Origin: Planctomycetota bacterium | Lineage (GTDB): Bacteria; Planctomycetota; UBA1135; GCA-002686595 | Direction of reading: 5' to 3' | DNA: 64,000 nt | Assembly: GCA_036006425.1 (NCBI GenBank) | Contig: DASYPQ010000022.1 | Location: forward strand, 337,938-401,937 | Part shown: piece after piece, positions 1 to 64,000 of the stretch | Layout of the letters: the number at the start of each line of letters is the position of its first letter | How positions within the stretch are numbered: the first letter of the stretch is position 1 | Position numbers and translations under genes: made by a program | Notes under the pieces: generated by a model | What the model was told of the DNA's origin: nothing | The model's input: only the letters and a program-made list of their open reading frames with translations | Databases searched by the model: none

Positions 1-1307
1 TGATCGAGATGCTCGAGCGCGAAGGGAAGCTCGACTGCCTCCAGCTCCTCCACTTCCACCTCGGGAGCCAGATCCCCGAGATCCGCTCGCTCAAGAACGC
101 CCTGCGCGAGGCGACGCACACGCTCGTCGGCCTGACGAAGATGGGCGCGAAGATCCGCTGGTTCGACGTCGGCGGCGGCCTCGGAGTCGACTACGACGGC
201 TCATCGACGAACTTCGAGTCGTCGGTGAACTACTCCCTCCAGGAGTACGCGAACGACGTCGTGTACCACCTGCAGCAGGCCTGCGCCGAAGCCGAGATCC
301 CGCAGCCCGGCATCGTCACCGAATCCGGGCGCGCGCTCTCCGCGCACCACGCGGTGCTCGTCACCGAAGTGCTCGGGACGACCGACTTCAGCTCGGTCGG
401 CGTGCCGATCGCGCCCGGCGAGGACGAGCACGAGGTCGTCCACAACATCGCCGCGGTCAACGAGAACGTCACCGCGAAGAACTACCAGGAGTCCTACCAC
501 GACGCGATCCAGCTCCGCGACGAGGCGATGGTCCTCTTCAACGTGGGTCAGATCGGCATGCGCGAGCGCGCGCGCGTCGAGGAGTTCTACTGGCGGATCT
601 GCGAGAAGATCCTGCGCGTCACGCGCCTGCTCGACTACGTGCCCGACGACCTCGCCAACCTCGAGCGCGACATGTCGGACACGTACTTCCTCAACTTCTC
701 GCTGTTCCAGTCGATCCCCGACAGCTGGGCGATCCACCAGCTGTTCCCCGTGCTGCCGCTGCACCGGCACCTCGAGGCGCCGACGCGACGCGCGACGCTC
801 GCGGACATCACCTGCGACTCGGACGGGAAGGTCGACCGCTTCATCGACCTGCGCGACGTCAAGCGCACGCTCGAGCTCCACCCGCTGAAGAAGGACGAGC
901 CGTACTACCTCGGCTTCTTCCTCGTCGGCGCGTACCAGGAGATCCTCGGCGACATGCACAACCTGTTCGGCGACACGAACGTCGTGCACGTCGATCTCGA
1001 CGACGCCGGACGGCCGCGGCTCACGCACGTCCTCCGCGGCGAGCGCGTACAGGACGTCCTCGAGTACGTCGAGTACTTCGAGCCCGATCTCCTCTCGAAC
1101 CTGCGCCGCTCCGTCGAGAAGGCGCTCGAGGACGGTCGCATCACGTTCGAGGAGTCGGCGCTGCTGTACCGTCGCTACGAGGCGGGGCTGCACGGCTACA
1201 CGTACCTCACGCGCGATCGCCGCAGCGGAGAGGGTCCGAACTCGAATTCGATCGCCAGTCCCACGTCGACGGTCCCGATTCCCGCGCCGTCGAACGCCAC
1301 CACGTGA
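1..1307 (+). CDS. speA: biosynthetic arginine decarboxylase, C-terminal ~430 aa (5' end lies outside the window)
   Basis: ORF 9..1307 is open to the window edge. The blocks LHFHLGSQI, FDVGGGLGVDY, NYSLQEYANDVV and ITESGRALSAHHAVLVTEV are the conserved SpeA (group IV PLP decarboxylase) blocks. Confidence 0.85.
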   Translation, partial: IEMLEREGKLDCLQLLHFHLGSQIPEIRSLKNALREATHTLVGLTKMGAKIRWFDVGGGLGVDYDGSSTNFESSVNYSLQEYANDVVYHLQQACAEAEIPQPGIVTESGRALSAHHAVLVTEVLGTTDFSSVGVPIAPGEDEHEVVHNIAAVNENVTAKNYQESYHDAIQLRDEAMVLFNVGQIGMRERARVEEFYWRICEKILRVTRLLDYVPDDLANLERDMSDTYFLNFSLFQSIPDSWAIHQLFPVLPLHRHLEAPTRRATLADITCDSDGKVDRFIDLRDVKRTLELHPLKKDEPYYLGFFLVGAYQEILGDMHNLFGDTNVVHVDLDDAGRPRLTHVLRGERVQDVLEYVEYFEPDLLSNLRRSVEKALEDGRITFEESALLYRRYEAGLHGYTYLTRDRRSGEGPNSNSIASPTSTVPIPAPSNATT

Positions 1308-1837
1308 AGATCGCCACCGGCTGCATCGTCGAGATCGAATACGAGCTGTTCGACGCCGAGGGTGAGCTCGTCGAGAACTCGAAGGAGGGCGGACCGATGG
1401 TCTACCTCCACGGCAACGAGGAGATCCCGGAAGGGCTCGAGAAGGAGCTCGAAGGGCGGCAGAAGGGCGACAAGCTGCACGTCGCGTTGCCGCCGGGCGA
1501 GGCGTACGGCGAGTACAACCCGGACGGGCTCGTGTCGGTGCCGCGCGAGCAGTTCCCGCCGGACGCGGAGATCGTGCCGGGCGACTGGATCGACGTGACG
1601 CTCGCGGACGCGGAAGGGAAAGAGCCGCAGGACGCCGAGTCGATCGAGATGAAGGTGATCGAGATCTCGCCGGAGTCGATCGTGCTCGACGCGAACCATC
1701 CGCTCGCGGGACAAGCGTGCACGTTCGACTTGACGATCCTCTCCGTGCGCAAGGCGAGCCAGGAGGAGATCGAGGATCACAAGCGGCAGATGGAATTGAA
1801 GGAAGAGCCCGAGGAAGAGGGAGAGCAGGCTCCGTAG
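1304..1837 (+). CDS. slyD: FKBP-type peptidyl-prolyl cis-trans isomerase, SlyD-like
   Basis: GTG start overlaps the speA stop (GTGA). MKIATGCIVEIEYELFDAEGELV ... HPLAGQACTFDLTILSVRKA is the SlyD FKBP core with an inserted flap. The C-terminal tail is acidic. Confidence 0.85.
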   Translation: MKIATGCIVEIEYELFDAEGELVENSKEGGPMVYLHGNEEIPEGLEKELEGRQKGDKLHVALPPGEAYGEYNPDGLVSVPREQFPPDAEIVPGDWIDVTLADAEGKEPQDAESIEMKVIEISPESIVLDANHPLAGQACTFDLTILSVRKASQEEIEDHKRQMELKEEPEEEGEQAP

Positions 1838-1968
1838 GGTTTCTCCCGCACGGACGTGCGGGTGCGGGATTTCTGTCAAAACTGCTACGCTCGTGGCCTT
1901 ACCGGCCAGCTCGTTGCGTGGCGATTCCCGCAGCGTCATCGACGGCCGGATCTCCAAGGAGGTTCGCG

Positions 1969-2448
1969 ATGAACGTGATGCAGAAATTGACGTGGCTCGG
2001 ATCGGGTTGCGCGCTCGCGCTGGTGCCGATGCTTCTCTCCGCGCAGTCGGAGATGAAGCCGGCGAAGATCACCGGCAAGACCCTGATCGCCGTGGACGAG
2101 CTGAAGTGGGTTCCGATGCCCGGGCTCGAGGGAGCGCAGCAGGCGGCGTTGTGGGGCGACTCGACGAAGGAAGCGCACCGGATCTTCTACAAGTGGGCGC
2201 CGGGCACGAAGGCGCCGACGCACACGCACACGAGCGGCGACCGCGGGGTCGTCGTGTCGGGAACGCTGTCGCTCGCGGTCGAGGGCGCGCCGCCGAAGAA
2301 GCTGCCGGCGGGGTCGTACTTCTCGCTCGCGGGCGGCGTGAAGCACGCGACGGCGGTCGAAGGGGACGCGCCGTGCGTCTTCTACATCGAGCGCGAAGGC
2401 CCGTTCGACGCCGTGATGGCCGACGAAGCGGGCGCGAAGAAGAAGTAG
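1969..2448 (+). CDS. secreted cupin-domain protein
   Basis: ATG at 1969 is preceded by AAGGAGG. Signal peptide MNVMQKLTWLGSGCALALVPMLLSA. Cupin-like block HTHTSGDRGVVVSGTL...AGGVKHAT. The longer ORF 1717..2448 has an Arg/Gly-rich junk N-terminus. Confidence 0.7.
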   Translation: MNVMQKLTWLGSGCALALVPMLLSAQSEMKPAKITGKTLIAVDELKWVPMPGLEGAQQAALWGDSTKEAHRIFYKWAPGTKAPTHTHTSGDRGVVVSGTLSLAVEGAPPKKLPAGSYFSLAGGVKHATAVEGDAPCVFYIEREGPFDAVMADEAGAKKK

Positions 2449-2518
2449 TCGCGGACGGCGGCGCCAGGAGGACTGGCCGCGGATTCCCGGCTATCATTCA
2501 CGGTCGGGAATCCGCGGC

Positions 2519-3499
2519 GTGCGCTCCAGCAGCTCCAAGATCGCCGTCTCCGGTCCCCCCACCCTCCTCGTCGTCGTCGACACCGAGGAGGAGTTCGACT
2601 GGTTCGCGCCCTTCGACCGGAAGAGCACGTCCGTCGAGCACATGCGCGACGTCGGGCTCTTCCAGAGCGTCTGCGACGACGCCGGCGTCCGCCCGCTCTA
2701 CGCCGTCGACTATCCGATCGCCACGCAGGACACGAGCGCTCGGCCTCTGCGGGAGATCCATGCTTCCGGGCGCTGCGAGATCGGCGCGCACCTCCATCCC
2801 TGGGTCACACCGCCGCTCGAGGAGGAGGTCAACGCGCGCAACTCCTACCCGGGCAACCTCCCGCGCGATCTCGAGAAGCGGAAGCTCGAGACCCTCCTCA
2901 CGGCGATCGAACGCCACCTCGGCGTCCGCCCGCGCTCCTACAAGTCCGGTCGCTACGGCTTCGGGCCCAACACCGCTTCGATCCTCGTCGAGCTCGGCAT
3001 CGAGATCGATCTCTCGCCGCTCCCGGCCTTCGACCTCTCCGCCGACGGCGGGCCCGACTGGTCGCGCGCCTCCCCCGAACCCCGCCGCCTCGCTCCGCGC
3101 CTCCTCTCCATCCCCGCGACGAGCGCCTTCGTCGGCTTCGCGCGCGGCGCCGGCCCCTCGCTCCACCGCATCGCGAGCTCGCCCCCCTTCTCCTGGATCG
3201 GCGCCCCCGGCATCCTCTCGCACGCGCACGCCCTCGACCGGCTCATGCTCTCCCCCGAAGGCTTCCTCCCCGCGCACCACCGCCGCCTCACGCGCTCCCT
3301 CCTCGACCGCGGCGTGAGCGTCTTCTCCTTCACGCTCCACAGCTCCTCCCTGCGCCCCGGCTGCACGCCCTACGTGCGCTCCGAAGTCGACCAGACCAAG
3401 TTCCTCGACGCCTGCCGCCGATACTTCGAGTTCTTCCTCGGCGACCTCGGCGGTGTCAGTCGCACGCCGAGCGAGTTCGCGAAGACCTTCGCACCTTGA
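2519..3499 (+). CDS. polysaccharide deacetylase-family protein (WalW-like)
   Basis: N-terminal LLVVVDTEEEFDW ... EIGAHLHPWVTPP motifs of the deacetylase-like family that is usually paired with carbamoyltransferases. Its stop overlaps the next gene's start. Confidence 0.55.
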   Translation: MRSSSSKIAVSGPPTLLVVVDTEEEFDWFAPFDRKSTSVEHMRDVGLFQSVCDDAGVRPLYAVDYPIATQDTSARPLREIHASGRCEIGAHLHPWVTPPLEEEVNARNSYPGNLPRDLEKRKLETLLTAIERHLGVRPRSYKSGRYGFGPNTASILVELGIEIDLSPLPAFDLSADGGPDWSRASPEPRRLAPRLLSIPATSAFVGFARGAGPSLHRIASSPPFSWIGAPGILSHAHALDRLMLSPEGFLPAHHRRLTRSLLDRGVSVFSFTLHSSSLRPGCTPYVRSEVDQTKFLDACRRYFEFFLGDLGGVSRTPSEFAKTFAP

Positions 3500-5358
3500 A
3501 GATCCTCGGCCTATCCCCTCTCGACAAGGACGCGACGGCCTCGCTCGTCGAGGACGGACGCGTCCTCTTCGCCGCGGGCGAGGAGCGTTACAGCCGCGTG
3601 AAGCAGCACGCCGGCTTCCCCCACAAGGCGATCGAGGCCGCGTTGAACGCGACCGGCACGGATCCGGACGAGATCGCGGAAGTGGCGTACCCGTTCCTGC
3701 CCTGGGACAAGGAGACCGAGCTCATCGACCGCGCGATCCGCGACGAGCGCGCGTTCCAGGGCGGATTCCGCGAGCCCGATCTCCAGGCGGCGCTCCAGAA
3801 GGCGCAGCAACGCGTACCCGTGCGTTCTGCTGCGATCCACGGTCTCGCGGCGCCGAACGAGAAGATGGAGAAGGGCCTCGCGAAGGAGTTCTTCTACCGC
3901 GTCGCCGGCGGCAGCGCGCTGTTCGGGCGTCGCTTCGCGCGCGCGCAGTCACGCGACTGGGCGCGCCGCGCGAGCGGCGACCACCGGCGCTACCAGGAGG
4001 AGCTCGAGGCGGGGCTCTCGAAGCTCGGCCTCTTGCCGAAGCTCCGCCGCGCCGAGCACCACCTCTCGCACGCGGCGAACGCGTACCTCGCGAGCGGCTT
4101 CGATCGCGCGCTCGTCGTCACGATCGACGGGTACGGGACCGGGCTCGCGGGATCGGTGAGCCTCGGCGAAGGCGGGAAGCTGAAGCGCCTCCACAACCTC
4201 GCGTTCCCCCACTCGCTGGGCACTTTCTACGAGATGGTGACGAGCAGCCTCGGCTTCCATCCGGATCGCCACGCCGGAAAGATCGTCGGGCTCGCGGCGT
4301 GGGGAGATCCCGCGATCCTCTCGGACGTCCTTCTCGGCCGGATCGAGCAGGCGCCGGGTGACTTCCGGATCCTCGACAACCTGAACGTGTACTTCTCGCG
4401 CCACCTCGCGTCGCGCTTCCCGAAGATCGACGTCGCGGCGGCGTGGCAGCACGTGCTCGAGGTCGTCGCGGTGAACCTCGTGCGCCACTGGGTGCGCGAG
4501 ACGAAGTGCGACGCGGTCGTGCTGTCGGGCGGCGTGACGGCGAACGTGAAGATGAACCAGCGCCTGCACGAGATCGACGAGGTCGAGCGCACGTTCGTGT
4601 ACCCGAACATGGGCGACGGCGGATGCGGGACGGGGCTCGCGACGCTGTGGAGCTGGCCGGGCGGCGCGTCGACGATTCGCGACGTGTACTACGGGCCGAG
4701 CTACACGCCGGCGGAGATCCGCGCGGAGCTCGAGAAAGCCGGGCTCGCGTTCACCGAGCCCGCGAACCTCGTGCACGAGGTCGCGAAGCGCATCCACGCC
4801 GGCGAGGTGATCGGAAGGTTCGGCGGGAGGATGGAGTACGGGCCGCGCGCGCTCGGCAACCGCTCGATCCTCTACCACGCGAAGGAACCGGACGTGAACC
4901 AGTGGCTGAACAAGCGCCTCGGACGCACGGAGTTCATGCCGTTCGCGCCCGTGACGCTGTGGGAGGCGCGCGAGCGGTGCTACGTGAACGTCGCCGGCGC
5001 GGAGCACGCAGCGGAGTTCATGACGATGACGTTCGACTGCACGGAGTGGATGCGGAAGACGTGTCCCGCCGCGGTGCACGTCGACGGCACCGCGCGACCG
5101 CAGCTGATCCGCCGCGAGGTGAACGCGGAGTACTACGACATCTTGAAGGAGTACGAGCGGCTCTCGGGCATCCCGTGCCTGATCAACACGAGCTTCAACA
5201 TGCACGAGGAGCCGATCGTGTGCTCACCCGCCGACGCGGTGCGCGCGTTCCTGCAGGGAAATCTCGACGGGCTCGCGATCGGGCCGTGTTTCGTCACACA
5301 TCCCTCGCGGGAGCGGCGGCAGGATGGGCAACCCCTCGACACGCAGCGCGCGCGGTGA
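3496..5358 (+). CDS. carbamoyltransferase (NodU/CmcH family)
   Basis: TTG start in a TTGA overlap with the upstream stop. MKILGLSPLDKDATASLVEDGRVLFAAGEERYSR N-terminus. C-terminal RTEFMPFAP, VDGTARPQ and LINTSFN blocks. Confidence 0.85.
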   Translation: MKILGLSPLDKDATASLVEDGRVLFAAGEERYSRVKQHAGFPHKAIEAALNATGTDPDEIAEVAYPFLPWDKETELIDRAIRDERAFQGGFREPDLQAALQKAQQRVPVRSAAIHGLAAPNEKMEKGLAKEFFYRVAGGSALFGRRFARAQSRDWARRASGDHRRYQEELEAGLSKLGLLPKLRRAEHHLSHAANAYLASGFDRALVVTIDGYGTGLAGSVSLGEGGKLKRLHNLAFPHSLGTFYEMVTSSLGFHPDRHAGKIVGLAAWGDPAILSDVLLGRIEQAPGDFRILDNLNVYFSRHLASRFPKIDVAAAWQHVLEVVAVNLVRHWVRETKCDAVVLSGGVTANVKMNQRLHEIDEVERTFVYPNMGDGGCGTGLATLWSWPGGASTIRDVYYGPSYTPAEIRAELEKAGLAFTEPANLVHEVAKRIHAGEVIGRFGGRMEYGPRALGNRSILYHAKEPDVNQWLNKRLGRTEFMPFAPVTLWEARERCYVNVAGAEHAAEFMTMTFDCTEWMRKTCPAAVHVDGTARPQLIRREVNAEYYDILKEYERLSGIPCLINTSFNMHEEPIVCSPADAVRAFLQGNLDGLAIGPCFVTHPSRERRQDGQPLDTQRAR

Positions 5359-5421
5359 ACGGACGATCGCCCGCGGGTAGCGCGAGCCGCGCGTCGAGGA
5401 GAACGTGACGAACTGGCGGTT

Positions 5422-5455
5422 GGGCGCGCCCGCGCGCTTGGCCACGGGCGCGCCC
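5422..5455. terminator. GC-rich hairpin between convergent genes (possible bidirectional terminator)
   Basis: GGGCGCGCCCG-12 nt-CGGGCGCGCCC, a perfect 11-bp stem, lies between the stop at 5358 (+) and the stop at 5466 (-). No clear U tract. Confidence 0.45.
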
Positions 5456-5465
5456 ACGCGCGCCG

Positions 5466-6374
5466 CTACATCCGCGCGTGAAGCTGGAAGACCTGGTCGT
5501 AGCAGTAGAAGCCGTTGACGGCGATATCCACGTCGATCTTTCCCGGCGCGTATTGCCCGCCAGCGACGTTGCCGCTGTCGAAGCGCTTCGTAGTCCCGTT
5601 GCCATCGGTCAGGTCACAGACCAGGCGCTGCTTGGCCGCACTCGCGTCGACCCTGTAGATGCCGAAGCCGGTGAAGGTCCGTTCCGGCGGCGCCGGTGTG
5701 GGCAGAGTGTGCCAGGCGATGTAGACCAGGGCGTAGTGCTGCACCCCGACGGTGCTCGACGATCCGAGGTCGAGAAGATTGAACGTGCCGACCGCGGGCC
5801 AACTGAAGATCGGGCACAGACACGGCGGCAGGCAGCCCTCCAGGTACTGCGATTGCTCGAGGTGGTAGGGCACGAGCGCGGTTGCGGGCACGGGGGAGGC
5901 CGTGAGACGGAAGACCTGGTCCCAGCAGTAGAATCCGTTCCTCGCGATCGCGATGTCGATCACCGGGAAGTTGCCTCCACCGGCGACCAGGCCGCTGTCG
6001 AAGTGCTTCGGCGCGGCGGTGTCGAACGAAAGGTCCAGCTGCAGCTGGTGGTTGAGGCCGAACTGGCCGCCGACCTTGTACTCGCCGCTGCCGGTGACGC
6101 GTCGCTGCGAGGAGTCGGGCATGTCGACCTCCCAGTTGACGTCCCTGACCGCGTAGTGGTTGTAGCCGGCCGGGTCGGCGTACGTGAACTGCAGCGTGAA
6201 CGTGCCGAACAGGTCGCTCGTCGTGATGATCGGGCACTGGCAGGGCGGCTGACAGCCCTCTTCGAAGGTCGAGTTGGCCTCGAGGCGGTAGATCGTGGGC
6301 GCCGTGCCCGCTCGCGCCTGGGTTGCGATCGCGAGCGAAGTGACCGCGGCGAGAATTGCAATTCCTCGATACAT
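5466..6374 (-). CDS. secreted protein made of two tandem ~145-aa Cys-motif domains (unknown family)
   Basis: Start taken at MYRGIAILAAVTSLAIATQARA (signal peptide). Each half carries EGC.PPC.CPI ... FDSG.VAGG ... ID(I/V)(A/D)IA.NGFYC(W/Y)DQVF. Confidence 0.6.
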   Translation of the reverse strand: MYRGIAILAAVTSLAIATQARAGTAPTIYRLEANSTFEEGCQPPCQCPIITTSDLFGTFTLQFTYADPAGYNHYAVRDVNWEVDMPDSSQRRVTGSGEYKVGGQFGLNHQLQLDLSFDTAAPKHFDSGLVAGGGNFPVIDIAIARNGFYCWDQVFRLTASPVPATALVPYHLEQSQYLEGCLPPCLCPIFSWPAVGTFNLLDLGSSSTVGVQHYALVYIAWHTLPTPAPPERTFTGFGIYRVDASAAKQRLVCDLTDGNGTTKRFDSGNVAGGQYAPGKIDVDIAVNGFYCYDQVFQLHARM

Positions 6375-6828
6375 GGAGCACCTCATTAAATGAAACTGGT
6401 GTGGAACCTGCGCCCTCACACGCAGAGTTCCAGAGTACGCCGCTCGCTCGCGGCCGAAAGGGGAGCTCCGGCAGCCGTCGAGCATCAGATGCGTTATGAA
6501 AATCCCATTGGGCGCTCGTTGGAGATCGCTGAGTGGCCCATGTCGGATTCGACATGCAAGTCGAACTTGGTGGCGACTGCGCGGAGTGAATGCGGAACAC
6601 GCGATCGACGCGCGCGGGCCGAGCGCCTCGCCTCGGGACGGTCGTGGCCCATTCTTTCCGAGGCACCCAGTGGGGCAGCGCGCAACCGATCACCGTCGAG
6701 GACTACGCCGGAGTCGGTCCGCCCGACCTGTGGACCCTGCGCGCGGCGATTCTCGCCGTCGCGGCGGAGTCGCACTGACTCGCCAAGTCGCGCACGGTAT
6801 TCTCTCCGCCCGATCCCAGGAGCCCCCC

Positions 6829-7428
6829 ATGCCCACCCGTGACAAGCGCGTCGACGCCTACATCCAGAAAGCACCCGAGTTCGCCCGCCCGATCCTCACC
6901 GAGCTGCGCGCGCGCGTGCACTCCGCCTGTCCCGACGTCGTCGAGACGATCAAGTGGCGCATGCCGAGCTTCGAGTACCAAGGGCTCCTCTGCGGCATGG
7001 CGGCCTTCAAGAAGCACGCGGTCTTCGGCTTCTGGAAGCACAACCTCGTCGTGGCCGACGACTCGAAGGCCAACATGGCGATGGGCAGCTTCGGCAAGCT
7101 CGTCGAGCCCGGCCAGCTGCCCAAGAAGGCCGAGTTCGCGCGCCTCGTCAAGAAGGCGATGAAGCTGAACGAGGACGGCGTCAAGGCCGTGCGCAACAAG
7201 ACGGCGAAGAAGAAGCCGATCGCAATGCACCCGGCCCTCGAGCGCGCCCTCGCGAATCATCCCAAGGCGCGCGCGCAGTTCGGCGAGTTCGCGCCCAGCA
7301 AGCAGCGCGAGTACATGGAGTGGATCTCCGACGCCAAGGCCGACGCGACGCGGGAGCGCCGGCTCAAGGACGCGATCGAGTGGATCGCTCAGGGCAAGCC
7401 GCGCAACTGGAAGTACATGAACTGCTGA
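6829..7428 (+). CDS. DUF1801 / YdeI-family protein
   Basis: MPTRDKRVDAYIQKAPEFARPILTELRARV...IKWRMPSFEY (YdhG/DUF1801-like) plus C-terminal FAPSKQREYMEWISDAKADATRERRLKDAIEW (YdeI/OmpD-associated). The upstream part of ORF 6496..7428 is Arg-rich junk. Confidence 0.75.
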   Translation: MPTRDKRVDAYIQKAPEFARPILTELRARVHSACPDVVETIKWRMPSFEYQGLLCGMAAFKKHAVFGFWKHNLVVADDSKANMAMGSFGKLVEPGQLPKKAEFARLVKKAMKLNEDGVKAVRNKTAKKKPIAMHPALERALANHPKARAQFGEFAPSKQREYMEWISDAKADATRERRLKDAIEWIAQGKPRNWKYMNC

Positions 7429-7432
7429 ACGG

Positions 7433-10400
7433 TCAGGGCAGCCAGCTCACTCGGTACGCGTTCGACGAGTTGAACGTTCCACCCGGAGGAGTCGGGCAGA
7501 AGGTCGCGCTCGGGTCGCGGTAGTACGTCTGGTAGATGCGGATCTGGCCCGCCTGGATCGTGTCGCCGAGTGCGGCGGAACGCGCCGACACCGACGGCTC
7601 GGCGCCCTGCGGCGCGACGACGACGCCGCCGCTCGCGCTCTTCGCGTACAGCCTCTTCAGCGATCCGCCCGCGCAGCGCAGACCGTCGCCGAAGTGCACC
7701 GGCGCGATCTCCAGGTTGCCCTGGAGGAAGATCGTGAACGCAGTCGGGCGCTCGCCCGAGGCCGTGAACACGAGCGTGTCGGCGGAGAGACTCGGCGTTC
7801 CCGTGACCGTGAGCTGCGCTCCGCCGCTGCCGCCCGAGTTCTCGCAGCCGTGACCGGCCGCGCCGTTGTTCGCGCACGGGCAGGCGGCGCCGGTTCCGTC
7901 GCCGAAGCAGAACGGAGTCATTCCCTGCTCGCATTCGTCGGGGATTCCGTTGCCGTTCGAGTCGATGCTGGTGCCCCCGGTGATGTCGCACGAGTCCGGG
8001 ATCTGGTTCCCGTTGCAATCGGGCGCACCCTGAGCGATCGCGCAGGCGTCGCCGACGTGGTCGCCGTCGCAGTCCTGCTGGCCCGGATTCGAGAGGTTCG
8101 GGCAGTTGTCGCACGCGTCGCCGACACCGTCGCCGTCCGCGTCCTGCTGGCCGGGGTTCGCTACGCCATCGCAGTTGTCGATGCAGTCGGCGACGCCGTC
8201 GCCGTCCGCGTCCGTGTCGGGGACGCCGCACCCGCACTGGCCGGGCGAAGTCTTCAGCGGATCGTTCGGGCAGCCGTCGATGCAGTTCGCGACGCCGTCG
8301 CCGTCCGTGTCGATGTCCGGGACTCCGCAGCCGCACTGGCCCGGAGCGATCTTGTTCGGATCGTTCGGGCACCCGTCGTTGCAGTTCGCGACACCGTCGC
8401 CGTCGCTGTCCGTGTCGGGCACGCCGCAGCCGCATTGGCCGGGCGCGATCTTCGCCGGATCGAAGGGGCAGCCGTCGCTCGAGTCCGGCGTGCCGTCGTT
8501 GTCGTCGTCGGAATCGCACGCATCGCCCAGCGCGTCGCCGTCGTTGTTCGCCTGGTTCGAGTTCGCGATGAACTGGCAGTTGTCGGCGCCGTCCGGGACG
8601 CCGTCGTTGTCGTCGTCGGAGTCGCAGACGTCACCTTGCGCATCCCCGTCGTTGTTCGCCTGGTCGGGATTGGCGACGTTCGGGCAGTTGTCCGACCCGT
8701 CCGGGATCCCGTCGCCGTCGCTGTCCTGGCTCGCGGCGTGGTAGAGGATCTCGACGTCGTCGATCGCCCAGCCGCCGAGCTGCAGACCGCCGTCCGTGCG
8801 GAGCTGGAACTCAAGCTGCGCCGCGGAGTTGTTGTCCGCGAGCGCGCCGAGCTCGACTTCCTGCGTCGACCAGCTCGTGTCGAGGACGTGCGAGCCGGTC
8901 GGGTTCGTCCACGCCTGCACGCCGTTGACGAGGATCGGCGACTGGTCGTAGATCCCCTGCTCGACCGTCAACCAGCGCTTGAAGCGCAGGCGCGTGCCCC
9001 ACTTCGCGCTCAGGTTGATCGTCGGCGAGCGCAGGCGGTTGTGCACGTTCGCACCGTACGCGCCGAGCGGAGTGGAACCGCTGATCCCGAGGTCGTTCGC
9101 CCAGCAGCGCGTCGGGCTCGAGGCGGACGCGGGGTCGCTCCACGCAACACCCTGCGAGGAGCCGCTGCGTCCGGCGGGGGCGCCGTGCTGCCAGTCGTCC
9201 TCCGAGTTGCTCGTGTCCCCGTAGGTCGCGTGCGTCCAGCCGTTGTCGTTCGCGGTCTCGAAGTTGTCGAGGTAGGTCGACGTCAGGACGCCGACCGCGA
9301 AGGCGAGCGTCGTGCCCGGAGCCCCCGTGGGGAAGGTGACGGTGTGGCCGCCGCTGTCGGTCGCCGTCACGTAGTAGTCGATGCGCGCTCCGCCGAGCTG
9401 TCCCGGGATCGACGCCTGGTAGACGTTGCCGCCCTGGTTCGCCATCGCGAGGGAAGTGAACGCGGCGTTGTTGCGGCGGTAGCGCAGCGTCGTCGCCGTC
9501 AGCGGCGGCGAACTCTGCGCGACGATCGTCGCCGACACGACGTAGGGGCCGGTCTCGTTCGAGGTGTCGGGCAGGTCGGTGACGTTCGTGATCGAGATCG
9601 TCGGCAGCGTGAACCCGGGGAAGCCCTGGTCGCGGAATCCGGAGTCGATGTCGGTGAAGTGCGGCGTCCCGTTGTTGATGTTGCCGTCGTTGTCGTCGAG
9701 CGTCAGCCACTGCGTCTCGATGATCGAGCGGATCTGCGTCTGGTTGTAGCCGTTCATCCAGCCCAGGAAGATGTTGTTCGCGATCAGGTCCCCCGCCGCG
9801 TTGCCGTTCGTGACGTTGAGGCGCGCGCGGATCTTCCAGGCGGCGCCCATCCACGGCTCGCCGTCGGCGTGGACCTCGCCGTAGCAGGCCGGGCAGCAGT
9901 CGCCGCAGAACATGCGCGTGTTGTTGCCGTCGCGCACGTTACAGCCCGTGCCGCAGAAGTCCTGGCCGCAGATCGGAGTGTCGTACGAGTACATCGACCA
10001 GACGTCGGCGTTGCCCTCGCCCATACCGTCGCCGCCATTGCCCGTGCTGTACCGGTCGTTGAGCCAGTGGCCCATCTCGTGCGCGATGACGGTCGAATAC
10101 GCCGTGTTCGGGCAGTTGCCGCCGGCGGCGTAGAAGTTGAGCGAGCCGCCGTCGTAGAACGCGTTGCAAGTCTGGGCCAGGTTGACGTTCGCCGTCGCGA
10201 CGAAATCGGCGGTGGCGTCGGCGGGATTGATGGAGCGGACCCAGTCGCGCAGGTGGTTCACGCCGATGAACGCGTTCGCCTGCGAGGTCACGGTGCCCGG
10301 AGCGGCGGGGTTCATCGTGATCGGGTTCGCCTGGTTCGGCTGGAGCGTCTGCGTCAGCGTGTAGTTGGCGCCCGCGGCGTTCAGGACGTTGTTGAACGTC

Positions 10401-11326
10401 CCGACGTACGTGAAGGTGCACGCGAGCGGCGAGTTGACGCCGGGATAGTTGAAGTTGCCGTTCGCGTCCGTGAACACGGTGCCCTGCGAGCTCGTCACGC
10501 GCGCGTAGCGCATGATCTGCGACGTCTCGGGGTTCGAAGGGACGTCGGGCGCGAGCCCGGGCGACGCGAGGCTGCTCACCGTGCCGCCGACGTCGAACTC
10601 GTGCACCGTCGCCTCGCGGCGCAGGACGCGGCCGTCGAGGGCGTCGACCCAGTAGTTGAATCCGATCGGGACGATCCCCGGATCGACCCGGCGCACGTCG
10701 ATCTGCCAGGCGAGGCGGCCCTCGCGGCGCTTCCCGACGAGCGTCTGGTCGATCACGAGCTGGCCCGTCGAGGCTTCCGTGGGCTCGAGGTGCTCGTCCT
10801 CGAGGAACTTCGCGCGGGCGACCGCCTCCGCGGCGAGCGGCGCGTAGACCGGGCGGACGCGGAAGCCCTCGAGCTTCGGGAGCGCGGTCGACTGGACGGA
10901 GAGGAGACGACCCTGCGCGTCGAAGAGCACGTTGACGAATCCGCCGACGACGGGGACGCCGCCGACCGACTGGCGCAGGCGCACCGTGTACTTGTCGCTC
11001 GATCCGATCTGCCCCAGCGGGAGGAACTGCACGCGCTCCTGGCCGAGCGTCACCGCGTCGATCCCGAGCAGCTCGGTCGCGTCCTCGATCGCGCGCCGCG
11101 CGAGCCGCGCGAAATCGGCGTCCTCGCGGGGCGCGAACGCGGCCGGCGCGCTGCCGCCGTAGAGCATCTTCGCGAAGCCGGTCTCCGGATCCGGCTCGAC
11201 GCGCCATTCCGCGCCGCGACTCGTCTTCCAGCGCGCGAGGGCTTCGCCGTCACCCGGCGCGGCCTGGAGGAGCGGCGCCGAGGCGCAGGAAACGACCAGG
11301 AAACGAACGAAAGCGCGTGTCGTCAT
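7433..11326 (-). CDS. large secreted zinc metalloprotease: propeptide-like N-domain, HExxH catalytic domain, lectin/MAM-like domain, thrombospondin type-3 repeats, Cys-rich C-terminal module
   Basis: Signal peptide MTTRAFVRFLVVSCASAPLLQA. FTP/PepSY-like segment. VIAHEMGHWLNDRY zinc motif. Many D.D.DG..D..D.C calcium-binding TSP3 repeats. Terminal CFGDGTGAACPCANNGAAGHGCENS... module. Confidence 0.8.
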   Translation of the reverse strand: MTTRAFVRFLVVSCASAPLLQAAPGDGEALARWKTSRGAEWRVEPDPETGFAKMLYGGSAPAAFAPREDADFARLARRAIEDATELLGIDAVTLGQERVQFLPLGQIGSSDKYTVRLRQSVGGVPVVGGFVNVLFDAQGRLLSVQSTALPKLEGFRVRPVYAPLAAEAVARAKFLEDEHLEPTEASTGQLVIDQTLVGKRREGRLAWQIDVRRVDPGIVPIGFNYWVDALDGRVLRREATVHEFDVGGTVSSLASPGLAPDVPSNPETSQIMRYARVTSSQGTVFTDANGNFNYPGVNSPLACTFTYVGTFNNVLNAAGANYTLTQTLQPNQANPITMNPAAPGTVTSQANAFIGVNHLRDWVRSINPADATADFVATANVNLAQTCNAFYDGGSLNFYAAGGNCPNTAYSTVIAHEMGHWLNDRYSTGNGGDGMGEGNADVWSMYSYDTPICGQDFCGTGCNVRDGNNTRMFCGDCCPACYGEVHADGEPWMGAAWKIRARLNVTNGNAAGDLIANNIFLGWMNGYNQTQIRSIIETQWLTLDDNDGNINNGTPHFTDIDSGFRDQGFPGFTLPTISITNVTDLPDTSNETGPYVVSATIVAQSSPPLTATTLRYRRNNAAFTSLAMANQGGNVYQASIPGQLGGARIDYYVTATDSGGHTVTFPTGAPGTTLAFAVGVLTSTYLDNFETANDNGWTHATYGDTSNSEDDWQHGAPAGRSGSSQGVAWSDPASASSPTRCWANDLGISGSTPLGAYGANVHNRLRSPTINLSAKWGTRLRFKRWLTVEQGIYDQSPILVNGVQAWTNPTGSHVLDTSWSTQEVELGALADNNSAAQLEFQLRTDGGLQLGGWAIDDVEILYHAASQDSDGDGIPDGSDNCPNVANPDQANNDGDAQGDVCDSDDDNDGVPDGADNCQFIANSNQANNDGDALGDACDSDDDNDGTPDSSDGCPFDPAKIAPGQCGCGVPDTDSDGDGVANCNDGCPNDPNKIAPGQCGCGVPDIDTDGDGVANCIDGCPNDPLKTSPGQCGCGVPDTDADGDGVADCIDNCDGVANPGQQDADGDGVGDACDNCPNLSNPGQQDCDGDHVGDACAIAQGAPDCNGNQIPDSCDITGGTSIDSNGNGIPDECEQGMTPFCFGDGTGAACPCANNGAAGHGCENSGGSGGAQLTVTGTPSLSADTLVFTASGERPTAFTIFLQGNLEIAPVHFGDGLRCAGGSLKRLYAKSASGGVVVAPQGAEPSVSARSAALGDTIQAGQIRIYQTYYRDPSATFCPTPPGGTFNSSNAYRVSWLP
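8183..8479 (-). repeat. three in-frame tandem 99-bp (33-aa) modules inside the protease gene
   Basis: DGCP(F/N)DP.K..PGQCGCGVPD.D.DGDGVA(N/D)C(N/I) repeated three times with an exact 99-nt period (units 8183-8281, 8282-8380, 8381-8479). Confidence 0.85.
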
Positions 11327-11454
11327 GGCGGCAGAGGGGGGGAATGGGGACGCCGGAGCTTCGCGACGAGAGAGGGCCGGCCCAGTATACCCCTCTCGAG
11401 AAACCGCGTGGGCGCCCGATCGCCCTCTTGACCGCGCACCGTCGCTCCTCCTGA

Positions 11455-13695
11455 ATGCGCGCCGTGCTCGTCTACTTCGGCGTCTTCCTCGTCGCCCTGT
11501 CGGGGTTGATGTTCGAGATCGGGCTCACGCGGATCTTCTCCGCGACGATCTGGTACCACTTCGCGTTCGTCGCGATCTCGGTCGCGCTGCTCGGCTGGGG
11601 CCTCGGCGGACTCGTGATGCAGCAATGGAAGCGGCGCTGGCAGCCGACTCTCGACGGCGCCGCGTGGCTCTCGCTCGCCTACGCCGCGTCGATCCCGCTG
11701 TGCCTCGGCCTCATCGTGCGGTTCCCGTTCCGGCAGGAGCTCTTGCCGCTGTACTTCTGCGCGTCGCTCCTCCCCTTCCTCCTCGGCGGGATGGTGCTCT
11801 CGGCGGCGTTCGACATCGGCAGGCGGAATGCGCCGAAGCTGTACTTCGCGGATCTCACGGGGGCGTCGCTCGGCGCGCTCGCGGTCACGTTCCTCCTCTC
11901 CTGGCTCGGAGGCGAGACCGCGGTGCTCGCCGTGGCGCTCGCGCCCGCCGTCGCCGCGGCCTGTTTCTCGCCGAAGCGCATCGCGATCGCGTCGATCGCC
12001 GTCGTGATCGTGGGAGCGGCCGTCGCCGTGAACGAGCGCACCGGCCTCTTCCGCATACACAGCGCGCCGACGAAGGGGATGTACCAGCATCTCGCCGCGA
12101 ATCCGGGCACTTCCGTCACGCAGACGGGCTGGAACGCCTACTCGCGCATCGACGCCGTCGAGGGTTTCGAGAAGCCGTACCTCGCGCGCCTCTACATCGA
12201 CTCGGACGCGTGGACGAACGTCCTGCGCGCGGAGGTCGAGACGGATCGCGTGCACCCGATGCGCACCTGGTACCGCGCGCTCCCCTTCCAGCTCACCCGC
12301 GAGCCCGAGGTGCTCGTCATCGGTCCGGGTGGCGGCTCCGACGTGCGCGTGTCGCTCGCCTCCGGCGCGAAGCGCGTCACCGCCGTCGAGCTGAACCCTT
12401 TGATGCTCGAGTTCGTGCGCCACTACGGCGCCGCAGCGGGGAACCTGTACGACCTCCCCCGGGTCGACGTGTTCCTCGGCGAAGGACGCAACTACGTCAG
12501 CCGTTGCGACCGGAAGTTCGACGTGATCTTCCTCGGATTCGTCGACTCGTGGGCGTCGGTGTCGTCGGGCGGGCTCTCGCTCTCCGAGAACTACCTGTAC
12601 ACGGTCGAGGCGTTCCGCGCGTACTACGACCATCTCACCGACGACGGAATGCTCGTCATCCTGCGTTGGGGCATCGACATCCCGCGCCTCGTCACGAACT
12701 CCGTGGCGCTGCTCGGCGCGCCCGACGCGTCGTCGCGGATCGTCGCGCTGCTCGAGAAGGAGCACGGGCCCGGCGATCCGCCGCAGATGACGTTCATGCT
12801 CAAGAAGCGCCCGTTCACGGAGAGCGAGACGAAGGAGATCCACGAGTCGTGGACGTCCGCGCTGCCGGTGATCGTGCCCGGGCGCCACGTCGAGCCGCCG
12901 TACGACGGGCTCTTGTCGGGCGCCGTCTCGCTCCCGCAGTTCGCCCGCGACGCGCGCGACATCGTCGATCCCGTGTTCGACGACAGCCCCTTCTACTTCG
13001 CGACCGAGCGCCCGATCGGGCTCCCGCCGATCATCACGAAGGCTCTGGTCGAGCTCCTGGCGATCGGGCTGGCGCTGTTCGCGGTCTTCGCGTGGCGCGG
13101 CCGGCCGAAGCACGGCGGCTCGAGCTCCTACACCGCGTCGCTCGCCTACTTCGGCTGCCTCGGATTCGGATTCATCGCCGTCGAGCTCTCGCTGATGCAG
13201 CGCCTGATCCTCCTCCTCGGGCACCCGATCTTCACGCTCGCGGTGCTGCTCTTCACGCTGCTCGCGTCGAGCGGCGTCGGCAGCTGGATGAGCGGACGCA
13301 TCTCCGTGCGGCGCGCGTGCATCACGGTCGCCGTGCTCGCGCTGCTCTACACGTTCGCCCTGCCGCCGCTCGTCGTCCTCCTGCTCCCGCTGCCGCTCGC
13401 CGCGCGGATCGCGGCGACGGTCGTGCTCGTGGCGCCGCTCGGGTTCGTGATGGGCATGCCGTTCCCCCAGGGCCTCCGCAGCGCGGGCCGCGGGCCGCTG
13501 CCGGCGCCTCCTTTCTATTGGGGGCTGAACGGGATCATGAGCGTCGTCGGGTCCGGATCGACGATGCTGATCGCCGTGACGCTCGGATTCCGGGCGGCGA
13601 TGCTCGCCGGAGTCCTCTGCTACGCGATCGCCGCGTGGGCGTCGAAGCGCGTCTCAGAGGCAGAAGTCGACGTGCAGCCCGTTGGTCAGGCCTAG
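11455..13695 (+). CDS. polytopic membrane protein with central spermidine/spermine synthase-like methyltransferase-fold domain
   Basis: N- and C-terminal multi-TM regions flank VLVIGPGGGSDVRVSLASGAKRVTAVELNP...FDVIFLGFVDSW...LTDDGMLVI (SpeE-like Rossmann fold). Confidence 0.7.
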   Translation: MRAVLVYFGVFLVALSGLMFEIGLTRIFSATIWYHFAFVAISVALLGWGLGGLVMQQWKRRWQPTLDGAAWLSLAYAASIPLCLGLIVRFPFRQELLPLYFCASLLPFLLGGMVLSAAFDIGRRNAPKLYFADLTGASLGALAVTFLLSWLGGETAVLAVALAPAVAAACFSPKRIAIASIAVVIVGAAVAVNERTGLFRIHSAPTKGMYQHLAANPGTSVTQTGWNAYSRIDAVEGFEKPYLARLYIDSDAWTNVLRAEVETDRVHPMRTWYRALPFQLTREPEVLVIGPGGGSDVRVSLASGAKRVTAVELNPLMLEFVRHYGAAAGNLYDLPRVDVFLGEGRNYVSRCDRKFDVIFLGFVDSWASVSSGGLSLSENYLYTVEAFRAYYDHLTDDGMLVILRWGIDIPRLVTNSVALLGAPDASSRIVALLEKEHGPGDPPQMTFMLKKRPFTESETKEIHESWTSALPVIVPGRHVEPPYDGLLSGAVSLPQFARDARDIVDPVFDDSPFYFATERPIGLPPIITKALVELLAIGLALFAVFAWRGRPKHGGSSSYTASLAYFGCLGFGFIAVELSLMQRLILLLGHPIFTLAVLLFTLLASSGVGSWMSGRISVRRACITVAVLALLYTFALPPLVVLLLPLPLAARIAATVVLVAPLGFVMGMPFPQGLRSAGRGPLPAPPFYWGLNGIMSVVGSGSTMLIAVTLGFRAAMLAGVLCYAIAAWASKRVSEAEVDVQPVGQA

Positions 13696-15717
13696 GCTCG
13701 CCTGCGCCTGGACGTCGCGGAACACCGCCTGGTAGTGGAGCTCCGTGCCCGCCATCCCCGGCGTCACGTGGATCGGGATCGTCGCGCTCCCCGTCGCGTC
13801 GAACTGGAACGTGCTGACGCGCGTGAGCGGACTCGCGAGGTAGAGGAACGCCCCCGCGAACGGCGTCGTCGCCGGGCCGTCGCTGCTGAAGAGCACGGCG
13901 AGCACGCCAGCCTTCGCGTTCCAGATCTCCACCGCGAAATCGTTCACGGCGACCGTCGGCGAGCCGCTGGAGAAGAGACGTGGGTACCCGCCTGCCGCGA
14001 GCCGCTTCGAGACGCCGTAGGGAACGGGCGAGCGGCACGCCCCGGCCACGAGGTCGATCGTCCGCGTGCCCATGAGGACGGGCGCGCTCTTCCCGGCGAA
14101 GACCCACTGGTCGTACGCGAGCTGTCCGAGGTTGTCGGTCGTGTCCGTGTCGCGGATGAACTCGATGTACTCGCGCGACGTCGTCTGATGGTACACGTCG
14201 ACGACGGCGGTGACGGCTCCGGCTGGCGCCGTGTAGAGCGTGTCGTCCCAGTACTGCTGCTCCTCGACGACGACGCCGACGGGCTTCGCCTGGACCGAAT
14301 CGAACGCGGCGTTGCTGAAACCGCGCGGCGGGATCCGGTTGTCGAGGACGGTGGTGTTGTTCAGCGTGAAGTGGAAGCTCGCGCCCTGCGGCACTCCGGT
14401 CGCGGCCGCCATCGCCGCGTCGAGGCCCTGCCGGATCTCGTACACCTTCGTGTCCGCGGTCGTCAGCGTCGCGGTCGCGGAGTCGTAGGCACCGCGCTCG
14501 CCCACGAGCGCCCCCTGGGCATCGAGGAAGCGGACGTGGATCCACATCCGCCGCCCCTCGCCGTAGCCGGTCGGCAGCTTGTGCCCGCTCTGGTTCACGA
14601 TCCGCACGCCGAGATCCGTGCCGATGGTGTAGAGCTCGAGATCGAGCGCGCGCGCGAGCATGTCGGCGTTGCGCGCGTGCGCGTCGGCGACCGACTGCGT
14701 CGAGAGCCCCGACTCGCTGTCGGGGTAGAGGTTGCGGACGGCGTCGAGCACCCACGAGTTCGCGCCCTGGAAGTCGTGCAGCGGGAGGTCCGTCCTCACG
14801 GCACCGCCGAGCACGGGTTGGCACGCCGTGCCCGTCGTCTTCGGCATGTGGCAGTCCTGGCACGTGCTGACCGTCGGCGCGGTGCCGCCGAAGCGTCCGT
14901 TCGTGTCGATCGGCGCCTGCGCGTAGACGCTCTGCTCCCACTCGCCGAACGTGCGCTCGATCGGGAACTCGTCCCGCTTGTCGTGCGTGGGATGCTGCGC
15001 GTGGAAGGCGTTCAACGCGTAGGTCCCGTCGGGCTGGCGCGAGAACTGCGGATTGCTGACTTCGTGGCACGTGGCGCAGAGCAGCGACTCGCGGTGGAAG
15101 GGCGACGGCAGCCAGTCGTGCAGGAAGAAGTTCGGCCCGAGGTCGAACGGTCCGCGGCGCACGTCGGCGGGATCGACGACCATCTGGCCGTTGCCGATGC
15201 TGAACGGGACGAGCGGGAGCGCCGCGAGGATCTGCTGGTCGATCGGCGGGCTCGCGCCGGCCTCGTAGAACGGATCGACGAGACGGTGGCAGACGTGGCA
15301 GTTCGTGCCGTCGAAATCGCCCTGCGCGTTGTCGAGAGCTCCGCCGTCCGGCTGACCGCGTCCTCCGAGGAACCCGCCGGGCGCGTGGCAGCGGAGGCAC
15401 AGGTAGCCCGCGCCGTTCATGTCCTGGTTCGCGATCGCGAGCGTCGCGCGGAACACCGGATCGCGGATGGACTGCGCCATGAGACTCGCGGCCCAGCGCG
15501 TGTACGGCTCCTGGTCGACGTCGTAGCCGCCGTGGCAGACCTGGCAATTCGACGACGGCAGGATCGGCTGCGCGTTCGGATCCGTGAGGCTGCTGCCGGG
15601 CTGGCGGAAGTCGCTGATCGAGGTCGGCAGCGGCAACGAGGAGACCGCGTGCGCGGCGGCGAACGCCAGCGCGGAGAGGACGACGGCCGACGGAGCGAGG
15701 AGGCGAGGGGAACTCAC
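13654..15717 (-). CDS. secreted multihaem (five CxxCH) cytochrome c with non-haem C-terminal beta-rich domain
   Basis: Signal peptide MSSPRLLAPSAVVLSALAFAAAHA. Haem motifs CQVCH, CLRCH, CHVCH, CATCH, CQDCH. Its 3' end overlaps the convergent upstream gene by 42 nt. Confidence 0.75.
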   Translation of the reverse strand: MSSPRLLAPSAVVLSALAFAAAHAVSSLPLPTSISDFRQPGSSLTDPNAQPILPSSNCQVCHGGYDVDQEPYTRWAASLMAQSIRDPVFRATLAIANQDMNGAGYLCLRCHAPGGFLGGRGQPDGGALDNAQGDFDGTNCHVCHRLVDPFYEAGASPPIDQQILAALPLVPFSIGNGQMVVDPADVRRGPFDLGPNFFLHDWLPSPFHRESLLCATCHEVSNPQFSRQPDGTYALNAFHAQHPTHDKRDEFPIERTFGEWEQSVYAQAPIDTNGRFGGTAPTVSTCQDCHMPKTTGTACQPVLGGAVRTDLPLHDFQGANSWVLDAVRNLYPDSESGLSTQSVADAHARNADMLARALDLELYTIGTDLGVRIVNQSGHKLPTGYGEGRRMWIHVRFLDAQGALVGERGAYDSATATLTTADTKVYEIRQGLDAAMAAATGVPQGASFHFTLNNTTVLDNRIPPRGFSNAAFDSVQAKPVGVVVEEQQYWDDTLYTAPAGAVTAVVDVYHQTTSREYIEFIRDTDTTDNLGQLAYDQWVFAGKSAPVLMGTRTIDLVAGACRSPVPYGVSKRLAAGGYPRLFSSGSPTVAVNDFAVEIWNAKAGVLAVLFSSDGPATTPFAGAFLYLASPLTRVSTFQFDATGSATIPIHVTPGMAGTELHYQAVFRDVQAQASLGLTNGLHVDFCL

Positions 15718-15777
15718 GCCAGGCCGGATTCTCCCCCCGCGAATTCGCTGGAGGAAGGGGGAAAACGAGAGGCCGCG

Positions 15778-16569
15778 TCAGCGGGCGTCTTCGTCGGGGC
15801 GTAGGACCTTCTCCAAGACCTCGAGCGGATCGTTGTGCGAGTGCGTGAAGCCGCGCCGCCGTTCCTCCGCGACCGTCGCCTCGGACCGGAACGCGGCGAT
15901 GTACGCCCGCCGCCAGCCGTCCGTCGTGTTCCCGCCGGATCCGTGGATCGTGCGCTCGTGATGCACCGTCGCGTCGCCGCGCCGGATCTCGGCGGCGACG
16001 ATGCGGTCGGTCCGCTCGTCGACGTCGGCGACCAGCGTGTGCGACCGGTCGCGATCGCCCTTCATCGGGCGGTGCGGGCGCAGCTTCGGCTCCTTGTGGG
16101 AGCCCGCGACGAAGCGCATGCACCCGTTCGCGACCGTCGCGTCGTCGAGCGCGAGCCAGAACGACGCCGTCCGCGTGTCGGGCGTCACCGGCCAGTACCC
16201 GAGATCCTGGTGCCAGTGGAACACGGCGTCCGGCTTCCGCGGCCGCTTCGCGACGAGCTGGTCGTAGTCGAGCACCATGTCGCTCCCCCACAGCTGCTCC
16301 GCGATCGACGCCGCGCGGCGTTCGTACACGTTGTCCTTCCATCCGGGGAAGTAGCGCCGCGGCAGCATCACGTTGACGATCGCGAACTCCGCGAAAGGCT
16401 TCTGGTAGTCGGCCGACATGTCGCAGAAGTCGCGACCCGGCACGGGGATCTCGCGCGCGAGGAAACGCTCGTACACGGCCTCGATCGCGCGCACCTCGTC
16501 CTCGGCGAGCACGCCCGGCAGATGGAGCCACCCTTCGCCCCGGAAGCGCGCGATCTCCTCGTCGCTCAG
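15778..16569 (-). CDS. phytanoyl-CoA dioxygenase (PhyH) family Fe(II)/2-oxoglutarate oxygenase; start codon uncertain
   Basis: HWHQDLGYWP and the C-terminal His region of PhyH. The conserved N-terminus YRLSDEEIARFRGEGWLHLPGVL lies upstream of the first canonical start (GTG 16512). The only candidate start there is CTG at 16569. Confidence 0.7.
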   Translation of the reverse strand: MSDEEIARFRGEGWLHLPGVLAEDEVRAIEAVYERFLAREIPVPGRDFCDMSADYQKPFAEFAIVNVMLPRRYFPGWKDNVYERRAASIAEQLWGSDMVLDYDQLVAKRPRKPDAVFHWHQDLGYWPVTPDTRTASFWLALDDATVANGCMRFVAGSHKEPKLRPHRPMKGDRDRSHTLVADVDERTDRIVAAEIRRGDATVHHERTIHGSGGNTTDGWRRAYIAAFRSEATVAEERRRGFTHSHNDPLEVLEKVLRPDEDAR

Positions 16570-16605
16570 CCGGTACTCGTGCCCTCGCGACGTCCCACGG
16601 CGCCC

Positions 16606-17640
16606 CTACTCCGCCACGAGCTTCTTGAAGTCCGGCTTCGCCCGGAGCGACGCGAAGCAGGGCTCCTCCGCCGCGCGCTTCTTGAACTCCGGTTGCGCCT
16701 CGATCGCCTGCCGCAAGGCCTTCATCGCCTCGACGGGCCGCGAGGTCATCGCGTCGCAGCACGCGAGGTTGTAGAGCGCCTGCTCGCGGAACGACTTGGC
16801 GTCCTTCGAGTCGCTGCCGTTCGTCGCCTCCAGGATCTGCTCGCACACGGGGAGCGCCTGGTCGAACTTCTTCTGCTCCGCGAAGCACGCCGCGCGCGTG
16901 TCCAGCGCCACGAGAAGCGCCTTCGTCTCCTTCTCGGAGCGGTCGGCGCGCTTAACGAGCAGGTCCGACGCGCGCTGGTAGCCGCGCACCGCCGGCTCGT
17001 TCTTCCGCGCGTTGTACGCGAGCTCCCCGAGGTAGAAGTGCGGGACCCAGTCGTCCGGCCGCGCCGCGCACTGCTGTTGCACCCAGTCGAGCTGACCCGA
17101 GCCGACCTTCGCGGCCTCGTCGCGGAACGCGTACACGTCGGCGGGGTACCTGTACTTCTCCCGGTCCGGCGTCCCGGCGAGCGCGAGCGACTTGACGAGG
17201 CCCTCGATCTCGCTGCGCTTCAGCTCCTTCGCGTCGCCGCCCTTCAGCGGGAATGTGCGCGACACGTGCACCGTGATCAGGAAGTCGGACGTCGCGACGT
17301 ACGCGTAGAACTGCGACTGGCCGATCGCGTTGCGGATCTCGACCTTGTACTGGCAGCAGGGTTTCTCGTCGATCGTGAAGGCCTTGAACGCCGACTCCTT
17401 CGAGTGCGCGTCCGGACAGCTCGCGGCCGCCACGAACGGGAAGTTCTCCTCCCACAGCACCGACACCGACGCGTCGTTCGCCATCTTCCCGGCGAGCAGC
17501 GTCCGCCCCGGGACGAACATGCCCTTCTCCTCGGCGTAGCCCGGGATCGCCACGGAGAGCTCGACTTCGTGCCCCGGGACCTTCGCCTTGACCGTCTCCG
17601 GAGCGGTGCCGAGCGCGAGCAGCAGGAGTGCGAGTTGCAT
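16606..17640 (-). CDS. secreted protein with C-terminal TPR-like repeats
   Basis: Signal peptide MQLALLLLALGTAP. The C-terminal half has helical TPR-like repeats (YYLGELAYNARKNEPAVRGYQRA..., ALYNLACCDAM...). Confidence 0.55.
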   Translation of the reverse strand: MQLALLLLALGTAPETVKAKVPGHEVELSVAIPGYAEEKGMFVPGRTLLAGKMANDASVSVLWEENFPFVAAASCPDAHSKESAFKAFTIDEKPCCQYKVEIRNAIGQSQFYAYVATSDFLITVHVSRTFPLKGGDAKELKRSEIEGLVKSLALAGTPDREKYRYPADVYAFRDEAAKVGSGQLDWVQQQCAARPDDWVPHFYLGELAYNARKNEPAVRGYQRASDLLVKRADRSEKETKALLVALDTRAACFAEQKKFDQALPVCEQILEATNGSDSKDAKSFREQALYNLACCDAMTSRPVEAMKALRQAIEAQPEFKKRAAEEPCFASLRAKPDFKKLVAE

Positions 17641-17663
17641 GCGCCCAGTCTAGCTTCCGCCTC

Positions 17664-17685
17664 CTTGATCGGCGCTTGATCGGCA
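17664..17685. repeat. tandem 11-mer CTTGATCGGCG/CTTGATCGGCA in a divergent promoter region
   Basis: A direct 2 x 11 nt repeat between the divergent starts at 17640 (-) and 17696 (+). Confidence 0.4.
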
Positions 17686-17695
17686 GCGGGTATCG

Positions 17696-18973
17696 ATGGA
17701 CCGCATGCGACGCGGCCTCGTCCTCGTCGGCGTCCTCGCGCTCGTCATCGCGTCGTTCGCGCGGCGCGAGACCGCGCGCACCGACGCGCGCGCTGCCGAG
17801 GTCGCCGTCCGCGCAGGCGCGCCGGGAAGCACGCCGATCGCGCTCGAGGCGACGGAACCGACGCCCTCCGACCGGACCGAAGTGTCCGCCCCGGTGGAGG
17901 TCGCCCCCGATCTCCCGCGGCTCGAGGTGCTCGTCACGTTCGCCGACGCGCCGCTCGCAGGCGCCTCGGTCGCGCTGTTCCCGTTCGGCGAATCCCAGGG
18001 ATTCCTGACAGCCGACGACGCGAGCGCGCGCATCGTGGAGGAGCGGACCGGGCCGGACGGAATCGCGCACCTCGGCGACCGCGTCGCCGCGACGTACCTC
18101 GTGCTCGCGACCGCGCCCGGCGGCGAGCAAGCGCGCGCGAGGATCGTCGTCGCGCCCGCTGCGCGCGTGCGGACCACGCTCGCTCTCGGCACGGCCGCGC
18201 TCGAGGGGACGGTCCACGACCTCGACGGCCGTCCGTTCGCCGGAGCCCGCGTGCTCGCACGCCAGGGCGACGTCTGGTTCGTGACGGCCGCGGACGCGAG
18301 CGGGTGGTACCGCCTCGGCGGCCTCACCGGAGGTTCCGCGCGCTCGGTCCGCGCCCTCGCTCTCGATCTCGCGGCGGGCGAGACGCTGCCGTTCGAGCTC
18401 GCGAGCGGCGAGACGCGCCGCGTCGACTTCGGATCGCCGAACGGTCGCGCGCGGTGGTCCGGCGTCGTCCGACTCCCCTCCGGCGCGCCGCTCGCGGGCC
18501 CGTTCCGGCTCTATTTCACGGGGTCGCCGGAGGCCGCGATCGGCAACACGCCGGTCGACGCGGCGGGACATTTCGACGTCGTGCTCCCGCCCGGGCGCTA
18601 CGTCGCGCGTTTCGAGACGCCCGCGGGCCTCGCGCTCGGCAGCGCCGACCTCGCGGGCGCGCTCGTGCAGGACCTCGCCGTCCCGCGCGTCGTCGTGCGC
18701 GGCCGCCTGCGCTACGTCGGGACGAAGCATCCGCTCGCGAAAGGGCCGGAGCACGACGTCGCGCTCGCGCTCGCGAAGAGCGACGGCACGCCGGTGACGG
18801 GCACGTTGCTGCGCAGCGACGCGCGGTTCGCGTTCCTCGGCCTCGAGCCCGGAAGCTACGCGCTGACGACGAGCCCGTGGACGATCGCGGCGACAGCCGA
18901 CGGGACGCAGCCGTTCGAGATCGGGGCGGGCACGGACGAGCTCGAGCTCGACCTCGCGATCACCGACCCTTGA
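17696..18973 (+). CDS. secreted protein with carboxypeptidase-regulatory-like (Ig-like) repeats
   Basis: N-terminal anchor or signal MDRMRRGLVLVGVLALVIASFA. Repeats of the G.V.D..G.P.AGA.V type (GTVHDLDGRPFAGARVLAR, GVVRLPSGAPLAG). Confidence 0.55.
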   Translation: MDRMRRGLVLVGVLALVIASFARRETARTDARAAEVAVRAGAPGSTPIALEATEPTPSDRTEVSAPVEVAPDLPRLEVLVTFADAPLAGASVALFPFGESQGFLTADDASARIVEERTGPDGIAHLGDRVAATYLVLATAPGGEQARARIVVAPAARVRTTLALGTAALEGTVHDLDGRPFAGARVLARQGDVWFVTAADASGWYRLGGLTGGSARSVRALALDLAAGETLPFELASGETRRVDFGSPNGRARWSGVVRLPSGAPLAGPFRLYFTGSPEAAIGNTPVDAAGHFDVVLPPGRYVARFETPAGLALGSADLAGALVQDLAVPRVVVRGRLRYVGTKHPLAKGPEHDVALALAKSDGTPVTGTLLRSDARFAFLGLEPGSYALTTSPWTIAATADGTQPFEIGAGTDELELDLAITDP

Positions 18974-19493
18974 GGTATTTCTCCACGAGGACGCGCCGGT
19001 GGTGCAACTCGTGGCCCGCGAGGACGAACGGGAACGCGCGCACGCGGAACGGGACGCCGGCGGCGGTCCCGACGCGCTCCCAGGTCTCCGGATCGAAGCT
19101 CTGGAACATCCGCAGGTGGCTCCGGCGCAGCAGGTCGAGCTCCTCGAACAGGTCCGCGAGCGGGCGCCGGTCCGCGCCGCCGGTCGCGACGTAGTCGTCC
19201 TGCTCCATCGACGGCAGCGGCGCAGCATCGCCGCGCGCCATGTGGAACGCGCGGTTGCCGAAGACCCGCTCGGCGTCGAGCACGTGCCCGATCACCTCGC
19301 GCACGGACCACTTGCCCGGAGCGTACCGGTACGTCTCCTTCTCCGGCGCGAGCCCGCGCAGCGCAGCGCGCGTCTCCGCGAGCTCCCCGGCGAGCAGCGC
19401 GAGGACGTCACCCTTCGGGACGAGATCGACGTATCCGAAGTAGTACGGCGCCACGTCGCCGGCGACCGGACGCGGAAGGACGGCTGCTGTCAT
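18960..19493 (-). CDS. DinB-family (four-helix-bundle metal-binding) protein
   Basis: YYFGYVDLVP...YRYAPGKWSVREVIGHVLDAERVF...AGHELHHRRVL is the typical DinB_2 His triad layout. Confidence 0.8.
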   Translation of the reverse strand: MTAAVLPRPVAGDVAPYYFGYVDLVPKGDVLALLAGELAETRAALRGLAPEKETYRYAPGKWSVREVIGHVLDAERVFGNRAFHMARGDAAPLPSMEQDDYVATGGADRRPLADLFEELDLLRRSHLRMFQSFDPETWERVGTAAGVPFRVRAFPFVLAGHELHHRRVLVEKYLKGR

Positions 19494-19506
19494 GCGCCCA
19501 TCCTAA

Positions 19507-21195
19507 TCACCTGCCGCCCGCGACGAGCGCGAGGTTCTCGCGCCTGCTCTTCACGAGTTGCGCGGCGAGAGTGCACAGCGGGAACGCGACGGCGATGCAG
19601 AACACGGCCCAGCCGAGGATGAGCGCGGCCGCGAGGCCCGGCTCGTGCATGCGGTCGTGCACGATCGTCAGGACGAGCCCGGCCGGCGCGCCGAGCACCA
19701 TGACGGTGACCGACCCGATCAGGACGGCGAGACCGTGCGGATTCCCGCCCTGGCCGGTCTGGCTCAGGTCCGCGGTCTTCGGGAACAAGGTCGAGAGCAC
19801 CGCCGCGATCGGCGCGAGCAGTGCGTACGTCGCCGTGCCCGCGACGAGCACGAAGAACCACGTGAGCGTCGGTCCTCCCGGCGTCACGACCCAGGCGCAC
19901 GCGAAGCACAGCGCGATCGACACGGCGTAGATCAGGAACCCGCCGGCCGCCTTGCCGCGGACGAGATCGACGTCCGAGACCGGCGACAGGAAGTGCAGCG
20001 AGAGGCCGGCGCGGTCGCTCGCGAACTGGTTCAGGTGGAACGCCTGGAGCGCGTACAGGCTGAAGACGCAGCCGAATCCGAGGAGCACGTGGCTCTGGCT
20101 GTTCAACATGGACCCGAACGGGACCTCGCCCGGGAGCCGTCGCGAGAGCAGCGCGAGGCCGGCGATCAGCGGGCCCGGCAGGAGGACCGCGAGGCGACCG
20201 CGCACGGAACGCAGCGCGTTCCGCGCGTGGACGACGGCGACGGCGCTCGCTTCCGGCGTCAGGAACGGCCAGCGCCTCGACGCGCCGTCGACGATCGTGC
20301 GGCGCCGGTGCGCGCGCTCGTTCCCCGACGCCGCGAGCAGCCGGCCGTGGACCGCGGAGGACGCCGCGTAGATCGCCGCCGCCTCGGCGGCCAGGATGCC
20401 GACGAGGAGCCACGCGGACTCGGGATGTCCCTCGACTTCCCTTTGCAGGGCGCGCGCGTACAGCTCGGACGGGAGCACCTGCGTCCACGCAGGGAGATTG
20501 CCCAGGGGCACGTCGACCGAGCGGACGTCCCCTGTCGGCTCGGCATGACGCGTCACCAGGAACGCGGGCATGAGGCCGACCATCGAGATCAGGAGGACGA
20601 ACACCAGCGTGAACACTTCGCCGCGGCGGCGATCGCGCATGATCCATTCGCTCGCGAACGAAGCGAGTGCGCTCAAGCTCACGACCGCGGCGATCAACGC
20701 GAGCGCCGCCGCGAAGGCGACGACGCCGTCCTCGATCCGGCCCGCGGACAGCAGCCCCGCGGCGAAGAGCACGAGCCCCGGGACGACGAATGCGAGCCAA
20801 GGATCCGCGAGCGCGGAGACCGCCTCGGCGAGATGGAGCGCGCGGCGCGGGATCGGGAGGAGGAGCAGGCGCGCGGCTCCGGCCTTCGTCCCTTGCGACG
20901 CGCGTCCGAGCGGCACGAGGACCGGGAGCGCGATGACGAGGAACAGGACGAGACGCGCGACGAGCAGCGCGGCGCGCGCCTCGTTCCCCCCGGTGCCGAA
21001 GTGGCGCCCCGCGTGGAAGCCGAGGACGGCGAGCAGCGCGGCGGCGGCGCCGAACGGGACGATCAGGAGCGCGGGTGCGAGGACGCTCGCGAGGCGCGAG
21101 AGGCGTTCCAGGACGTCGCGGCGCTTCGATCCCTTGAAGCCGTTGATCAGGAGCCGCCAGCGCAGCCACGCGAACGCGCGCAAGTACCGGATCAC
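19507..21195 (-). CDS. ABC transporter permease (polytopic)
   Basis: GTG start in a GTGA overlap with the ATPase stop. About 12 hydrophobic segments. The N-terminal 200 aa of ORF 19507..21816 overlap the ATPase gene and look like off-frame junk. Confidence 0.65.
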   Translation of the reverse strand: MIRYLRAFAWLRWRLLINGFKGSKRRDVLERLSRLASVLAPALLIVPFGAAAALLAVLGFHAGRHFGTGGNEARAALLVARLVLFLVIALPVLVPLGRASQGTKAGAARLLLLPIPRRALHLAEAVSALADPWLAFVVPGLVLFAAGLLSAGRIEDGVVAFAAALALIAAVVSLSALASFASEWIMRDRRRGEVFTLVFVLLISMVGLMPAFLVTRHAEPTGDVRSVDVPLGNLPAWTQVLPSELYARALQREVEGHPESAWLLVGILAAEAAAIYAASSAVHGRLLAASGNERAHRRRTIVDGASRRWPFLTPEASAVAVVHARNALRSVRGRLAVLLPGPLIAGLALLSRRLPGEVPFGSMLNSQSHVLLGFGCVFSLYALQAFHLNQFASDRAGLSLHFLSPVSDVDLVRGKAAGGFLIYAVSIALCFACAWVVTPGGPTLTWFFVLVAGTATYALLAPIAAVLSTLFPKTADLSQTGQGGNPHGLAVLIGSVTVMVLGAPAGLVLTIVHDRMHEPGLAAALILGWAVFCIAVAFPLCTLAAQLVKSRRENLALVAGGR

Positions 21196-21959
21196 TGCGC
21201 GAGCCACCCCATCGCCGGCAAGCTCGCCTGCTGCGCGCCGACGAGCTCGAGGAAGATCGCCTCGAGCGTCTTCCCGACGCCCGTTCCCGCGCGCAGCTCC
21301 GCCATCGGCCCCTGCGCGACCAGCTTGCCGCGGTGGATCACGCCGAGGTGGTCGCACAGCCGCTCGACGATCTCGAGGATGTGCGACGTGAGGAAGACCG
21401 TCCCGCCTCCCGCGACAAAGCGCAGGAGCAGCTCCTTGATCTGGCGTGAAGCGACCGCGTCCACGCCTTCGAACGGCTCGTCGAGGAAGAGGAGACGCGG
21501 GGCGGGCAGGAGCGCGGCGGCGAGCGCGAGCTTCTTGCGCATGCCGTGCGAGTAGTCGGCGACGAGATCGCCGGCGGCCTGGGCGAGGCTCATGAGCTCG
21601 AGGAGGTCCTTCGAGCGCTCCCGCTGAGCCGCCGCGTCGAGTCCGTGGACGCGGCCGACGAAGCTCAGCGTCTCGACGCCCGTCAGGCGATCGAACAGCG
21701 CGAGATCCTCCGGGACGACGCCGATGCGCTTCTTGACGGCGATCGGGTCCGCGGCGGGATCGAGGTCGAGGATGCGCATCGAGCCCGACGTCGGCTCGAG
21801 CAGGCCCGTGACGCACTTGATCGTGGTCGATTTCCCGGCCCCGTTGGGCCCGAGGAAGCCGTAGAAACTCCCGCGTGGGACGGCGAGATCGATCCCGTCG
21901 ACGGCGACGAGGTCGCCGAAGGTCTTGCGCAGGGCGCGGGTCTCGAGCGCGAGTTCCAC
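21192..21959 (-). CDS. ABC transporter ATP-binding protein
   Basis: Walker A GPNGAGKST, signature SHGMRKKLALA, Walker B LLFLDEP. Confidence 0.9.
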   Translation of the reverse strand: MELALETRALRKTFGDLVAVDGIDLAVPRGSFYGFLGPNGAGKSTTIKCVTGLLEPTSGSMRILDLDPAADPIAVKKRIGVVPEDLALFDRLTGVETLSFVGRVHGLDAAAQRERSKDLLELMSLAQAAGDLVADYSHGMRKKLALAAALLPAPRLLFLDEPFEGVDAVASRQIKELLLRFVAGGGTVFLTSHILEIVERLCDHLGVIHRGKLVAQGPMAELRAGTGVGKTLEAIFLELVGAQQASLPAMGWLAQ

Positions 21960-21965
21960 GGGGGT

Positions 21966-22008
21966 GGGATCCTAGCGTCGCGGCCGCCGAGTGCGACGCT
22001 AGGATCCC
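21966..22008. promoter_or_regulatory. perfect 16-bp inverted repeat filling a 54-bp divergent intergenic region (operator-like)
   Basis: GGGATCCTAGCGTCGC-11 nt-GCGACGCTAGGATCCC between the GTG of the ABC ATPase (21959, -) and the GTG of the SGNH hydrolase (22014, +). Confidence 0.45.
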
Positions 22009-22013
22009 CTCTC

Positions 22014-23084
22014 GTGGAGAGGCGAACCAGGACCCGTGTCGCGTCCGTCGTCGTCTCCCTGCTCGTCGTCGTCGCCGCGCTGGAGATCGGTCTGCGCATC
22101 TACCTCTTCCGGTTCGCGGACGAGGACCGTCTGACGAAGTACGCGCGCTTCGACGATCTGCCGCCCGAGGCGTACATGTACCGCGGGCACGCCTACCTCG
22201 ATTATTGCTTGAACGAGAGCTACCGGAGCCGCGACGGGCTCAACCGGCACGACCGGCTCGGCTTCCGCGGACGGGAGGTCGAGGTCGAGAAGGCTCCGGG
22301 CACGTACCGGATCGTCTGCGTCGGCGGATCGACGACGTACACGACCGAGGTCAAGGATTTCCGGCTCTCGTATCCGGACCAGCTCGAGCGCTCGCTGAAG
22401 GAGCGGCACGGGCGCGCGGACGTCGAGGTGATCAACGCCGGCGTCGGCGGCTGGAGCTCCTACGAGTGCCTGATCGACGTCGAATTGCGCCTCCTCGCGC
22501 TCCATCCCGATCTCCTCGTCGTGTACCACGGCATCAACGACTGCTACCCGCGCTTCGTGCCGCCGGAGATGTACCGCCGCGACAACTCCGGCCACGTGCG
22601 GCCCTGGAATCCCGACACGAGACCGTGGGAGCACAGCGTCCTCCTGCGCTGCGCGGCCGTGCGGCTCGGGATCGCCCGCCCGAACACGCTGCAGGGACTC
22701 GTGCACATCGAGTACCCGGACATCGACCTCGACGCGTGCCTGGACGCGAATCCGCCGACGTACTTCGCGGACAACCTCGAGTCGACGATCGCCGTCGCGC
22801 ACCACGCGGGCGTCCAGGTGCTGCTCGCGACGTTCGCGTTCTGCGACGCGAAGAAGCAGTACGTCTCGCTGCCCGCCTACCAGCGCGCGATCCGCGAGGC
22901 GAACGACGTGATCCGCGGCGCGGCGGCGAGGAACGACGTGCCGCTCCTCGAGTTCTCCTCCGCGATGGATCCAGATCCGCGGCTGTGGGCCGACGGCGTG
23001 CACGTGAACGCGGAGGGAGCTCGCGTCATGGCGGACCTCTTCGCCGACGCGATCGCCAAACTCGTCCAGGTCGCGCGGAAGTGA
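22014..23084 (+). CDS. SGNH/GDSL-type hydrolase with N-terminal membrane anchor
   Basis: Start taken at GTG 22014 (VERRTRTRVASVVVSLLVVVAALEIGL). SGNH blocks VCVGGSTTY, NAGVGGWSS, YHGINDC. The start is uncertain. Confidence 0.65.
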   Translation: MERRTRTRVASVVVSLLVVVAALEIGLRIYLFRFADEDRLTKYARFDDLPPEAYMYRGHAYLDYCLNESYRSRDGLNRHDRLGFRGREVEVEKAPGTYRIVCVGGSTTYTTEVKDFRLSYPDQLERSLKERHGRADVEVINAGVGGWSSYECLIDVELRLLALHPDLLVVYHGINDCYPRFVPPEMYRRDNSGHVRPWNPDTRPWEHSVLLRCAAVRLGIARPNTLQGLVHIEYPDIDLDACLDANPPTYFADNLESTIAVAHHAGVQVLLATFAFCDAKKQYVSLPAYQRAIREANDVIRGAAARNDVPLLEFSSAMDPDPRLWADGVHVNAEGARVMADLFADAIAKLVQVARK

Positions 23085-23086
23085 GC

Positions 23087-24748
23087 TCAGCGGCCCGCGC
23101 GCGCCGCGCGAGCCGCCGCGAGGGCGGAGCGCGCCTGCGCGAAGTCCGGCGCGAGCTCGAGGACGCGCTCGAAGTGGGCGATCGCCTCGTCGACGCGGCC
23201 GCGGCTCATCAGCGCGAGCCCCAGGTTGAAGTGGACCTCGTGGAGGTCCGGATCCGTCCGCAGCGCCGCCTCGAAGTGCGCGATCGCCTCGTCGGTGCGT
23301 CCCTGCGTCGCGAGCAGGAAGCCGAGCTGGTGGTGCGCCGCGGCGTGCCTAGCATCGAGCCTCAGCGCGTTCTCGAGCGCCGCGCGCGCTTCCTCGGGGT
23401 GCCCCGTGAGCAGGTAGACGCGGCCGAGGTTGCTCCACCACAGCGGGTAATCCGGCTGGAGCCGGAGCGCTTCGCGGTAGTCGGCGATCGCTTCGTCGTA
23501 CCGCGCGTCGTGGAGGTTCACGTTGCCGAGAATGCCGTGACCGAGGTGGTTCTCGGGCATCACCGCGACGAGGTGGCCGAACAGCGCGCGGTCGTCCTTC
23601 CAAAGGCCGACCTGCCGCCAAGTGAGCGCCGCGAACGCGACCCCGGCGACGATCAGCAGCGCCGCGCCCGCGCGCTTCGCGAGCTCCGCGACGCCGAAGC
23701 CGACGGCGATCGCGAGACCGATCATCGGCACGTACGTGTACCGGTCGGCCATCGCCTGCGGTCCGACCTGCACGAGCCCGATCACGGGGACGAGCGTGCC
23801 GAGGAACCAGAACCATCCGACGGCGAGCCACGGCCGGGACTTCCGCTGGATCCACGCGAACGCGGTCACCGCGGCGAGCAGGAGAGCCGATCCGACGACC
23901 GTCCAGGCCGCGTATCCCGCGGACGGATACGGGTAGTGGACGAGGAGGCGCACGGGGACGACGGCCTTCTCGAGGTACGCGACGCAGGCGACGAGCGCGT
24001 TCTCTGCGCGCAGCCCGACGGCGACCTGTTCCCCGAGCGCCATCGCGCCGCCCGCGTGCTGGACGAGGAACGTGACGACGCTCGACGCGGCGGCGAGCAG
24101 GAACAGCGGAAGCTTCTCGCGCACGAGCCACGGCGCTCCCGCGCGCGCGAGAGGCCAGAGATCGAGCAGCAGCAGCGTGAACGGCAGCGTCACGAGCATC
24201 GGCTTCGAAAGGAGACCGAGCATGTAGAGCGCGAGCACCGCCGCGTACCTCCCCGCCGTCCGCCGCTCCACCCAGCTCACGTACGCCTGCGTCGTCAGGA
24301 TCCAGAAGAACGCCGACAGGACGTCCTTGCGCTCGGCCGCCCACGCGACCGATTCGACGTGCAAGGGATGCAGGCCGAAGACGACGGCGACGAAGGCACT
24401 CGGGCCGACTTCTCGCGTCGTCCGCACGAGCAGGCGGAACAGCAGCACGGTGCTCGCGACGTGCAGCGCGAGGCTCGTCAGGTGGTGACCCGCGGGCTGC
24501 ATCCCGTACAGCTCGACGTCGAGCATGTGCGAGATCCACGTCAACGGATGCCAGTTCGCGGCGTGGCCCGTCGTGAACGCCCATTCGATGCCGCGCGCGG
24601 TCAGCCCGGCCTTCACCATCGGATTCCACGTCACGTAGGTGCCGTCGTCGAGGTCGACGAAGCCGTTCGTGGCGACGCGCGCGTAGGCGAGGATCGTCAA
24701 CGCGGCGAGCGCGGCCCCGACGAGTGCCCTCGACGCGCGTTCGGTCAT
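23087..24748 (-). CDS. TMTC-like GT-C glycosyltransferase-fold membrane protein with C-terminal TPR repeats (paralogue 1)
   Basis: N-terminal multi-TM region with WHPLTWISHMLD...FGLHPLHVESVAWAAERKDVLSAFFW (DUF1736-type block), followed by 5-6 TPR repeats. Its ATG overlaps the paralogue-2 stop (ATGA). Confidence 0.8.
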   Translation of the reverse strand: MTERASRALVGAALAALTILAYARVATNGFVDLDDGTYVTWNPMVKAGLTARGIEWAFTTGHAANWHPLTWISHMLDVELYGMQPAGHHLTSLALHVASTVLLFRLLVRTTREVGPSAFVAVVFGLHPLHVESVAWAAERKDVLSAFFWILTTQAYVSWVERRTAGRYAAVLALYMLGLLSKPMLVTLPFTLLLLDLWPLARAGAPWLVREKLPLFLLAAASSVVTFLVQHAGGAMALGEQVAVGLRAENALVACVAYLEKAVVPVRLLVHYPYPSAGYAAWTVVGSALLLAAVTAFAWIQRKSRPWLAVGWFWFLGTLVPVIGLVQVGPQAMADRYTYVPMIGLAIAVGFGVAELAKRAGAALLIVAGVAFAALTWRQVGLWKDDRALFGHLVAVMPENHLGHGILGNVNLHDARYDEAIADYREALRLQPDYPLWWSNLGRVYLLTGHPEEARAALENALRLDARHAAAHHQLGFLLATQGRTDEAIAHFEAALRTDPDLHEVHFNLGLALMSRGRVDEAIAHFERVLELAPDFAQARSALAAARAARAGR

Positions 24749-26457
24749 GGCCTGGAGCGTACCGCGGCGTCGAGCTTCCGCTGAACGTCGCGATCACCGG
24801 GTCGGAGCTCGAGCGCCTTCGTGAAGTGCGCGATCGCCTCGGCGCGGCGGCCGACGAGCATCAAGGCACTCCCGAGGTTCAGGTGCGCGTCGACGAGGTC
24901 CGGGTTCGACTGCAGCGCGGCCTCGAAGTGCGCGATCGCCGCGTCGAGATGGCCTTGCGCCGCGAGGAGCCGGCCGAGGTTGTGGTGCGCCTCCGGGAGC
25001 GCGGGCGACCAGCGCAACGCGGTCTCGTACTTCTCGATCGCTTCCGCGGGACGGCCCGTCAGCTCGAGGACCATACCCTCGTTGCAGTGGGCCTGCGCGT
25101 AGCTCGGGCGCAGGCGCAGCGCCTCCTCGTACTGCGCCATCGCCTCGTCGAGACGGTGCTCGCGCAGGTGCACGCTCCCCAGGATCCCGTGCGCGAGGTA
25201 GTTCGTGGGGAGCACCGCCGCGACGTGCTCGAAGAGCGTCCGGTCGTCCTTCCAGTACCCGACCTGCCGCCAGGTCGCCGCCGTCCATGCGACGGCGACG
25301 ACGACGAGCGCCACGGCACCCGCGCGCTTCGCGAATTCCGCGACGCCGAAGCCGACGGCGATCGCGAGGCCGATCATCGGCACGTACACGTACCGATCGG
25401 CCATCGCCTGCGAGCCGACCTGGACGAGCCCGATCACCGGGACGAGCGTGCCGAGGAACCAGAGCCATCCGACGGCGAGCCAGGGACGGGTCGTCCACTG
25501 CTTCCACGCGAGCACGGTCGCGGCGAGGAGCACGCACGTCGCGCCCGCCACCTGCCAGAAGGGATACGAGTCGATCGGGTGCGGGTAGTACACCGCGAGA
25601 GCCGTCGGCACCAGCGCCTTCCAGAGGTACGCGACGTACGCGACGAGCGCGTTCTCGAGCCGCAGCACGAACGGGACGACGTCGGTGAGCGCCATCGCGC
25701 CCGCCGCGCGCTGGACGAGGAACGTGACGACGCTCGACGCGGCGGCGAGCAGGAACAGCGGGATCTTCTCGCGCACGAGCCACGGCGCTCCCGCGCGCGC
25801 GAGTGGCCACGCGTCCAGCAGGAGCAGCGTGAACGGCAGCGTCACGAGCATCGGCTTCGAGAGGAGACCGAGCACGTAGAACGCGAGCACGGCCGCGTAC
25901 CTCCCCGCTGTCCGCCGCTCCACCCAGCTCACGTACGCCTGCGTCGTCAGGATCCAGAAGAACGCCGACAGGACGTCCTTGCGCTCCGCGGCCCACGCGA
26001 CGGACTCGACGTGCAAGGGATGCAGGCCGAAGACGACGGCGACGAAGGCGCTCGGCCCGATCGACTGCGTCGTCCGCACGAGCAGGCGGAAGAGCAGCAC
26101 CGTGCTCGCGACGTGCAGCGCGAGGCTCGTCAGGTGATGGCCCGCGGGACGCATCCCGTACAGCTCGACGTCGAGCATGTGCGAGATCCACGTCAACGGA
26201 TGCCAGTTCGCCGAGTGACCCGTCGTGAACGCCCACACGATCCCGCGCCAGGTCAATCCCGCTTGCACGTGCGGGCTCTGCGTCAAGTAGTCGTTGTCGT
26301 CGAGGTTGATGAACCCGTTGCCGACGACGCGCGCGTACGCCGCGACGGTCAGGACCGCCAGCGCGATGGAGAGCGAAAGTACGGAACCAGGTTCGCTTTT
26401 TCGCGTCGCGCCGCGCGCGGCGCGAGAAAACGAACCTGGTTCCGTACTTTCCTTCAC
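24745..26457 (-). CDS. TMTC-like GT-C/TPR membrane protein (paralogue 2, tandem duplicate)
   Basis: Same architecture as paralogue 1. Long stretches are nearly identical to it at protein and nucleotide level. The only possible start upstream of TM1 is GTG 26457, in a GTGA overlap with the upstream stop. Confidence 0.75.
   Translation of the reverse strand: MKESTEPGSFSRAARGATRKSEPGSVLSLSIALAVLTVAAYARVVGNGFINLDDNDYLTQSPHVQAGLTWRGIVWAFTTGHSANWHPLTWISHMLDVELYGMRPAGHHLTSLALHVASTVLLFRLLVRTTQSIGPSAFVAVVFGLHPLHVESVAWAAERKDVLSAFFWILTTQAYVSWVERRTAGRYAAVLAFYVLGLLSKPMLVTLPFTLLLLDAWPLARAGAPWLVREKIPLFLLAAASSVVTFLVQRAAGAMALTDVVPFVLRLENALVAYVAYLWKALVPTALAVYYPHPIDSYPFWQVAGATCVLLAATVLAWKQWTTRPWLAVGWLWFLGTLVPVIGLVQVGSQAMADRYVYVPMIGLAIAVGFGVAEFAKRAGAVALVVVAVAWTAATWRQVGYWKDDRTLFEHVAAVLPTNYLAHGILGSVHLREHRLDEAMAQYEEALRLRPSYAQAHCNEGMVLELTGRPAEAIEKYETALRWSPALPEAHHNLGRLLAAQGHLDAAIAHFEAALQSNPDLVDAHLNLGSALMLVGRRAEAIAHFTKALELRPGDRDVQRKLDAAVRSRP
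26375..26451. repeat. ~77-nt imperfect palindrome lying inside the first ~25 codons of the TMTC-like paralogue 2
   Basis: GAAAGTACGGAACCAGGTTCG...CGAACCTGGTTCCGTACTTTC. The arms translate as STEPGS / SEPGSV. The termini resemble those of the 83-nt palindromes at 55453 and 58535. Confidence 0.7.
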
Positions 26458-27344
26458 TTCAGCCGGAAGTGGTGCGCGCGGCGGAGCAGGCGTTGGCACT
26501 CCGCGCGGAACTGGTCCTTGCGCGCGTGGTGGATCAGTCGGTCGATGAAGTCGAGCGGCAGGGCGATCCCGTAGTAGATGACGAGAAGGGACTTCAGGTC
26601 GAGGTGGAGCCCGAACTGCTCGAACGGCGCGACCCAGATGTCGGCGATCGCGGCGGCGAGGAAGAACAGCGTGCTCAAGTCGAAGTTCGTCGCGACGGCG
26701 CGGATCGACGCCAGGAACCCGTGGAACGCGAACGGCCGCTGCTCGCCGGGGAGATCGCCGTCCTTCGCGAGCGTCGCGGCGTCGGCTCCGGCGGTCAGCT
26801 GGCTCACGAAGCGTTCCTTCGAATCGTTCGTCGACAGCAGCACGTACCTGCACACGAGCATCGACGAGACGTCCTGCAGGAACTTCTGGAACAGCACCGC
26901 GAGGAGCGCGAAGAGACCGAACAGGAACACCGCGGGCTTGCCGGTCGTCGCCGCGGCGTAGATCCCGAGGCACACGAAGAAGCTCGACTTCACCGCCAGG
27001 TGGAAGAGGAAGTCGTAGTAGCCCCACACGAGCTTCTCGCCCTTGTGGAACCGCGCCACCTCGCCGTCGACGCAGTCGAAGACGTAGTACAGGAACACGC
27101 ACGCGAAGCCGAGCACCGCGAGCCATCCGCCGGAGAGCACGAAGAGCGAGCCCGCGACGCCGAACACGAGCATCGAGAGCGTCGCGACCGTCGGCGAGAT
27201 CCCCTGCTCGACGAAGAACTTCGTAACGAGGATCGAGACATGGTCGCCGACGACCACGCCGGCGACGTCGTTGTACTGCCGGACTGGTTGCTGGACCCTC
27301 TGCCTGAGCTCCGCGATCGTCACCATGTCGCGTGAGGATTGCAT
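26454..27344 (-). CDS. CDP-alcohol phosphatidyltransferase family protein
   Basis: DCVDGEVAR (D-x2-DG-x2-AR) motif in a polytopic membrane protein. Confidence 0.85.
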   Translation of the reverse strand: MQSSRDMVTIAELRQRVQQPVRQYNDVAGVVVGDHVSILVTKFFVEQGISPTVATLSMLVFGVAGSLFVLSGGWLAVLGFACVFLYYVFDCVDGEVARFHKGEKLVWGYYDFLFHLAVKSSFFVCLGIYAAATTGKPAVFLFGLFALLAVLFQKFLQDVSSMLVCRYVLLSTNDSKERFVSQLTAGADAATLAKDGDLPGEQRPFAFHGFLASIRAVATNFDLSTLFFLAAAIADIWVAPFEQFGLHLDLKSLLVIYYGIALPLDFIDRLIHHARKDQFRAECQRLLRRAHHFRLK

Positions 27345-27378
27345 CCGCCGCCGGAGCTTCCCGCAAGGGCGGCGACGA

Positions 27379-28854
27379 TCAACGTCGTCGGATCGCGCTC
27401 GCGATCGTGCGCACGACCGACGCGAGCTCGGCCTTTTCCTCCGCGCGCAGGTAGCCGCTGGTCCAGAGGAGCGCCGGGAGGACGAGGACGAGGCCCAGGC
27501 GCGCGGCGAGTCCGCCCGGGGTCGCCGCCGCGGGAACCTGCGCGCTCGCGAAGTACAAGGCGACGCCCGCGGCGACCGGGAGCAGGACGCGGAAGACCTC
27601 GTAGCCCGCGTGCATCGCGCGCTCGGCGAGCACCCAGGTCGCGAGCGCGAGCGCGCCGAAGGTCGCTAGCGTCGCCCACGCCGAGCCCATGTACCCCATC
27701 GAGGGCACGAGGACCCGGTTCAGCGCGAGGTTCAACGCCGCGGCTCCGGCGACGAGCCACGAGATCGAGGCGGTTCGCTCGCGGACGTACAGGCCCGTGC
27801 TCGCGATCTGGTAGATCGCCCACGCGACGTAGCCGGCGACGATCAGCGGCATCGCCCGGTGCGACTCGAAGAACTCCGGCGCGGCCATGATCCGCACGAT
27901 CTCCGGGCTGAAGACGGCGAGGGCGAGCGAGGCGCAGCACATGAGCGCCGTGAAGTACTTCATCACCGCGCGACAGATCGCGCGCGCGGCCTCCGGATCC
28001 TTCACGCCGAAGATGTAGGGGAACCAGACGAGGCCGAACGCCTCGAGGAACACCGCGTTCGCGATCGAGCCGAGCTTGTACGCGATCGAGTACTGTCCGA
28101 CCGCACCGAGCCCGCGGTACGTCTCGACGAACCACCGGTCGGCCTGGTGCAACGCGAACATCGGGATGCCGCCGAGGATCAGCGGATAGGAGTAGCGCAG
28201 GAGCCGCTTCGCGGTCGGCCACGAGAAATGGAGGCCGAGGCGACGCGCGATCCACACGAGCATGCCGGCCGCGATCACGGCCTCGCCGCCGAGGACGCTG
28301 TAGAGGACGCCCATGAAGGTGAGGCCGAGGCCCGCGAGGAGCCACACCTTGAGACCGACCTCGAAGACGGTCTTCAGCGTCGTGAGGACGCCGTACGCGA
28401 CGGAACGCTCCAGGATCTGGAGCCACCGGAGCCCGACTTGCCCGAGCGTCTGGAGCATCAGGATCGCGGCGACGGCGACGAGGGCGTTGCCGTACTGGCT
28501 CGATCCGAAGAGCAGCGCCGCGCCGCGCTCGCGGAAGACGATCGCGGCGAGCAGCGCCGTCCCCGTCGACGCCGCGAGGAGCCAGAGGCACGTCGTGACC
28601 ACCTTCCCGCGCTCCGCCTCGGCCTCGTACTCCGGGTAGAAACGCGTCATCCCGTACAGGAGATTGATCCCGAGGAGCTGCGCCGCGAACGCGATCGTCG
28701 TCGCCGACATCTCGACGACGCCGTAGTTCGCTGTCGTGGCGATGTACGCCGTGACGAACGGGATCAGCAGGAAGCCGAGGGCCTTCTGCGCGAGAGGCCC
28801 GAGCGCGTAGATCGCGGAGTGCTTCGTCAGCCGATGGAGCGCGTCGGAGATCAC
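27379..28854 (-). CDS. polysaccharide/oligosaccharide flippase (Wzx-like, MOP superfamily)
   Basis: About 12-14 TM segments. The N-terminus MISDALHRLTKHSAIYALGPLAQKALGFLLIPFVT is typical of the Polysacc_synt family. Confidence 0.8.
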   Translation of the reverse strand: MISDALHRLTKHSAIYALGPLAQKALGFLLIPFVTAYIATTANYGVVEMSATTIAFAAQLLGINLLYGMTRFYPEYEAEAERGKVVTTCLWLLAASTGTALLAAIVFRERGAALLFGSSQYGNALVAVAAILMLQTLGQVGLRWLQILERSVAYGVLTTLKTVFEVGLKVWLLAGLGLTFMGVLYSVLGGEAVIAAGMLVWIARRLGLHFSWPTAKRLLRYSYPLILGGIPMFALHQADRWFVETYRGLGAVGQYSIAYKLGSIANAVFLEAFGLVWFPYIFGVKDPEAARAICRAVMKYFTALMCCASLALAVFSPEIVRIMAAPEFFESHRAMPLIVAGYVAWAIYQIASTGLYVRERTASISWLVAGAAALNLALNRVLVPSMGYMGSAWATLATFGALALATWVLAERAMHAGYEVFRVLLPVAAGVALYFASAQVPAAATPGGLAARLGLVLVLPALLWTSGYLRAEEKAELASVVRTIASAIRRR

Positions 28855-28864
28855 GAGCGGCGGA

Positions 28865-29566
28865 TCAGTCCTCGAGCGAGAACGGCGTGAAGTCCGTCTC
28901 GCGGTCGTAGAAGTCCTCGTTCTCGGCCTTCTTCAGGAACGCGACGACCCTGTACGTTATCGGCGTGCAGATCGCTTCGACCGAGATCTTGAAGCCCCAA
29001 TTGAAGGCGACGACGCCGACGAGCGTCCTCGTCTCCCAGACGCCGAAGAACGCGAGCGGATAGAAGATCAGGCTGTCGACGGCCTGGCCCGCGATCGTCG
29101 AGCCGATCGTGCGCATCCAGAGGAAGCGGCCCGCGGTCCAGACCTTCATCCGCGCGAGCACGTAGGAGTTCACGAAATCGCCGGCCCAGAACGCCAGGAT
29201 CGAGCCGAGGACGATGCGCCACGTGCTGCCGAAGACCTCCTGGATCGCCGGCTGGATGATCTTGTTGTACGGCTCGCTCTCGGCGGGCGGCATCCGGATC
29301 ACGATCTGGCTCATGATCGTCGCGAAGATCATCGCGCCGAAACCGGCCCAGATCACCTTGCGCGCGCGCGCGTAGCCGTACACCTCGGTGAGGACGTCGC
29401 CGAAGATGTAGGCGATCGGGAAGAAGATGTTGCCGGCGCCGAACACGCGCTGACCGAGGATCGGGAACGGGAGGGCGCACGTCTTCGCCGGCCCGATCAG
29501 GTTCGAGCAGAGGAGCACCGTGACGAACGCCGCCATCACGAGGTCGTAGTAGCGGTAGGAGCGCAT
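28865..29566 (-). CDS. yhhQ: queuosine-precursor transporter (YhhQ/DUF165, VUT family)
   Basis: MRSYRYYDLVMAAFVTVLLCSNLIG...FPIAYIFGDVLTEVYGY...DSLIFYPLAFFG. The N-terminal part of ORF 28865..30190 is antisense junk. Confidence 0.85.
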   Translation of the reverse strand: MRSYRYYDLVMAAFVTVLLCSNLIGPAKTCALPFPILGQRVFGAGNIFFPIAYIFGDVLTEVYGYARARKVIWAGFGAMIFATIMSQIVIRMPPAESEPYNKIIQPAIQEVFGSTWRIVLGSILAFWAGDFVNSYVLARMKVWTAGRFLWMRTIGSTIAGQAVDSLIFYPLAFFGVWETRTLVGVVAFNWGFKISVEAICTPITYRVVAFLKKAENEDFYDRETDFTPFSLED

Positions 29567-29568
29567 TC

Positions 29569-29657
29569 GGTGCCGCGACAGTCTGTCACAGGCGCGCCGC
29601 GGGACGAAGCGCGAGGTTGCGAACGGGCTCGATCCTGTGACAAACTGTCGCGGCACC
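29569..29657. promoter_or_regulatory. 24-bp-arm inverted repeat occupying the whole 93-bp divergent intergenic region
   Basis: GGTGCCGCGACAGTCTGTCACAGG-41 nt-CCTGTGACAAACTGTCGCGGCACC. Each arm ends 2 nt before an ATG (29566 minus strand, 29660 plus strand). Confidence 0.55.
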
Positions 29658-29659
29658 GC

Positions 29660-30139
29660 ATGACCGTCCTCGAGCACATGAAGGGGATGAGCCCGGAGCG
29701 CTTCTGCGCGCTGTACCGGAGCCTCGAGCACCAGGGATTCGGCCCGCTCGACGCGGACGTCGCGCGATCGCTGCGGTTCCGGCCCCAGGCGATCCGCAAG
29801 CTGCCGATGGAGCAGCGCGCGAAGCGCGCGCGGATGATCATCGAGTCGACGAAGAACGCGAACCTCGCGTACGAGATCGTCGGCGGGTACCTGATGAAGA
29901 CCAGGAAGGACCTCGTCGTCGGTTTCCTCGACGCGACGGGCGTCAAGCACGAGAACGGGATGATCGAGGACATCGAGGGCGTGAAGCCAGAGCCCGCGAA
30001 GATCGCGGAGGCCGTCGCAGAGCTCGACAAGAAGTTCCCGGCCGACGACGTGACGCTGTACCTCGTGCTGTGCGCGGAGCAGTGGCCCGACGAAAAGGCT
30101 TTCGGGAAGCTGCTCGCGGGCCGCGTCCAGGCGACATGA
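29660..30139 (+). CDS. hypothetical cytoplasmic protein (unknown family)
   Basis: Coding-like composition from MTVLEHMKGMSPERF. Its stop overlaps the next start (ATGA). No motif recognised. Confidence 0.5.
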   Translation: MTVLEHMKGMSPERFCALYRSLEHQGFGPLDADVARSLRFRPQAIRKLPMEQRAKRARMIIESTKNANLAYEIVGGYLMKTRKDLVVGFLDATGVKHENGMIEDIEGVKPEPAKIAEAVAELDKKFPADDVTLYLVLCAEQWPDEKAFGKLLAGRVQAT

Positions 30140-31563
30140 TCCGCCTCCTCCTCGCGCTCCTCGCCGCGTTCGCGATCCCCTCGCCTGCACCGACGCGCCC
30201 CGCCGAGGATCCCGTCGTGTGGACGGGCACGGTCGAGCTCCCCGACGGCATGAAGCTCGACTTCTCCGTCGAGCTCAGGAAGGACTCCGGCACGATCTCG
30301 ATCCCGCTCCAGCACGCGAAGGACATGCCGCTCTCCGACGTCGTGGTCACGGACAAGGAGCTGAAGTTCTCGATCCCGTCCGTCGGCGCTGTGTGGGAGA
30401 TGAAGATCGCGGAGGACGGGAAATCCGCTGCGGGCGTGCTCCGGCAGGGCGCGGAGCTCAAGACGACGATGAAGCGCCTCGCGGCCGGCGAGACGGCGGT
30501 GAAGGAGCTCGTGCGGTCCCAGGAGGCGAAGGCGCCGTTCCCGTACGCGACGGTCGAGGTGCAGTTCGAGAACAAGCCGGCTGGAGCGACGCTCGCCGGG
30601 ACGCTGTCGGTGCCGCAAGGGAAAGGCCCGTTCCCGTGCGTCGTCATGGTGACGGGCTCGGGTCCGCAGGACCGCGACGAGGCGCTGCTCGGCCATCGCC
30701 CGTTCTTCGTGATCGCCGATCACCTGACGCGCCATGGCATCGCGGTGCTGCGGTACGACGATCGGGGCGTCGCGAAGTCGACCGGCACGTTCCGCGGGGC
30801 GACGTCGGACGATTTCGCGGAGGACGCGCTCGCGGGGGTCGAGTTCCTGAAGACGCGGAAGGAAGTCGACGCGAAGCACATCGGGATCGTCGGGCACAGC
30901 GAGGGCGGGTTGATCGCGCCGATCTGCGCGGCGAAGTCGAAGGACATCGCGTTCGTCGTGCTTCTCGCCGGCACGGGGATGAGCGGCGCGGAACTGATGC
31001 CGATCCAGAGCAAGCTGATCAGCATCGCCGCGGGCGTGCCGGCGGCGGAAGCGGAGCTGCAGGCGCAGGAGGCCGCGGCGATCTACGCGATGATGCTCGC
31101 GGGCAAGAGCGACGCGGAGCTCAAGGAAGGCATCCGCGCCGCCGCGCTGCGGCAATTGAAGGTCGCGCCCGACACGAAGGACCTCTCCGAGGCGGAGCTG
31201 AAGCAGAGGGCGGACCAGGTCGTCACGGAGCAGTCGGGCGAGCTGCTGAGCCCGTGGTTCAAGCGGTTCGCGGCGCTGGATCCGCGCGAGTACTTGAAGA
31301 AGGTGACGTGCCCGGTGCTCGCTATGAACGGCGAGAAGGACTTGCAGGTGCCGCCGAAGGAGAACCTGCCGCGGATCGAGAAGACGTTGAAGGACGCCGG
31401 GAACAAGGACGTGACGGTGATCGAGTTCCCGGGGCTCAATCACCTCTTCCAGACGTGCAAGACGGGATCGCCGGCGGAATACGGGCAGATCGACGAGACG
31501 TTCTCGCCGACGGCGCTCGAGGCCGTGACGAGCTGGATCCGCAAGCGCACCGGGCTGAACTGA
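30136..31563 (+). CDS. secreted alpha/beta-hydrolase (serine hydrolase)
   Basis: Signal peptide MIRLLLALLAAFAIPSPA. Nucleophile elbow GIVGHSEGG. C-terminal ...GLNHLFQ His region. Confidence 0.75.
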   Translation: MIRLLLALLAAFAIPSPAPTRPAEDPVVWTGTVELPDGMKLDFSVELRKDSGTISIPLQHAKDMPLSDVVVTDKELKFSIPSVGAVWEMKIAEDGKSAAGVLRQGAELKTTMKRLAAGETAVKELVRSQEAKAPFPYATVEVQFENKPAGATLAGTLSVPQGKGPFPCVVMVTGSGPQDRDEALLGHRPFFVIADHLTRHGIAVLRYDDRGVAKSTGTFRGATSDDFAEDALAGVEFLKTRKEVDAKHIGIVGHSEGGLIAPICAAKSKDIAFVVLLAGTGMSGAELMPIQSKLISIAAGVPAAEAELQAQEAAAIYAMMLAGKSDAELKEGIRAAALRQLKVAPDTKDLSEAELKQRADQVVTEQSGELLSPWFKRFAALDPREYLKKVTCPVLAMNGEKDLQVPPKENLPRIEKTLKDAGNKDVTVIEFPGLNHLFQTCKTGSPAEYGQIDETFSPTALEAVTSWIRKRTGLN

Positions 31564-31569
31564 CGGCCG

Positions 31570-32400
31570 TCAGCGCTTCTGGCACCGCGCGCAGAAGTGC
31601 GTCCCGCGTTGCGCGACGACGATGCGGCGGATCGGCTCGCCGCAGCGGACGCAGGGCTTCCCCTTCCGTCCGTACACCTTGAACTCGTCCTGGTAGCTGC
31701 CGGGATTCCCTTCGGGCGTGCGGTAGAACACGTCGAAGCTCGAGCCTTCGCGCGCGATCGCTTCGGCGAGCGTCGCGCGGATCTCGTCGCGTAGGAGACG
31801 CGCGCGCTCGCGCGAGATCCGATCCGAACGCGCGAGCGGGTGGATCCCGGCGCGGAACAGCGACTCGTCGGCGTAGATGTTCCCGAGGCCGGCGACGAAG
31901 GTCTGGTCCATGAGCAGCGGCTTCAGCATCCTCCCGCGCTCGCGCAGCGCGGCGTGGAGCCAGTCGCTCGTGAACGCATCCGACAGCGGCTCGGGACCGA
32001 GCTCGCCGAGCAGGTCGGCCGCATCGGACGCGTAGCAGAGCCGCGCGAACTTCCTCACGTCGATGAAGAAGAACGACGCGCCGTCGTCGAGCGCGAGCTT
32101 CACCTTGAGGTACGGCCCGGCGTCCCAGCTGTGCGGCTCGACGTGCACGCGTCCCGTCATCCGCAGGTGACCGACGAGCGCGCCCGTCGGGCGTCCTCCC
32201 TGCTCGAGGTCGGCGACCAGGAACTTCCCGCGGCGCCACACGCGCGCCAAGCGCGCGCCGACGACCGCTCGCGCGAACGCGGGCCGCGACAAGCCGCCGA
32301 GCGTGCGCGTCCAGCGCACCTCGCAGCCCTCGATCGTCCGCCCCTCGAGCCTCGGCCGGATCAAGCGGGCGATCGTCTCGACTTCAGGGAGTTCCGGCAC
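31570..32400 (-). CDS. mutM: formamidopyrimidine-DNA glycosylase
   Basis: MPELPEVETI N-terminus, H2TH region, C-terminal zinc finger CVRCGEPI...HFCARCQ. Confidence 0.9.
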   Translation of the reverse strand: MPELPEVETIARLIRPRLEGRTIEGCEVRWTRTLGGLSRPAFARAVVGARLARVWRRGKFLVADLEQGGRPTGALVGHLRMTGRVHVEPHSWDAGPYLKVKLALDDGASFFFIDVRKFARLCYASDAADLLGELGPEPLSDAFTSDWLHAALRERGRMLKPLLMDQTFVAGLGNIYADESLFRAGIHPLARSDRISRERARLLRDEIRATLAEAIAREGSSFDVFYRTPEGNPGSYQDEFKVYGRKGKPCVRCGEPIRRIVVAQRGTHFCARCQKR

Positions 32401-32406
32401 CGTTCG

Positions 32407-32790
32407 TCACCGAGGCTTCGCCCACCATTCCTTGTTCTGCACGTCGGTCGCGTACTCGATCGCGACCCAGATCGACATGGAGCGCGGCAGGAACCAGAAG
32501 GCGAACGCGAGGTGGATCGTGATCCCGACCGAGAGCGCCACGGGCAGGCTCCACGACGTCGCGACGAACAGCACGACGCAAATCACGGCGGCGACGATCT
32601 CCGTCGCGATCGCGGCGAGGTACATCGAGCCGATCATCGATCCCTGCTCGCGCCGGTAGACGAGCCCGCACACGTCGCAGCGATCGCGGAGCCGCGCCCA
32701 GCGCGCGAACAGCAGCCCCTCACCGCACTGCGGGCAGCGGTCGCGCAGCACGCGGCGGACGAACACCAACCGTCGGCGCAGCTCGCTCAT
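32407..32790 (-). CDS. DUF983-family small membrane protein
   Basis: CPQCGEGLLF...CDVCG zinc-ribbon-like N-terminus followed by two TM helices. Confidence 0.7.
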   Translation of the reverse strand: MSELRRRLVFVRRVLRDRCPQCGEGLLFARWARLRDRCDVCGLVYRREQGSMIGSMYLAAIATEIVAAVICVVLFVATSWSLPVALSVGITIHLAFAFWFLPRSMSIWVAIEYATDVQNKEWWAKPR

Positions 32791-32838
32791 GCGGCGTCCA
32801 ACATACGGTGCCGCGACGGGTTGTCACGGAAACGCGCG

Positions 32839-33606
32839 TCAGACGGCGTGGCTGACGCCGAGGAGCTCGAAGAGCCGGTTCTTCGCCTTCCCGTACTCGA
32901 CGCTCCCGAAATCGCGCGGGTGCGCCATGCCGACCGGCACGATCTCCGCGATGCGCCCCGGACGCGGCGTCATGACGACGACTCGGTCGGCGAGCTGCAG
33001 CGCTTCGTCGACGTCGTGCGTCACGAAGAGGATCGTCGGCTTCTCCTGCTGCCAGATGCGCAGGAGCTCCGCGCGCATCTGCAGCCGCGTGATCGAGTCG
33101 AGCGCGCCGAGCGGCTCGTCCATGAAGATGATGTCGGGCGAGACCGCGAGGGCGCGCGCGACGGCGACGCGCTGCTTCATGCCGCCGGAGAGCTCGGAGG
33201 GATAGCTCCCCTCGAAGCCCTTGAGCCCGACGAGCTCGATGTAGTGCTCGACGATGCGCGCCTGCTCCGCCTCGGACTTCTTCCGCAGGCCGAGCGCGAC
33301 GTTGTCGGTCACCGTGGCCCACGGGAAGATCCCGTACTCCTGGAAGACGAAGATCCGCCGCGGGTCGGGGCCGAGCACCGGCTCGCCGTCGATCTCGACG
33401 GTGCCCGACGTCGCCGTGTCGAAGCCGCCGACGATGTTCAGGAGCGTCGATTTGCCGCAGCCCGAAGGCCCGAGGATGCAGATGAACTCCCCGGTGCGCA
33501 CGGTCAGGTCGATGTTCTTGAGCACGACGAGCTCGCCCTTCCGCTGACGGAACGACTTGTCGACGCCGTGGATGGCGACTTTGGTGCCGGCGACGCCCAC
33601 GATCAT
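32839..33606 (-). CDS. ABC transporter ATP-binding protein (NitT/TauT family)
   Basis: GPSGCGKSTL, LSGGMKQRVAVARAL, IIFMDEPLGALD. Its ATG overlaps the permease stop (ATGA). Confidence 0.9.
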   Translation of the reverse strand: MIVGVAGTKVAIHGVDKSFRQRKGELVVLKNIDLTVRTGEFICILGPSGCGKSTLLNIVGGFDTATSGTVEIDGEPVLGPDPRRIFVFQEYGIFPWATVTDNVALGLRKKSEAEQARIVEHYIELVGLKGFEGSYPSELSGGMKQRVAVARALAVSPDIIFMDEPLGALDSITRLQMRAELLRIWQQEKPTILFVTHDVDEALQLADRVVVMTPRPGRIAEIVPVGMAHPRDFGSVEYGKAKNRLFELLGVSHAV

Positions 33607-34547
33607 CCCCCACCCATGACCGTGCCCGAGATCTTGGCGCGGTACCGATCGATCTCGGCCCGCGTGCGTTCCACCTCGGTCTCGCGGGTCGCGCCCGGGT
33701 AGCCCCAGCGCACGATGTCGAAGTGCTCGAGGCGCCGGACGGTCCAGTCGAGGCAGACGCCGAGCAACCCGATCACGACCATCGAGCCGACGACGCGCTC
33801 GTAGTTGTTCGCGTTGCGCGAGTCCATGATCATGTAGCCGAGGCCCGAGTCGACGGCGATCATCTCGGCCGCGACGATCACCATCCAGGCGATGCCGAGC
33901 GCGAAGCGCAGGCTCGTGATGATCGCAGGCAAGGACGCGGGAAAGATCACGCGGCGGAAGAGCTCGAAGCCCTCGAGCCCGAAGTTCTGTGCCGATCGGA
34001 CGTAGACGGTCGGGATCGTCCGCACCGCGGTCATCGAGCCGGTCACGATCGGGAAGAAGGACGCGAGCGTGACCAGGAAGATCGCCGAAGCGTCCTTGAC
34101 ACCGAACCACAGGACCGCGAGCGGGATCCACGCGATCGGGGAGATCGGGCGCAGGGCCTGGATCAGCGGGTTGATCGCCTGCGCTCCGCGCAGGAACCAT
34201 CCCGCCCAGAGCCCGAGCGGGACGCCGATGAACACGGCGATCCCGAATCCCACCGCGATGCGGTAGATGCTCGCGACCGCGTAGCGCGCGAGCGTGCCGT
34301 CGAGGATGGGTTGGCGCATCTCGACCAGGGTCTCCCAGGGCGTCGGGAACAGCTCGATGTGCCGCACCGTGCCGTCCGCGAGGTGCAGGTCGTACGCCAT
34401 CAGCTCGCAGCTGATGTGCCATGCGCACACGAAGATGACCGCCGTCGCGAGCGGCAGGAGGACCCGCGGCAGCGGATCCCTCGCCTTGCGCGCGACGAGG
34501 ATCGTCGCCAGCGCAGCTGCGATCGCGACGAACGGCCAGGTGCTCAC
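33603..34547 (-). CDS. ABC transporter permease (NitT/TauT family)
   Basis: Six TM segments with an EAA-like loop (SAQNFGLEGFELFRRVIFPASLP). GTGA overlap with the binding-protein gene. Confidence 0.85.
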   Translation of the reverse strand: MSTWPFVAIAAALATILVARKARDPLPRVLLPLATAVIFVCAWHISCELMAYDLHLADGTVRHIELFPTPWETLVEMRQPILDGTLARYAVASIYRIAVGFGIAVFIGVPLGLWAGWFLRGAQAINPLIQALRPISPIAWIPLAVLWFGVKDASAIFLVTLASFFPIVTGSMTAVRTIPTVYVRSAQNFGLEGFELFRRVIFPASLPAIITSLRFALGIAWMVIVAAEMIAVDSGLGYMIMDSRNANNYERVVGSMVVIGLLGVCLDWTVRRLEHFDIVRWGYPGATRETEVERTRAEIDRYRAKISGTVMGGG

Positions 34548-35638
34548 TGCTTCGCGGCGTACTTCTCGACTTCGGGGAGACGGTCGCAGGGCAGGACGAT
34601 CGTCTCGAGGTCGGGTGCGAAGCTCGTGTCGCAGTACTCCTCGAATTTCATGTGCTTCGGGATGACTTTCATCTCGACGGCCAGATCCATGATCTCATCG
34701 AACCGATCTTGCGGCGGCTTGAGGCCGGTGTACTTGACGCGGTTCACGTCCTTCGTGAGCACGTAGTTCAAGAGCGCCGGCTTCTGGTTGTAGAACACGC
34801 TGCCGACGATGATCGAAGCGTCCTTGCGGTGCTGCGCGCCCTGGTCCTTGTCCGAATCGAGCCACTTGCCCGAAGCCGCGATGCCGCGCACGAGTTCCTC
34901 GACGAGCGGACGCCGTTGATCGATGACTTCCTGCCGTACGACCAGACCGCAAGAGATGAACCCGGGCCACAGCTCTCCGCACTGGTAGAGCACGCGCCCG
35001 AATCCGTCCATCTCGGCCTTCGCGGCGTGAGGCTCGCCGATGATGAACGCGTCGATCGCCTTGGCGGCGAGAGCAGCGGGGTGCTCGGGCGGCGGGAGCT
35101 CCTTCAGCGTGATGTCGCCATCGGTCATCCCGTACTTCTTCATCATGCGGTGCATGAGCAGGTTCTGGTTCGAGAAGCGGCTCGGGATGGCGACGATCTT
35201 GCCCTTGAGGTCCGTGAACTCCTTCATCGGGCTGTCGACGGGCACGATGATCGCGCTGCCATCGCGGTGACCGAGGTAGACGATCTTCACGGGTACGCCG
35301 TCGGCCGCGAGCTTCATCGCAAGCGGCGTGATCATGAACGTCGCGTCGATCTTGCGGGCGATGAGCGCTTCCTTCATCGACGGGAAGTCGGTGAACTTCT
35401 GCGCTTCGAAGACGGAGCCCGCGTCGCTGTGCTGCGTGATCCAGCTCGTGACGGGACAGGTGAGGTGGCACGTCACGGGGAGGAACCCGACCGTGAAGTG
35501 CTGGCGGACTTCCCCGGAGGCGGGAGTCGCGGACGCAGGCACGCCGGCGATGTACTCCTTCTTCTGGCCGAAGTAGCGGTTGAGGAAGAAGAGGCCGCCG
35601 AGGATGACGACCGCGGCGATGAGCAGTTTGATCTTCAT
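34544..35638 (-). CDS. ABC transporter substrate-binding protein (NMT1/THI5-like, NitT/TauT family), membrane-anchored
   Basis: Start at MKIKLLIAAVVILGGLFFL (TM anchor). Periplasmic binding fold with FTVGFLPVTCHLTCPV. Confidence 0.8.
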   Translation of the reverse strand: MKIKLLIAAVVILGGLFFLNRYFGQKKEYIAGVPASATPASGEVRQHFTVGFLPVTCHLTCPVTSWITQHSDAGSVFEAQKFTDFPSMKEALIARKIDATFMITPLAMKLAADGVPVKIVYLGHRDGSAIIVPVDSPMKEFTDLKGKIVAIPSRFSNQNLLMHRMMKKYGMTDGDITLKELPPPEHPAALAAKAIDAFIIGEPHAAKAEMDGFGRVLYQCGELWPGFISCGLVVRQEVIDQRRPLVEELVRGIAASGKWLDSDKDQGAQHRKDASIIVGSVFYNQKPALLNYVLTKDVNRVKYTGLKPPQDRFDEIMDLAVEMKVIPKHMKFEEYCDTSFAPDLETIVLPCDRLPEVEKYAAKQ

Positions 35639-35816
35639 GTTCGAGAACCGTGTGGCCTGACGAGGCGGATGGAGCGCGGGCGCGGCGACCGGCAGGTCGC
35701 CGGGGGAATCTCGATGGATTGTCCCGCGCTGACGAAGCGCGCGCCACCGCGGATTCCTCGGAGCGCGCGCGCGTAGAAGATAAGCCCGAGTCGTGAATCC
35801 TATGACTCGGTCGATC

Positions 35817-36427
35817 TCACATCGCCACCGTCGATCCCAGGCTGAAAACGTCGACGTCGAGGGCCGAATCGTCGTTCTTCGACGTGTCGAACTGGAACGC
35901 CCATTCACAGCGCGACCGCGGACGAACCTCGAGCACGATCGAGTCCACCGACGTGCTCATGTCGTCGTCGAGCGACTGCACTTGCGCCGCGGCTTCCCAC
36001 GCATCCGGCACGAACGCGTAGCCGATCGGGCCCAGGTGGTCCAACTGCTCCTTCGTCATCACGGTCAGCTTGACGCCGAGCTTCGCGAAGTGGAGGCGCG
36101 CGACGCGCTCGTCGAGGCGCTTCGGGAGCGTGTACACCTTCTTCCCGTACAGCGACGCGTTCTGGAAGAGCCGATCTGCGCCATGACCTGGTTCGTGAAG
36201 CTCACCGATATGACGAACCTCGGGTGCCCGGTCGCGCAGCCGAGGTTCAGGAGGGGCCTTTCGGCGAGCACGATCACCGAGTGGCCGCCCGGCAACTTCC
36301 ACTCGTCGACCTGCGGCTCGACGTTGATCCGCTGGATGCCGGGGAACTTCGCCTGCGCGGCCATGTCGATCGCGTTGTCGAAGTGACCGATGTTCCCGAC
36401 GATCGCGTTGTGCTTCATCTTCGACAT
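35817..36427 (-). pseudogene. ahcY: remnant of S-adenosyl-L-homocysteine hydrolase: C-terminal third only, 1-nt frameshift, divergent tail
   Basis: [19 protein letters not shown]...[32 protein letters not shown], then after a 1-nt deletion near 36170-36174 the other frame continues [36 protein letters not shown]. The N-terminal ~300 aa of AhcY are absent. Confidence 0.7.
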
Positions 36428-36613
36428 GTGCTCGGCGGTCAGGTTCCAGTTCTCTGCCCAATCAAGTTCGGGAATCGCGGACTCGACGCGGATCCGAGAG
36501 GCTCGCGCTTAACACATCTTCGACATGTGCTCGGCGGTCAGGATCCAGTTCTCTGCCTAATCAAGTTCGGGAATCGCGGACTCGACGCGGATCCGAGAGG
36601 CTCGCGCGCAACA
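36416..36613. repeat. 2 x 99-bp tandem direct repeat at the truncated 5' edge of the ahcY remnant
   Basis: Units 36416-36514 and 36515-36613 differ at about 4 positions. Each unit contains the AEHMSKM-coding edge of the remnant. Confidence 0.85.
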
Positions 36614-36841
36614 CATCGAGCTCGCGATCGAGGCTCGTCCACGTTTCCTCGTGCGTACACGCAGCGGACGCGACGACGACGACCGCCGACACGACGCGCA
36701 AGCTGCCTTTCGTGGGCGCGGATTCTGTCGCGCGCTCGCACGCGTATCGAGCAGGAATCCACTCGCGCGGCGGCATGATCCCTACGCGCGGCGCGCACGA
36801 AGTACGACGTCGCGGAGCAGCGACTGCTAGCATGTCCTTCC

Positions 36842-38227
36842 ATGGCCGCGCGGAACCAAACCCAGCTCAAACGCCCGTTTCAGCACTTCCGTCTCGTGCT
36901 GTTCTTCCTCGGCGTCGCCGTGCTCGGCGTGGGCACGGGGCTCTGGCGCGTGCAGCGGCTCGGCGCGTCGCCTCGACTCGCGGACGTCGAGTGGATCGTC
37001 GGGTCGACCGCGGTCCTGACGGCGCTCGTCGGCTTCGTCGGCGTCTTCGTGCACCGCTTGAGCATCCTCCCGGTGCGCTGGCGCGAGACGGAGAAATACC
37101 TGATCGCGATCCGCCGCGAGTCGCAGAACTACCGCGCGCTCATGGAAGGCGCCGCGGACATGCTGCTCGTCGTCGATCCGGACAACGGCCGCGTGCGCGA
37201 GTGCAACGCCCGCGCGCGTGAGGAGATCGACCTCCCCGCGGGCTACACGAAGAACTTCGGCGTCGCGTCGATCGTGCTCGACGCCGACCTCCAACGCTTC
37301 TCGGACGCTCTCCACGAGGCCGTGTCGTCCCCAGGCCTCGCGGCATCGCTCACGGAGATCCGCCTGAAGGCGAAGGAGGGACGGACGCTCGTCGCCGACG
37401 CGCGACTCGCCGGGATCGCGCTCGAGGACGAGCGCGTCGTCCAGGTCGCGCTCCGCGACCTGACGCGGCAGAAGGAGATGGAAAAGCGGCTGCAGATCCA
37501 CGAACGCCTCTCCTCGATCGGGCTCCTCACCGCCGGCGTCGCGCACGAGATCAACAATCCGCTCGAGGGCATCGGCAACTACCTCGCGCTGCTCGAGCGC
37601 GAAGGCGGCGACGTCGAGACGCGGCGACGGCACCTCGAGCTCGTGCGTCACGGCTTCTCGCGCATCCGCGAGATCGTCCGCGACCTGCTGCGCTTCGCCC
37701 GCCCGGCCGCGGGATCCGGCGACGCCGACCTCGCCGCGGTCGTCGAGAGCGCGAAGAAGCTCGCCGCCTACTCCGACCGCTTCAAGGGCGTCGCCGTCGT
37801 CGTCGAGGGGCTCGAGACGCCGCTGCTCGTCGACGGGGACGCCGGCCGGCTCGAGCAGGTCGTCGTGAACCTCCTCTTGAACGCCGCGACCGCGATGAAG
37901 TCGAAGGGGAGGATCCTCGTCCGCGCGCGCCGGATCGCCTCGGGCGAACGCGGCACGGGCGAGATCGAGCTCTCCGTGGCGGACGAAGGGCGCGGGATCC
38001 CTCCGGGTGACCTCGCGCGGATCTTCGATCCGTTCTTCACGACGACGCAGGGCACGGGGCTCGGCCTCTCGGTCTCGTACGGAATCGTCCGCGCGCACGG
38101 CGGCAATCTCGCAGTCCGGAACCTCGAGGGCGGCGGAGCCGAGTTCACGATCCACCTGCCGGCCGCGGCGAGCGGCGCGAAGACGCGGTCGCTCCAGCCG
38201 ATCGAAGAGGAAAGGAAGCGCGCATGA
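36842..38227 (+). CDS. membrane sensor histidine kinase (2 TM, PAS, HisKA, HATPase_c)
   Basis: H-box GVAHEINNPLEGI, N-box NLLLNAATA, G-boxes DEGRGI and GTGLGLSVS. Confidence 0.85.
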   Translation: MAARNQTQLKRPFQHFRLVLFFLGVAVLGVGTGLWRVQRLGASPRLADVEWIVGSTAVLTALVGFVGVFVHRLSILPVRWRETEKYLIAIRRESQNYRALMEGAADMLLVVDPDNGRVRECNARAREEIDLPAGYTKNFGVASIVLDADLQRFSDALHEAVSSPGLAASLTEIRLKAKEGRTLVADARLAGIALEDERVVQVALRDLTRQKEMEKRLQIHERLSSIGLLTAGVAHEINNPLEGIGNYLALLEREGGDVETRRRHLELVRHGFSRIREIVRDLLRFARPAAGSGDADLAAVVESAKKLAAYSDRFKGVAVVVEGLETPLLVDGDAGRLEQVVVNLLLNAATAMKSKGRILVRARRIASGERGTGEIELSVADEGRGIPPGDLARIFDPFFTTTQGTGLGLSVSYGIVRAHGGNLAVRNLEGGGAEFTIHLPAAASGAKTRSLQPIEEERKRA

Positions 38228-39642
38228 ACTCCGGCCCGAAGTCGGGTGCGAACAGCGGATCGAGCATCCTCGTCGTCGACGACGAGGCCTTCGTGCGCGA
38301 TTCGATCACGGAGGTGCTGCGCTCCGACGGCTGGAACACGCACGCGGCGAGCGGAGCGCAGGGCGCGGTCGAGTTCCTCGCGCGGGAAGCCGTCGACGTG
38401 ATCGTCACGGACCTCCGGATGCCGGAAGGCGACGCGTTCCTGCTCCTCGAGCACGCGCGCAAGGCCGCCGTCGAGATCCCGATTGTCGTGATCACGGGCG
38501 TCGGAACCGTCTCGGAGGCGGTCCGCGCGATGAAGGCTGGCGCGTACGATTTCCTGCAGAAACCGGTCGATCCGGAGGAGCTCGTGCTGCTCGTGCGCCG
38601 CGCCGCGGAGCACCGCCAGCTCCTCGGCGAAGTGAAGTGGCTCCGCGAGACGGTGAAGGGACTGCGCGCGCCGCGGCTCCTCGTCGGCCGTTCCGAGCAG
38701 ATGGAGCGCGTGCGCGCCCTCGTCGCCCAGGTCGCGCCGACGGACGCGACCGTTCTGCTCGAGGGAGAGAGCGGCACCGGGAAGCAGCTCGCCGCCGAGG
38801 AGATCCACCGGCAGAGCGGGCGCGCCTCGAGGCCGCTCGTCCGCGTGCACTGCGCGGCGAGTTCCGAGGAGGCGTTCGAGCGCGAGCTCTTCGGTCACGC
38901 GGACGGCGGAGCCGGCGCGCTGGCGGCGGCGCAGGGCGGGACGCTCGTGCTCGACGAGGTCGGCGTGCTGACGCCGGCGCTGCAGAAGAAGCTCCTGCAC
39001 GTGCTCGAGGCCGGCGAAGGCCGCGCCGCCGACGCTCCGCGGACGGACGTCCGCCTGGTCGCGATCACGAACGAGGATCTCGCCGCGCGCGTCAAGGCCG
39101 GCGAGTTCCGGGCGGACCTGTACTGGCGCCTCGACGTGTTCCCGATCGGGATGCCGCCCCTGCGCGAGCACAAGGGAGACATCCCGGAGATCGTCGAGCA
39201 CTTCCTCGCGTGGGCGAGCCACGAACGGACCGGATCCGGACTCGGCGCGGTCCACACGAACGGCGGCGGCCCGCGCGTCACGGCCGAGGCGTTCGAGGTG
39301 CTCGCGACGTACGGCTGGCCCGGGAACGTCCGCGAGCTGCGCAACGTCCTCGAGCGCGCGGTGATCCTCGCGGGAGAGCGCGAGCTCGACGCGCCGCTCT
39401 TCCGCGGCATCCTCGAATCGGCGCTCGCTCCGGCCCAGCAGCTGACCGGAGCGCGGGAGCTGCACCTGCGCCGCAACCTCGACGCCGCGGAGAAGGAGAT
39501 CCTGCTGCGGGCGCTCGCCCAGACGCAGGGTCGCAAGAAGGAGGCGGCGCTGCTCCTCGGCATCGATCCGCGCAATCTGGGCTACTACCTGCGCAAACAC
39601 GGCATCGCGGACACGAAGTCCCGCGAGGACGGCGACGACTGA
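38224..39642 (+). CDS. NtrC-family response regulator (REC, AAA+, Fis-type HTH) lacking the GAFTGA loop
   Basis: ATGA overlap with the kinase gene. REC domain with VVDDE...TDLRMP. Walker A GESGTGK, WPGNVRELRN, HTH EAALLLGIDPRNLGYYLRKHGI. Where ELFGHEKGAFTGA is expected the protein reads ELFGHADGGAGALAAAQGGTL. Confidence 0.85.
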   Translation: MNSGPKSGANSGSSILVVDDEAFVRDSITEVLRSDGWNTHAASGAQGAVEFLAREAVDVIVTDLRMPEGDAFLLLEHARKAAVEIPIVVITGVGTVSEAVRAMKAGAYDFLQKPVDPEELVLLVRRAAEHRQLLGEVKWLRETVKGLRAPRLLVGRSEQMERVRALVAQVAPTDATVLLEGESGTGKQLAAEEIHRQSGRASRPLVRVHCAASSEEAFERELFGHADGGAGALAAAQGGTLVLDEVGVLTPALQKKLLHVLEAGEGRAADAPRTDVRLVAITNEDLAARVKAGEFRADLYWRLDVFPIGMPPLREHKGDIPEIVEHFLAWASHERTGSGLGAVHTNGGGPRVTAEAFEVLATYGWPGNVRELRNVLERAVILAGERELDAPLFRGILESALAPAQQLTGARELHLRRNLDAAEKEILLRALAQTQGRKKEAALLLGIDPRNLGYYLRKHGIADTKSREDGDD

Positions 39643-39709
39643 GCCCGGCGAAACCCTGCTCACTGGTCCGCGCGCGACTCCCACGGTAGAACGAGTACTG
39701 GCGACTTCC

Positions 39710-42325
39710 GTGCGTATTGCAATCTCCATCGTGGCGGCGTGCGTCTGCTCGGCGACGGCCGCGCTCGCTCAGATCCCCCACGCGGGCCCCGACCAGACGC
39801 TGCTCTACCCGGCGCCCGCGGTGCTCGCCGGCACGGTCGAGGGCGGCGAACCGCTCCGATGGTGGACCGGCGACGGCAACGGACTCTTCGAGAACTATCT
39901 CTTCCGCTACGACGAGGAGACCGGAGTGACGCCCGTCGGACCGCTCCGGACGGCAGGCAGCGGGACGTTCGGGTTCCCGACGGACCTCGTACGCATCGGG
40001 ACGGTCGTGTACGGGCTCGACGCGCTGCGACGCCAGATCTACACCGTCGATCTCGCGACCGGCATCGTGTCGCCGATCGGAACGGCCTGGCCGGCGACCT
40101 ACGCCGACGTCGAGTCGATGACCTACGACCCGGTCGGGGACCGTCTGTTCGCCGTCGACCGCGCGACGCAGCAACTCCTCCGGATCGACCGGTCGAACAA
40201 CGCGGTCACGCCCATCGGCGCGAACACGCTCTCGGCGTTTCCCGAGATCCATTCGCTCGCCTGGCGCGCGTCCGACAGCCGGCTCTACGCCGTCGACCAG
40301 TCGTCGAACGCCATGCTCCGGATCGATCCCGCCACGGGCACGCCGGCGATCCTGTCGCACCTGCCCGCGGATCCGACCGGGAGGATCGAGGAACTCGAGT
40401 TCGTCGGCAACCGCCTGTACGGGGTCCTCGCCATCGACAACGGGCTCACGCTGGTCTCGGCGCGCCTCCAACGGGTCGATCCCGAGCACGGCGTGCTCAT
40501 GAACGTCGGCCCGATCGTGAACCAGGTCTCGGCGCTGTGCCTCCTCGTGGATTCGCTGCCCGAGGACCACGTGTGGTCGAAGCTCTCCGGACCGGGGAAC
40601 GCGGTCTTCTCGGACCCCTACTCGCTGACGCCGACGGTGACGTTCTCGGCTCCGGGCACCTACGTGCTCAAGCTCAAGATGCTCTCGGGTTCGGGCCAGT
40701 CGTTCGACACGGTCACGATCACGCAGACGGAATGGAGCATCTTCACGCCGGACAGCGAGACGCACACGATCTACGTGTCGAGCTCGACGGGGAACGACGC
40801 GTGGAACGGCTTCGCGCCGGACCACTCGGAAGGAGGCGTCAGCGGACCGAAGGCGTCGATGCTCGCCGCCGCGCGGCTCCTGCGGGACGGCTACCCGGAC
40901 TGGCTGCTCTTCAAGGCCGGCGACACATTCGTCGGCAGCATCCAGGATGGCGTCGTCACCGACCACTGGGTCAAGCAAGGGCGTTCGGCGTCGGATCCGA
41001 TGCTCATCTCGAGCTACGGCAGCGGCGCGCGACCGCTGATCGCCTCCGGCACCGCCGACGGCCTGCGGACGTGGAACCAGCTCTACAACGGCCATTACGC
41101 TTCGAACCTCGCGATCGTCGGGCTCGACTTCCACGCGCACACCTACACCGGCGGGAGCGAGAACCCGCACGGTCTGTGGCTGCTCGGAGGCGGCGCGAAC
41201 CTGCTCGTCGAGGATTGCCGGTTCCGCGGCTACACCGGGAACATCGTCATCGGCAGCGACAGTCAGGGCGGCGCCGGGACCCTGACGAACGTCCTCATCC
41301 GGAGGAACGTGATCGTCGACGCGTACACGACGGTCCAGGACGGGGGCGCGCAGGGTCTCTACGCGTCCGACGTGCACGGGCTCGCCGTCCTGGAGAACGT
41401 CTTCGACCACAACGGCTGGGTCGACTCGATCCCCGGCTCCGGTCCGAACTGGTTCCGACGCAACGTCTACATCCAGAACGGGTGCACCGGCGTCGTGTTC
41501 CGCGGGAACATCCTCGCGGGCACGGACGGACTCCAGCAGCGGCCGGGAGGAATCTGCGAGGACAACCTCTTCCTCCGCAATGCGCTCGCGCTGCAGTTCG
41601 GCAGCGGCAACACGCCGGAGCCGGAAGGAGTCACCGGAGCCGTCCGCCGGAACGTGATCCTCGACGGCCGCGACCTGCAATCGGGGAGTCCGCGCGGCTG
41701 GGGGCTCATCATCGGCAACGCGGTCAACACGAGCGTCGACTACAACGTCGTGGCGCACAACGTCGGCGGGACGGCGCCCGATCCGTACGTCTTGAACTTC
41801 GACAACGGTCACGGCAACCCGGTCGGGCTGCAGGACGTGGTCTTCGATCACAACGTCATCTACGACTGGAGCAGCACGGGTCGCGGCGCGCAGCTCGCGT
41901 CGTACCAGACCAACACGATCGTGAACCTCGTGTTGACGAACAACGACGTCCAGAACACGGTCGACACGACGTACCTGCTCGCCCTCAGCGCGCCGACGCG
42001 CGACATCCTCGGCCAGATCCACGGCGCCGGCAATCGCTGGTTCCGCAGCTCCGGGAACGCGAACCGGATGTTCCAGCTCAACAGCGTGGACATGAGCTTC
42101 CAGCTGTTCACGTCGTCGATCGGCGACTCGACCTCGACGTTCGGCGCCGTCGAGAACTACCCCGATCCCACGCGGACGATCGGCTCCTACCACGCGTCGA
42201 TCGGCGGCACGGCGACGCTCGACGCCTTCATGGCGGAAGCGCGGCTGCAGTCCAAGGCGAACTGGCGGTCGCAGTACACCGCGCAGGCCGTGAACACGTA
42301 CATCCGCGCGGGATTCGGCCTCTGA
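39710..42325 (+). CDS. secreted right-handed beta-helix protein with N-terminal propeller-like repeats and a PKD-like domain (paralogue A)
   Basis: Signal peptide MRIAISIVAACVCSATAALA. Repeated L(Y/F)(A/G)VD....L.RID motifs. Long parallel beta-helix region (NVIVDAY..., ENVFDHNGW..., RNVYIQNG..., GNILAGTDG...). Confidence 0.75.
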   Translation: MRIAISIVAACVCSATAALAQIPHAGPDQTLLYPAPAVLAGTVEGGEPLRWWTGDGNGLFENYLFRYDEETGVTPVGPLRTAGSGTFGFPTDLVRIGTVVYGLDALRRQIYTVDLATGIVSPIGTAWPATYADVESMTYDPVGDRLFAVDRATQQLLRIDRSNNAVTPIGANTLSAFPEIHSLAWRASDSRLYAVDQSSNAMLRIDPATGTPAILSHLPADPTGRIEELEFVGNRLYGVLAIDNGLTLVSARLQRVDPEHGVLMNVGPIVNQVSALCLLVDSLPEDHVWSKLSGPGNAVFSDPYSLTPTVTFSAPGTYVLKLKMLSGSGQSFDTVTITQTEWSIFTPDSETHTIYVSSSTGNDAWNGFAPDHSEGGVSGPKASMLAAARLLRDGYPDWLLFKAGDTFVGSIQDGVVTDHWVKQGRSASDPMLISSYGSGARPLIASGTADGLRTWNQLYNGHYASNLAIVGLDFHAHTYTGGSENPHGLWLLGGGANLLVEDCRFRGYTGNIVIGSDSQGGAGTLTNVLIRRNVIVDAYTTVQDGGAQGLYASDVHGLAVLENVFDHNGWVDSIPGSGPNWFRRNVYIQNGCTGVVFRGNILAGTDGLQQRPGGICEDNLFLRNALALQFGSGNTPEPEGVTGAVRRNVILDGRDLQSGSPRGWGLIIGNAVNTSVDYNVVAHNVGGTAPDPYVLNFDNGHGNPVGLQDVVFDHNVIYDWSSTGRGAQLASYQTNTIVNLVLTNNDVQNTVDTTYLLALSAPTRDILGQIHGAGNRWFRSSGNANRMFQLNSVDMSFQLFTSSIGDSTSTFGAVENYPDPTRTIGSYHASIGGTATLDAFMAEARLQSKANWRSQYTAQAVNTYIRAGFGL

Positions 42326-42332
42326 GAACGAA

Positions 42333-42387
42333 CTCACCCCGCTCGTCGCGGGGTGAGTGTGAGTCTCGCTGCCCGCAACCGCGGGCA
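42333..42387. terminator. two hairpins between the convergent paralogues
   Basis: CTCACCCCGC-TCGTC-GCGGGGTGAG (42333-42357) and TGCCCGC-AACC-GCGGGCA (42370-42387). Confidence 0.55.
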
Positions 42388-42407
42388 ACGTCCGTCGCGG
42401 GATCGCC

Positions 42408-44810
42408 CTACGGCATGAATCCGAGCGGCGCCATGCCGAACCCGGCGCGCACGTAGTCGTTCACGGCGTCCGCCGTGTACTGCACGCGCCAGTTCGTCTT
42501 GGACTGCAGCCGCGCTTCCGCCATGAAGGCGTCGAGCGTCGCTGCACCGCCGATCGACGCGTGGTAGGAACCGATCGTCCGGTTCTGATCCGGATAACTG
42601 ATCGGCCCGAACGTCGACGTCGTGTCGTTGATCCCGTTCTTGAAGGCGGTGAACGTCATGTCGACGCCCGCGACCTTGAACATCTGGCCGGCGTTGCCCG
42701 ACTGGCGGTACCACCGGTTGGTCGCCCCGTGGAGCTCCGACAGGAGGTTCGGAGTCGTCGAGGTCATCGACAAGAGGTACGTCGCGTCGACGACGTCCTG
42801 GATGTCGTTGTTGGTCAGGATGATGTTGCGGATGATGTTGCTCTGGTACGACGCGACCTGCGCGTCGCGACCCGTGCTGCCCCAGTCGCACACGACGTTG
42901 TGGTCGAACACGACGTTCTGCATCCCGTTCGGATTGCCGTGGCCGTTGTCGAAGTTCAGCACCCACGGATTGGGGGCCGTCCCGCTGACGTTGTGGGCCA
43001 CGACGTTCTGGTCGACGGTGGTGTTGACCGTGTTGCCGATGATCAGGCCCCAGCCGCGGGGACTGCCGGACTCCAGGTCACGTCCGTCGAGGATCACGTT
43101 CCCGTGGATCGTGCCGGAGACGCCGGCCGGTTCCGGCTCGTTGCCGCTGCCGAACTGCAGAGCGAGCGCATTGCGGAGGAACAGGTTGTTCTCGCAGATG
43201 CCGCCCGGCCGCTGTTGCAGGCCGTCGGTGCCCGAGACGATGTTGCCGCGGAACACGACGCCGGTGCTCCCGTTCTGGAGGTAGACGTTCCGCCGGAACC
43301 AGTTGGGACCGGAGCCGGGGATGCTGTCGACCCAGCCGTTGTGGTCGAACACGTTCTCCTCGATCAAGAGGCCGTTGGCGTCGGACGCGTACAGGCCCTG
43401 GGCTCCGCCGCCGTTGACGATCGTGTACGCGTCGACGACGACGTTCCGACGGATGGCGACGTTCTGCAAGATCCCCGCGGCTCCGTGGCCGTTGCTCCCG
43501 ATCACGATGTTGCCGCAGTAGCCGCGCACGTAGCAGTTCTCGACGAGGGTGTTCGAGCCGCCGCCGAGGAGCCAGATCCCGCGCGGGTTCTCGCTGCCGC
43601 CCCCGTAGGTGTTGGCGTAGAAGTCGAGGCCGACGATCGCGAGATTGCCGGCGTACTGGCCCTGGTACAGCTGATTCCAGGTCCTGAATCCGTCGACGCT
43701 GCCCGACGCGATGATCGGACGTTCGCCCGCGCCGTAGCTCGAGATCAGGATCGGCTCCGTGGCCGAGCGCCCGCGCTTGACCCAGTAGCCGGTCACCGCG
43801 CCGTCGACGATGGAACCGGAGAACGTGTCGCCGCACTTGAAGAGCAGCCAGTCCGGGTAGTTGTTCCGGACGAGCGCCGCGCCGCCGAGGATCGTGCGCT
43901 TCGGCGTGGCTTGGCTGAGGCCGTCGTTCGCGTCGTTCCCCGTGGAGCTCGACACGAAGATCGTCCGCGTGTCGGCGCTCGGAGTGAACACCGTCCACCC
44001 GGCTCCCGAGCCAGCGAGGATGTTCAAGTTCACGTTGCGCGAGTGCAGCGCGGCGTGGGTGGTCGACTCGCGCCACTCGATGATCGACTGGTGCAGGCCG
44101 TTGGAGAGGCCCGCAGTGGCCGGATCGATGATCGCGACGTTCACGTTGACCGTGCCGCCGGGCGCAAGTTGTCCGGACGAGGGCGCGACCGAGAGCCACG
44201 CATCGCTCGCATTGGCCTGCCAATCCAGCGCAGCGGGACCCGTATTCGTCAGCGTGTACGTCTGGTTGTCCGGCGCGAACGGCCCGGACGCAGGTCCCTG
44301 CGTCGCGAAGTCCGTCAACGGAACGAGCACGGAGCTCGGAGGCACCGCCGTGACGGTCAAGTTGCACACGACGTTGAAGTCGGGTTCCGACGTCGTGTCA
44401 TTGTGGAACGTCAACGTCTCGGAGTAGAGCCCCGCGGGCAAGCCCTGGGCGAACGCGCGGTCCAGGTCGACCTGCACACTGTCCCGCACGTGAGGCTGCA
44501 GGAGACCGTTGTCCGGAGTCACGTCGACGAAACTCGGCACGGAAGGCACCGACCAGCGCAGATCCTGGTGGCTGCGATTCCCGAGAACCACGCTGAAGCT
44601 GGTGCTCGAGAACGGTCCACCGACTGGCCCGGTGACGTCCCACGTCGTCGGGCCTCCATACCTCAAATCCGTCGAACCTTGCGGGCTCGCCGTGCTCACT
44701 GTCGCGAGCACCGCGACGACGAGCGCCCCTTGCCACCATCTAGCGCCACGTTTTGCGTTCGGGCGTTCGCTCCGACTTCCGCCAAGTCGCAGTCCACAAA
44801 TCAATTCCAT
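42408..44810 (-). CDS. secreted right-handed beta-helix protein with two BACON-like N-terminal domains (paralogue B)
   Basis: ATG 44810 is preceded by GAGGGGATCAAAA. The C-terminal ~540 aa align residue for residue with paralogue A (for example NWFRRNVY(I/L)QNG.TGVVFRGNI..GTDGLQQRPGGICE.NLFLRNALALQFGSGN). Confidence 0.75.
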   Translation of the reverse strand: MELICGLRLGGSRSERPNAKRGARWWQGALVVAVLATVSTASPQGSTDLRYGGPTTWDVTGPVGGPFSSTSFSVVLGNRSHQDLRWSVPSVPSFVDVTPDNGLLQPHVRDSVQVDLDRAFAQGLPAGLYSETLTFHNDTTSEPDFNVVCNLTVTAVPPSSVLVPLTDFATQGPASGPFAPDNQTYTLTNTGPAALDWQANASDAWLSVAPSSGQLAPGGTVNVNVAIIDPATAGLSNGLHQSIIEWRESTTHAALHSRNVNLNILAGSGAGWTVFTPSADTRTIFVSSSTGNDANDGLSQATPKRTILGGAALVRNNYPDWLLFKCGDTFSGSIVDGAVTGYWVKRGRSATEPILISSYGAGERPIIASGSVDGFRTWNQLYQGQYAGNLAIVGLDFYANTYGGGSENPRGIWLLGGGSNTLVENCYVRGYCGNIVIGSNGHGAAGILQNVAIRRNVVVDAYTIVNGGGAQGLYASDANGLLIEENVFDHNGWVDSIPGSGPNWFRRNVYLQNGSTGVVFRGNIVSGTDGLQQRPGGICENNLFLRNALALQFGSGNEPEPAGVSGTIHGNVILDGRDLESGSPRGWGLIIGNTVNTTVDQNVVAHNVSGTAPNPWVLNFDNGHGNPNGMQNVVFDHNVVCDWGSTGRDAQVASYQSNIIRNIILTNNDIQDVVDATYLLSMTSTTPNLLSELHGATNRWYRQSGNAGQMFKVAGVDMTFTAFKNGINDTTSTFGPISYPDQNRTIGSYHASIGGAATLDAFMAEARLQSKTNWRVQYTADAVNDYVRAGFGMAPLGFMP

Positions 44811-45277
44811 TTTTGATCCCCTCTTCTCGAATGGACCCCTGAAAGAGCGCACGCGCCCCTGGCGAGGCGCGGGCCAACTGCACCGCGTGATGCCGCACGC
44901 GTTGCGTCGGACCATAGCAGGTGCCCCGGAATGCCGGAACCCCAAATCTCCTGCTACGTGACCTTCTGCCGGGTTCGCGACGCGGACGCTGACTCCTCGA
45001 GAGACGCAGCGTCCATGCTGCGGACCCACCACTTCTCCAGGCTCCTATCGCTTCGCGCGCCCGCGAATCTTGAGCGCAATGAAGACCTGCGCGCGCCCGG
45101 ATCCCCGCGACAGGGTGAGCGACTCCGCACGTCGTTCTCCACAGCACGCGCACGTCCCGCGGGAAACACCACAAAACCCAGTGGTTGGAGTCCGCTGCGA
45201 CCACGACATCTTCCGCGTGAGACTTTCGTTCGGCGCGCGCACTGGCCGCGCGCCGCGCGGACGTTAAGCTCGCGCCC

Positions 45278-46576
45278 GTGAAAAACCCTGCGACCTCCGC
45301 TGTCACGGATCGCGAGTCCGTGCGCGCGCTCGGCGCGCTGCGCGAGGTTCCTTACATGGGTGTCATATGGGTCGTCCACGAAGCCTCGAAGCTCGGTTTT
45401 TCCAACGGTCACCCCGACTGGTGCAACCTCGGGCAGGGCCAACCCGAGGTCGGGCAGATGGAGGGCGCGCCCGCGCGCATCGATTCGGTCTCGCTGCGCC
45501 CCGAGGACCACGCCTACGGTCCGCTCGGAGGGACATCCGAGCTGCGCGCGGCCGTCGCCGCGCACGTGAATCGGCTCTTCCGGAAGGGCAAGCGCTCGCA
45601 ATACGGACCGGAGAACGTGTGCGTCGCGTCCGGCGGGCGCGTCGCGCTCACGCGCGGGTTCGCGGCACTCGGGGCGGTCAACGTCGGGTACCAGGTCCCC
45701 GACTACACCGCGTACGAGGACATGTTCGAGCTCCACCTCGCGCGCCTCCACCCCGTCGTGATGCGGGCTCGCGCCGAAGACGGCTTCCTCCTTCCGCCGG
45801 CGCGGATCGAGGAGGAGGTCGTCGAGAAGGGACTTTCGGCAGTGGTGCTGTCGAACCCGTGCAACCCCACGGGCAACGTGATCCAGGGCGACGAGCTCGC
45901 GCGACTCGTCGGCATTGCGCGCGAGCGCGACGTGACGCTGCTCCTCGACGAGTTCTACAGCCACTTCATCTACACGAAGGACGGCCGCGCGGGCGCGGGC
46001 CCGGTGAGCGGCGCCGCGTACGTCGACGACGTCGAACGCGACCCGGTGATCCTCTTCGACGGACTGACGAAGAGCTTCCGCTATCCGGGCTGGCGCGTCG
46101 GCTGGGCGGTCGGTCCCTCCGCGATGATCGAGACGATGGCGCGCACGGCGAGCTCGATCGACGGCGGCCCGTCGCGGATCGCGCAACGCGCGGCGCTCGT
46201 CGCGCTCGAGCCGGCGCGAGCCGACCAGGAGACGCGCGCGCTCCGCGAGGGCTTCGTGAAGAAGCGCAACCTGCTCGTCGAGCGCCTGAAACGCATGGGT
46301 ATCCGGTTCGCGCGCGAGCCCGAGAGCACGTTCTACGGCTGGGCGTCGCTGGAAGCGCTGCCCGCGCCGTTGGACGACGCGATGTCGTTCTTCCGCGCGG
46401 CGCTCGAGCGCAAGGTGATGACCGTGCCGGGAGAATTCTTCGACGTGAACCCGGGCAAGCGGCGCCGCGGCGCGTCGCCGTACCGGCAGTGGATGCGCTT
46501 CTCCTTCGGGCCGCCGATGGAGAACCTCGCGATGGGACTCGATCGCCTGGAGGCGATGGTCCGCGACGCGAGGTGA
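45278..46576 (+). CDS. class I/II PLP-dependent aminotransferase
   Basis: NLGQGQPEVG..., VLSNPCNPTG, TKSFRYPGWRVGW (Lys-containing PLP block). The GTG start is uncertain. Confidence 0.8.
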   Translation: MKNPATSAVTDRESVRALGALREVPYMGVIWVVHEASKLGFSNGHPDWCNLGQGQPEVGQMEGAPARIDSVSLRPEDHAYGPLGGTSELRAAVAAHVNRLFRKGKRSQYGPENVCVASGGRVALTRGFAALGAVNVGYQVPDYTAYEDMFELHLARLHPVVMRARAEDGFLLPPARIEEEVVEKGLSAVVLSNPCNPTGNVIQGDELARLVGIARERDVTLLLDEFYSHFIYTKDGRAGAGPVSGAAYVDDVERDPVILFDGLTKSFRYPGWRVGWAVGPSAMIETMARTASSIDGGPSRIAQRAALVALEPARADQETRALREGFVKKRNLLVERLKRMGIRFAREPESTFYGWASLEALPAPLDDAMSFFRAALERKVMTVPGEFFDVNPGKRRRGASPYRQWMRFSFGPPMENLAMGLDRLEAMVRDAR

Positions 46577-46580
46577 GCGC

Positions 46581-48089
46581 ATGCAGTACGGCTTCCTGAT
46601 CGACCACCGGCGCTGCATCGGCTGTCACGCGTGCACGGTCGCGTGCAAGGCGGAGAACGAGGTCCCCGTCGGGAGCTTCCGCACGTGGGTGAAGTACACG
46701 GAGAAGGGCCGCTTCCCCGCGATCAAGCGCCACTTCGCCGTCCTGCGCTGCAACCACTGCTCGTCGGCGCCGTGCGTCACGATCTGCCCGGTCAATGCGC
46801 TCGAGAAGCGCGCGGACGGCATCGTCGATCTCGACCGCGACGCGTGCATCGGCTGCCGCGCGTGCATGCAGGGCTGCCCGTACGACGCGATCTACCTGAA
46901 CGAGGACACGCATGCCGCGGAGAAGTGCCACTTCTGCGCGCACCGCGTGGAGAAGGGGCTCGAGCCCGCGTGCGTCATCGTCTGCCCCGAGAGCGCGATC
47001 GTCGCCGGCGACCTCCACGATCACTCGAGTCGCATCGCGACGATGGTCGCGGAGCACGAGACGCTCGTGCGGCGGCCCGAGCAGCGCACCGGGCCGAACG
47101 TCCACTACCTCGGCGTCGAGCCGTCGTCGCTCGTCCCGGGGTCGGCCGAGCGCCCCTCCACGTACCTCTGGAGCGATCGCCCGCCGGACAAGCCCGAGCC
47201 CTGGCCCGCCGGCGTCGCGACGCTGCCGGACACGCGCGTCGTGCTCGACGTCGGCCACGAGGTCGAGTGGGGCTGGCACGTCGCCGGGTACCTCGTGACG
47301 AAGGGCATCGCCGCCGGCGCCGCGATGGTCGCGCCGTTCGCCGCAGACGTCGGGCTCCAGGGGTTCGCGGGGGACTGGCTCCCCGAGATCGTGGCGCTCG
47401 TCTTCACCATGATCACGACGTACCTGCTCGTCGTCGACCTCGGGCGACCGAAGCTCTTCCTCACGCTGCTCACGCGTCCGAACACAAAGAGCTGGCTCGT
47501 GCGCGGCGCCTGGATCCTGATCGCGTTCTCGATCACCGTCCCGGCGGCGATGGCGGCGCGTTGGTTCGGCTTCGCCGACGTCGCGGAGACGCTGCGCTGG
47601 CTGAACGCCGGCCTCGGGATCTCGGTCGCGGGCTACACCGCGTTCCTCTTCGCGCAGTGCGAGGGCCGCGATCTCTGGCAGAGCCGCGCCTTGCTCCCCC
47701 ACCTCCTCATTCAAGCCGCGCTGTGCGGCACGGCCGTGCTCATGCCGTTCACGACGGGGCCGAGCGAGCTGCCGCTCTGGTTCGCCGCCGCGCTCGGGCT
47801 CCACGTCGCGTTCTCGAACTTCGAAGCGCGCCCGCACGGGACGGAGAACGCGCGCCAGGCGAAGGCGTTCCTGAAAGTCGCGCGGATCGGAAGCCTGAAA
47901 CGGCCGTACCGACTCGCGATGGTCGGCGGGACGAGCGGAGTCGCGGTCCTCCTCGCCGTCGCGAACCTGCACCGCCTCCACGCGATCGCCCCAGGCCTCC
48001 TCCTCGCGGCCGCGGTCGTCGCGATCGCGGGCCTCTTCCTCTACGAGTCCGTCTACATCCGCGCGGGCCAGCTCCCGCCGCTCTCCTGA
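46581..48089 (+). CDS. fusion of a 4Fe-4S ferredoxin-type subunit (DmsB/PsrB-like) and an NrfD/PsrC-like membrane anchor
   Basis: CIGCHACTVAC, CNHCSSAPC, CIGCRACMQGC, CHFCAHR, CPESA cluster motifs, followed by ~8 TM helices. Confidence 0.8.
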   Translation: MQYGFLIDHRRCIGCHACTVACKAENEVPVGSFRTWVKYTEKGRFPAIKRHFAVLRCNHCSSAPCVTICPVNALEKRADGIVDLDRDACIGCRACMQGCPYDAIYLNEDTHAAEKCHFCAHRVEKGLEPACVIVCPESAIVAGDLHDHSSRIATMVAEHETLVRRPEQRTGPNVHYLGVEPSSLVPGSAERPSTYLWSDRPPDKPEPWPAGVATLPDTRVVLDVGHEVEWGWHVAGYLVTKGIAAGAAMVAPFAADVGLQGFAGDWLPEIVALVFTMITTYLLVVDLGRPKLFLTLLTRPNTKSWLVRGAWILIAFSITVPAAMAARWFGFADVAETLRWLNAGLGISVAGYTAFLFAQCEGRDLWQSRALLPHLLIQAALCGTAVLMPFTTGPSELPLWFAAALGLHVAFSNFEARPHGTENARQAKAFLKVARIGSLKRPYRLAMVGGTSGVAVLLAVANLHRLHAIAPGLLLAAAVVAIAGLFLYESVYIRAGQLPPLS

Positions 48090-48224
48090 TCCTCCGCGAG
48101 ATCGCGTCGCGTCCGACGGTGTGCATCGGGGCGCAGGAGCAGCGCTGTCCTGCTTGTGGGTTCGGGATTCCGGCGATAGGGTTCGAGCAGGCGGATCCCC
48201 GAGTCGTTCGCTTCGGATGTCCAC

Positions 48225-49316
48225 ATGAGCAGGGAAGTTCTCGTGACGCTCGCGCTCGCGCTCTGCGCGGCCCCTCTGTCCGCGCAGAACTTCAACCTCG
48301 ACTTCGGCGAGCCCGCGAACCAGCCGCCTGCGACGTACGCCGCTGCCGCGGGTCCTGGGTACTGGAACTCGATCCGCGCAGAGAACGGGCACGACTACCC
48401 GCTCAGGGACCTCGCCGGCAACGCGACGGGCGTGCACGTGTTCACGAGCGGCTCTGCGGCGCCGATCACCTCGACCGATCCGAGCGTCACCGGCGACGAC
48501 GCCCTGCTGATGAACGACGGCACGATCACCTACGACAGTTCCTTCGGCAGCAACTTCTACGTCGAGGGCCTCGCGCCGGGGACCTATGACCTGATCGTCT
48601 ACGCGTGGCGCCCGGACGTCCCAGCACAGATGGCGGAGACGTTCGTCGACTACACGATCGGCCTCTACGACACGGGTGGCGCGTGGCCCGGCGGACACGT
48701 CCAGGGGATCACCTACGCGCGCTTCACCGTGACCGTGTTCGGGAACGGCGAGATCGGGGTGCACTCCGGCCTCGCGGGCAGCGCGGATCCCGCGATCGGA
48801 GCTGTCTGCAACGGCATGCAGCTGCGAAGGATCGAAGAGCAGACCCCATTCTGCTTCGGCGACGGATCGGGGAGCGCCTGTCCGTGCGGCAACAGCGGTG
48901 CGCCCGGCCACGGCTGCGAGAATTCGTCCTCGACGGGAGGAGCGCTGCTCACTTCGTCCGGGACGACGATTCCCGACGAGCTCGTGCTCGCTGCGACCGG
49001 CGAGAAGCCCACGGCGCTCACGATCTTCCTCCAGGGAACGGCGTCGGTTGCTGCCGTCCCGTACGGAGACGGTTTGCGCTGCGTGTCCGGATCTCTCAGG
49101 CGCCTCTTCGTCCGCAATGCGAGCGGCGGTGCGGTCTCGGTTCCGCAAGGAGTCGATCCTTCGATCACCGCGCGGTCGTCCCAGCTCGGCGATCCGATCC
49201 CGGTGGGCGCGACGCGCTTCTACATGACCTACTACCGCGATCCGGACGCATCGTTCTGCCCGGGCCCGAGCGGCGGAACGTTCAACGCCTCGAACTGCCT
49301 TTCGGTCCACTGGTAA
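48225..49316 (+). CDS. small secreted protein: beta-rich N-domain plus Cys-rich C-terminal module
   Basis: Signal peptide MSREVLVTLALALCAAPLSA. The last 154 aa, CFGDGSGSACPCGNSGAPGHGCENS...YYRDPDASFCPGPSGGTFNASNCLSVHW, match the protease and the 58617 gene. Confidence 0.7.
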   Translation: MSREVLVTLALALCAAPLSAQNFNLDFGEPANQPPATYAAAAGPGYWNSIRAENGHDYPLRDLAGNATGVHVFTSGSAAPITSTDPSVTGDDALLMNDGTITYDSSFGSNFYVEGLAPGTYDLIVYAWRPDVPAQMAETFVDYTIGLYDTGGAWPGGHVQGITYARFTVTVFGNGEIGVHSGLAGSADPAIGAVCNGMQLRRIEEQTPFCFGDGSGSACPCGNSGAPGHGCENSSSTGGALLTSSGTTIPDELVLAATGEKPTALTIFLQGTASVAAVPYGDGLRCVSGSLRRLFVRNASGGAVSVPQGVDPSITARSSQLGDPIPVGATRFYMTYYRDPDASFCPGPSGGTFNASNCLSVHW

Positions 49317-49394
49317 TCGAGGCGCGCTCGATCGTCCTCCTTCGTGCGCGCATTGCTGCGCGCAACGCCCGTTGCACCTGAGTCCCGGCGAACG

Positions 49395-51431
49395 ATGGAG
49401 AAGCTGCTCGAAGGACTTAACGCCGCACAGCGCGAGGCGGTGCGCACGATCGACGGACCGGTGCTCGTGCTCGCCGGCGCGGGCACGGGCAAGACGCGCG
49501 TCATCACCGTGCGCACCGGCTGGCTCCTCGCGCACAAGGTCGCGCCCGAGAACGTGCTCGCGATGACCTTCACGCGCAAGGCCGCGGGCGAGATGCGCGA
49601 GCGCATCGCGAACCTCGTCGGCGCAAAGCGCGCGGAGAAGCTGACGATCGGCACGTTCCACGCCTTCTGCGCGAAGTACCTGCGCAGCCACGCGCGCGCA
49701 GCGGGCCTCGCCCCGAACTTCACGATCTGCGACGCCTCGGACCAGCTCTCGATCGCGCGCGCGGTGCTGCGCGATCTGCACATCGGGTCGACGACGATGC
49801 AGCCCGGCGCCCTCCAGGCGCGCATCTCGCTCGCCAAGAACCGGCTCGAGACTCCCGAGACGCTCCTCGAGCGTCCCGGCGACGAGAGGGACGAGCTCGT
49901 CGCGCGCGGGTGGCGGAAGTACGAGGAACAGCTCGCGCGCGCGCGCATGCTCGACTTCGACGACCTGCTGCTCGTCACGTGCCGCATGCTCAAGGACGAT
50001 GCGAAGCTGCGCGGCGAGCTCGAGAAGCAGTTCCGCTATGTGATGGTCGACGAGTACCAGGACACGAACGGTCCGCAGTACGAGATCGTCCGCGCGATCG
50101 CCGGACGCCACCGAAACCTGTGCGTCGTCGGCGACGACGATCAGTCGATCTACGGCTGGCGCGGAGCCGACGTGCAGAAGATCCTCTCCTTCGAGAAGCA
50201 CTTCCCGAAGGCGAAGATCGTCCGCCTCGAGACGAACTACCGCTCGACCGCGCCGATCCTCGAGGCCGCGAACCGGCTGATCACGCACAACCCGAAGCGC
50301 CACGGCAAGACGCTCGCGTCGGCGCTCGGCGCCGGCGATCCGATCCGCTACCTGCGCGCCGAGGACGAGACCGGCGAGGCCGACTGGATCGCGTACGAGA
50401 TCCAGGAAGGCGTGCGCGCGCGCCGGTTCCGGTACGACGACTGCGCGGTGCTCTTCCGATCGAACACGCAGCCGCGCGTCTTCGAGCAGCAGTTCCGCGC
50501 GCGCGGCGTGCCGTACGTGCTCGTCGGAGGCATGTCGTTCTTCGACCGCAAGGAGGTGCGCGACGTGCTCGCGTATCTGCGACTCGCGGCGAACGCGCAC
50601 GACGAGCCCTCGTTCCTGCGCATCGTGAACTGCCCGCCGCGGGGCGTCGGGAAGAGCACGCTCGGGAAAGCGCTCGAGTTCGCGACGGCGCAGGGCATCT
50701 CGATCGTCGAGGCCTTCGAGCGCACCGGCGAGAGCGAGGGCTGGAACGAAGCGGCGGTGCAGTCGGTGCACCTCCTGCGCGACAAGCTCGCGCGCTTCGG
50801 CGCGAAGGATCCGGGACGGACGCTCGTGCACTGGATGCGCGAGCTGCTCGAGGCGGTCGACTACAAGAGCGAGGTCGAGCGTTCGTACCCCGACGCGAAG
50901 ACGCGCGAGGACCGCTGGAACGCCGTGACGCAGGTGCTCGACATGGCCGAGAACCACGTCCGGCGGAACGGCGACGCCGGGTTGACGACCTTCCTCGAGT
51001 CGCTGACGCTGTCCGCGGAGGACACGCGCGACGAGAACGAGCCGAAGGGCCGCGACGCGGTGATGCTGATGACCGTGCACGCAGCGAAGGGCCTCGAGTT
51101 CCCACGCGTCTACATCGCCGGCGCCGAGGACGGGATCATGCCGCACACGCGCTCGGTCGCCGACGACACGGTCGAGGAGGAGCGGCGCCTGATGTACGTC
51201 GCGATCACGCGCGCGCAGCGCCTCCTGACGGTCCTGTGGACGAAGTCGCGCTCGAAGTACGGCACGCGCGTCGAATCGAGCATCTCGCGCTTCGTGTTCG
51301 AGATGCGCGGCGAGAAGCCACCGAAGGGCTGGCGCGCGGGCGGCGCGGCGAGGGACGAGGCCTCGCGGGATCCGGAGGAAGCTTCCCCGAAAAAGGTCCG
51401 CAAGGCGTCCAAGATCCGGAAGGGACCATGA
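49395..51431 (+). CDS. uvrD: UvrD/PcrA/Rep-family ATP-dependent DNA helicase
   Basis: LNAAQREAV, AGAGTGKT (motif I), VDEYQDTN (motif II), TVHAAKGLEF, YVAITRA. Lys-rich C-terminal tail. Confidence 0.9.
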   Translation: MEKLLEGLNAAQREAVRTIDGPVLVLAGAGTGKTRVITVRTGWLLAHKVAPENVLAMTFTRKAAGEMRERIANLVGAKRAEKLTIGTFHAFCAKYLRSHARAAGLAPNFTICDASDQLSIARAVLRDLHIGSTTMQPGALQARISLAKNRLETPETLLERPGDERDELVARGWRKYEEQLARARMLDFDDLLLVTCRMLKDDAKLRGELEKQFRYVMVDEYQDTNGPQYEIVRAIAGRHRNLCVVGDDDQSIYGWRGADVQKILSFEKHFPKAKIVRLETNYRSTAPILEAANRLITHNPKRHGKTLASALGAGDPIRYLRAEDETGEADWIAYEIQEGVRARRFRYDDCAVLFRSNTQPRVFEQQFRARGVPYVLVGGMSFFDRKEVRDVLAYLRLAANAHDEPSFLRIVNCPPRGVGKSTLGKALEFATAQGISIVEAFERTGESEGWNEAAVQSVHLLRDKLARFGAKDPGRTLVHWMRELLEAVDYKSEVERSYPDAKTREDRWNAVTQVLDMAENHVRRNGDAGLTTFLESLTLSAEDTRDENEPKGRDAVMLMTVHAAKGLEFPRVYIAGAEDGIMPHTRSVADDTVEEERRLMYVAITRAQRLLTVLWTKSRSKYGTRVESSISRFVFEMRGEKPPKGWRAGGAARDEASRDPEEASPKKVRKASKIRKGP

Positions 51432-52654
51432 CGACCGAACGGAACTACGACCTCCTCGAGACCGAGGGCGGAGTCCCGATCAAGGCGTGGATCCGCGGCG
51501 TGCCGATGGAGGACGAGGCCCGCCGGCAGCTCGAGAACGTCGCGCGGCTGCCCTTCGTCCACCGCTGGGTCGCCGCCATGCCCGACGTTCACTACGGGAT
51601 CGGCGCGACGGTCGGGAGCGTCGTCGCGACGCGCGGCGCGATCGTGCCGGCCGCGGTCGGGGTCGACATCGGCTGCGGGATGATGGCGGTGCAGACGAGC
51701 CTGCGCGCCGCGGACCTGCCCGACGACCTCGGACCCATGCGGGCCGCGATCGAGAAGGCCGTGCCGCACGGCCGCACCGCGGGAAGGCGCGATCCCGGCG
51801 CGTGGCACGATCCGCCCGCGCCGGCGGCGGAAGCCTGGAAGGAGCTCGGACCGGCGTTCGAGCGGATCGCGAGGAAGCACCCGAAGGTGAAGGACGCCAA
51901 CACGGTCGTCCATCTCGGCACGCTCGGGACCGGGAACCACTTCATCGAAGTGTGCCTCGACGAATCCGATACGCTCTGGTTCCTCCTCCACTCCGGCTCG
52001 CGCGGCGTCGGGAACCGCATCGGCAGCTACTTCATCGAGCTCGCGAAGAAGGATCTGGGTCACCGGCTCGGCAACCTCCCGGATGAGGACCTCGCCTACT
52101 TCGAGGAAGGCGCGGAGCACTTCGCCGACTACGTCGAGGCGGTCGACTGGGCGCAGCGGTTCGCGATGAAGAATCGCGAGCTGATGATGGCGGCCGTCGT
52201 GCGCGCGGCCGCGTCCGTCCACGGCATCCCGCCCTTCGACGCGCAGCTCGTCGCGGTGAACTGCCACCACAACTACGTCGCCCGCGAGCGCCACTACGGC
52301 GCGGACGTCTTCGTGACGCGCAAGGGCGCCGTCCGCGCGGGCCTGGGCGAGCTCGGGATCATCCCCGGGAGCATGGGCGCGGCCTCGTACATCGTGCTGG
52401 GAAAGGGCCATCCCGAGGCCTTCGAGAGCTGCAGCCACGGCGCGGGCCGGGCGATGTCGCGGACGAAGGCGCGGCAGGTGTTCACCCTCGCGGACCACCG
52501 CGCCGCCACGGCGCACGTCGAGTGCCGGAAGGACGAGAAGGTGCTCGACGAGACGCCGGGCGCCTACAAGCCGATCGACAAGGTGATGGAGGCGCAGAGG
52601 GACCTCGTCGAGGTCGTCCACACGCTGCGGCAAGTCGTCTGCGTCAAGGGCTGA
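51428..52654 (+). CDS. rtcB: RNA 3'-phosphate ligase RtcB
   Basis: ATGA overlap with the helicase stop. MPDVHYGIG, GVDIGCGM, GTGNHFIE, GSRGVGN, CHHNY, SCSHGAGR. Confidence 0.9.
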   Translation: MTTERNYDLLETEGGVPIKAWIRGVPMEDEARRQLENVARLPFVHRWVAAMPDVHYGIGATVGSVVATRGAIVPAAVGVDIGCGMMAVQTSLRAADLPDDLGPMRAAIEKAVPHGRTAGRRDPGAWHDPPAPAAEAWKELGPAFERIARKHPKVKDANTVVHLGTLGTGNHFIEVCLDESDTLWFLLHSGSRGVGNRIGSYFIELAKKDLGHRLGNLPDEDLAYFEEGAEHFADYVEAVDWAQRFAMKNRELMMAAVVRAAASVHGIPPFDAQLVAVNCHHNYVARERHYGADVFVTRKGAVRAGLGELGIIPGSMGAASYIVLGKGHPEAFESCSHGAGRAMSRTKARQVFTLADHRAATAHVECRKDEKVLDETPGAYKPIDKVMEAQRDLVEVVHTLRQVVCVKG

Positions 52655-52676
52655 AGCCCGCTATGCTCTCCCGTCC

Positions 52677-55514
52677 ATGACTCCCGGACGCGACACCGAA
52701 GGCTGGCAGGTCACCCCTCTCGAGTCCTTCCCTCCGATGGAGAAGTGGGACGACTGGGTCGAGTACGACGCCGCGGCCTGGCCGCGCAAGGTCGAGAAGC
52801 ACTACATGCTCGTGCCGACGACCTGCTTCAACTGCGAGGCGGCGTGCGGGCTCGTCGCGTACGTCGACAAGGAGACGCGCGCGATCCGCAAGCTCGAGGG
52901 GAATCCCTTCCACCCCGGCTCGCGCGGCAAGAACTGCGCGAAGGGTCCGGCGACGCTCAACCAGATCCAGGATCCCGGCCGCATCCTCTATCCGATGAAG
53001 CGCGTCGGTCCGCGCGGCTCGGGGAAGTTCGCGCGCGCGAGCTGGGACGAAGCCCTCGACGTCTTCGCCGCGGCGATCCGCAAGGCGATCGTCGAAGGAC
53101 GCAAGACCGAGGTCATGTACCACGTCGGCCGACCGGGCCACGACGGCTACATGGACCGCGTCCTCCAGAGCTGGGGCGTCGACGGGCACAACAGCCACAC
53201 GAACGTCTGCTCCGCGGCCGCGCGACTCGGCTACGCGCTGTGGAGCGGCGCCGACCGTCCGTCGCCCGACCACGAGAACGCGAAGTTCATGCTCCTCCTC
53301 TCGTCGCACCTCGAGACGGGGCACTACTTCAACCCGCACGCGCAGCGGATCATCGAAGGCAAGATGCGCGGCGCGAAGCTCGCCGTCGTCGACGTGCGCC
53401 TCTCGAACACGGCTTCGATGGCCGACTTCTGGCTCGCCCCGTGGCCCGGCACCGAGGCGTTCCTCCTCCTCGCGATGGCCCACGTCATCCTCGAGGAGAA
53501 GCTGTACGACCGCGCGTTCCTCGAGACCTGGGGGAACTGGCGCGAGACGCTCGAAGCGCTCGCTCCGGGCTCTCCGCCCAGCGTCGACGCGTTCCTCGAG
53601 GCGCTGCGGAAGCACTACGCGCGCTTCACGCCCGAAGCCGCGGAGGCGGAGTGCGGCGTCGCGAAGGAGACGGTCGTCGCCGTCGCGCGCGAGATCGGCG
53701 CCGCGGGCAGCGCCTTCGCCACGCACGTCTGGCGCAACGCGGCCTCGGGCAACCTCGGCGGATGGCAGGTCGCGCGCGCGCTCCAGTTCCTGTGTGTGCT
53801 CGTCGGATCGGTCGGCGCGAAGGGCGGGACGAACCTGAACACGCAGGACAAGTTCGTGCCCCCGCCGTTCCTGAAGCCGCCCGCGCAGGGCGTGTGGAAC
53901 GAGCTCCTCTATCCGCGCGAGTGGCCGCTCAGCCACCACGAGCTCTCCTACCTCCTCCCCCACTTCCTCCTCGAAGGCCGCGGCAAGCTCGCCGCGTACT
54001 TCACGCGCGTCTACAACCCGGTGTGGACGAATCCGGACGGGATGATCTGGGAGCAGGTGCTGCGCGACGAATCGAAGATCGAGCTTCACGCGGCGCTGAC
54101 GCCGACCTGGAGCGAGACGGCGCAGTACGCGGACTGGGTGCTGCCGATGGGCCTCGGCGCCGAGCGGCACGACTTGATGAGCCAGGAGACGCACGCGGAG
54201 AAGTGGATCGGCTTCCGCCAGCCCGTCGTGCGCGTGATGCGCGAGCGCCTCGGCGAGAAGGTCGAGTGGACGCGCGACGCGAATCCCGGAGAGGTGTGGG
54301 AGGAAGACGAGTTCTGGATCTCGCTCTCGTGGCGGATCGACCCGGACGGCTCGCTCGGGATCCGCAAGTACTACGAATCGCCGTACCGGAAATCGCAGCA
54401 GATCACGGTGGACGAGTACTACCGCTGGATCTTCGAGAACACGGTGCCCGGGTTGCCGGAGGAGGCGAAGAAGAAGGGCCTCTCGGCGCTCGAGTACATG
54501 CGGCGCTACGGGGCGTTCCTCGTCGAGAAGGAGACCTGGGAAGGCCACGCGAAGAAGCTCTCGGCCGCGGAACTCGAGGCGGCGAGCGTCGACGAGGCGT
54601 CGAAGACCGTGACGAAGGCCGGGAAACCGATCGGCATCGTCGCCGACAGCGCGCCGCGGATCGGATTCACGACGCCGTCGCGGCGCCTCGAGTTCTTCAG
54701 CAAGACGATGGTCGAGTGGGGTTGGCCCGAGTTCGCGCTGCCCGAGTACATCGAGAGCCACGTGCACCGGAAGCATCTCGATCGAGCCAAGGGCGAGTAC
54801 GCGCTCGTGCCGACGTTCCGGCTGCCGACCTTGATCCACACGCGGTCGGGCAACGCGAAGTGGCTGTACGAGCTCTCGAACACGAATCCGGTGTGGATCC
54901 ACCCGGAGGACGCGGAGCGGATCGGCGTCGAGACGACCGACCTCGTGCGCATCTCGACGCGGATCGGCCACTTCGTGAACAAGGCCTGGGTGACGGAAGG
55001 CGTGCGGCCGGGGATCGTCGCGTGCAGCCACCACCTCGGCCGCTGGCGTCTGTTCGACGACAACGGGACGGACAAGTGGGCGAGCTGCAAGGTCGCGCGC
55101 GAGGAGACGGCGCCCGGGAAGTTCCGGTTCAGACGCCTCGAGGACGTCGGGCCGTTCGAGAGCAGCGATCCGGACAGCAAACGCGTGTGGTGGAGCGACG
55201 GCGGTGTGCACCAGAACCTGACGTTCCCGGTGCAGCCGGATCCGGTGTCGGGGATGCACTGCTGGCACCAGCGCGTGCGCGTGGAGCGAGCGGGCGCGGA
55301 CGACCGGTACGGCGACGTCGAGGTCGACACCGCGAAGTCGATGGCGATCTACCGCGAGTGGGTGGCGCTGGCGCGGCCGGCGCCGGGGCCCGGCGGATTG
55401 CGGCGACCGCTGCACTTCGCGCGCGCGGTGCGGCCGGCGCCGGAAGCGTACCGTACGGAGCCAGAGCAGATTCTCAACGATTTCGGCCGGGCAGTGCCCG
55501 GTCGAAATCGTTGA
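52677..55514 (+). CDS. molybdopterin (bis-MGD) oxidoreductase catalytic subunit, no Tat signal
   Basis: FS0 cluster motif CFNCEAACG...NCAKG. Mo-bisPGD and C-terminal barrel regions. The last 20 codons and the TGA lie inside the 83-nt palindromic element. Confidence 0.85.
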   Translation: MTPGRDTEGWQVTPLESFPPMEKWDDWVEYDAAAWPRKVEKHYMLVPTTCFNCEAACGLVAYVDKETRAIRKLEGNPFHPGSRGKNCAKGPATLNQIQDPGRILYPMKRVGPRGSGKFARASWDEALDVFAAAIRKAIVEGRKTEVMYHVGRPGHDGYMDRVLQSWGVDGHNSHTNVCSAAARLGYALWSGADRPSPDHENAKFMLLLSSHLETGHYFNPHAQRIIEGKMRGAKLAVVDVRLSNTASMADFWLAPWPGTEAFLLLAMAHVILEEKLYDRAFLETWGNWRETLEALAPGSPPSVDAFLEALRKHYARFTPEAAEAECGVAKETVVAVAREIGAAGSAFATHVWRNAASGNLGGWQVARALQFLCVLVGSVGAKGGTNLNTQDKFVPPPFLKPPAQGVWNELLYPREWPLSHHELSYLLPHFLLEGRGKLAAYFTRVYNPVWTNPDGMIWEQVLRDESKIELHAALTPTWSETAQYADWVLPMGLGAERHDLMSQETHAEKWIGFRQPVVRVMRERLGEKVEWTRDANPGEVWEEDEFWISLSWRIDPDGSLGIRKYYESPYRKSQQITVDEYYRWIFENTVPGLPEEAKKKGLSALEYMRRYGAFLVEKETWEGHAKKLSAAELEAASVDEASKTVTKAGKPIGIVADSAPRIGFTTPSRRLEFFSKTMVEWGWPEFALPEYIESHVHRKHLDRAKGEYALVPTFRLPTLIHTRSGNAKWLYELSNTNPVWIHPEDAERIGVETTDLVRISTRIGHFVNKAWVTEGVRPGIVACSHHLGRWRLFDDNGTDKWASCKVAREETAPGKFRFRRLEDVGPFESSDPDSKRVWWSDGGVHQNLTFPVQPDPVSGMHCWHQRVRVERAGADDRYGDVEVDTAKSMAIYREWVALARPAPGPGGLRRPLHFARAVRPAPEAYRTEPEQILNDFGRAVPGRNR

Positions 55515-55535
55515 GAATCTGCTCTGGCTCCGTAC
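55453..55535. repeat. 83-nt near-perfect palindromic element, copy A
   Basis: GTACGGAGCCAGAGCAGATTCTCAACGATTTCGGCCGGGCAGTGCCCGGTCGAAATCGTTGAGAATCTGCTCTGGCTCCGTAC. One mismatch in a ~40-bp stem. Confidence 0.9.
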
Positions 55536-58474
55536 TACCGCAGCTCGATGACGGTCGGGGCGCGTTGCGCGCGATCGGGCCCGACCTCGACGGTCGCACT
55601 GCCGCGCAACCCGCTGTCCGTGCGCGCGTCGATGCGGAATCGACCGGCGGGGAGCACGAAGCCGAAGAGGCGTACTTTCCCGTCCTGCATCGCGGCCCGG
55701 AACCACGAGCCGTTGCGCACGACGACTTCACCGTGCTCGTCGCGAGCCTCCGAATCGAGCGTCGTCCACTGCGCGTCCGCGTCGGCGAACACGCAATCGA
55801 ACTCGAGCTGGAATCCTTGTTCGGTGTGGAGCTCCACGCGCGTCGTCACGCCGGACTTGATCTCGACCTGGTTCCCGCGGAGGAACCGGTCGCCGCCCCA
55901 TCCGAGATGCACGGTCCAGCTCCCCGGCTCGAGCGGGCGCGATCGGAAGACGTCTCCGTCGAGGACCATCTCCTCCGTCCCGTGTCCCTCCCGATCGAGG
56001 ACGGGCGGCCGGGTCGTGCCGAGCCCCGCGACCGGGATCTCGAGCAGGCCCGCCGCAGCCGGCTGGATGACGCCGACGTCCTCGGTCCCACCCGAGCGCA
56101 ACTCGAAGCGATCCGTCCGGAGCAGGGTCTGGCCCCCGCGCATGATGCGCAGGTCGTAGCGTCCCGCCAGGAGCGGGCCGTAGTCGAACGCGCCGGTGTG
56201 CGGGTCGAACTCGACGTAGCGACCGCTGTTGCTCGACTCCGGATAGCAGACGAGCTTGATGCCCGCAGGTTCACCGCCGTCCTCGCCGCGCAGAATCCCG
56301 CGGACGCGCGCGTCGGCGATGCGCGCGTTCTCCACGACGATCTCCACGTCCGTCGAGCCCGGTGCCGCGGCCTTGCGCTCGCCCCGCGGAGGAATCGGCA
56401 TCTCCTTGGGAGCGGAGGTCTGCACGTCGTACCGGTGATCGGCATCGAGGTTCGGGAGAACGAAGCGACCCTGCTCGTCGGTCTTCGTGTTTCGTGGATA
56501 CGCGTTGCCGTAGGGCACCGGCTGGCCGTACACGTTCCACCCGACGAGCGGATGTCGCTCGGTATCGACGATGCGCCCGGAAATCGTCAAGCCGGGATCC
56601 AGCGCGAGCTCGACGTGCGCCGTCTCGCCCGAGGTGCAACGCACGCGCGCGGTCGCCTTGCCGAGCTCGGTGTGCGTCGACACGCTCGCGTGCACCTCCT
56701 GCTCGCCGGACGCGACCCAACCGAGGTCGAATCGTCCGTCGGAGGCCGTCGTCGCGCGCGGCGGCGGGAACTCGTCGAAGTGCCAGCCGCCTCCCCACTC
56801 CGCGGCCGCGACGACGCGCGCGCCCGCGACCGGATGCCCTTCGCGGTCGACGACGCGCCCTTTGATCCTGGCGGGATCCTGGAGCACGACGTCGATCCGG
56901 TTCGCGTGATGCGTGCTCATTTCGACGGTGCCGTCCCAGCGCGGCCAGCCGCGAGCGGCGACGAACACGGGTTGACTGCCTTCGGGGAGCGCGCCGGCGT
57001 ACGTGAACCGACCCTCGGCGTCCGTCTCCACGGGGACCGGACTCGGGTTCTCGCCGCGCGTGCCGTCCGGCAGCTCGATGATGCCGCCGCCGCGCGCGCC
57101 GATCTTGACGAGCGCGCCGGCGATCGGGAGCCCGCGCGGATCGCGGACCGTTCCCTCGACGTCCCCTCCCGCGGCGCCGAGGTGCAGGACCGCGACCGCG
57201 TTTCCGTTCGGACCGAGCTGGAGATCCGGCATCTCGAGGATCGGAGAAGGAGTCCGGCCCGATGCGCGTGCCCCGATCCTTGCGTCGGACGGAAGTCCTT
57301 CGACGCGGAACGCGCCGTCGCGGCCCGCGCGTCGCAGGAAGTGGAACCGACTCGAAGGGAATCGGATCGTCTCGCTCCAGATCTCGGCGTCCGCGACGGG
57401 GTTTCCATCGGTGTCGAGCACGCAACCTTCGATCGCGACGCCTGCGGGGAGCATGAACTCGACCTCGCGCTCCGTCCCCACCGCGACATCGGCCGTGAAG
57501 CGTGCTCCACGGTCGACCCAGAGCGCAACCTTGCCGCCGAAGAGCGCGGGGAAGCGCACTCGACCGTCGGAATCCGTCCGACGGCGGAAGTACTCGTCGC
57601 GCGGCGCGGGATCGTTCGTGCAGGAGACGTCCATCGAGACGTCGTTCGCAGGCCGCCCGTCGGCCCACTTCAAGCGCACGACGAGCGCCCCCGTTTCGTT
57701 TCCGGACACCGCGGGAGCGCTCGCGGCCTCGCGATCCGGTGCAGCAGCGATCGCCAATCCCTCGGACGCAGCCACCGGCGGCGGCGCGTCGAGGACCGGC
57801 GCCGCGGCGACGGACGCCGACCGGATTCCGCGTTGCGCCTCCCATGGAATCGAACGCCATGCAACAGCCGCGAGCAGGACGACCACGACCGCGGCCACGA
57901 GCACCTTCTTCATGATCCCGACTCCTCCCGTCGCTGCGATCGGCAGGAGTGCGGCGAACCACGCTCCTCGATCTCCGTTGAACCGACCGTCGAGCCGCTG
58001 CCGCAGCTCGTGGATCGCGCGGTGGAGGCGCGTCTTGACCGTCTTCACGGGGACCCCGAGGCGCTCGGCGATCGCGTCGGGCTCGAGCCCCTCCCAGTAC
58101 CGCAAGGACACCGTCGTCCGGTACGGCTCGCGCAGCGCGAGCACGCATTCGAGCACCACGCGCGAGGCCTCGAGCTGCTCGAGCGCGGCGACGTGGGAGG
58201 GCTGACCCTCCTTGCGCGCGACCTCGCTCTCGCGCGCGTGCCTGCGGACGCTCGCGCGACGGCGATCGAGCGCGAGGCGCCGCGCGACGGTGCCCAGCCA
58301 ACCGCGCAGGGCCGAACGGCTCTTCGGCGGCCGCTCGAGCGCGACGACGAACGTCTCCTGGATCAGGTCCTCCGCATCGGCCTCGTCGCGCACGAGCGCG
58401 TGCGCGAGACGTCGCAGCGAACCTGCGTGCCGCGCGAGCTCGTCGGAATCGGCGAACCCCGCGGCGAGGGACAT
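55535..58474 (-). CDS. ECF sigma factor fused to a transmembrane helix and ~730-aa extracytoplasmic carboxypeptidase-regulatory-like repeat region
   Basis: ATG 58474 is preceded by GGAGGAAG. Region 2 DAEDLIQETFVVAL, region 4 EPDAIAERLGVPVKTVKTRLHRA, TM IMKKVLVAAVVVVLLAAVAW. At least five G.V.D..G.P.A.A.. Ig-like repeats follow. Confidence 0.75.
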   Translation of the reverse strand: MSLAAGFADSDELARHAGSLRRLAHALVRDEADAEDLIQETFVVALERPPKSRSALRGWLGTVARRLALDRRRASVRRHARESEVARKEGQPSHVAALEQLEASRVVLECVLALREPYRTTVSLRYWEGLEPDAIAERLGVPVKTVKTRLHRAIHELRQRLDGRFNGDRGAWFAALLPIAATGGVGIMKKVLVAAVVVVLLAAVAWRSIPWEAQRGIRSASVAAAPVLDAPPPVAASEGLAIAAAPDREAASAPAVSGNETGALVVRLKWADGRPANDVSMDVSCTNDPAPRDEYFRRRTDSDGRVRFPALFGGKVALWVDRGARFTADVAVGTEREVEFMLPAGVAIEGCVLDTDGNPVADAEIWSETIRFPSSRFHFLRRAGRDGAFRVEGLPSDARIGARASGRTPSPILEMPDLQLGPNGNAVAVLHLGAAGGDVEGTVRDPRGLPIAGALVKIGARGGGIIELPDGTRGENPSPVPVETDAEGRFTYAGALPEGSQPVFVAARGWPRWDGTVEMSTHHANRIDVVLQDPARIKGRVVDREGHPVAGARVVAAAEWGGGWHFDEFPPPRATTASDGRFDLGWVASGEQEVHASVSTHTELGKATARVRCTSGETAHVELALDPGLTISGRIVDTERHPLVGWNVYGQPVPYGNAYPRNTKTDEQGRFVLPNLDADHRYDVQTSAPKEMPIPPRGERKAAAPGSTDVEIVVENARIADARVRGILRGEDGGEPAGIKLVCYPESSNSGRYVEFDPHTGAFDYGPLLAGRYDLRIMRGGQTLLRTDRFELRSGGTEDVGVIQPAAAGLLEIPVAGLGTTRPPVLDREGHGTEEMVLDGDVFRSRPLEPGSWTVHLGWGGDRFLRGNQVEIKSGVTTRVELHTEQGFQLEFDCVFADADAQWTTLDSEARDEHGEVVVRNGSWFRAAMQDGKVRLFGFVLPAGRFRIDARTDSGLRGSATVEVGPDRAQRAPTVIELR

Positions 58475-58534
58475 GCGATGAGCTTCCTCCACCACTCCCG
58501 AAGACGCCACGGGGCGCCGCGGGACCTCGCGAAA

Positions 58535-58617
58535 GTACGGAGCCAGAGCAGATTCTCAACGATTTCGGCCGGGCAGTGCCCGGCTGAAATCGTTGAGAAT
58601 CTGCTCTGGCTCCGTAC
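58535..58617. repeat. 83-nt near-perfect palindromic element, copy B
   Basis: Identical to copy A at 81 of 83 positions. It differs only in the central CCCGG(TC/CT)GAAAT. Confidence 0.9.
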
Positions 58618-60443
58618 TACCAAAAGATCGCGACGCCGCTGCTCACGTTCCAGGTGTTCCCCGGCGGATTCGGGCAGAACGCCGGCGCCGCGTCGCGGTA
58701 CCAGGTCTGGTACCAGCGCATCGATCCCGGCGCGATCGGATCGCCGAGCGCGGCCGAACGCGCGCTGATCGACGGATCCCCGGCGCCCGGGTAGGCCGCG
58801 GCGCCGCCCGACGCGCTCTTCGTCCCGATCCGCTTCATCGCTCCGCCGACGCAGCGCACGCCGTCGCCGAACACGGCGCCCGAGGTCAGCACCACGTTGC
58901 CTTGGAGGAAGATGCAGAGCGAGGTCGAGAGCATCCCCGTTGCGGACAGCGTCACCGTGTCCGGGCTCGCGGCGCCCGCGGCGAGCAGCACGGCGCCTTC
59001 GCCGAGGATGTCGGAGTTCAAGCAGCCGTGTCCGGGCGATCCCGTGTTCCCGCACGGGCACGCCGTCGGGAGCGATCCGTCGCCGAAGCAGAACGTCTGG
59101 TAGAGGATGTTCGGCAGCTCGTACGCGCCCATGTCGACGATCGGGATCGTGCCGCTCCCGGTGTCCGCCGTCGCCGCCGCGTCCTCGAACCGCGGCGTGA
59201 GATCGAGGTCGAGCGTCGAGGTCGCCGGGACGGCCGCGTTGTTGCCCGCGTCCGCGCACGGCGACGACGCGCTCGTGTGGTAGTCGCCCCCGCCGGGATT
59301 CACGAGCAGCGGATCCGCGGAGATGTTGCCCGTGCCGCCGATCCCGCCTTGCACGCAGGAGTAGCTCACCGTGGTGTTGCCGCTGATCTGGTTCAGCGTC
59401 CCCTGCGCGCCGCCCGGACCCGTGTTGAGGTAGAAGATCGAGTTCGCGATCGTCGTCGCGCCGCCGCTCGCGAGCAGCCCCGCCGCCGCGTTCACGTTCG
59501 AGACGTTGCCGACGACGGTGCAGCCACGGATCGCCGGAGCGGAGCTCGAGGCGACGTAGATCGCGCCTCCACCGCCCGAGCCCGTCGAGGTGTTGCCGTG
59601 GAAGAGGCAGTCGTAGAGCTTCGTCGTCGAGCCGCTGAAGATCTCGACGCCGCCCGCGCGCTGCGCCGTGTTGCCCGCGAAGACGCAGCGGTGGAACTGC
59701 GCGGCGACGCCGTCGAACATGTCGAACGCGCCGCCAAAGGACCCGCCGACGTTCGTGAGGAACGAGCACTCGTAGAACTTCGGGCTGCTCTGGCGGATGT
59801 ATCCCGCTCCCCCGCCGAAAGTGCAGCGGTTGCCGATGACGCGGCAGCGCGTGAAGGTCGGGTTGCTGGCCGAGACGAGCAACAGTCCGCCCCCGCGGTC
59901 GTCGTCGGTCGCGGCCGAGCCGTTCGCGTTGCCGCCGGTGACGACGAAGCCGTCGAAGAGCGCGGTCGCGTTCGCGCCGTTGCCGCGCACGACGTGGTAG
60001 CTGTTCTCGCCGAGGTTGCCGCCGCCGTCGTCGCCCGCGAGGTCGCCGGTCAGCGTCGCGATGTTCACGGCGGGATCGCGTTGGCCGAGGGTCACCTCCC
60101 CGCCCGCGAAGCCGCCGTAGACCTCGACGCCGGTCTTCGTCACGAAGGACTGGGTCCGGTCCGAGCCGGCCGTGGGCTCGTAGGTCCCGTCGGCGACCCA
60201 GATCTGGTCTCCGGCCGTCGACGCCGCGAGTGCCGCCTGGAGGCCGCCGGATCCCTGGAACGCGTCGGCCCAGGTCGAGCCGTTGTTCCCGCCGCTGGCG
60301 AGGGACGCATCGACATAGAGGGTGCCCGCGAAGACCGGGCTCGCCGCGAGGACGACCCCGAGGGCCGCAAGGAAGCGGGAATGGAGCGCGGCGAGGGGTC
60401 GGGAGCGGAGGATCGCGGTGAGTCGGAAGGGATCGGAGCGCAT
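58617..60443 (-). CDS. secreted Pmp-like parallel beta-helix protein with Cys-rich C-terminal module
   Basis: Start at MRSDPFRLTAILRSRPLAALHSRFLAALGVVLAASPVFA. Repeats of the GGG(A/L).....S.P....C.F..N type. The last 157 aa are CFGDGSLPTACPCGNTGSPGHGCLNS...WYRDAAPAFCPNPPGNTWNVSSGVAIFW. Confidence 0.7.
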   Translation of the reverse strand: MRSDPFRLTAILRSRPLAALHSRFLAALGVVLAASPVFAGTLYVDASLASGGNNGSTWADAFQGSGGLQAALAASTAGDQIWVADGTYEPTAGSDRTQSFVTKTGVEVYGGFAGGEVTLGQRDPAVNIATLTGDLAGDDGGGNLGENSYHVVRGNGANATALFDGFVVTGGNANGSAATDDDRGGGLLLVSASNPTFTRCRVIGNRCTFGGGAGYIRQSSPKFYECSFLTNVGGSFGGAFDMFDGVAAQFHRCVFAGNTAQRAGGVEIFSGSTTKLYDCLFHGNTSTGSGGGGAIYVASSSAPAIRGCTVVGNVSNVNAAAGLLASGGATTIANSIFYLNTGPGGAQGTLNQISGNTTVSYSCVQGGIGGTGNISADPLLVNPGGGDYHTSASSPCADAGNNAAVPATSTLDLDLTPRFEDAAATADTGSGTIPIVDMGAYELPNILYQTFCFGDGSLPTACPCGNTGSPGHGCLNSDILGEGAVLLAAGAASPDTVTLSATGMLSTSLCIFLQGNVVLTSGAVFGDGVRCVGGAMKRIGTKSASGGAAAYPGAGDPSISARSAALGDPIAPGSMRWYQTWYRDAAPAFCPNPPGNTWNVSSGVAIFW

Positions 60444-60699
60444 GGGGTTCAGGGGGCAGGGGGTCGGGAGTGCGGAAGCGTCGGATGCTAGCACGCGCGC
60501 GCATCCGCGGAATGCGAACTCCTCCCCAAGCGGCCCGGATCGTGTGAATGAACCCGGTCATCCCCCTGAAAAACGTCGGGCTCGTCGCCCAGGATCGCGC
60601 GCGGAGCGCGTCGGGTGTTCGGTTTGCGAAAGGGCACTGCCTCGCGCTCCGCTTGGTCAGTATGGTTGCGCCCTATATCCACCCCAAAGGAGGTGTCTC

Positions 60700-61380
60700 A
60701 TGAAATGGCTTGGACTCGTGATGATCGCCGCCCTGCCGGCGCTCGCGCTCGCCGGCGGTCAAGGCAAAGACAAGAAGGGTGATCAGCCGAAACCGGCGGA
60801 CCCCAAACCCGCGGATGTGAAACCGACCGAAGCGAAGCTGGAGATCGGCAAGGCCGCTCCCGCCTTCGAACTGAAGGACCTCGACGGCAAGGCCGTCAAG
60901 CTGGCCGACTACAAGGGCAAGATCGTCGTGCTCGAGTGGTTCAATCCGGAGTGCCCGTTCGTGGTGCGTCAGCACTCGGAAGGCCCGCTCAAGGACGCGG
61001 CCGCGAAGGCCACGAAGGACGGCGTCGTGTGGCTCGCGATCAACTCTTCGGGACCCGGCAAGGAAGGCAACGGGGTCGAGAAGAACAAGAAGGCCGTGGC
61101 TGACTGGAAGATGGCGTACCCGGTCCTCGTCGACGAGGACGGCACCGTCGGAATGGCCTACGGCTCCAAGAACACGCCCACGATGTACATCATCGACGCC
61201 AAGGGCATGCTCGCGTACCACGGCGCGATCGACAACGCCGCGGACGGCAAGCCCGAAGGCGGCACCCTCGTGAACTACGTCGAAAGCGCCCTCGCCGAAA
61301 TGAAGGCAGGCAAGGCAGTTTCGAAGGCCGAGACGAAGCCCTACGGCTGTGGCGTGAAGTACGCCAAGCCGAAGAGCTGA
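60700..61380 (+). CDS. secreted thioredoxin-fold redoxin (AhpC/TSA-TlpA-like)
   Basis: AAAGGAGG RBS. Signal peptide MKWLGLVMIAALPALALA. KIVVLEWFNPECPFV active-site region. Confidence 0.8.
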   Translation: MKWLGLVMIAALPALALAGGQGKDKKGDQPKPADPKPADVKPTEAKLEIGKAAPAFELKDLDGKAVKLADYKGKIVVLEWFNPECPFVVRQHSEGPLKDAAAKATKDGVVWLAINSSGPGKEGNGVEKNKKAVADWKMAYPVLVDEDGTVGMAYGSKNTPTMYIIDAKGMLAYHGAIDNAADGKPEGGTLVNYVESALAEMKAGKAVSKAETKPYGCGVKYAKPKS

Positions 61381-61403
61381 GGCGTCCCGGTCGTGAACCG
61401 GCG

Positions 61404-61442
61404 GGGCCGGGGCTCGCAGGAGCCCCGGCCCTCTTTTTTTTC
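61404..61442 (+). terminator. intrinsic terminator of the redoxin gene
   Basis: GGGCCGGGGCTC-GCAG-GAGCCCCGGCCC followed by TCTTTTTTTTCTC. Confidence 0.8.
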
Positions 61443-61446
61443 TCCC

Positions 61447-61614
61447 GGAACCTGGCCTGGTTGGCTGTTCCTCGCCTCTTCACAACCCCTGCGCGGGCAG
61501 GAGCTTGGAACCCTTTTTTCTCCCCGGACTCGGCGTGGGTGCGCCCGCGCATGCAGGACGAGGCCCGACAACGACTTGCGCGCAGATCAGGCACAATCAA
61601 CCGGGCCAGTTTCC
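61447..61614. repeat. 168-bp element with ~24-bp terminal inverted repeats (MITE-like), copy 1 (degenerate)
   Basis: Left end GGAACCTGGCCTGGTTGGCTGTTC. Right end GCACAATCAACCGGGCCAGTTTCC. The interior aligns with copy 2. Its length is identical to copy 2. Confidence 0.6.
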
Positions 61615-62055
61615 GTGAACGCAAAGCGACTCTCGATCCTCGCGTTCGCCGCGCTCGTCGCGGCGCTCGTCCCGCTCGTCTACCGCCACGCGGTCATGGC
61701 CCGGTCGCCGGTCGGGATCGCCGTCCAGGTCGGCGCCGTCGCGTTCTTCCTCTGGGCGCGTGTGACGATGGGATGGAGGAGTTTCCATGCCAGCGCGAAC
61801 CCTCTCGAGAACGCGCGGCTCGTCACGCGCGGGCCGTACGGGCTCGTCCGGCATCCGATCTATGTTTCGCTCTGGGCGATCGTCTGGGCGGGAGTCGCCG
61901 AGCATCTGGACGCCGTGAACGTCGCGCTCGCGCTTCTGATCGCGGCCGGCCTCTTCGTGCGGATGGTGCTCGAGGAGCGGCTTCTCCGGCGCCGGTTCCC
62001 CGAGTACGCCGAGTACGCGAAGCGGACGAAGCGGATCGTCCCGTTCGTCCTGTGA
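61615..62055 (+). CDS. isoprenylcysteine carboxyl methyltransferase (ICMT/PEMT) family membrane protein
   Basis: LVTRGPYGLVRHPIYVSLWAI...EERLLRRRFPEYAEYAKRTKRIVPFV. The GTG start is the first triplet after the repeat element. The start is uncertain. Confidence 0.7.
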   Translation: MNAKRLSILAFAALVAALVPLVYRHAVMARSPVGIAVQVGAVAFFLWARVTMGWRSFHASANPLENARLVTRGPYGLVRHPIYVSLWAIVWAGVAEHLDAVNVALALLIAAGLFVRMVLEERLLRRRFPEYAEYAKRTKRIVPFVL

Positions 62056-62059
62056 GCTG

Positions 62060-62089
62060 TTGACAATTTGTCCAGCAACAATTGACAAT
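62060..62089 (+). promoter_or_regulatory. AT-rich candidate sigma70-type promoter (TTGACA-18 nt-GACAAT), also a direct TTGACAAT repeat
   Basis: TTGACAATTTGTCCAGCAACAATTGACAAT is the most AT-rich 30-mer I noticed in this neighbourhood. The -10-like hexamer ends 7 nt before the GTG at 62096. Confidence 0.3.
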
Positions 62090-62095
62090 CACGGC

Positions 62096-62830
62096 GTGGC
62101 GCGCGATCACGTCCGAGCTTTCCTCCTCGACGAGGTCGAAGCCCATCCGCGCGATCTCGTCCAGCTCGCCGTCGCCCGCTTCGGGATCTCGCGCCAAGCG
62201 GTCCACGGCCACCTGAACCGCCTGCTCCGGGACGGACTCCTCCATGCCGACGGGCGCACGCAGGCCCGCCGCTACCGGATCGCCCTGGTCGGCGAGCACC
62301 ACGACACGCTGGACCGGGCGGCGATGCGGCGTGCCGACGACGCGTGGCGCTCGAACTTCGCCCCCGCGCTCGACGGAATCCCCGCCAACGTCGTCGAGAT
62401 CGCTCGCTTCGGCTTCGCGGAGGTCGTCCGCAACGTGCTCGAGCACTCGGGCGCGCCGGCTCTCTCGGCTCGTCTGCGGCGGACTGCCGCTGCGATCGAG
62501 GTCCGGGTCGCCGACCGCGGCTCCGGGATCTTCCGCAACCTCGAGCGGGAATCGCGGATCGACGACGCCCTGGCGGCGGCCCTCGCGATCGTGAAGGGGC
62601 CCATCACGGCGGCCGATGGAACTCCGGCACGACGAGGCCTCGCCGCCGTCGCGCGCGCGTTCGATTCCGTCCTGTTCGCTGCGGGCAATCAGCTGCTGCA
62701 CCGCGCGGAACGCGACGGCCGGGAAGCCTGGCGCCTCCAGTCGATCGGCGCCCGCGTCGCGGGGACGACCGTCGGGATGCGGATCAGCGTGCATTCGCCG
62801 CGGACACTCGTTGGAATCTGGCCTGGTTGA
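62096..62830 (+). CDS. winged-HTH plus RsbW/SpoIIAB-like GHKL ATPase-domain protein
   Basis: LVQLAVARFGISRQAVHGHLNRLLRDGLL (HTH). FAEVVRNVLEHSG (N-box-like) and EVRVADRGSGIF (G1-like). The TGA stop lies inside the left TIR of the 168-bp element. Confidence 0.55.
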   Translation: MARDHVRAFLLDEVEAHPRDLVQLAVARFGISRQAVHGHLNRLLRDGLLHADGRTQARRYRIALVGEHHDTLDRAAMRRADDAWRSNFAPALDGIPANVVEIARFGFAEVVRNVLEHSGAPALSARLRRTAAAIEVRVADRGSGIFRNLERESRIDDALAAALAIVKGPITAADGTPARRGLAAVARAFDSVLFAAGNQLLHRAERDGREAWRLQSIGARVAGTTVGMRISVHSPRTLVGIWPG

Positions 62831-62980
62831 TTGTGCATGGCCGCACCACAAGGCCCGCGGACACGAGGACTTGGGGTGATTCGGCGCCCCCGGGCTCGGC
62901 TCGCGCCCCCGAAGGGGTCGGAGTCCTGAGCCGACAAGGGGTTGCGTGCCGGTTCGGCACAATCAACCAGGCCAGCTTCC
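62813..62980. repeat. 168-bp element with 24-bp terminal inverted repeats (MITE-like), copy 2
   Basis: GGAATCTGGCCTGGTTGATTGTGC ... GCACAATCAACCAGGCCAGCTTCC (23/24 complementary). Confidence 0.7.
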
Positions 62981-62981
62981 G

Positions 62982-63566
62982 TCAGGCGACCCGCGGCAGG
63001 CTCGCCGTCACGGCGACCAGCCGCCGCGCGATCTTCCCGAGCGCCGCCTGCTGCTTCGGGTCGACGAGCTTCCCCTCCGCGTCGAACGCCTCGTTGGCCT
63101 TTCCGACCGTCAGCTGCTCCGGCAGGACGAGGACGCGGATGTTCGAGAGGATCGAGCGGACGGTCACGAGACCGCGCAGGCCTCCGAGCAGGCCGGGCGA
63201 GGCGGCGACGAGGGCGGCGACCTTGTGCTCGAAGCACGCGAGCGGCGTCTCGCCCTTCTCCGTCCGAGAGGCCCAGTCGATCGTGTTCTTCAGGACGCCG
63301 GAGATCGAGCTGTTGTACTCGGGAGCGGAGATGAAGAGCGCGTCGTGCGCGCGCATCAACTCCTTGAAGCGCTGTGCGTTGGCCGGGACGCCTTCCGCGG
63401 CCTCGATGTCTCCGTCGTAGATCGGCATCGGGAAATCGCGCAGGTCGACGAGCGTGACGTCCCCGCCCGCCGCGCGCGCGGCGTCGGCGGCGAGGCGCGC
63501 GAGCTTCTTGTTGAACGAGTCGCGGCGCAGGCTGCCGGCGAACACGAGGATCTTCGGAGCGGGCAT
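62982..63566 (-). CDS. NAD(P)H-dependent FMN reductase
   Basis: MPAPKILVFAGSLRRDSFNKKLA...FISAPEYNSSISGVLKNTIDW. Confidence 0.85.
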   Translation of the reverse strand: MPAPKILVFAGSLRRDSFNKKLARLAADAARAAGGDVTLVDLRDFPMPIYDGDIEAAEGVPANAQRFKELMRAHDALFISAPEYNSSISGVLKNTIDWASRTEKGETPLACFEHKVAALVAASPGLLGGLRGLVTVRSILSNIRVLVLPEQLTVGKANEAFDAEGKLVDPKQQAALGKIARRLVAVTASLPRVA

Positions 63567-63581
63567 GCCGCCTCTCTAACA

Positions 63582-63705
63582 GATCGCGGAGCTCAGGGCA
63601 CGCCGATCGCAGAGCGCGCGGGCACGTCGATCGCGGTGACTCAGGGCACGTCGATCCCGGAGCTCGCGGCACGTCGATCGCGGCGACTCAGGGCACGTCG
63701 ATCGA
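63582..63705. repeat. 47-bp tandem repeat (about 2.6 units; 23-24-bp sub-period, five GGCACG(T/C)CGATC cores)
   Basis: Units start at 63582, 63629 and 63676. Cores lie at 63597, 63621, 63645, 63668 and 63692. The last unit contains the final codons (SIDVP) and the stop of the upstream gene. Confidence 0.8.
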
Positions 63706-64000
63706 GGCGACCGGAAGGAAGCTCCGGTCGAGACGCTCGACGAAATCCCCGAGGAGGACGCGCGCGTCGACCTTCACCTTCTTCTCGACGAGCTTGCCGC
63801 CGAAGAGGACCTGAACCGGCTTCGTCGGATCGAACATCGAAGCCGTGAGGAGGAGACGGAACGCCGCGACGTGCTCCCCGGTCGCGGCGAATCGTCCGAC
63901 CCCCGTCATCCGGACCTCGAGGCGCGCCGTCCGCTTCTCGACTTCCTCCTCGAGCAGCTTGCGGCGGCCGCCTTCGTCGAGGCCGTTCCACGTCGACGCG
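63688..64000 (-). CDS. 3' end of an unidentified gene running out of the window
   Basis: The frame is open from 63999 down to the TGA at 63688-63690 (…EEEVEKRTARLEVRMTGVGRFAATGEHVAAFRLLL…SIDVP). No motif recognised. Confidence 0.45.
   Translation of the reverse strand, partial: ASTWNGLDEGGRRKLLEEEVEKRTARLEVRMTGVGRFAATGEHVAAFRLLLTASMFDPTKPVQVLFGGKLVEKKVKVDARVLLGDFVERLDRSFLPVASIDVP

Follow-up and report, generated by a model that had tools for sequence, protein, structure and literature searches.

The window (the whole stretch of DNA analyzed here, 64 kb from a Planctomycetota bacterium) encodes three predicted secreted proteins that end in the same six-cysteine module and a fourth carrier, a cytochrome-like protein, that ends in a divergent member of the same superfamily. 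The respective features are:

7433..11326, minus strand: carrier 1, 1297 aa, with a signal peptide, FTP propeptide, HEMGH metalloprotease core, MAM-like region, seven TSP3 repeats and the module
7436..7909, minus strand: module copy 1, 158 aa (FCFGDG...YRVSWLP), the final domain of the metalloprotease; HMM E 5.8e-90
13654..15717, minus strand: carrier 4, 687 aa, secreted, with a signal peptide and five CxxCH haem motifs (multihaem cytochrome-like; pentahaem)
13657..14037, minus strand: superfamily member 4, 127 aa, divergent and Cys-poor (...HYQAVFRD...LTNGLHVDFCL, then stop)
48225..49316, plus strand: carrier 2, 363 aa, with a signal peptide (...PLSA, followed by QN), an N-terminal domain of ~190 aa and the module
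48852..49313, plus strand: module copy 2, 154 aa (...LSVHW, then stop); HMM E 9.2e-94
58617..60494, minus strand: carrier 3, a right-handed beta-helix (PF13229, E 1e-10; weak Pmp repeat) followed by the module
58620..59090, minus strand: module copy 3, 157 aa (...VAIFW, then stop); HMM E 3.4e-86

These four superfamily members are scattered among unrelated housekeeping genes, and an Rfam search of the whole window detected no RNA family. Copy 1 begins exactly at the first Cys codon of FCFGDG and closes with the last sense codon (...VSWLP), the TGA stop lying at 7433-7435. In copies 2 and 3, the conserved Trp immediately precedes the stop codon, and across the three copies the gap between the module and the stop is 0-2 residues. 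All three six-Cys carriers have a signal-peptide-like N-terminus; the true start of carrier 3 is probably the ATG at 60443, with the signal peptide behind it. Carriers 1 and 2 are deposited at NCBI as HEV8113580.1 ('thrombospondin type 3 repeat-containing protein') and HEV8113608.1 ('hypothetical protein'), respectively. A first-pass annotation of this DNA had proposed that three secreted proteins with unrelated cargo share a C-terminal module, and this proposal holds: all three ORFs are real and the module is detected in each of them, 0-2 residues before the stop, at E 3e-86 to 9e-94. The HExxH protease with TSP3 repeats described there is recovered, with its FTP propeptide, HEMGH motif and seven repeats; for the Pmp-like beta-helix, the right-handed beta-helix is supported and the Pmp repeat is weak. 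The label 'lectin-like', given to the 363-aa carrier 2, is backed by no match, and a Pfam scan of its ~190-aa N-terminal domain likewise gives none. Small carriers homologous to carrier 2 are represented by P0132, P0183 and P0202.

An HMM of the three copies, searched against the six-frame translation of the window, yields exactly three matches (E 9e-94, 6e-90 and 3e-86), the runner-up being at E 0.057. Over ~160 aa, copy 1 shares 61% identity with copy 2 and 52% with copy 3; the DNA identity of the copies is 61-69%, so they are not recent duplicates. The three-copy alignment contains 69 invariant columns, including all six cysteines that had been singled out as invariant. The N-terminal parts of the carriers are mutually dissimilar (blastp E>=0.17), in agreement with the cargo being unrelated. 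Among 123 family members, C17, C19, C29, C86 and C145 never vary and C8 is conserved at 90% or more; 19 columns of this alignment are invariant, and paralogues attached to unrelated cargo are 52-78% identical. The signature of this branch consists of the FCFGDG-x(3,4)-CPC-x-N-x-G-x(2)-G-x-GC-x-NS cap, FLQG, FGDGLRC, Y-Q-x-Y-Y-R-D, an FCP loop and a Trp 0-3 aa before the stop, and every one of these elements is present in all three window copies. As the first-pass annotation had noted, there is no terminal hydrophobic helix or basic tail: within the module, the Kyte-Doolittle mean over 19 residues peaks at 0.81-1.47, and the last 40 residues of the module proteins contain 2-3 Lys and Arg and end in W, WLP and similar. 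No conserved linker or cleavage motif was found upstream of the module.

Searches of databases and the literature support the earlier statement that the module is unnamed. Three modules and three divergent variants gave zero Pfam matches at E<=10. In NCBIfam, nothing matched the module at E<=10 or the module region in the full proteins at E<=1; the only tag-related NCBIfam match is MtsC, through the TSP3 region and not the MtsC tag. Sequence searches of the PDB with the 3-sequence and 123-sequence profiles gave no match (best E 0.67), and the fold search described below gave no significant one; no characterized family was matched. No account of the domain came up in a full-text literature search by topic and sequence motif. 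DUF6087, which recurs in the carriers, was rejected as a spurious, 17-residue low-complexity match located just 5' of the module. The family itself is extensive. The profile built from the three window copies recovers at least 1,440 proteins, and the 123-sequence profile retrieves 7,503 cluster representatives (50% identity clusters, E<=1e-3), 2,009 of them at E<=1e-30. Almost all members come from metagenome-assembled genomes (MAGs) of uncultured Planctomycetota, with multiple copies per genome, and the taxon labels of the clusters that were looked up read only 'Planctomycetota/Planctomycetes bacterium'. A single MAG holds at least 13 copies, counting the fetched loci alone. In some MAGs, the carriers form tandem arrays.

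The six-Cys module belongs, as one of its branches, to an unnamed domain superfamily that is very large and has no Pfam, NCBIfam or PDB counterpart. A sister family, also unnamed and found in Planctomycetota MAGs, has the consensus 'YC..NS.G.GA...FFYG...PFGNG.RCV...FQFWYRDP..GGAGFNLSDGLSVTFCP'. The six-Cys profile aligns with this family (FQFWYRDP...TFCP) over 133 columns with an hhalign probability of 99.8% (E 1.7e-29), and P0278, P0373, P0380 and P0384 are intermediates between the two branches. Like the six-Cys branch, the sister family occupies the extreme C-terminus of signal-peptide proteins in the same phylum and has a homologous beta-sandwich core; its predicted all-beta secondary structure, the level at which the two models were compared, is similar to that of the six-Cys module. 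Unlike the six-Cys branch, it has neither the FCFGDG...CPC...GHGC cap nor the FCP loop, and it terminates in Phe-Cys-Pro rather than Trp. The C-terminus of the cytochrome (13657..14037) is matched by the HMM of the sister family at E 1e-13, and the hhalign comparison of the respective profiles gives 98.8% (E 6e-17). When the cytochrome C-terminus is compared directly with the six-Cys profile, the similarity is weak (1.3% and 20% probability, the latter with E 1.1e-3); it is therefore the link through the sister family that places this domain in the superfamily. A single-sequence search with the cytochrome C-terminal domain found only 3 close relatives. Both this fourth member and the broader superfamily with its Cys-poor members had been missed in the first-pass annotation. 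The cysteine pair C29-C86 is kept across the whole superfamily.

The C-terminal position of the module, on which much of its interpretation had hinged from the beginning, holds at scale. Among the genomic instances, 107 of 110 end 0-3 aa from the stop codon; the module is C-terminal in all of the best 150 cluster representatives (150/150); and a conserved Trp lies among the last 4 residues in 258 of 259 proteins, being the very last residue in 138. Each protein has a single copy, and no tandem or internal ones occur. The 3 exceptions among the 110 instances look like the loss of a stop codon, with the reading frame running into Arg-rich, out-of-frame-like sequence. One of the loci (L073) was considered as a possible internal copy and rejected, because the 386 aa after the module are Arg-rich, as high-GC DNA typically reads in a wrong frame or past a lost stop. 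Stand-alone 'proteins' of 162-170 aa that begin with MT(S/A)FCFGDG come mostly from short contigs and look like fragments or gene calls from an internal Met, not like cargo-less modules. Signal peptides, the absence of which from most carriers had been named as refuting the tag reading, were detected by a hydropathy heuristic in 96 of the 115 Met-starting representatives. The cargo includes Rax2, DUF5122, PD40 and Kelch propellers, FG-GAP repeats, legume and C-type lectins, a T9SS-associated galactose-binding domain, a cupredoxin, CarboxypepD_reg, the protease, the beta-helix and the pentahaem cytochrome, a set that is mutually unrelated and typical of cell-surface or secreted proteomes.

Two independent AlphaFold models, with pLDDT of 95.7 (copy 1) and 94.2, both predict a beta-sandwich. 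Over 158-165 aa, the AF2 model shows ~10 strands together with one helix and a Cys-rich coil of 35 aa; the strands, at 4-10 residues, are short and have charged motifs such as YYRD inside them. Foldseek searches found no significant neighbor in the PDB for either model (best E 0.025 and 0.0047, TM<=0.48) or, for one model, in BFVD (best E 0.011, again TM<=0.48). The weak neighbors are generic Ig/Fn3-like adhesin, transglutaminase-barrel and LPMO/X325-type sandwiches and a viral galactose-binding-domain protein. The module can accordingly be described as a predicted disulfide-rich beta-sandwich, confidently modeled and with no close structural neighbor.

To our knowledge, the transport of folded proteins to or over the outer membrane of Planctomycetota is poorly understood, and no C-terminal domain tag specific for this phylum has been described. 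From the position of the module and the cargo statistics, we infer a function in sorting, secretion or attachment. The reading that we favor, tentatively and with considerable doubt, sees the module as a lineage-specific domain that sorts the secretome of one uncultured Planctomycetota group or retains it at the surface. Its invariable placement at the end of unrelated cargo makes it look like a common address or anchor tag; the strong conservation between paralogues with unrelated cargo fits a single common partner; and the near-exclusive restriction to Planctomycetota would follow if the tag works with machinery specific to the lineage. Under this scenario, Sec would export the carrier by means of the N-terminal signal peptide, which is apparent in the sequences, and the module would then fold in the periplasm, its six cysteines forming three disulfides, with C29-C86 probably one of these. 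The conserved face and the free C-terminal strand with its invariant aromatic end (Trp in the six-Cys branch, Phe-Cys-Pro in the sister family) might be recognized by one shared envelope component, which would either move the folded cargo over the outer membrane or fix it on the cell surface; the tag could possibly be cut off afterwards.

The tag reading of the first-pass annotation is thus supported in part, by the position, single copy, varied cargo and signal peptides but not by the genomic context, in which no sorting enzyme, translocon or conserved neighbor was found. Around 78 loci (+/-3 kb), the flanking ORFs were clustered all against all, and 150 that passed a GC3 filter were scanned with Pfam; the neighbors carry 158 different Pfam families, and no secretin, barrel, peptidase or sortase-like gene recurs among them. 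The sole recurring neighborhood is local synteny at the beta-helix orthologue, where an ECF sigma-CarboxypepD_reg fusion occurs together with a redoxin. The 33 Pfam-annotated proteins of the window include no secretion component, and SprA, PorV and PorU were seen neither in the 64-kb window nor in the +/-3 kb flanks of related loci. A TPR_Slam match (23087-24748) was rejected as evidence of Slam, being one of 21 overlapping generic TPR matches on the same protein. Further points count against the sorting reading, one being the lack of a conserved linker or cleavage motif noted above. The conservation is far above that of known sorting C-terminal domains (CTDs), those of type IX secretion (T9SS) being poorly conserved with very low mutual identity (PMC11285876), and could point instead to a precise ligand-binding site; moreover, a terminal position is by itself no proof of sorting.

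Such a site is at the core of the most serious alternative, which we consider possible although rather unlikely, namely that the module plays no role in export and is a carbohydrate-binding or adhesion-like anchor that sticks secreted proteins to the cell's own envelope glycan, to the extracellular matrix or to the surface of an external substrate or prey. The beta-sandwich fold and the weak neighbors among Ig/Fn3-like adhesin, LPMO/X325-type and viral galactose-binding-domain structures are compatible with such an anchor, and the invariant polar and aromatic residues (N21, D51, D82, R131, R138, D139, N154 and YYRD) are a candidate binding site; high conservation suits a defined ligand, and many of the carriers are lectins, propellers and enzymes. 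However, known binding modules are N-terminal, internal or tandem whereas this one occurs singly and at the terminus almost without exception, and no Pfam model of a carbohydrate-binding module (CBM) or lectin matched it at E<=10. Substrate targeting also makes little sense for cupredoxins and a multihaem cytochrome; these redox carriers are a better fit for an anchor or sorting tag than for a glycan-targeting module. Binding to the cell's own envelope would overlap with the retention half of the favored reading.

An improbable alternative is that the module acts as a C-terminal pro-domain, as an intramolecular chaperone or by self-association, aiding folding or building a surface lattice, and is then removed or buried, like the pre-peptidase C-terminal (PPC) domains. 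The terminal position on a secreted protease, the compact, independently folding domain with disulfides that the models predict and the tandem arrays of carriers would be in line with such a role; nevertheless, the cargo folds are too varied for a dedicated chaperone, models of PPC and other pro-domains are unmatched, and there is no sign of self-association. We consider it very improbable that the module is a small, autotransporter- or OmpX-like outer-membrane beta-barrel anchor with the C-terminal hydrophobic-x-Trp serving as a BAM beta-signal. The chain does end in a strand that closes with h-x-h-x-W/F, the passenger of one carrier is a Pmp-like beta-helix, and ~160 aa is close to the size of 8-stranded barrels. 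Short strands with internal charged motifs, three disulfides and a 35-aa Cys-rich coil are nonetheless unlike membrane barrels, none of which is among the best 50 Foldseek matches of either model; there is also no autotransporter or OMP match in Pfam, and the maximum hydropathy is low. Finally, that the module is a divergent true T9SS CTD served by a T9SS in these genomes is hardly credible: the two share a general logic (signal peptide, varied cargo, terminal beta-sandwich, important C-terminus) and one carrier contains the Pfam domain GBD_T9SS_assoc, but no sorting-domain model (TIGR04183, type A; TIGR04131, type B; Por_Secre_tail) matched the module in Pfam and NCBIfam at E<=10, the CTD structures 5AG8 and 5Y1A are absent from the best 50 Foldseek matches of either model, and the system is described as specific for Bacteroidota (PMC4804311, PMC11285876), the host phylum here being Planctomycetota.

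If the favored reading of a sorting or anchoring tag is correct, the HMM would delimit which proteins of these uncultured bacteria are secreted or at the surface, redox proteins that possibly act outside the cell among them, and would provide a handle for finding the machinery. In any case, the signal-peptide proteins that the superfamily picks out in each genome form a coherent set. Even if it is a binding module, a family model is deserved because PGAP names such proteins 'hypothetical' or after their repeats.

Among the known systems, the tripartite tags (PEP-CTERM/exosortase, MYXO-CTERM, GlyGly-CTERM/rhombosortase and LPXTG/sortase) resemble the module in being strictly C-terminal, lineage-specific and many-to-one. 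These tags, however, consist of a motif, a TM helix and a basic tail within ~20-35 aa whereas the module is globular, 155-160 aa long and has neither helix nor tail, and the NCBIfam models of PEP-CTERM, MYXO-CTERM, GlyGly-CTERM and LPXTG did not match it; its separation from PEP-CTERM, LPXTG, MYXO-CTERM and the T9SS CTD in the first-pass annotation agrees with the lack of any model or fold match. CBMs and PPC are also small beta-sandwiches on secreted enzymes, often C-terminal; CBMs are positionally free and often tandem, in contrast to the always single and terminal module, which is also found on non-enzymes, cupredoxins and a cytochrome. In the Slam/T11SS systems of Proteobacteria, a folded C-terminal beta domain of ~150 aa, an 8-stranded barrel, is the outer-membrane translocation signal for unrelated cargo; none of these cargo domain families was detected in the Pfam scans of the carriers. 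The T9SS CTD, a C-terminal beta-sandwich with a C-terminal motif required for export (PMC11285876, PMC4804311), shares with the module the combination of a Sec signal peptide and an extreme C-terminal beta-sandwich, dispersed genes, a constrained C-terminal strand and dozens of unrelated cargoes per genome, of overlapping types (propellers, lectins, proteases and beta-helices). Its fold is a compact 3+4 seven-stranded Ig-like sandwich of ~65-80 residues, as in 5AG8 and 5Y1A (PMC11285876), compared with ~10 strands and ~160 aa in the module, which is about twice as large, carries the 35-aa Cys-rich cap and three probable disulfides, is far more conserved, with 50-78% identity between paralogues, and shows no sequence or fold match to the CTD. 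Altogether, it is conceivable, if on balance doubtful, that an as yet undescribed system for outer-membrane translocation or surface attachment, confined to an uncultured, high-GC Planctomycetota lineage, uses the superfamily, including the Cys-poor sisters, as its cargo signal, in which case the superfamily would be an independently evolved functional analogue of the T9SS CTD, and the cargo repertoire of this system (proteases, lectins, propellers, cupredoxins and multihaem cytochromes) could be read straight from the genomes.

The first-pass annotation described three secreted proteins that end in the same six-cysteine (FCFGDG...) module, and all three open reading frames are present in the window (G+C content 68.9%):

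7433-11326, - strand: carrier 1, 1297 aa (HEV8113580.1)
7436-7909, - strand: module copy 1, bounded exactly by the first FCFGDG Cys codon and the last codon before the stop (...VSWLP; TGA at 7433-7435)
48225-49316, + strand: carrier 2, 363 aa (HEV8113608.1)
48852-49313, + strand: module copy 2, last residue Trp, stop codon next
58617-60494, - strand: carrier 3, 625 aa; probable true start, the ATG at 60443
58620-59090, - strand: module copy 3, last residue Trp, stop codon next

All three carriers have signal-peptide-like N-termini, and none of the modules has a terminal hydrophobic helix or basic tail, as originally noted. Copy 1 shares 61% and 52% identity with the other two copies, and the six cysteines called invariant are all among the 69 invariant columns of the three copies. 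The DNA identity among the modules is only 61-69%, indicating that these are old paralogous domains rather than recent copies. An HMM built from the three copies matched exactly these three in the six-frame translation of the window (E 1e-86 to 1e-94), with no further copy better than E 0.057. The N-terminal parts share no mutual similarity (blastp E>=0.17), in agreement with their description as unrelated cargoes. Carrier 1 is indeed a protease with TSP3 repeats, seven in number; it also contains an FTP propeptide, the HEMGH motif (residue 416) and a MAM-like region. Of the proposed Pmp-like beta-helix in carrier 3, the right-handed beta-helix stands and the Pmp repeat match is weak; the 'lectin-like' label for carrier 2 is unsupported because no hit was obtained for this protein.

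The module occurs as the last domain, in a single copy per protein, of signal peptide-containing proteins with unrelated cargo, and in many copies per genome. At least 1,440 proteins with the module were identified by a word-indexed profile search, all named 'hypothetical' or after the cargo (e.g., plastocyanin), and when 1.84 billion cluster representatives were searched exhaustively with the HMM, 7,503 matched at E<=1e-3, 5,444 at E<=1e-10 and 2,009 at E<=1e-30. In species-representative genomes, 305 loci were confirmed from just two peptide patterns. About 22 MAGs from wastewater, soil, lake and groundwater samples account for the best 80 of these 305 loci, with no cultured organism among them; all but two of these MAGs, both short contigs, carry a Planctomycetota, Planctomycetia, Planctomycetaceae or planctomycete label. 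Among the retrieved loci, as many as 13 belong to the same MAG, and some copies are tandem paralogues. Of 115 representatives that start with Met, 96 have a signal peptide according to a hydropathy heuristic, the remainder being mostly borderline cases or truncated gene calls. The cargo is highly diverse and includes Rax2/DUF5122/PD40/Kelch propellers, FG-GAP, legume and C-type lectins, cupredoxin, CarboxypepD_reg and a T9SS-associated galactose-binding domain. The Rax2/DUF5122 propeller carriers (~540-930 aa; P0122, P0123, P0126, P0128, P0129 and many more) form one abundant class with a stereotyped signal-peptide end, A-x-A, followed by the mature N-terminus Q-C-x-x-W, suggesting that a Cys is conserved at the N-terminus of the mature proteins.

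The strict C-terminal position, initially proposed from the window alone, holds across the wider family. The module lies within 2 aa of the protein end in 119 of 120 top matches and is C-terminal in all 150 top cluster representatives; 107 of 110 genomic copies stop 0-3 aa short of the stop codon, the exceptions having tails of 11, 22 and 386 aa. A conserved Trp is found within the last four residues of 258 of 259 proteins and is the very last residue in 138. The two tails inspected (22 and 386 aa) consist of basic, Arg-rich run-on sequence and look like stop-codon loss or assembly error. The only apparent internal copy, at residues 497-654 of 1040 in locus L073 (CAZKIO010000057.1), was rejected: the frame continues for 386 Arg-rich residues past the conserved ...VEVLW, most likely by such an event, and the 22-residue basic read-through in locus L065 is similar.

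No Pfam or NCBIfam model covers the module, even at E<=10, and no relatives were found in the PDB by sequence. The AlphaFold2 model, based on a 123-sequence alignment, is very confident (pLDDT 95.7, pTM 0.90) and predicts a Cys-rich N-terminal segment of ~35 residues with little regular structure ahead of roughly ten beta-strands and a single short helix. Foldseek searches with this model gave nothing significant in BFVD or the PDB (best PDB E 0.025, TM-score at most 0.40), the weak PDB neighbors being generic Ig/Fn3, transglutaminase-barrel and adhesin sandwiches. Descriptions of the domain were found in the literature neither by topic nor by sequence motif, and the NCBI pipeline names the carriers 'hypothetical' or after their repeats.

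The module has a further, divergent relative in the window:

13654-15717, - strand: carrier 4, secreted cytochrome with a signal peptide, five CxxCH haem motifs and a divergent, Cys-poor C-terminal member

Its C-terminus (HYQAVFRD...LTNGLHVDF) resembles the last strands of the module (YQTYYRD...FNSSNAYRVSW), and the direct comparison with the six-Cys profile gave a weak match. Scanning related loci with the 123-sequence HMM revealed intermediate variants, the profile of which led to a sister family of 347 proteins (consensus YC..PNS.G.GA...GLFFYG...PFGNG.RCV...STWNFQ.WYRDPAAGGAGFNLSDGL.VTFCP) that is likewise extreme C-terminal, comes from Planctomycetota MAGs and lacks Pfam domains. The two branches are aligned by hhalign with 99.8% probability (E 1.7e-29, 133 columns), and the cytochrome domain with the sister family at 98.8% (E 6e-17). 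In the window, the sister-family HMM detects the end of carrier 4 at E 1e-13 and all three six-Cys copies at E 1e-16 to 1e-23, so that the window holds four superfamily members, not three. The AlphaFold2 model of one sister-family member, independent of the module model, is confident (pLDDT 94.2) and has no significant PDB neighbors (best E 0.0047, TM<=0.48). The only cysteines conserved in both branches are the equivalents of module C29 and C86, from which we infer one disulfide. Four proteins (P0278, P0373, P0380 and P0384) join a six-Cys-type cap, CPCGN...GC.NS, to the FQ.WYRDP...FNL(S/T)NGL core and (T/G/A)(P/S) ending that mark the sister family; these mixed sequence features indicate a continuum of subfamilies. 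Altogether, this is a very large, unnamed and structurally distinctive superfamily with a predicted beta-sandwich fold, restricted to one bacterial lineage, almost only Planctomycetota MAGs.

A different C-terminal region of ~110 aa, ...NRW(F/Y)R.SGNA..MF...TIGSYHASIGG.ATLDAFMAEARLQSK.NWR.QYTA.AVN.Y(I/V)RAGFG, is common to two convergent, paralogous large secreted proteins (39710-42325, +, and 42408-45032, -; 1254-nt inverted repeat, 79%; beta-helix/DUF6923 and BACON_2 matches) and may be another lineage-specific C-terminal module. A 339-aa signal-peptide protein (5466-6485, -) without Pfam matches consists of two internal repeats, and the motif EGCxPPCxCPI occurs in both.

The carriers are dispersed among ordinary genes, including those for arginine decarboxylase, carbamoyltransferase, a spermidine-synthase-like protein, ABC transporter parts, an aminotransferase, a two-component system with a sigma-54 activator, UvrD-like helicase, Fpg and molybdopterin oxidoreductase with Fe-S/NrfD subunits, among others; no secretion or sortase-like gene is present within the 64 kb. 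In the flanks of 78 related loci, 150 GC3-filtered ORFs matched 158 different Pfam families, and the sole recurrent ones are redoxins and ECF sigma factors, the latter in part as CarboxypepD_reg fusions. Both flank carrier 3:

55535-58510, - strand: ECF sigma factor fused to a long CarboxypepD_reg-repeat protein
60322-61380, + strand: secreted AhpC/redoxin

The sigma fusion recurs in 5 MAGs and the redoxin in 4 (L055 and other related loci); given the same pair here, this recurrence is read as local synteny of the beta-helix orthologue, and no partner for the module was found among the window genes or in the 78 flanks. The sigma fusion gene is bracketed by two 87-nt near-perfect palindromes (55453-55539 and 58535-58621; 98% identical, 41-nt arms, 1-nt loop) without Rfam matches, the second overlapping the carrier 3 stop codon by five bases (58617-58621); these may be REP/MITE-like elements or bidirectional terminators. 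Other repeats in the window are a 99-nt tandem duplication (36416-36613; perfect register, 96% identical) directly upstream of a histidine-kinase gene (36842-38227) and the direct repeats D1, D2 and D5 (74-83% identity, 1652-nt register) of tandem paralogous TPR-protein genes (23087-24748, -, and ~24750-26400).

The evidence for the module family and for its architecture is solid, and the scale is surprising; the function we infer. In the favored, still tentative reading, the module would be a shared address or retention domain that folds in the periplasm and is then recognized by a common envelope partner. The main rival, a ligand-binding anchor, appears somewhat less likely: it agrees with the unusually high conservation of the module, but poorly with an absolute constraint on position or with cupredoxin and cytochrome cargo. 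Less likely still are, in descending order, a pro-domain or oligomerization domain, a membrane barrel and a true T9SS CTD. The proposed address or retention role is alike in logic to that of the T9SS CTD, whose C-terminal motif is essential (PMC11285876; PMC4804311). As a folded C-terminal cargo tag, the module would represent a new family, a new fold and a new phylum.

Follow-up and report, generated by a model that had tools for sequence, protein, structure and literature searches.

The genes of the locus and their palindromes

In the window, the 64,000-nucleotide stretch of Planctomycetota DNA analyzed here, a molybdopterin oxidoreductase gene converges on a gene for an ECF sigma factor fused to CarboxypepD_reg repeats, upstream of which, on the same strand, lies the gene for a right-handed beta-helix protein (Table 1). 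The true start of the ECF fusion is likely the ATG at 58474; an orthologue (P0121) has 979 aa. The ECF fusion is the one gene enclosed between two copies, A and B, of an 83-nt palindrome that are identical at 81 of 83 positions and, together with the TACC that directly follows the right end of both, form an 87-nt direct repeat (85/87 identical, 98%); the mismatches are two neighboring loop-proximal bases (55501-55502, TC in A and CT in B). Each copy consists of 41-nt arms with a single base between them (self-complementarity 98%) and is predicted to fold into a hairpin of ~41 bp at about -86 kcal/mol: -86.8 and -85.3 kcal/mol for A and B on the plus strand, -84.0 and -82.3 kcal/mol on the minus strand (z-scores between -16.2 and -14.7, none of 200 shuffles equally stable). 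An earlier, sequence-only reading of this DNA had described two near-identical palindromes, each able to fold into a ~40-bp hairpin, that flank a single gene and are followed by the same TACC, and all of this is borne out.

Two further sets of repeats in the window were overlooked in that reading. Copy C shares the termini of A and B, GAAAGTACGGAACCAG...CTGGTTCCGTACTTTC, around a different interior, lies 6 nt beyond the stop of a minus-strand gene and has a predicted folding energy of -68.5 kcal/mol; for the 12-nt terminus GTACGGARCCAG, the window has 6 occurrences where 0.23 would be expected. The other set is a sister family with the akin terminus [G/A]TACGGTGCC..., which is present as a pair and as a solo arm and which, at two loci elsewhere (L051 and L054), is nested within A/B-type elements.

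Table 1. Genes, stops and repeats discussed in the text, in window coordinates
Feature	Coordinates	Strand	Basis or context
Copy C, third member (37+3+37)	26375..26451		same termini as A and B, interior differs
Sister-family pair, CGGTGCCGCGACAGTnTGTCACAGG and its inverse, 41 nt apart	29564..29662		repeat search
Sister-family solo arm	32802..32837	+	repeat search
Molybdopterin oxidoreductase	52677..55514	+	ORF; Fe4S4, Molybdopterin and Molydop_binding domains
Copy A, 83-nt palindrome (41+1+41; 55453-55535) and TACC	55453..55539		between convergent Mo-oxidoreductase (+) and ECF fusion (-)
Element-encoded C-terminal extension TEPEQILNDFGRAVPGRNR and TGA	55455..55514	+	ORF; ends of homologues; empty site in L059
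ECF sigma factor fused to CarboxypepD_reg repeats	55535..58510	-	ORF and domains
ECF-fusion TAG stop	55535..55537	-	G of the TAG is the final base of copy A
Copy B, 83-nt palindrome (58535-58617) and TACC	58535..58621		between beta-helix gene stop and ECF-fusion start region, both genes on the minus strand
Right-handed beta-helix protein	58617..60494	-	ORF and domains
Beta-helix TAG stop	58617..58619	-	G of the TAG is the final base of copy B

What the elements contribute to the neighboring genes

The oxidoreductase reading frame runs into copy A and terminates at a TGA within it (55512-55514). Because all 36 homologues compared end 1-3 residues past the EAYR motif, and the close relative L059, where site A is empty, ends in ...AYRV-TAG, the 19-residue tail of the protein and its TGA do derive from copy A, as judged from these comparisons. 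The proposal that the oxidoreductase takes its C-terminus from the element is thereby upheld, and the contrary case considered with it, namely, that relatives would reveal the sequence as ancestral coding sequence of the oxidoreductase, is not what the homologues display. The minus-strand stops are another matter. The TAG codons of the ECF fusion and the beta-helix gene do lie, as had been noted, in the identical context GG-TAG-TACGGAGCC, but the further claim that the element donates them as well does not stand: in relatives that lack an element at site A (L061-L063), the ECF-fusion gene ends in CGC, AGG or CGG followed by TAG, and in relatives whose site B holds no more than a short hairpin, the beta-helix gene ends in TGG TAG or TGG TAA, so that both stops are probably native and merely abutted by the element.

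The comparison of orthologous loci that had been proposed for finding empty sites yielded one for copy A. Copy A is present, as a perfect palindrome, in the orthologous contig L052 and missing from the orthologous site in L059, where the convergent stops are 5 nt apart as against 88 nt in the window. The comparison of filled and empty sites is not clean: 88 nt stand in place of 19 nt, which hides the chemistry of insertion; the discrepancy has its left edge at a native GTAC (GCGTAC, with the edge after the final C). Furthermore, an arm lies at this gene end in L060, and the empty site of L059 could therefore be the result of a loss instead of the ancestral condition. At site B, an orthologous element is found in L052 and L055, and a diverged form in L060. 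Three synteny breakpoints surround the locus, each with a copy of the element, and in L060 the ECF-fusion gene is absent, with a single element at the junction. To judge by gene order, copies of the element mark places where neighboring genes have been lost.

A dispersed family in uncultured Planctomycetota

The elements are by no means confined to the locus. Palindromic pairs of the terminal motif GTACGGARCCAG were detected at 47 loci in 20 species-level metagenome-assembled genomes (MAGs), 19 of which are labeled Planctomycetota, the invariance of the 12-nt terminus being in part forced by the search pattern. Eleven soil metagenome contigs carry the A/B subtype, at 8 or more distinct sites, with both copies present in the L052 orthologue. 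Searches of plasmids, phages and viral contigs returned no matches, an origin from any of these was rejected, and as far as these searches show, the family is limited to a clade of uncultured Planctomycetota. Around the loci examined, copies occur at a density of about 1 per 10-40 kb. The A/B spacing of 3 kb is ordinary at such a density.

The copies are far more numerous than the two that, under the sequence-only reading, would have pointed to a local duplication. Two near-identical copies on either side of one gene, abutting stop codons as attC sites do, might suggest such a duplication, or else a boundary specific to an ECF cassette, be it an integron attC-like or an Xer-site module, and the gaac/GTAC...GTAC/gttc flanks in OZ245006 did prompt the attC/integron idea. 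However, the flanks vary, the copies are dispersed over unrelated contexts in 20 species, they form no arrays, no integrase was seen near any of them, and the near-perfect palindromes contain neither GTTRRRY/RYYYAAC cores nor the asymmetry of extrahelical bases. The two-copy duplication and the attC/integron scheme were rejected on these grounds, and we consider this whole class of explanations extremely improbable. The bracketing of the ECF fusion remains a fact of the locus, in that one gene lies between the copies, but at the copy density of the family, it lends that gene no cassette-like property.

Anatomy of the element: arms, flanks, and apices

The unit of the family is an arm of ~30 nt that starts with GTACGGA(G/A)CCAG, and an element consists of two inverted arms around a variable apex, 59-133 nt overall and 83 nt at A and B. 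Solo arms (L050, L060:1347, L046:4398) and doublets of hybrid arms (L012, L045) are also found, and half-element duplications and decayed copies are common. Between the arms of an element, 92.8% of cells are paired, compared to 31-39% in slid controls; 24 of 34 pairs display double-sided changes, private changes are compensated between arms, and the loop triplet AGT/ACT inverts between orthologous copies. G·U wobble pairs are rare and show no enrichment between covarying arms. Comparison of the arms shows that their complementarity is kept at the level of DNA; selection on the stem at the RNA level is not supported and, because wobble pairs are not favored, is argued against. In L060, the arms have diverged from one another, so in situ maintenance is not universal.

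The flanks are inverted rather than direct repeats. At k=3, target-site direct repeats are found in 0 of 46 elements (1 of 46 at k=4), whereas 26 of the 46 have inverted flank repeats at k=3, against 2.3 expected. Perfect pairing continues beyond the ends for 5.2 nt on average (0.33 expected) and for 32 nt at the maximum. This extension of the palindrome past the GTAC ends in many members elsewhere had been overlooked. The TACC...TACC around copy A, the sole 4-nt direct repeat among the 46 elements, is probably due to chance or to a CGTAC-CGTAC micro-duplication. The invariant GTAC itself is paired with its counterpart in the opposite arm, variant ends being ATAC...GTAT and ATAC...GTAC; a reading as GTAGTAC, together with the flank, applies to the window subtype only. 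Copies are nested at the apices of other copies in L043, L018, L051 and L054.

These features bear directly on the possibility that the elements are conventional MITEs of a DDE insertion sequence (for example, an IS630/Tc1-like one), with CGGAGCC...GGCTCCG as the ends, a duplicated TA, and a preference for G-TA-C targets, such that the GTAC ends would be target plus duplication. The element would then resemble many MITEs in being one terminal inverted repeat throughout, variable in its interior, the variant ends would fit N-TA-N' targets, and the native GTAC at the left edge of site A would be accounted for. The lack of direct target-site duplications is not formally decisive here, given that a TA could hide within GTAC. 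Nevertheless, a TA duplication offers no explanation for pairing that extends 1-6 nt, and up to 32 nt, past GTAC into unique flanks, nesting exactly at hairpin apices is unexpected for a TA-targeting element, the L059 site does not collapse to a single GTAC, and the loci examined contain neither a DDE transposase nor a full-length IS with such ends. On balance, we find this explanation quite unlikely.

Gene ends and the question of host function

Of the settings in which elements lie, 24 are convergent, 22 tandem and 5 divergent, and the distance to a stop is mostly 0-35 nt; stop triplets face the element in 48 of 92 arms (19% expected). Such a marked preference for the 3' ends of genes and for convergent pairs, with enriched inward-facing stop triplets, is what would be expected if the palindromes were not selfish DNA but a signal serving the host, selected at gene ends and spread only by recombination or duplication: a lineage-specific, bidirectional terminator independent of a U tract, a stabilizer of mRNA 3' ends, or a site at which a dimeric protein binds the 21-bp palindrome GTACGGAGCC-W-GGCTCCGTAC, which in its minimal 21-nt form is also found alone. 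A related hairpin at site B is kept in relatives down to ~50% protein identity (L063; L060), and canonical terminators are not predicted at the gene ends of the locus. All the same, purifying selection acting on random insertions would be expected to produce the same bias to 3' ends. Moreover, site A is present or absent among close relatives and burdens the oxidoreductase with a 19-residue tail, the A/B subtype lacks a local 21-bp palindrome, the fact that wobble pairs are not favored speaks against selection on RNA structure, and the abundance of solo arms, half-element duplications and decayed copies does not fit well with a maintained signal. A host signal of this kind thus appears rather unlikely.

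With respect to classical intrinsic terminators, the initial assessment that the copies are none is confirmed. No T tract follows A or B, the minus strand past copies B and C offers at most UUUC where an intrinsic terminator has a U tract, and a consensus scan of 55.0-59.2 k predicted no canonical terminator or sigma-70 promoter, so these were ruled out at the locus. A known RNA family was likewise ruled out, there being no Rfam match above the gathering score anywhere in the window.

Proposed mobilization of the hairpin repeats in trans

Copies A, B and C are, then, members of an earlier undescribed family of small hairpin-forming repeats, REP/REPIN- or MITE-like in kind. The reading that we favor, with a probability of roughly 0.6, is that they form a REP/REPIN-like family of small, non-autonomous, chromosomal hairpin repeats spread by an enzyme encoded elsewhere. 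The original suggestion of a REP/BIME-, Correia- or ERIC-like element therefore survives in its essence, a dispersed palindromic element that is not a classical terminator, but not in its details concerning the minus-strand stops and the bracketing of the ECF gene. In the scenario that we envisage, the element would spread as a folded single strand, the foot of the hairpin being recognized by an enzyme encoded elsewhere in the genome, most plausibly, we infer, a REP-associated (RAYT-like) Y1/HUH tyrosine transposase. The centers of existing palindromes just past stop codons would be the favored landing sites of new copies, and template switching between the arms during replication would keep, and at times extend, the perfect palindrome. 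At site A, insertion would have removed both native stop regions of a tight convergent pair, giving the oxidoreductase 19 element-encoded residues and the TGA of the element, and A and B might now serve as recombination substrates on either side of the ECF gene. On transcripts, the ~41-bp stem could, as in REPs, incidentally form a 3' structure that stops exonucleases or hinders RNA polymerase. Planctomycetes have REP and TIR repeat families tied to Y1 transposases (PMC3733652; PMC6006769), and template switching is known to make and maintain perfect hairpins (PMC8794818; PMC7202029).

In ~0.5 Mb around the loci examined, no Y1/HUH gene or other transposase was found next to the copies, and no pair of arms encloses a transposase-like ORF; an HUH...Y regular expression run on six-frame ORFs gave 0 matches, and a phmmer search of 3272 ORFs with E. 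coli RayT as the query found nothing. A bolder version of mobility in trans, conceivable but unlikely, is that the family is a self-nesting hairpin element with an undescribed mobilization system of its own. It would be an ancient replicator, passed down vertically within a Planctomycetota clade and also causing genes to be lost where it inserts. Its folded single strands would enter hairpin apices, both those of its own copies and those of the sister family, and the 21-bp GTACGGAGCC-W-GGCTCCGTAC would be the site of recognition and, because duplication breakpoints cluster at CC^WGG, of cleavage.

Relationship to known systems and implications

Among known systems, Correia elements of Neisseria combine a TA duplication and defined 26-bp TIRs with a non-palindromic core. 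Like these MITEs, the elements described here are small, have an inverted-repeat architecture, lie near gene ends, and can alter coding ends and transcripts; unlike them, they are palindromic throughout and show no target-site duplication, and the host range of ERIC and Correia elements (Enterobacteria and Neisseria, respectively), which were compared by description only, does not fit. IS1397 and ISKpn1 insert into REP loops, a parallel to the placement of new copies at the center of existing hairpins, but they are autonomous IS. Quasipalindrome template-switch mutagenesis (PMC7202029; PMC8794818), with which the family shares perfectly complementary arms and the flipping of the AGT/ACT loop triplet between orthologues, is a general mutational process; neither this process nor the two IS constitutes a repeat family.

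The closest resemblance is to REP/REPIN elements, which are mobilized by RAYTs (Bertels & Rainey 2011, PMC3116915; Di Nocera 2013, PMC3733652). In both cases, short extragenic palindromic units, mostly inverted doublets that make one long hairpin, are present on a chromosome in tens of copies or more, as singlets and clusters, and lie at the 3' ends of genes or in the gaps of convergent pairs, without target duplications and with apparently vertical inheritance within a lineage. The differences are that REP superfamilies are tagged at one end by an unpaired GTAG or CGTC, whereas the tetranucleotide here is GTAC and resides in the stem; that the stems here are far longer and nearly perfect, with a hypervariable apex; that the elements nest in one another's apex; and that a cognate RAYT gene, which in REP/REPIN systems is usually single-copy and flanked by the repeats, did not turn up in the ~0.5 Mb searched here. 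The TIR repeats of 'TIRtrons' and the hairpins that flank class 3 TnpA(Y1) genes, found mainly in Planctomycetes and Acidobacteria and linked to single-strand HUH enzymes (PMC3733652; PMC6006769), share with our family the phylum, partly or wholly self-complementary inverted repeats, and a moderate-to-high copy number, but their described feet are CnGA or GGGGWSAS rather than GTACGGAGCC.

In bacteria, small hairpin repeats leave their mark on gene ends and transcripts and on the way genomes rearrange, and their characterization has until now been almost confined to Proteobacteria. Paired GTACGGARCCAG arms provide a searchable signature for a clade of uncultured soil and freshwater Planctomycetota, and the family accounts for peculiar C-terminal tails and stop contexts in the annotations of this clade. 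At this one locus, a site is seen both empty and filled, a protein has been extended, and each of three gene-loss junctions is occupied by a copy. If the enzyme is found, apex nesting and the CC^WGG breakpoints would offer a handle on target choice by single-strand hairpin elements. Two minor resemblances can be added: the element at L004 resembles a tRNA T-arm (GGTTCGATTCC), and the GGAACC core resembles a -35 box, with a spacing to any CGTC that is unfit for an ECF promoter.

A dispersed family of palindromic repeats

Copies A and B, the two palindromes on either side of the gene for an ECF sigma factor fused to CarboxypepD_reg repeats (ECF-fusion), belong to a family of dispersed hairpin repeats that we take to be REP/REPIN-like and non-autonomous. 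The sequence-only reading had described the pair accurately: a repeat search of the window aligns 55453-55539 with 58535-58621 at 85/87 identical positions, and each copy is an 83-nt palindrome (41+1+41 nt, one mismatch) with a strong RNA fold (-86.8 kcal/mol for A, -85.3 kcal/mol for B; z about -16). The reverse strands fold almost equally well, as expected of a palindrome at the DNA level. At its loop, copy B reads AGT (58575-58577), whereas its orthologue on a metagenome contig reads ACT (L052:6873-6875), a change that could represent either a loop inversion, as expected from template switching, or a single transversion. As the same reading had held, these are not classical intrinsic terminators: neither copy is followed by a T tract, and prediction over their region yielded neither a canonical terminator nor a sigma-70 promoter. 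The element is not an attC site either, and Rfam gave zero matches across the whole window.

A third palindrome in the window, copy C, has the GAAAGTACGGAACCAG... termini of A and B and a different interior, and the window contains 6 occurrences of the 12-mer GTACGGARCCAG, where 0.23 would be expected. A genome scan anchored on the termini (one genome per species, the window's own genome being outside the collection) retrieved 47 loci in 20 assemblies, 19 of them labelled Planctomycetota, with 10 loci on the 8.07-Mb chromosome OZ245006.1 and 9 on the 7.19-Mb chromosome OZ245838.1. The elements are 59 to 89 nt long; the invariance of their 12-nt terminus is partly a product of the scan, which required it. 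An interior 22-mer specific to A/B hit 11 metagenome contigs, including L052, the orthologue of the window locus with both copies present, and at least 6 further insertion sites unrelated to that locus. Profile searches of the retrieved loci added further copies, partial copies, and solo arms (single halves of the palindrome), the latter being frequent. The family density in these loci is roughly 1 per 10-40 kb, and per-genome copy numbers are extrapolations. This dispersal of many copies beyond A and B refutes a cassette boundary or a local two-copy duplication, the outcome that the sequence-only reading had set against insertion. Nothing similar to the family was found in the plasmid, phage, and viral-contig collections searched.

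Features of the window and of retrieved loci (window coordinates unless a locus is named)
Feature	Position	Strand	Remark
Copy A	55453-55535
Copy B	58535-58617
Copy C	26375-26451
Molybdopterin oxidoreductase ORF	52677-55514	+	enters copy A for 59 nt, then TGA
ECF-fusion ORF		-	TAG stop, its G the last base of copy A
Beta-helix (right-handed beta-helix protein) ORF		-	TAG stop, its G the last base of copy B
Sister family	29564-29592, 29634-29662, 32802-32837		terminus [G/A]TACGGTGCCGCGACAG, related to the A/B terminus
Half-element/terminus tandem duplications with unique flank	L018:3075-3290; L022:610-760; L007:1870-2045; L031:3856
Further such duplications	L046:6250; L016:6362; L025:7033; L039:7828
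Gene order, outgroup (L061, L063)			beta-helix > ECF > < Pro_CA < x, y > < oxidoreductase (reference order)
Gene order, window	52.6-60.5 k		beta-helix > [B] ECF > [A] < oxidoreductase; Pro_CA, x, y missing
Gene order, L060			beta-helix > [element] < Pro_CA [solo arm] < oxidoreductase; ECF gene missing

Complementarity, flanks, and nesting

Inside one genome, the arm is conserved over ~28-30 nt (for example, GTACGGAGCCAGGCTCCGATTCATCACC for OZ245006, GTACGGAGCCAGAGCAGATTCTCAACGATTTCGG for the lineage of the window), with a hypervariable apex of 0 to 30 nt that can be palindromic or not. A perfect palindrome of 21 nt, GTACGGAGCC-W-GGCTCCGTAC, supplies the first 18 nt of the arm in the largest subfamilies; it also stands alone (L020:4549-4569, L009:480-500), and its positions 8 and 14 covary (GGAGCC-A-GGCTCC or GGAACC-A-GGTTC). 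The A/B subtype, that is, A, B, and elements like them, is without this local palindrome. Across a 34-pair stem in 46 elements of all genomes, 92.8 % of cells are Watson-Crick or wobble paired, compared with 31-39 % in a slid-partner control, 24/34 pairs have changed on both sides, and wobble pairs are rare in the variable interior (11 vs 33 outright mismatches), which together argue for a constraint on DNA complementarity, not on RNA pairing. Compensated private changes are common, and copies that join arms from two subfamilies (L012, L045) indicate that the arm acts as a unit. The arm of one subfamily (L004:7905-7993) contains the tRNA T-arm-like GGTTCGATTCC, a likeness that is probably coincidental.

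The palindromes extend into unique flanks, the share of copies paired at positions -1 to -6 being 85, 83, 76, 72, 57, and 59 %; the perfect outer extension averages 5.2 nt (0.33 expected), with a maximum of 20-32 nt. Inverted 3-nt flanks accompany 26/46 elements (2.3 expected), and direct 3-nt target duplications none (0/46). The family thereby differs from classical MITEs, which have target-site duplications (TSDs). One rival explanation is a DDE-type MITE with its TA duplication hidden inside GTAC.

Elements are also found precisely at the apex of other elements, a family member within a diverged one in L043 and the sister family within A/B-type elements at L051:1131 and L054:2390; because elements fill very little of the genome, such nesting is far more frequent than chance would give. 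Tandem duplications of half-elements take along 5-13 nt of unique flank (L-L-R-R in L018, L-L-R in L022, L-R-R in L007), and half-element or terminus duplications break either at the apex or midway through CC-W-GG, the latter in at least 7 short duplications.

Location at gene ends and origin of the stops

By a crude, GC3-based gene calling, most copies lie 0-35 nt from a stop codon, in convergent (24), tandem (22), and only rarely divergent (5) contexts, and 48/92 arms have a stop triplet facing the element no more than 6 nt away, against 19 % expected. Another rival is that the host selects the element as a terminator, a stabiliser, or a binding site for a protein; under the REP/REPIN-like reading, the stem would be an incidental 3' barrier on transcripts.

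Pfam confirmed the identities of the oxidoreductase, ECF-fusion, and beta-helix genes. All 36 oxidoreductase homologues inspected terminate 1-3 residues past a conserved ...EAYR, where the window protein continues with TEPEQILNDFGRAVPGRNR, so that this tail was not ancestral coding sequence. On L059, the contig of the closest homologue (protein 95 % identical), the junction occupied by copy A in the window (site A) is without the element and reads GCGTAC AGG GTG TAG gcgcc TCA GTG CAG, two convergent genes 5 nt apart, each with its own stop. Together, these comparisons show that the oxidoreductase tail and TGA derive from copy A, as the sequence-only reading had proposed. The exchange was unclean: 88 nt in the window and L052 replace 19 nt of L059, with both native stop regions also lost, so that the joining chemistry is not readable from it. 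Site A probably represents insertion into an L059-like state; since this end of the gene also bears an arm in the relative L060, L059 may instead have lost the element.

The TAG contexts, which the same reading had also credited to the element, have a different history. In the distant relatives L061-L063, which lack the element at site A, the ECF gene ends in CGC, AGG, or CGG followed by TAG, and the beta-helix gene in TGG TAG or TGG TAA; the 'GG TAG' of both window genes is thus most simply native, and the element would adjoin existing stops. At the orthologue of site B, the junction occupied by copy B, a short hairpin CGGAACCAGGAATCCCATCGTTCCG that includes the family core motif directly follows TAG (L063:5251-5282, L061:9929-9960); it is either what is left of a decayed copy or a structure of ancestral origin.

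Gene losses around the ECF gene

Three gene orders surround the ECF gene in L059-L063 and the window, and every derived junction carries an element or a solo arm. L062 follows the outgroup order over the part covered, and there is no Pro_CA anywhere in the 64-kb window. The element of L060 is orthologous to copy B, as is its flank on the beta-helix side, and the L060 Pro_CA shares 81-83 % identity with those of the outgroup. Judging from these gene orders, there were three independent gene losses, each with a copy or arm at its junction, as expected of recombination between dispersed copies. That A and B bracket the ECF gene is thus probably incidental, yet the L060 arrangement could arise from precisely this configuration.

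Affinities and a possible mode of mobilization

The window element works like a REPIN, and the REP/BIME-like behavior seen in the sequence-only reading is borne out in architecture and 3'-end location, but one defining feature of the REP superfamilies as described, the unpaired GTAG or CGTC tag, is absent. REP/TIR families in Planctomycetes have the feet GTAG, CnGA, and GGGGWSAS (PMC3733652, PMC6006769); the string GTAC is absent from both papers, and a limited literature search found no prior description of the present family. What is unusual about it is the apex nesting, the CC^WGG breakpoints, the existence of a sister family, and the presence of copies where genes were lost.

The hairpin with a conserved foot, the absence of TSDs, and the precedent in Planctomycetes (PMC3733652, PMC6006769) suggest that a Y1/HUH (RAYT-like) enzyme from another locus of the genome may mobilize the element in the form of folded single-stranded DNA. 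Its preferred targets would be the centres of existing palindromes, and replication template switching could perfect the palindrome in situ and extend it outward (PMC7202029, PMC8794818). No such enzyme was found in ~0.5 Mb of retrieved loci with an HUH...Y regular expression or phmmer with E. coli RayT, which is the main weakness of the REP/REPIN-like reading.

The sister family and other repeats of the window

The sister repeat, CGGTGCCGCGACAGTnTGTCACAGG (29564-29662, 32802-32837), differs from the main family in placement: at 29.56 k, the pair separates divergent ORFs, with CAT/ATG triplets abutting its outer ends, and the 32.80-k arm immediately precedes the start of a minus-strand ORF, positions that may reflect a 5'-region or regulatory role. 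Other repeats include a perfectly tandem 99-nt duplication (36416-36613, 96 % identity) in or beside a small minus-strand ORF; a 1254-nt inverted repeat (40847-42100 and 42651-43904, 79 % complementarity) that corresponds to two large paralogous ORFs in opposite orientation (39446-42325, +; 42408-45044, -), with an inner inverted repeat of 162 nt (42158-42596); and a tandem paralogous gene pair (23153-25875, period 1652 nt, 74-83 % identical), with copy C just beyond. Within a minus-strand ORF of 1364 aa, a degenerate array of 69-108-nt, GACGCCGTCGCCGTC-rich repeats (8061-8728) probably specifies repeats of the calcium-binding type that are rich in Asp/Gly.

Follow-up and report, generated by a model that had tools for sequence, protein, structure and literature searches.

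A new C-terminal tail domain on exported proteins of Planctomycetota, proposed to be a sorting or docking signal

Introduction

Several described systems come close to the domain reported here or to its cargo. The type A C-terminal domain of T9SS (TIGR04183 / PF18962), known from Bacteroidota, is a terminal beta-sandwich that is carried once per Sec-exported protein on unrelated cargo, and a single genome encodes dozens to hundreds of such proteins. GlyGly-CTERM consists of a short motif and a transmembrane helix and is cut by an intramembrane protease. The chlamydial Pmp proteins are autotransporters in which the beta-helix passenger carries Pmp-type repeats. Rhombotarget A (TIGR04212; PDB 9CDV) is found at the cell surface and has been counted, like other GlyGly-CTERM proteins, among the substrates of type II secretion (PMC12643943, PMC5861075). 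MYXO-CTERM/myxosortase and PEP-CTERM/exosortase are built around C-terminal tags that are specific to a lineage and are carried by many surface proteins, and these tags are tripartite signals of roughly 25–35 residues.

The window analyzed here is a stretch of 64,000 nt from a Planctomycetota bacterium, whose genome (4.27 Mb, 90% complete) was also searched. An earlier note on this DNA had described a Cys-rich C-terminal module, the third copy of its kind in the window, at the end of a Pmp-like beta-helix protein. We describe this module as a previously unnamed tail domain with the behavior of a sorting or docking signal at the C terminus, and it fits none of the known classes when tested by sequence and architecture.

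Results

An exported beta-helix protein that ends in the module

The longest open reading frame of the beta-helix gene begins at a GTG at position 60494 (58617..60494, minus strand, in the ORF list). The database gene call (P0001), which is 608 aa long and 100% identical to the window protein, starts at ATG 60443, as does the gene given in Table 1. Within the stretch predicted to be a signal peptide, residues 17–33 appear as a low-confidence N-terminal helix in the full-length AlphaFold model. The model of the whole copy-3 protein has a pLDDT of 87.4, and its cargo region is mostly above 90. Additionally, this cargo scores 41.9 bits against the Beta_helix family PF13229, well above the family cut-off of 25.9. 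Its nearest solved folds according to Foldseek include pectate lyase Pel9A (1ru4, E 2e-5), and rhombotarget A of Acinetobacter (A. baumannii; 9cdv/9cdu) is matched with E 3e-4 and a TM score of about 0.5. The model and the Foldseek matches therefore confirm the beta-helix as the predicted fold of the cargo.

The earlier description of the protein as a Pmp-like beta-helix holds in part. The PF13229 beta-helix match is significant. In copy 3, the Chlamydia PMP repeat reaches 14.7 bits, just short of the cut-offs of 20.6 (Pfam) and 15 (NCBIfam), and Pfam detects only Beta_helix and this sub-threshold repeat in the protein, with no autotransporter beta-barrel translocator. The same repeat model scores 35 bits in one homologue of the beta-helix cargo.

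Just ahead of the C-terminal tail, as expected for proteins of NF041518 (choice-of-anchor Q, cut-off 25 bits), lies a conserved stretch that resembles this family. Copy 3 scores 10 bits, below the threshold, and its homologues score 19.6 (P0002), 22.5 (the Engelhardtia mirabilis orthologue), 27.5 (P0003, a co-orthologue) and 30.7 (the homologue from genome G208).

At the other end of the module, the TAG stop codon and copy B of an 83-nt palindrome overlap by 1 nt, much as the earlier note had stated that the two abut. The 141-nt stretch around this palindrome has a folding energy of -106 kcal/mol. At the syntenic locus L109, where the beta-helix gene and a molybdoenzyme gene are separated by 9 nt, there are no palindromes and no ECF-sigma gene, and the orthologue at the syntenic locus also terminates in W-TAG without a palindrome. 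Because L109 lacks them, the ECF-sigma fusion gene and the two palindromes (55453-58617) are seen as an insertion in the window's genome.

Table 1. Positions of the beta-helix gene, its parts, the module copies and the palindromes in the window
Feature	Position	Strand	Basis or remark
Exported beta-helix protein gene, 608 aa	58617..60443, including TAG stop	-	ATG at 60443; ORF list, translation checked
Predicted signal peptide, residues 1-39, MRSDPFRLTAILRSRPLAALHSRFLAALGVVLAASPVFA then cleavage before GT	60327..60443	-	Read from sequence
Predicted right-handed parallel beta-helix cargo, residues about 40-400	59244..60326	-	PF13229, AlphaFold, Foldseek
Conserved cargo end ...GTIPIVDMGAYEL, choice-of-anchor Q-like	59115..59282	-	NF041518 score, homologue endings
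Six-Cys module (type A), copy 3, 159 aa, residues 450-608, W-stop	58620..59096	-	Profile, AlphaFold
TAG stop codon	58617..58619	-	Final base G is first base of palindrome
83-nt palindrome, copy B, 32-nt perfect arms	58535..58617	.	In 106-nt gap before ECF-sigma fusion gene
83-nt palindrome, second copy	55453-55535
Module copy 1 (type A), on ~1300-aa protein with HEMGH metalloprotease motif and thrombospondin type-3 repeats	7436..7915	-
Module copy 2 (type A), on 363-aa protein	48849..49313	+
Fourth module copy, divergent, Cys-less, ends 707-aa ORF 13657-15777	13657..14181	-	Iterated HMM, E 3.4e-22

The module is a genuine domain

The beta-helix ORF ends in ...CFGDGSLPTACPCGNTGSPGHGCLNS...WYRDAAPAFCPNPPGNTWNVSSGVAIFW-stop, and both sequence and translation agree with what had been quoted for the third copy. 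Position 59090, originally taken as the start of the module, is the first Cys codon, and the full module begins at 59096. The window contains three six-Cys copies. Copy 3 shares 52–53% identity with copies 1 and 2, and these two share 62% with each other. All six Cys are aligned across the three copies with indels of 1–2 residues between them, and the variable spacing that had been reported by eye is borne out. The accompanying estimate, well under half identity beyond the motif blocks, holds approximately for copy 3, although overall identity is just above half. An iterated HMM revealed the fourth, Cys-less copy, which the earlier note had missed and which likewise terminates at the stop codon of its ORF. 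The product of this ORF has CxxCH-like motifs in its N-terminal part (...CQVCHGG..., ...CLRCHAPGG...) and may be a cytochrome c-type protein.

AlphaFold2 modeling of the module from a 57-sequence alignment gave a pLDDT of 93.6 and a pTM of 0.90. The predicted fold is a beta-sandwich of about ten strands with one helix and an N-terminal coil. In this soluble sandwich the protein terminus, ...NVSSGVAIFW, forms a beta-strand, and there is no hydrophobic helix. Searches of Pfam and NCBIfam with the three window modules and eight divergent copies returned zero matches at E values up to 10, and a profile search of PDB sequences with the module found nothing significant. Foldseek comparison of the module with the PDB recovered just generic FnIII/Ig sandwiches (best E 0.013, TM <=0.4), and neither Pfam nor the best Foldseek matches included a CBM or lectin.

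The Cys residues of the module come and go in pairs. Co-occurrence across copies, expressed as phi, is 0.96 for C15-C141, 0.77 for C25-C82 and 0.66 for C3-C13, which suggests that these pairs form disulfides. Such a pattern would fit an oxidising, extracytoplasmic location. Conservation extends to the polar motifs N27-S28, GDGxRC, YRD and NxS/T. The last of these is found at a fixed position, -12 or -10 from the C terminus, in 128 of 142 copies, compared with 14% of background windows. In copy 3 it corresponds to N150-V-S152 (window about 58638-58649). Because the N-x-S/T motif sits in the final beta-hairpin turn of the AlphaFold model, its role is probably structural. N-glycosylation through this motif was considered and rejected, since a genome search with a valid control found no STT3/PglB gene. 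The module is a genuine domain rather than a compositional resemblance.

Abundance, position and subtypes

A profile built from the three copies matched 124 places in the window's own genome, with E values down to 1e-89, and the proposal that the similarity is not merely compositional is thereby upheld. The iterated HMM matched 144 ORFs, and in 142 of these the domain ends 0–1 residues from the stop codon. No ORF has two copies (0/144), and the module is thus never tandem. Seventy-five copies end in W-x-P-stop and 24 in W-stop. With about 142 ORFs carrying it, the module is estimated to be present on roughly one gene in 25 of this genome.

By Cys content, the 144 matches include 106 six-Cys modules, 11 with C25 and C82 alone, and a few that are Cys-less. 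Comparison with hhalign shows the six-Cys and two-Cys forms to be homologous (probability 99.1%, E 5e-19), and the six-Cys module is therefore regarded as an elaboration, at the level of the family, of an older core.

Some members of this collection carry no cargo. At least six proteins in the genome comprise only a signal peptide and the module, which indicates an independent role for the module. A crude signal-peptide rule selects 109 of the 142 module ORFs (77%) but is too unspecific, since it also fires on 48% of control ORFs. For this reason, the case for export of the whole set is made from inspection and cargo type.

A search of a library of 1.84 billion representative proteins identified 16,791 clusters at E values up to 1e-3. 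At 1e-10 the number was 10,575, and both counts refer to clusters at 50% identity. All of the 150 library matches listed end <=2 residues from the C terminus. Every named carrier is a MAG of uncultured Planctomycetota, recovered from sludge, groundwater, lake or soil, with the single exception of one short 'Polyangiaceae' contig.

Across a sample of 401 Planctomycetota genomes, the two subtypes differ in range. The six-Cys form (type A) was found in 12, namely the window's own, 10 of the 12 other genomes of its family, and one elsewhere with a weak match. The two-Cys form (type B) was found in 56 genomes, including 11 of the 12 from the same family; it has a low copy number in the rest of the order and is present in several other families, for example in all eight genomes of family f25. 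Engelhardtia mirabilis (G397; preprint 10.1101/817700), a cultured member of the window's own family, belongs to the Saltatorellus clade, whose bacteria change shape and fuse cells. The two-Cys/Cys-less profile finds 13 matches in its genome, all of them divergent, and there are zero six-Cys copies. G208, also a member of this family, has essentially no module matches.

Conservation and exchange of the tail on related cargoes

The three window copies had been interpreted as old paralogous domains under selection, and this interpretation is supported by their 52–62% identity, by the 142 genomic copies in three subtypes and by the dN/dS value of the module. A syntenic locus from another metagenome encodes P0002, flanked by AhpC/redoxin and FMN reductase genes on one side and by molybdoenzyme, RtcB and UvrD genes on the other. 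P0002 is 70.6% identical to the copy-3 protein in the cargo and 76% identical in the module. For the syntenic orthologue pair, the Nei-Gojobori method gives a dN/dS of 0.33 in the module and 0.39 in the cargo, and both values are probably inflated by strong codon bias. The module is under purifying selection.

Whether orthologues keep the module on the same cargo had also been asked. The syntenic orthologue does, as do 39 of the 119 other best module matches, which have the same beta-helix cargo (40–71% identity) with the module at the C terminus. However, the E. mirabilis orthologue and the homologues from G208 and G138 do not. In E. mirabilis, a 620-aa ORF (L120, G397:C1:4764947-4769158) has a cargo 52% identical to that of copy 3 and ends in an unrelated, unannotated 133-aa tail (its last 133 codons, ...GATLAFQAAAIDLLTTGSPIEFSNMLVGTVAP). 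This tail was rejected as a homologue of the module (hhalign probability 0.3%) and has no Pfam match; it may represent another tail family. The G208 and G138 homologues, together with E. mirabilis paralogues, end directly after the conserved ...VDMGAYE, at a boundary that resembles the choice-of-anchor Q domain. Thus, on the same cargo the module is exchangeable for another tail or for none. Close homologues of the cargo lack the module and therefore fold without it.

The cargoes are diverse and typical of exported proteins. They include beta-helix, PD40, FG-GAP, thrombospondin type-3, M36 peptidase, endonuclease I, glucose dehydrogenase (GSDH), cupredoxin and RCC1 types. The 135 segments located immediately upstream of modules were scanned with NCBIfam and Pfam. 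The NCBIfam matches are to families whose names refer to a sorting tail, and they comprise T9SS-dependent M36 peptidase (four members), myxosortase-dependent M36 peptidase (four), rhombosortase-dependent M36 peptidase (three), MYXO-CTERM MtsC (six), and the choice-of-anchor families NxxGxxAF (four), B (two) and J (two). Cargo families that carry the module are therefore families that elsewhere bear T9SS, MYXO-CTERM or GlyGly-CTERM signals. In the Pfam scan, few cargoes were glycoside hydrolases. Thirty tail-bearing proteins, encoded on several contigs, belong to one paralogous PD40/TolB-like propeller family (repeat ...TNLVxGDTNGxxDVFxRDR...).

Search for a partner or secretion machinery

Enrichment analysis of neighboring genes in the window's own genome revealed no recurrent family as a partner beside module genes, and yielded only Ser/Thr-kinase-WD40 proteins, artefacts from antisense ORFs, and sulfatases, whose genes show enrichment (10/17, p 0.0014) at distances of up to 4 kb from a tail gene. 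Searches of the 90%-complete genome gave no match for SprA (TIGR04189), C25 peptidase (PF01364), the T9SS tail Por_Secre_tail (TIGR04183) or SLAM, and the control genomes were silent for all four as well. PEP-CTERM also had no match in the genome. A single ORF of the exosortase family (PF09721) is located outside the window, at C24:94869-95522, and scores 37.7 bits. Upstream of the module, no linker or cleavage motif is conserved beyond T-[SP]-F-C.

The genome has six secretin genes, and the N-terminal regions of all six were compared with 41 genomes of the order in a stricter first look that may miss weak matches. A dedicated secretin was rejected as the partner because none of the six tracks the module across these genomes. 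Secretins S2, S4, S5 and S6 are distributed order-wide and are present also in module-free genomes. S3 gives a weaker signal and is present also outside module-rich genomes, and S1 was seen, among the 41, in the window's genome only. Elsewhere in the genome, at C5:118611-124045, two adjacent genes encode lipoprotein secretins of ~875 aa with long TPR-like helical N-terminal regions. This pair is conserved order-wide, usually within about 10 kb on one contig.

Discussion

A portable tail for docking or sorting

We favor, with moderate confidence, the explanation that the module serves as a C-terminal tail, portable and independent of its cargo, which provides a common address for many exported proteins and acts in docking or sorting at the cell surface. 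The protein would be exported by Sec, after which its last ~155 residues would fold into the beta-sandwich in the periplasm. Three putative disulfides would lock the sandwich, with C25-C82 in the core and with C3-C13 and C15-C141 clamping the N-terminal knot. The tail would then be recognized by a shared envelope component, perhaps an outer-membrane protein or a surface glycan, and the cargo would be taken to the cell surface or retained there. Passage across the outer membrane could proceed via general channels, for which the six secretin genes would be available. We infer a surface location, and binding rather than cleavage.

A broader conjecture, offered tentatively and thought somewhat unlikely, is that the module and its sister tails mark an undescribed Planctomycetota system for sorting or attachment, with its own recognition machinery. 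This system would serve about 4% of the proteome in the Saltatorellus clade and would be a T9SS counterpart of independent origin.

Alternative roles for the module

It seems unlikely that the module is a secretion signal for a dedicated outer-membrane translocon, cleaved in the manner of T9SS tails and perhaps leaving the cargo covalently attached. In favor of this reading, the module is strictly terminal, is present in a single copy on about 142 proteins in the genome, occupies the same slot as T9SS C-terminal domains on matching cargo families, and is a beta-sandwich as these domains are. However, searches for SprA, Por_Secre_tail, C25 peptidase and SLAM gave no match (with controls silent in all four cases), no secretin co-varies with the module, and conservation of the upstream linker or cleavage motif stops at T-[SP]-F-C. 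Moreover, if the module were such a signal, then the proteins consisting of the module alone would be empty tags.

We are more doubtful that the module is a lectin- or CBM-like domain whose ligands are external polymers, particles or other cells, and not the envelope of the cell itself. Conserved polar and aromatic motifs on a stable, disulfide-locked beta-sandwich are compatible with ligand binding, free-standing module proteins exist, and many cargoes are adhesin-like or hydrolytic. Binding modules, though, are found at either end of proteins, internally and in tandem, whereas this module is never N-terminal, internal or tandem. CBMs and lectins are also absent from its best fold and sequence matches, and glycoside hydrolases are few among its cargoes.

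A role as a structural cap, or as an oligomerisation or stabilising domain that has nothing to do with addressing, is very unlikely. This role would agree with the compact, high-confidence fold that follows the cargo without a flexible linker. Nevertheless, the module is joined to dozens of unrelated folds, an unrelated tail can replace it, and close homologues of the same cargo occur without it and therefore fold without it. Finally, the notion that the similarity reflects composition or a chance Cys pattern in the absence of any domain is refuted by E values that reach 1e-89, by the profile-profile probability of 99.1% between subtypes, and by the pLDDT of 93.6.

A family of >16,000 clusters has no Pfam, NCBIfam or PDB entry. 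Its members label the likely surface proteome, and the tail could serve as bait for its partner. E. mirabilis offers a cultured strain for testing tail function, with its own divergent module matches and with a different tail on the orthologous cargo.

Comparison with known systems

Among described proteins, the chlamydial Pmp family resembles the copy-3 cargo in its beta-helix passenger with Pmp-type repeats. Pmp proteins are autotransporters, whereas the copy-3 protein ends instead in a 159-aa beta-sandwich and has no beta-barrel. Rhombotarget A is similar to copy 3 in the fold of its cargo (TM about 0.5) and in overall size (617 versus 608 aa). However, the GlyGly-CTERM tail is short and includes a helix, whereas the module is soluble, is 159 aa long and lacks any hydrophobic helix.

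The module also does not have the tripartite signature of motif, transmembrane helix and basic tail that defines PEP-CTERM, GlyGly-CTERM, MYXO-CTERM and LPXTG signals. MYXO-CTERM and PEP-CTERM tags resemble it in being C-terminal, lineage-specific and carried by many proteins, but the module is a folded domain. The cargoes of these systems overlap with those of the module and include MtsC-like thrombospondin type-3 proteins, M36 peptidases and choice-of-anchor families (preprint 10.1101/2023.06.07.544157, PMC11980579).

The T9SS C-terminal domain differs from the module in that the two have no sequence match, that the module has roughly double the length and up to three putative disulfides, and that T9SS domains are absent from its 50 best Foldseek matches. 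The T9SS core components SprA and C25 peptidase were undetected in the module genome, with the control genomes silent as well. Despite these differences, both are terminal beta-sandwiches carried once per exported protein and by large numbers of proteins per genome. Like the T9SS domain, the module is found at the extreme C terminus of many unrelated exported proteins (142/144), and the two share common cargo families such as the M36 peptidases.
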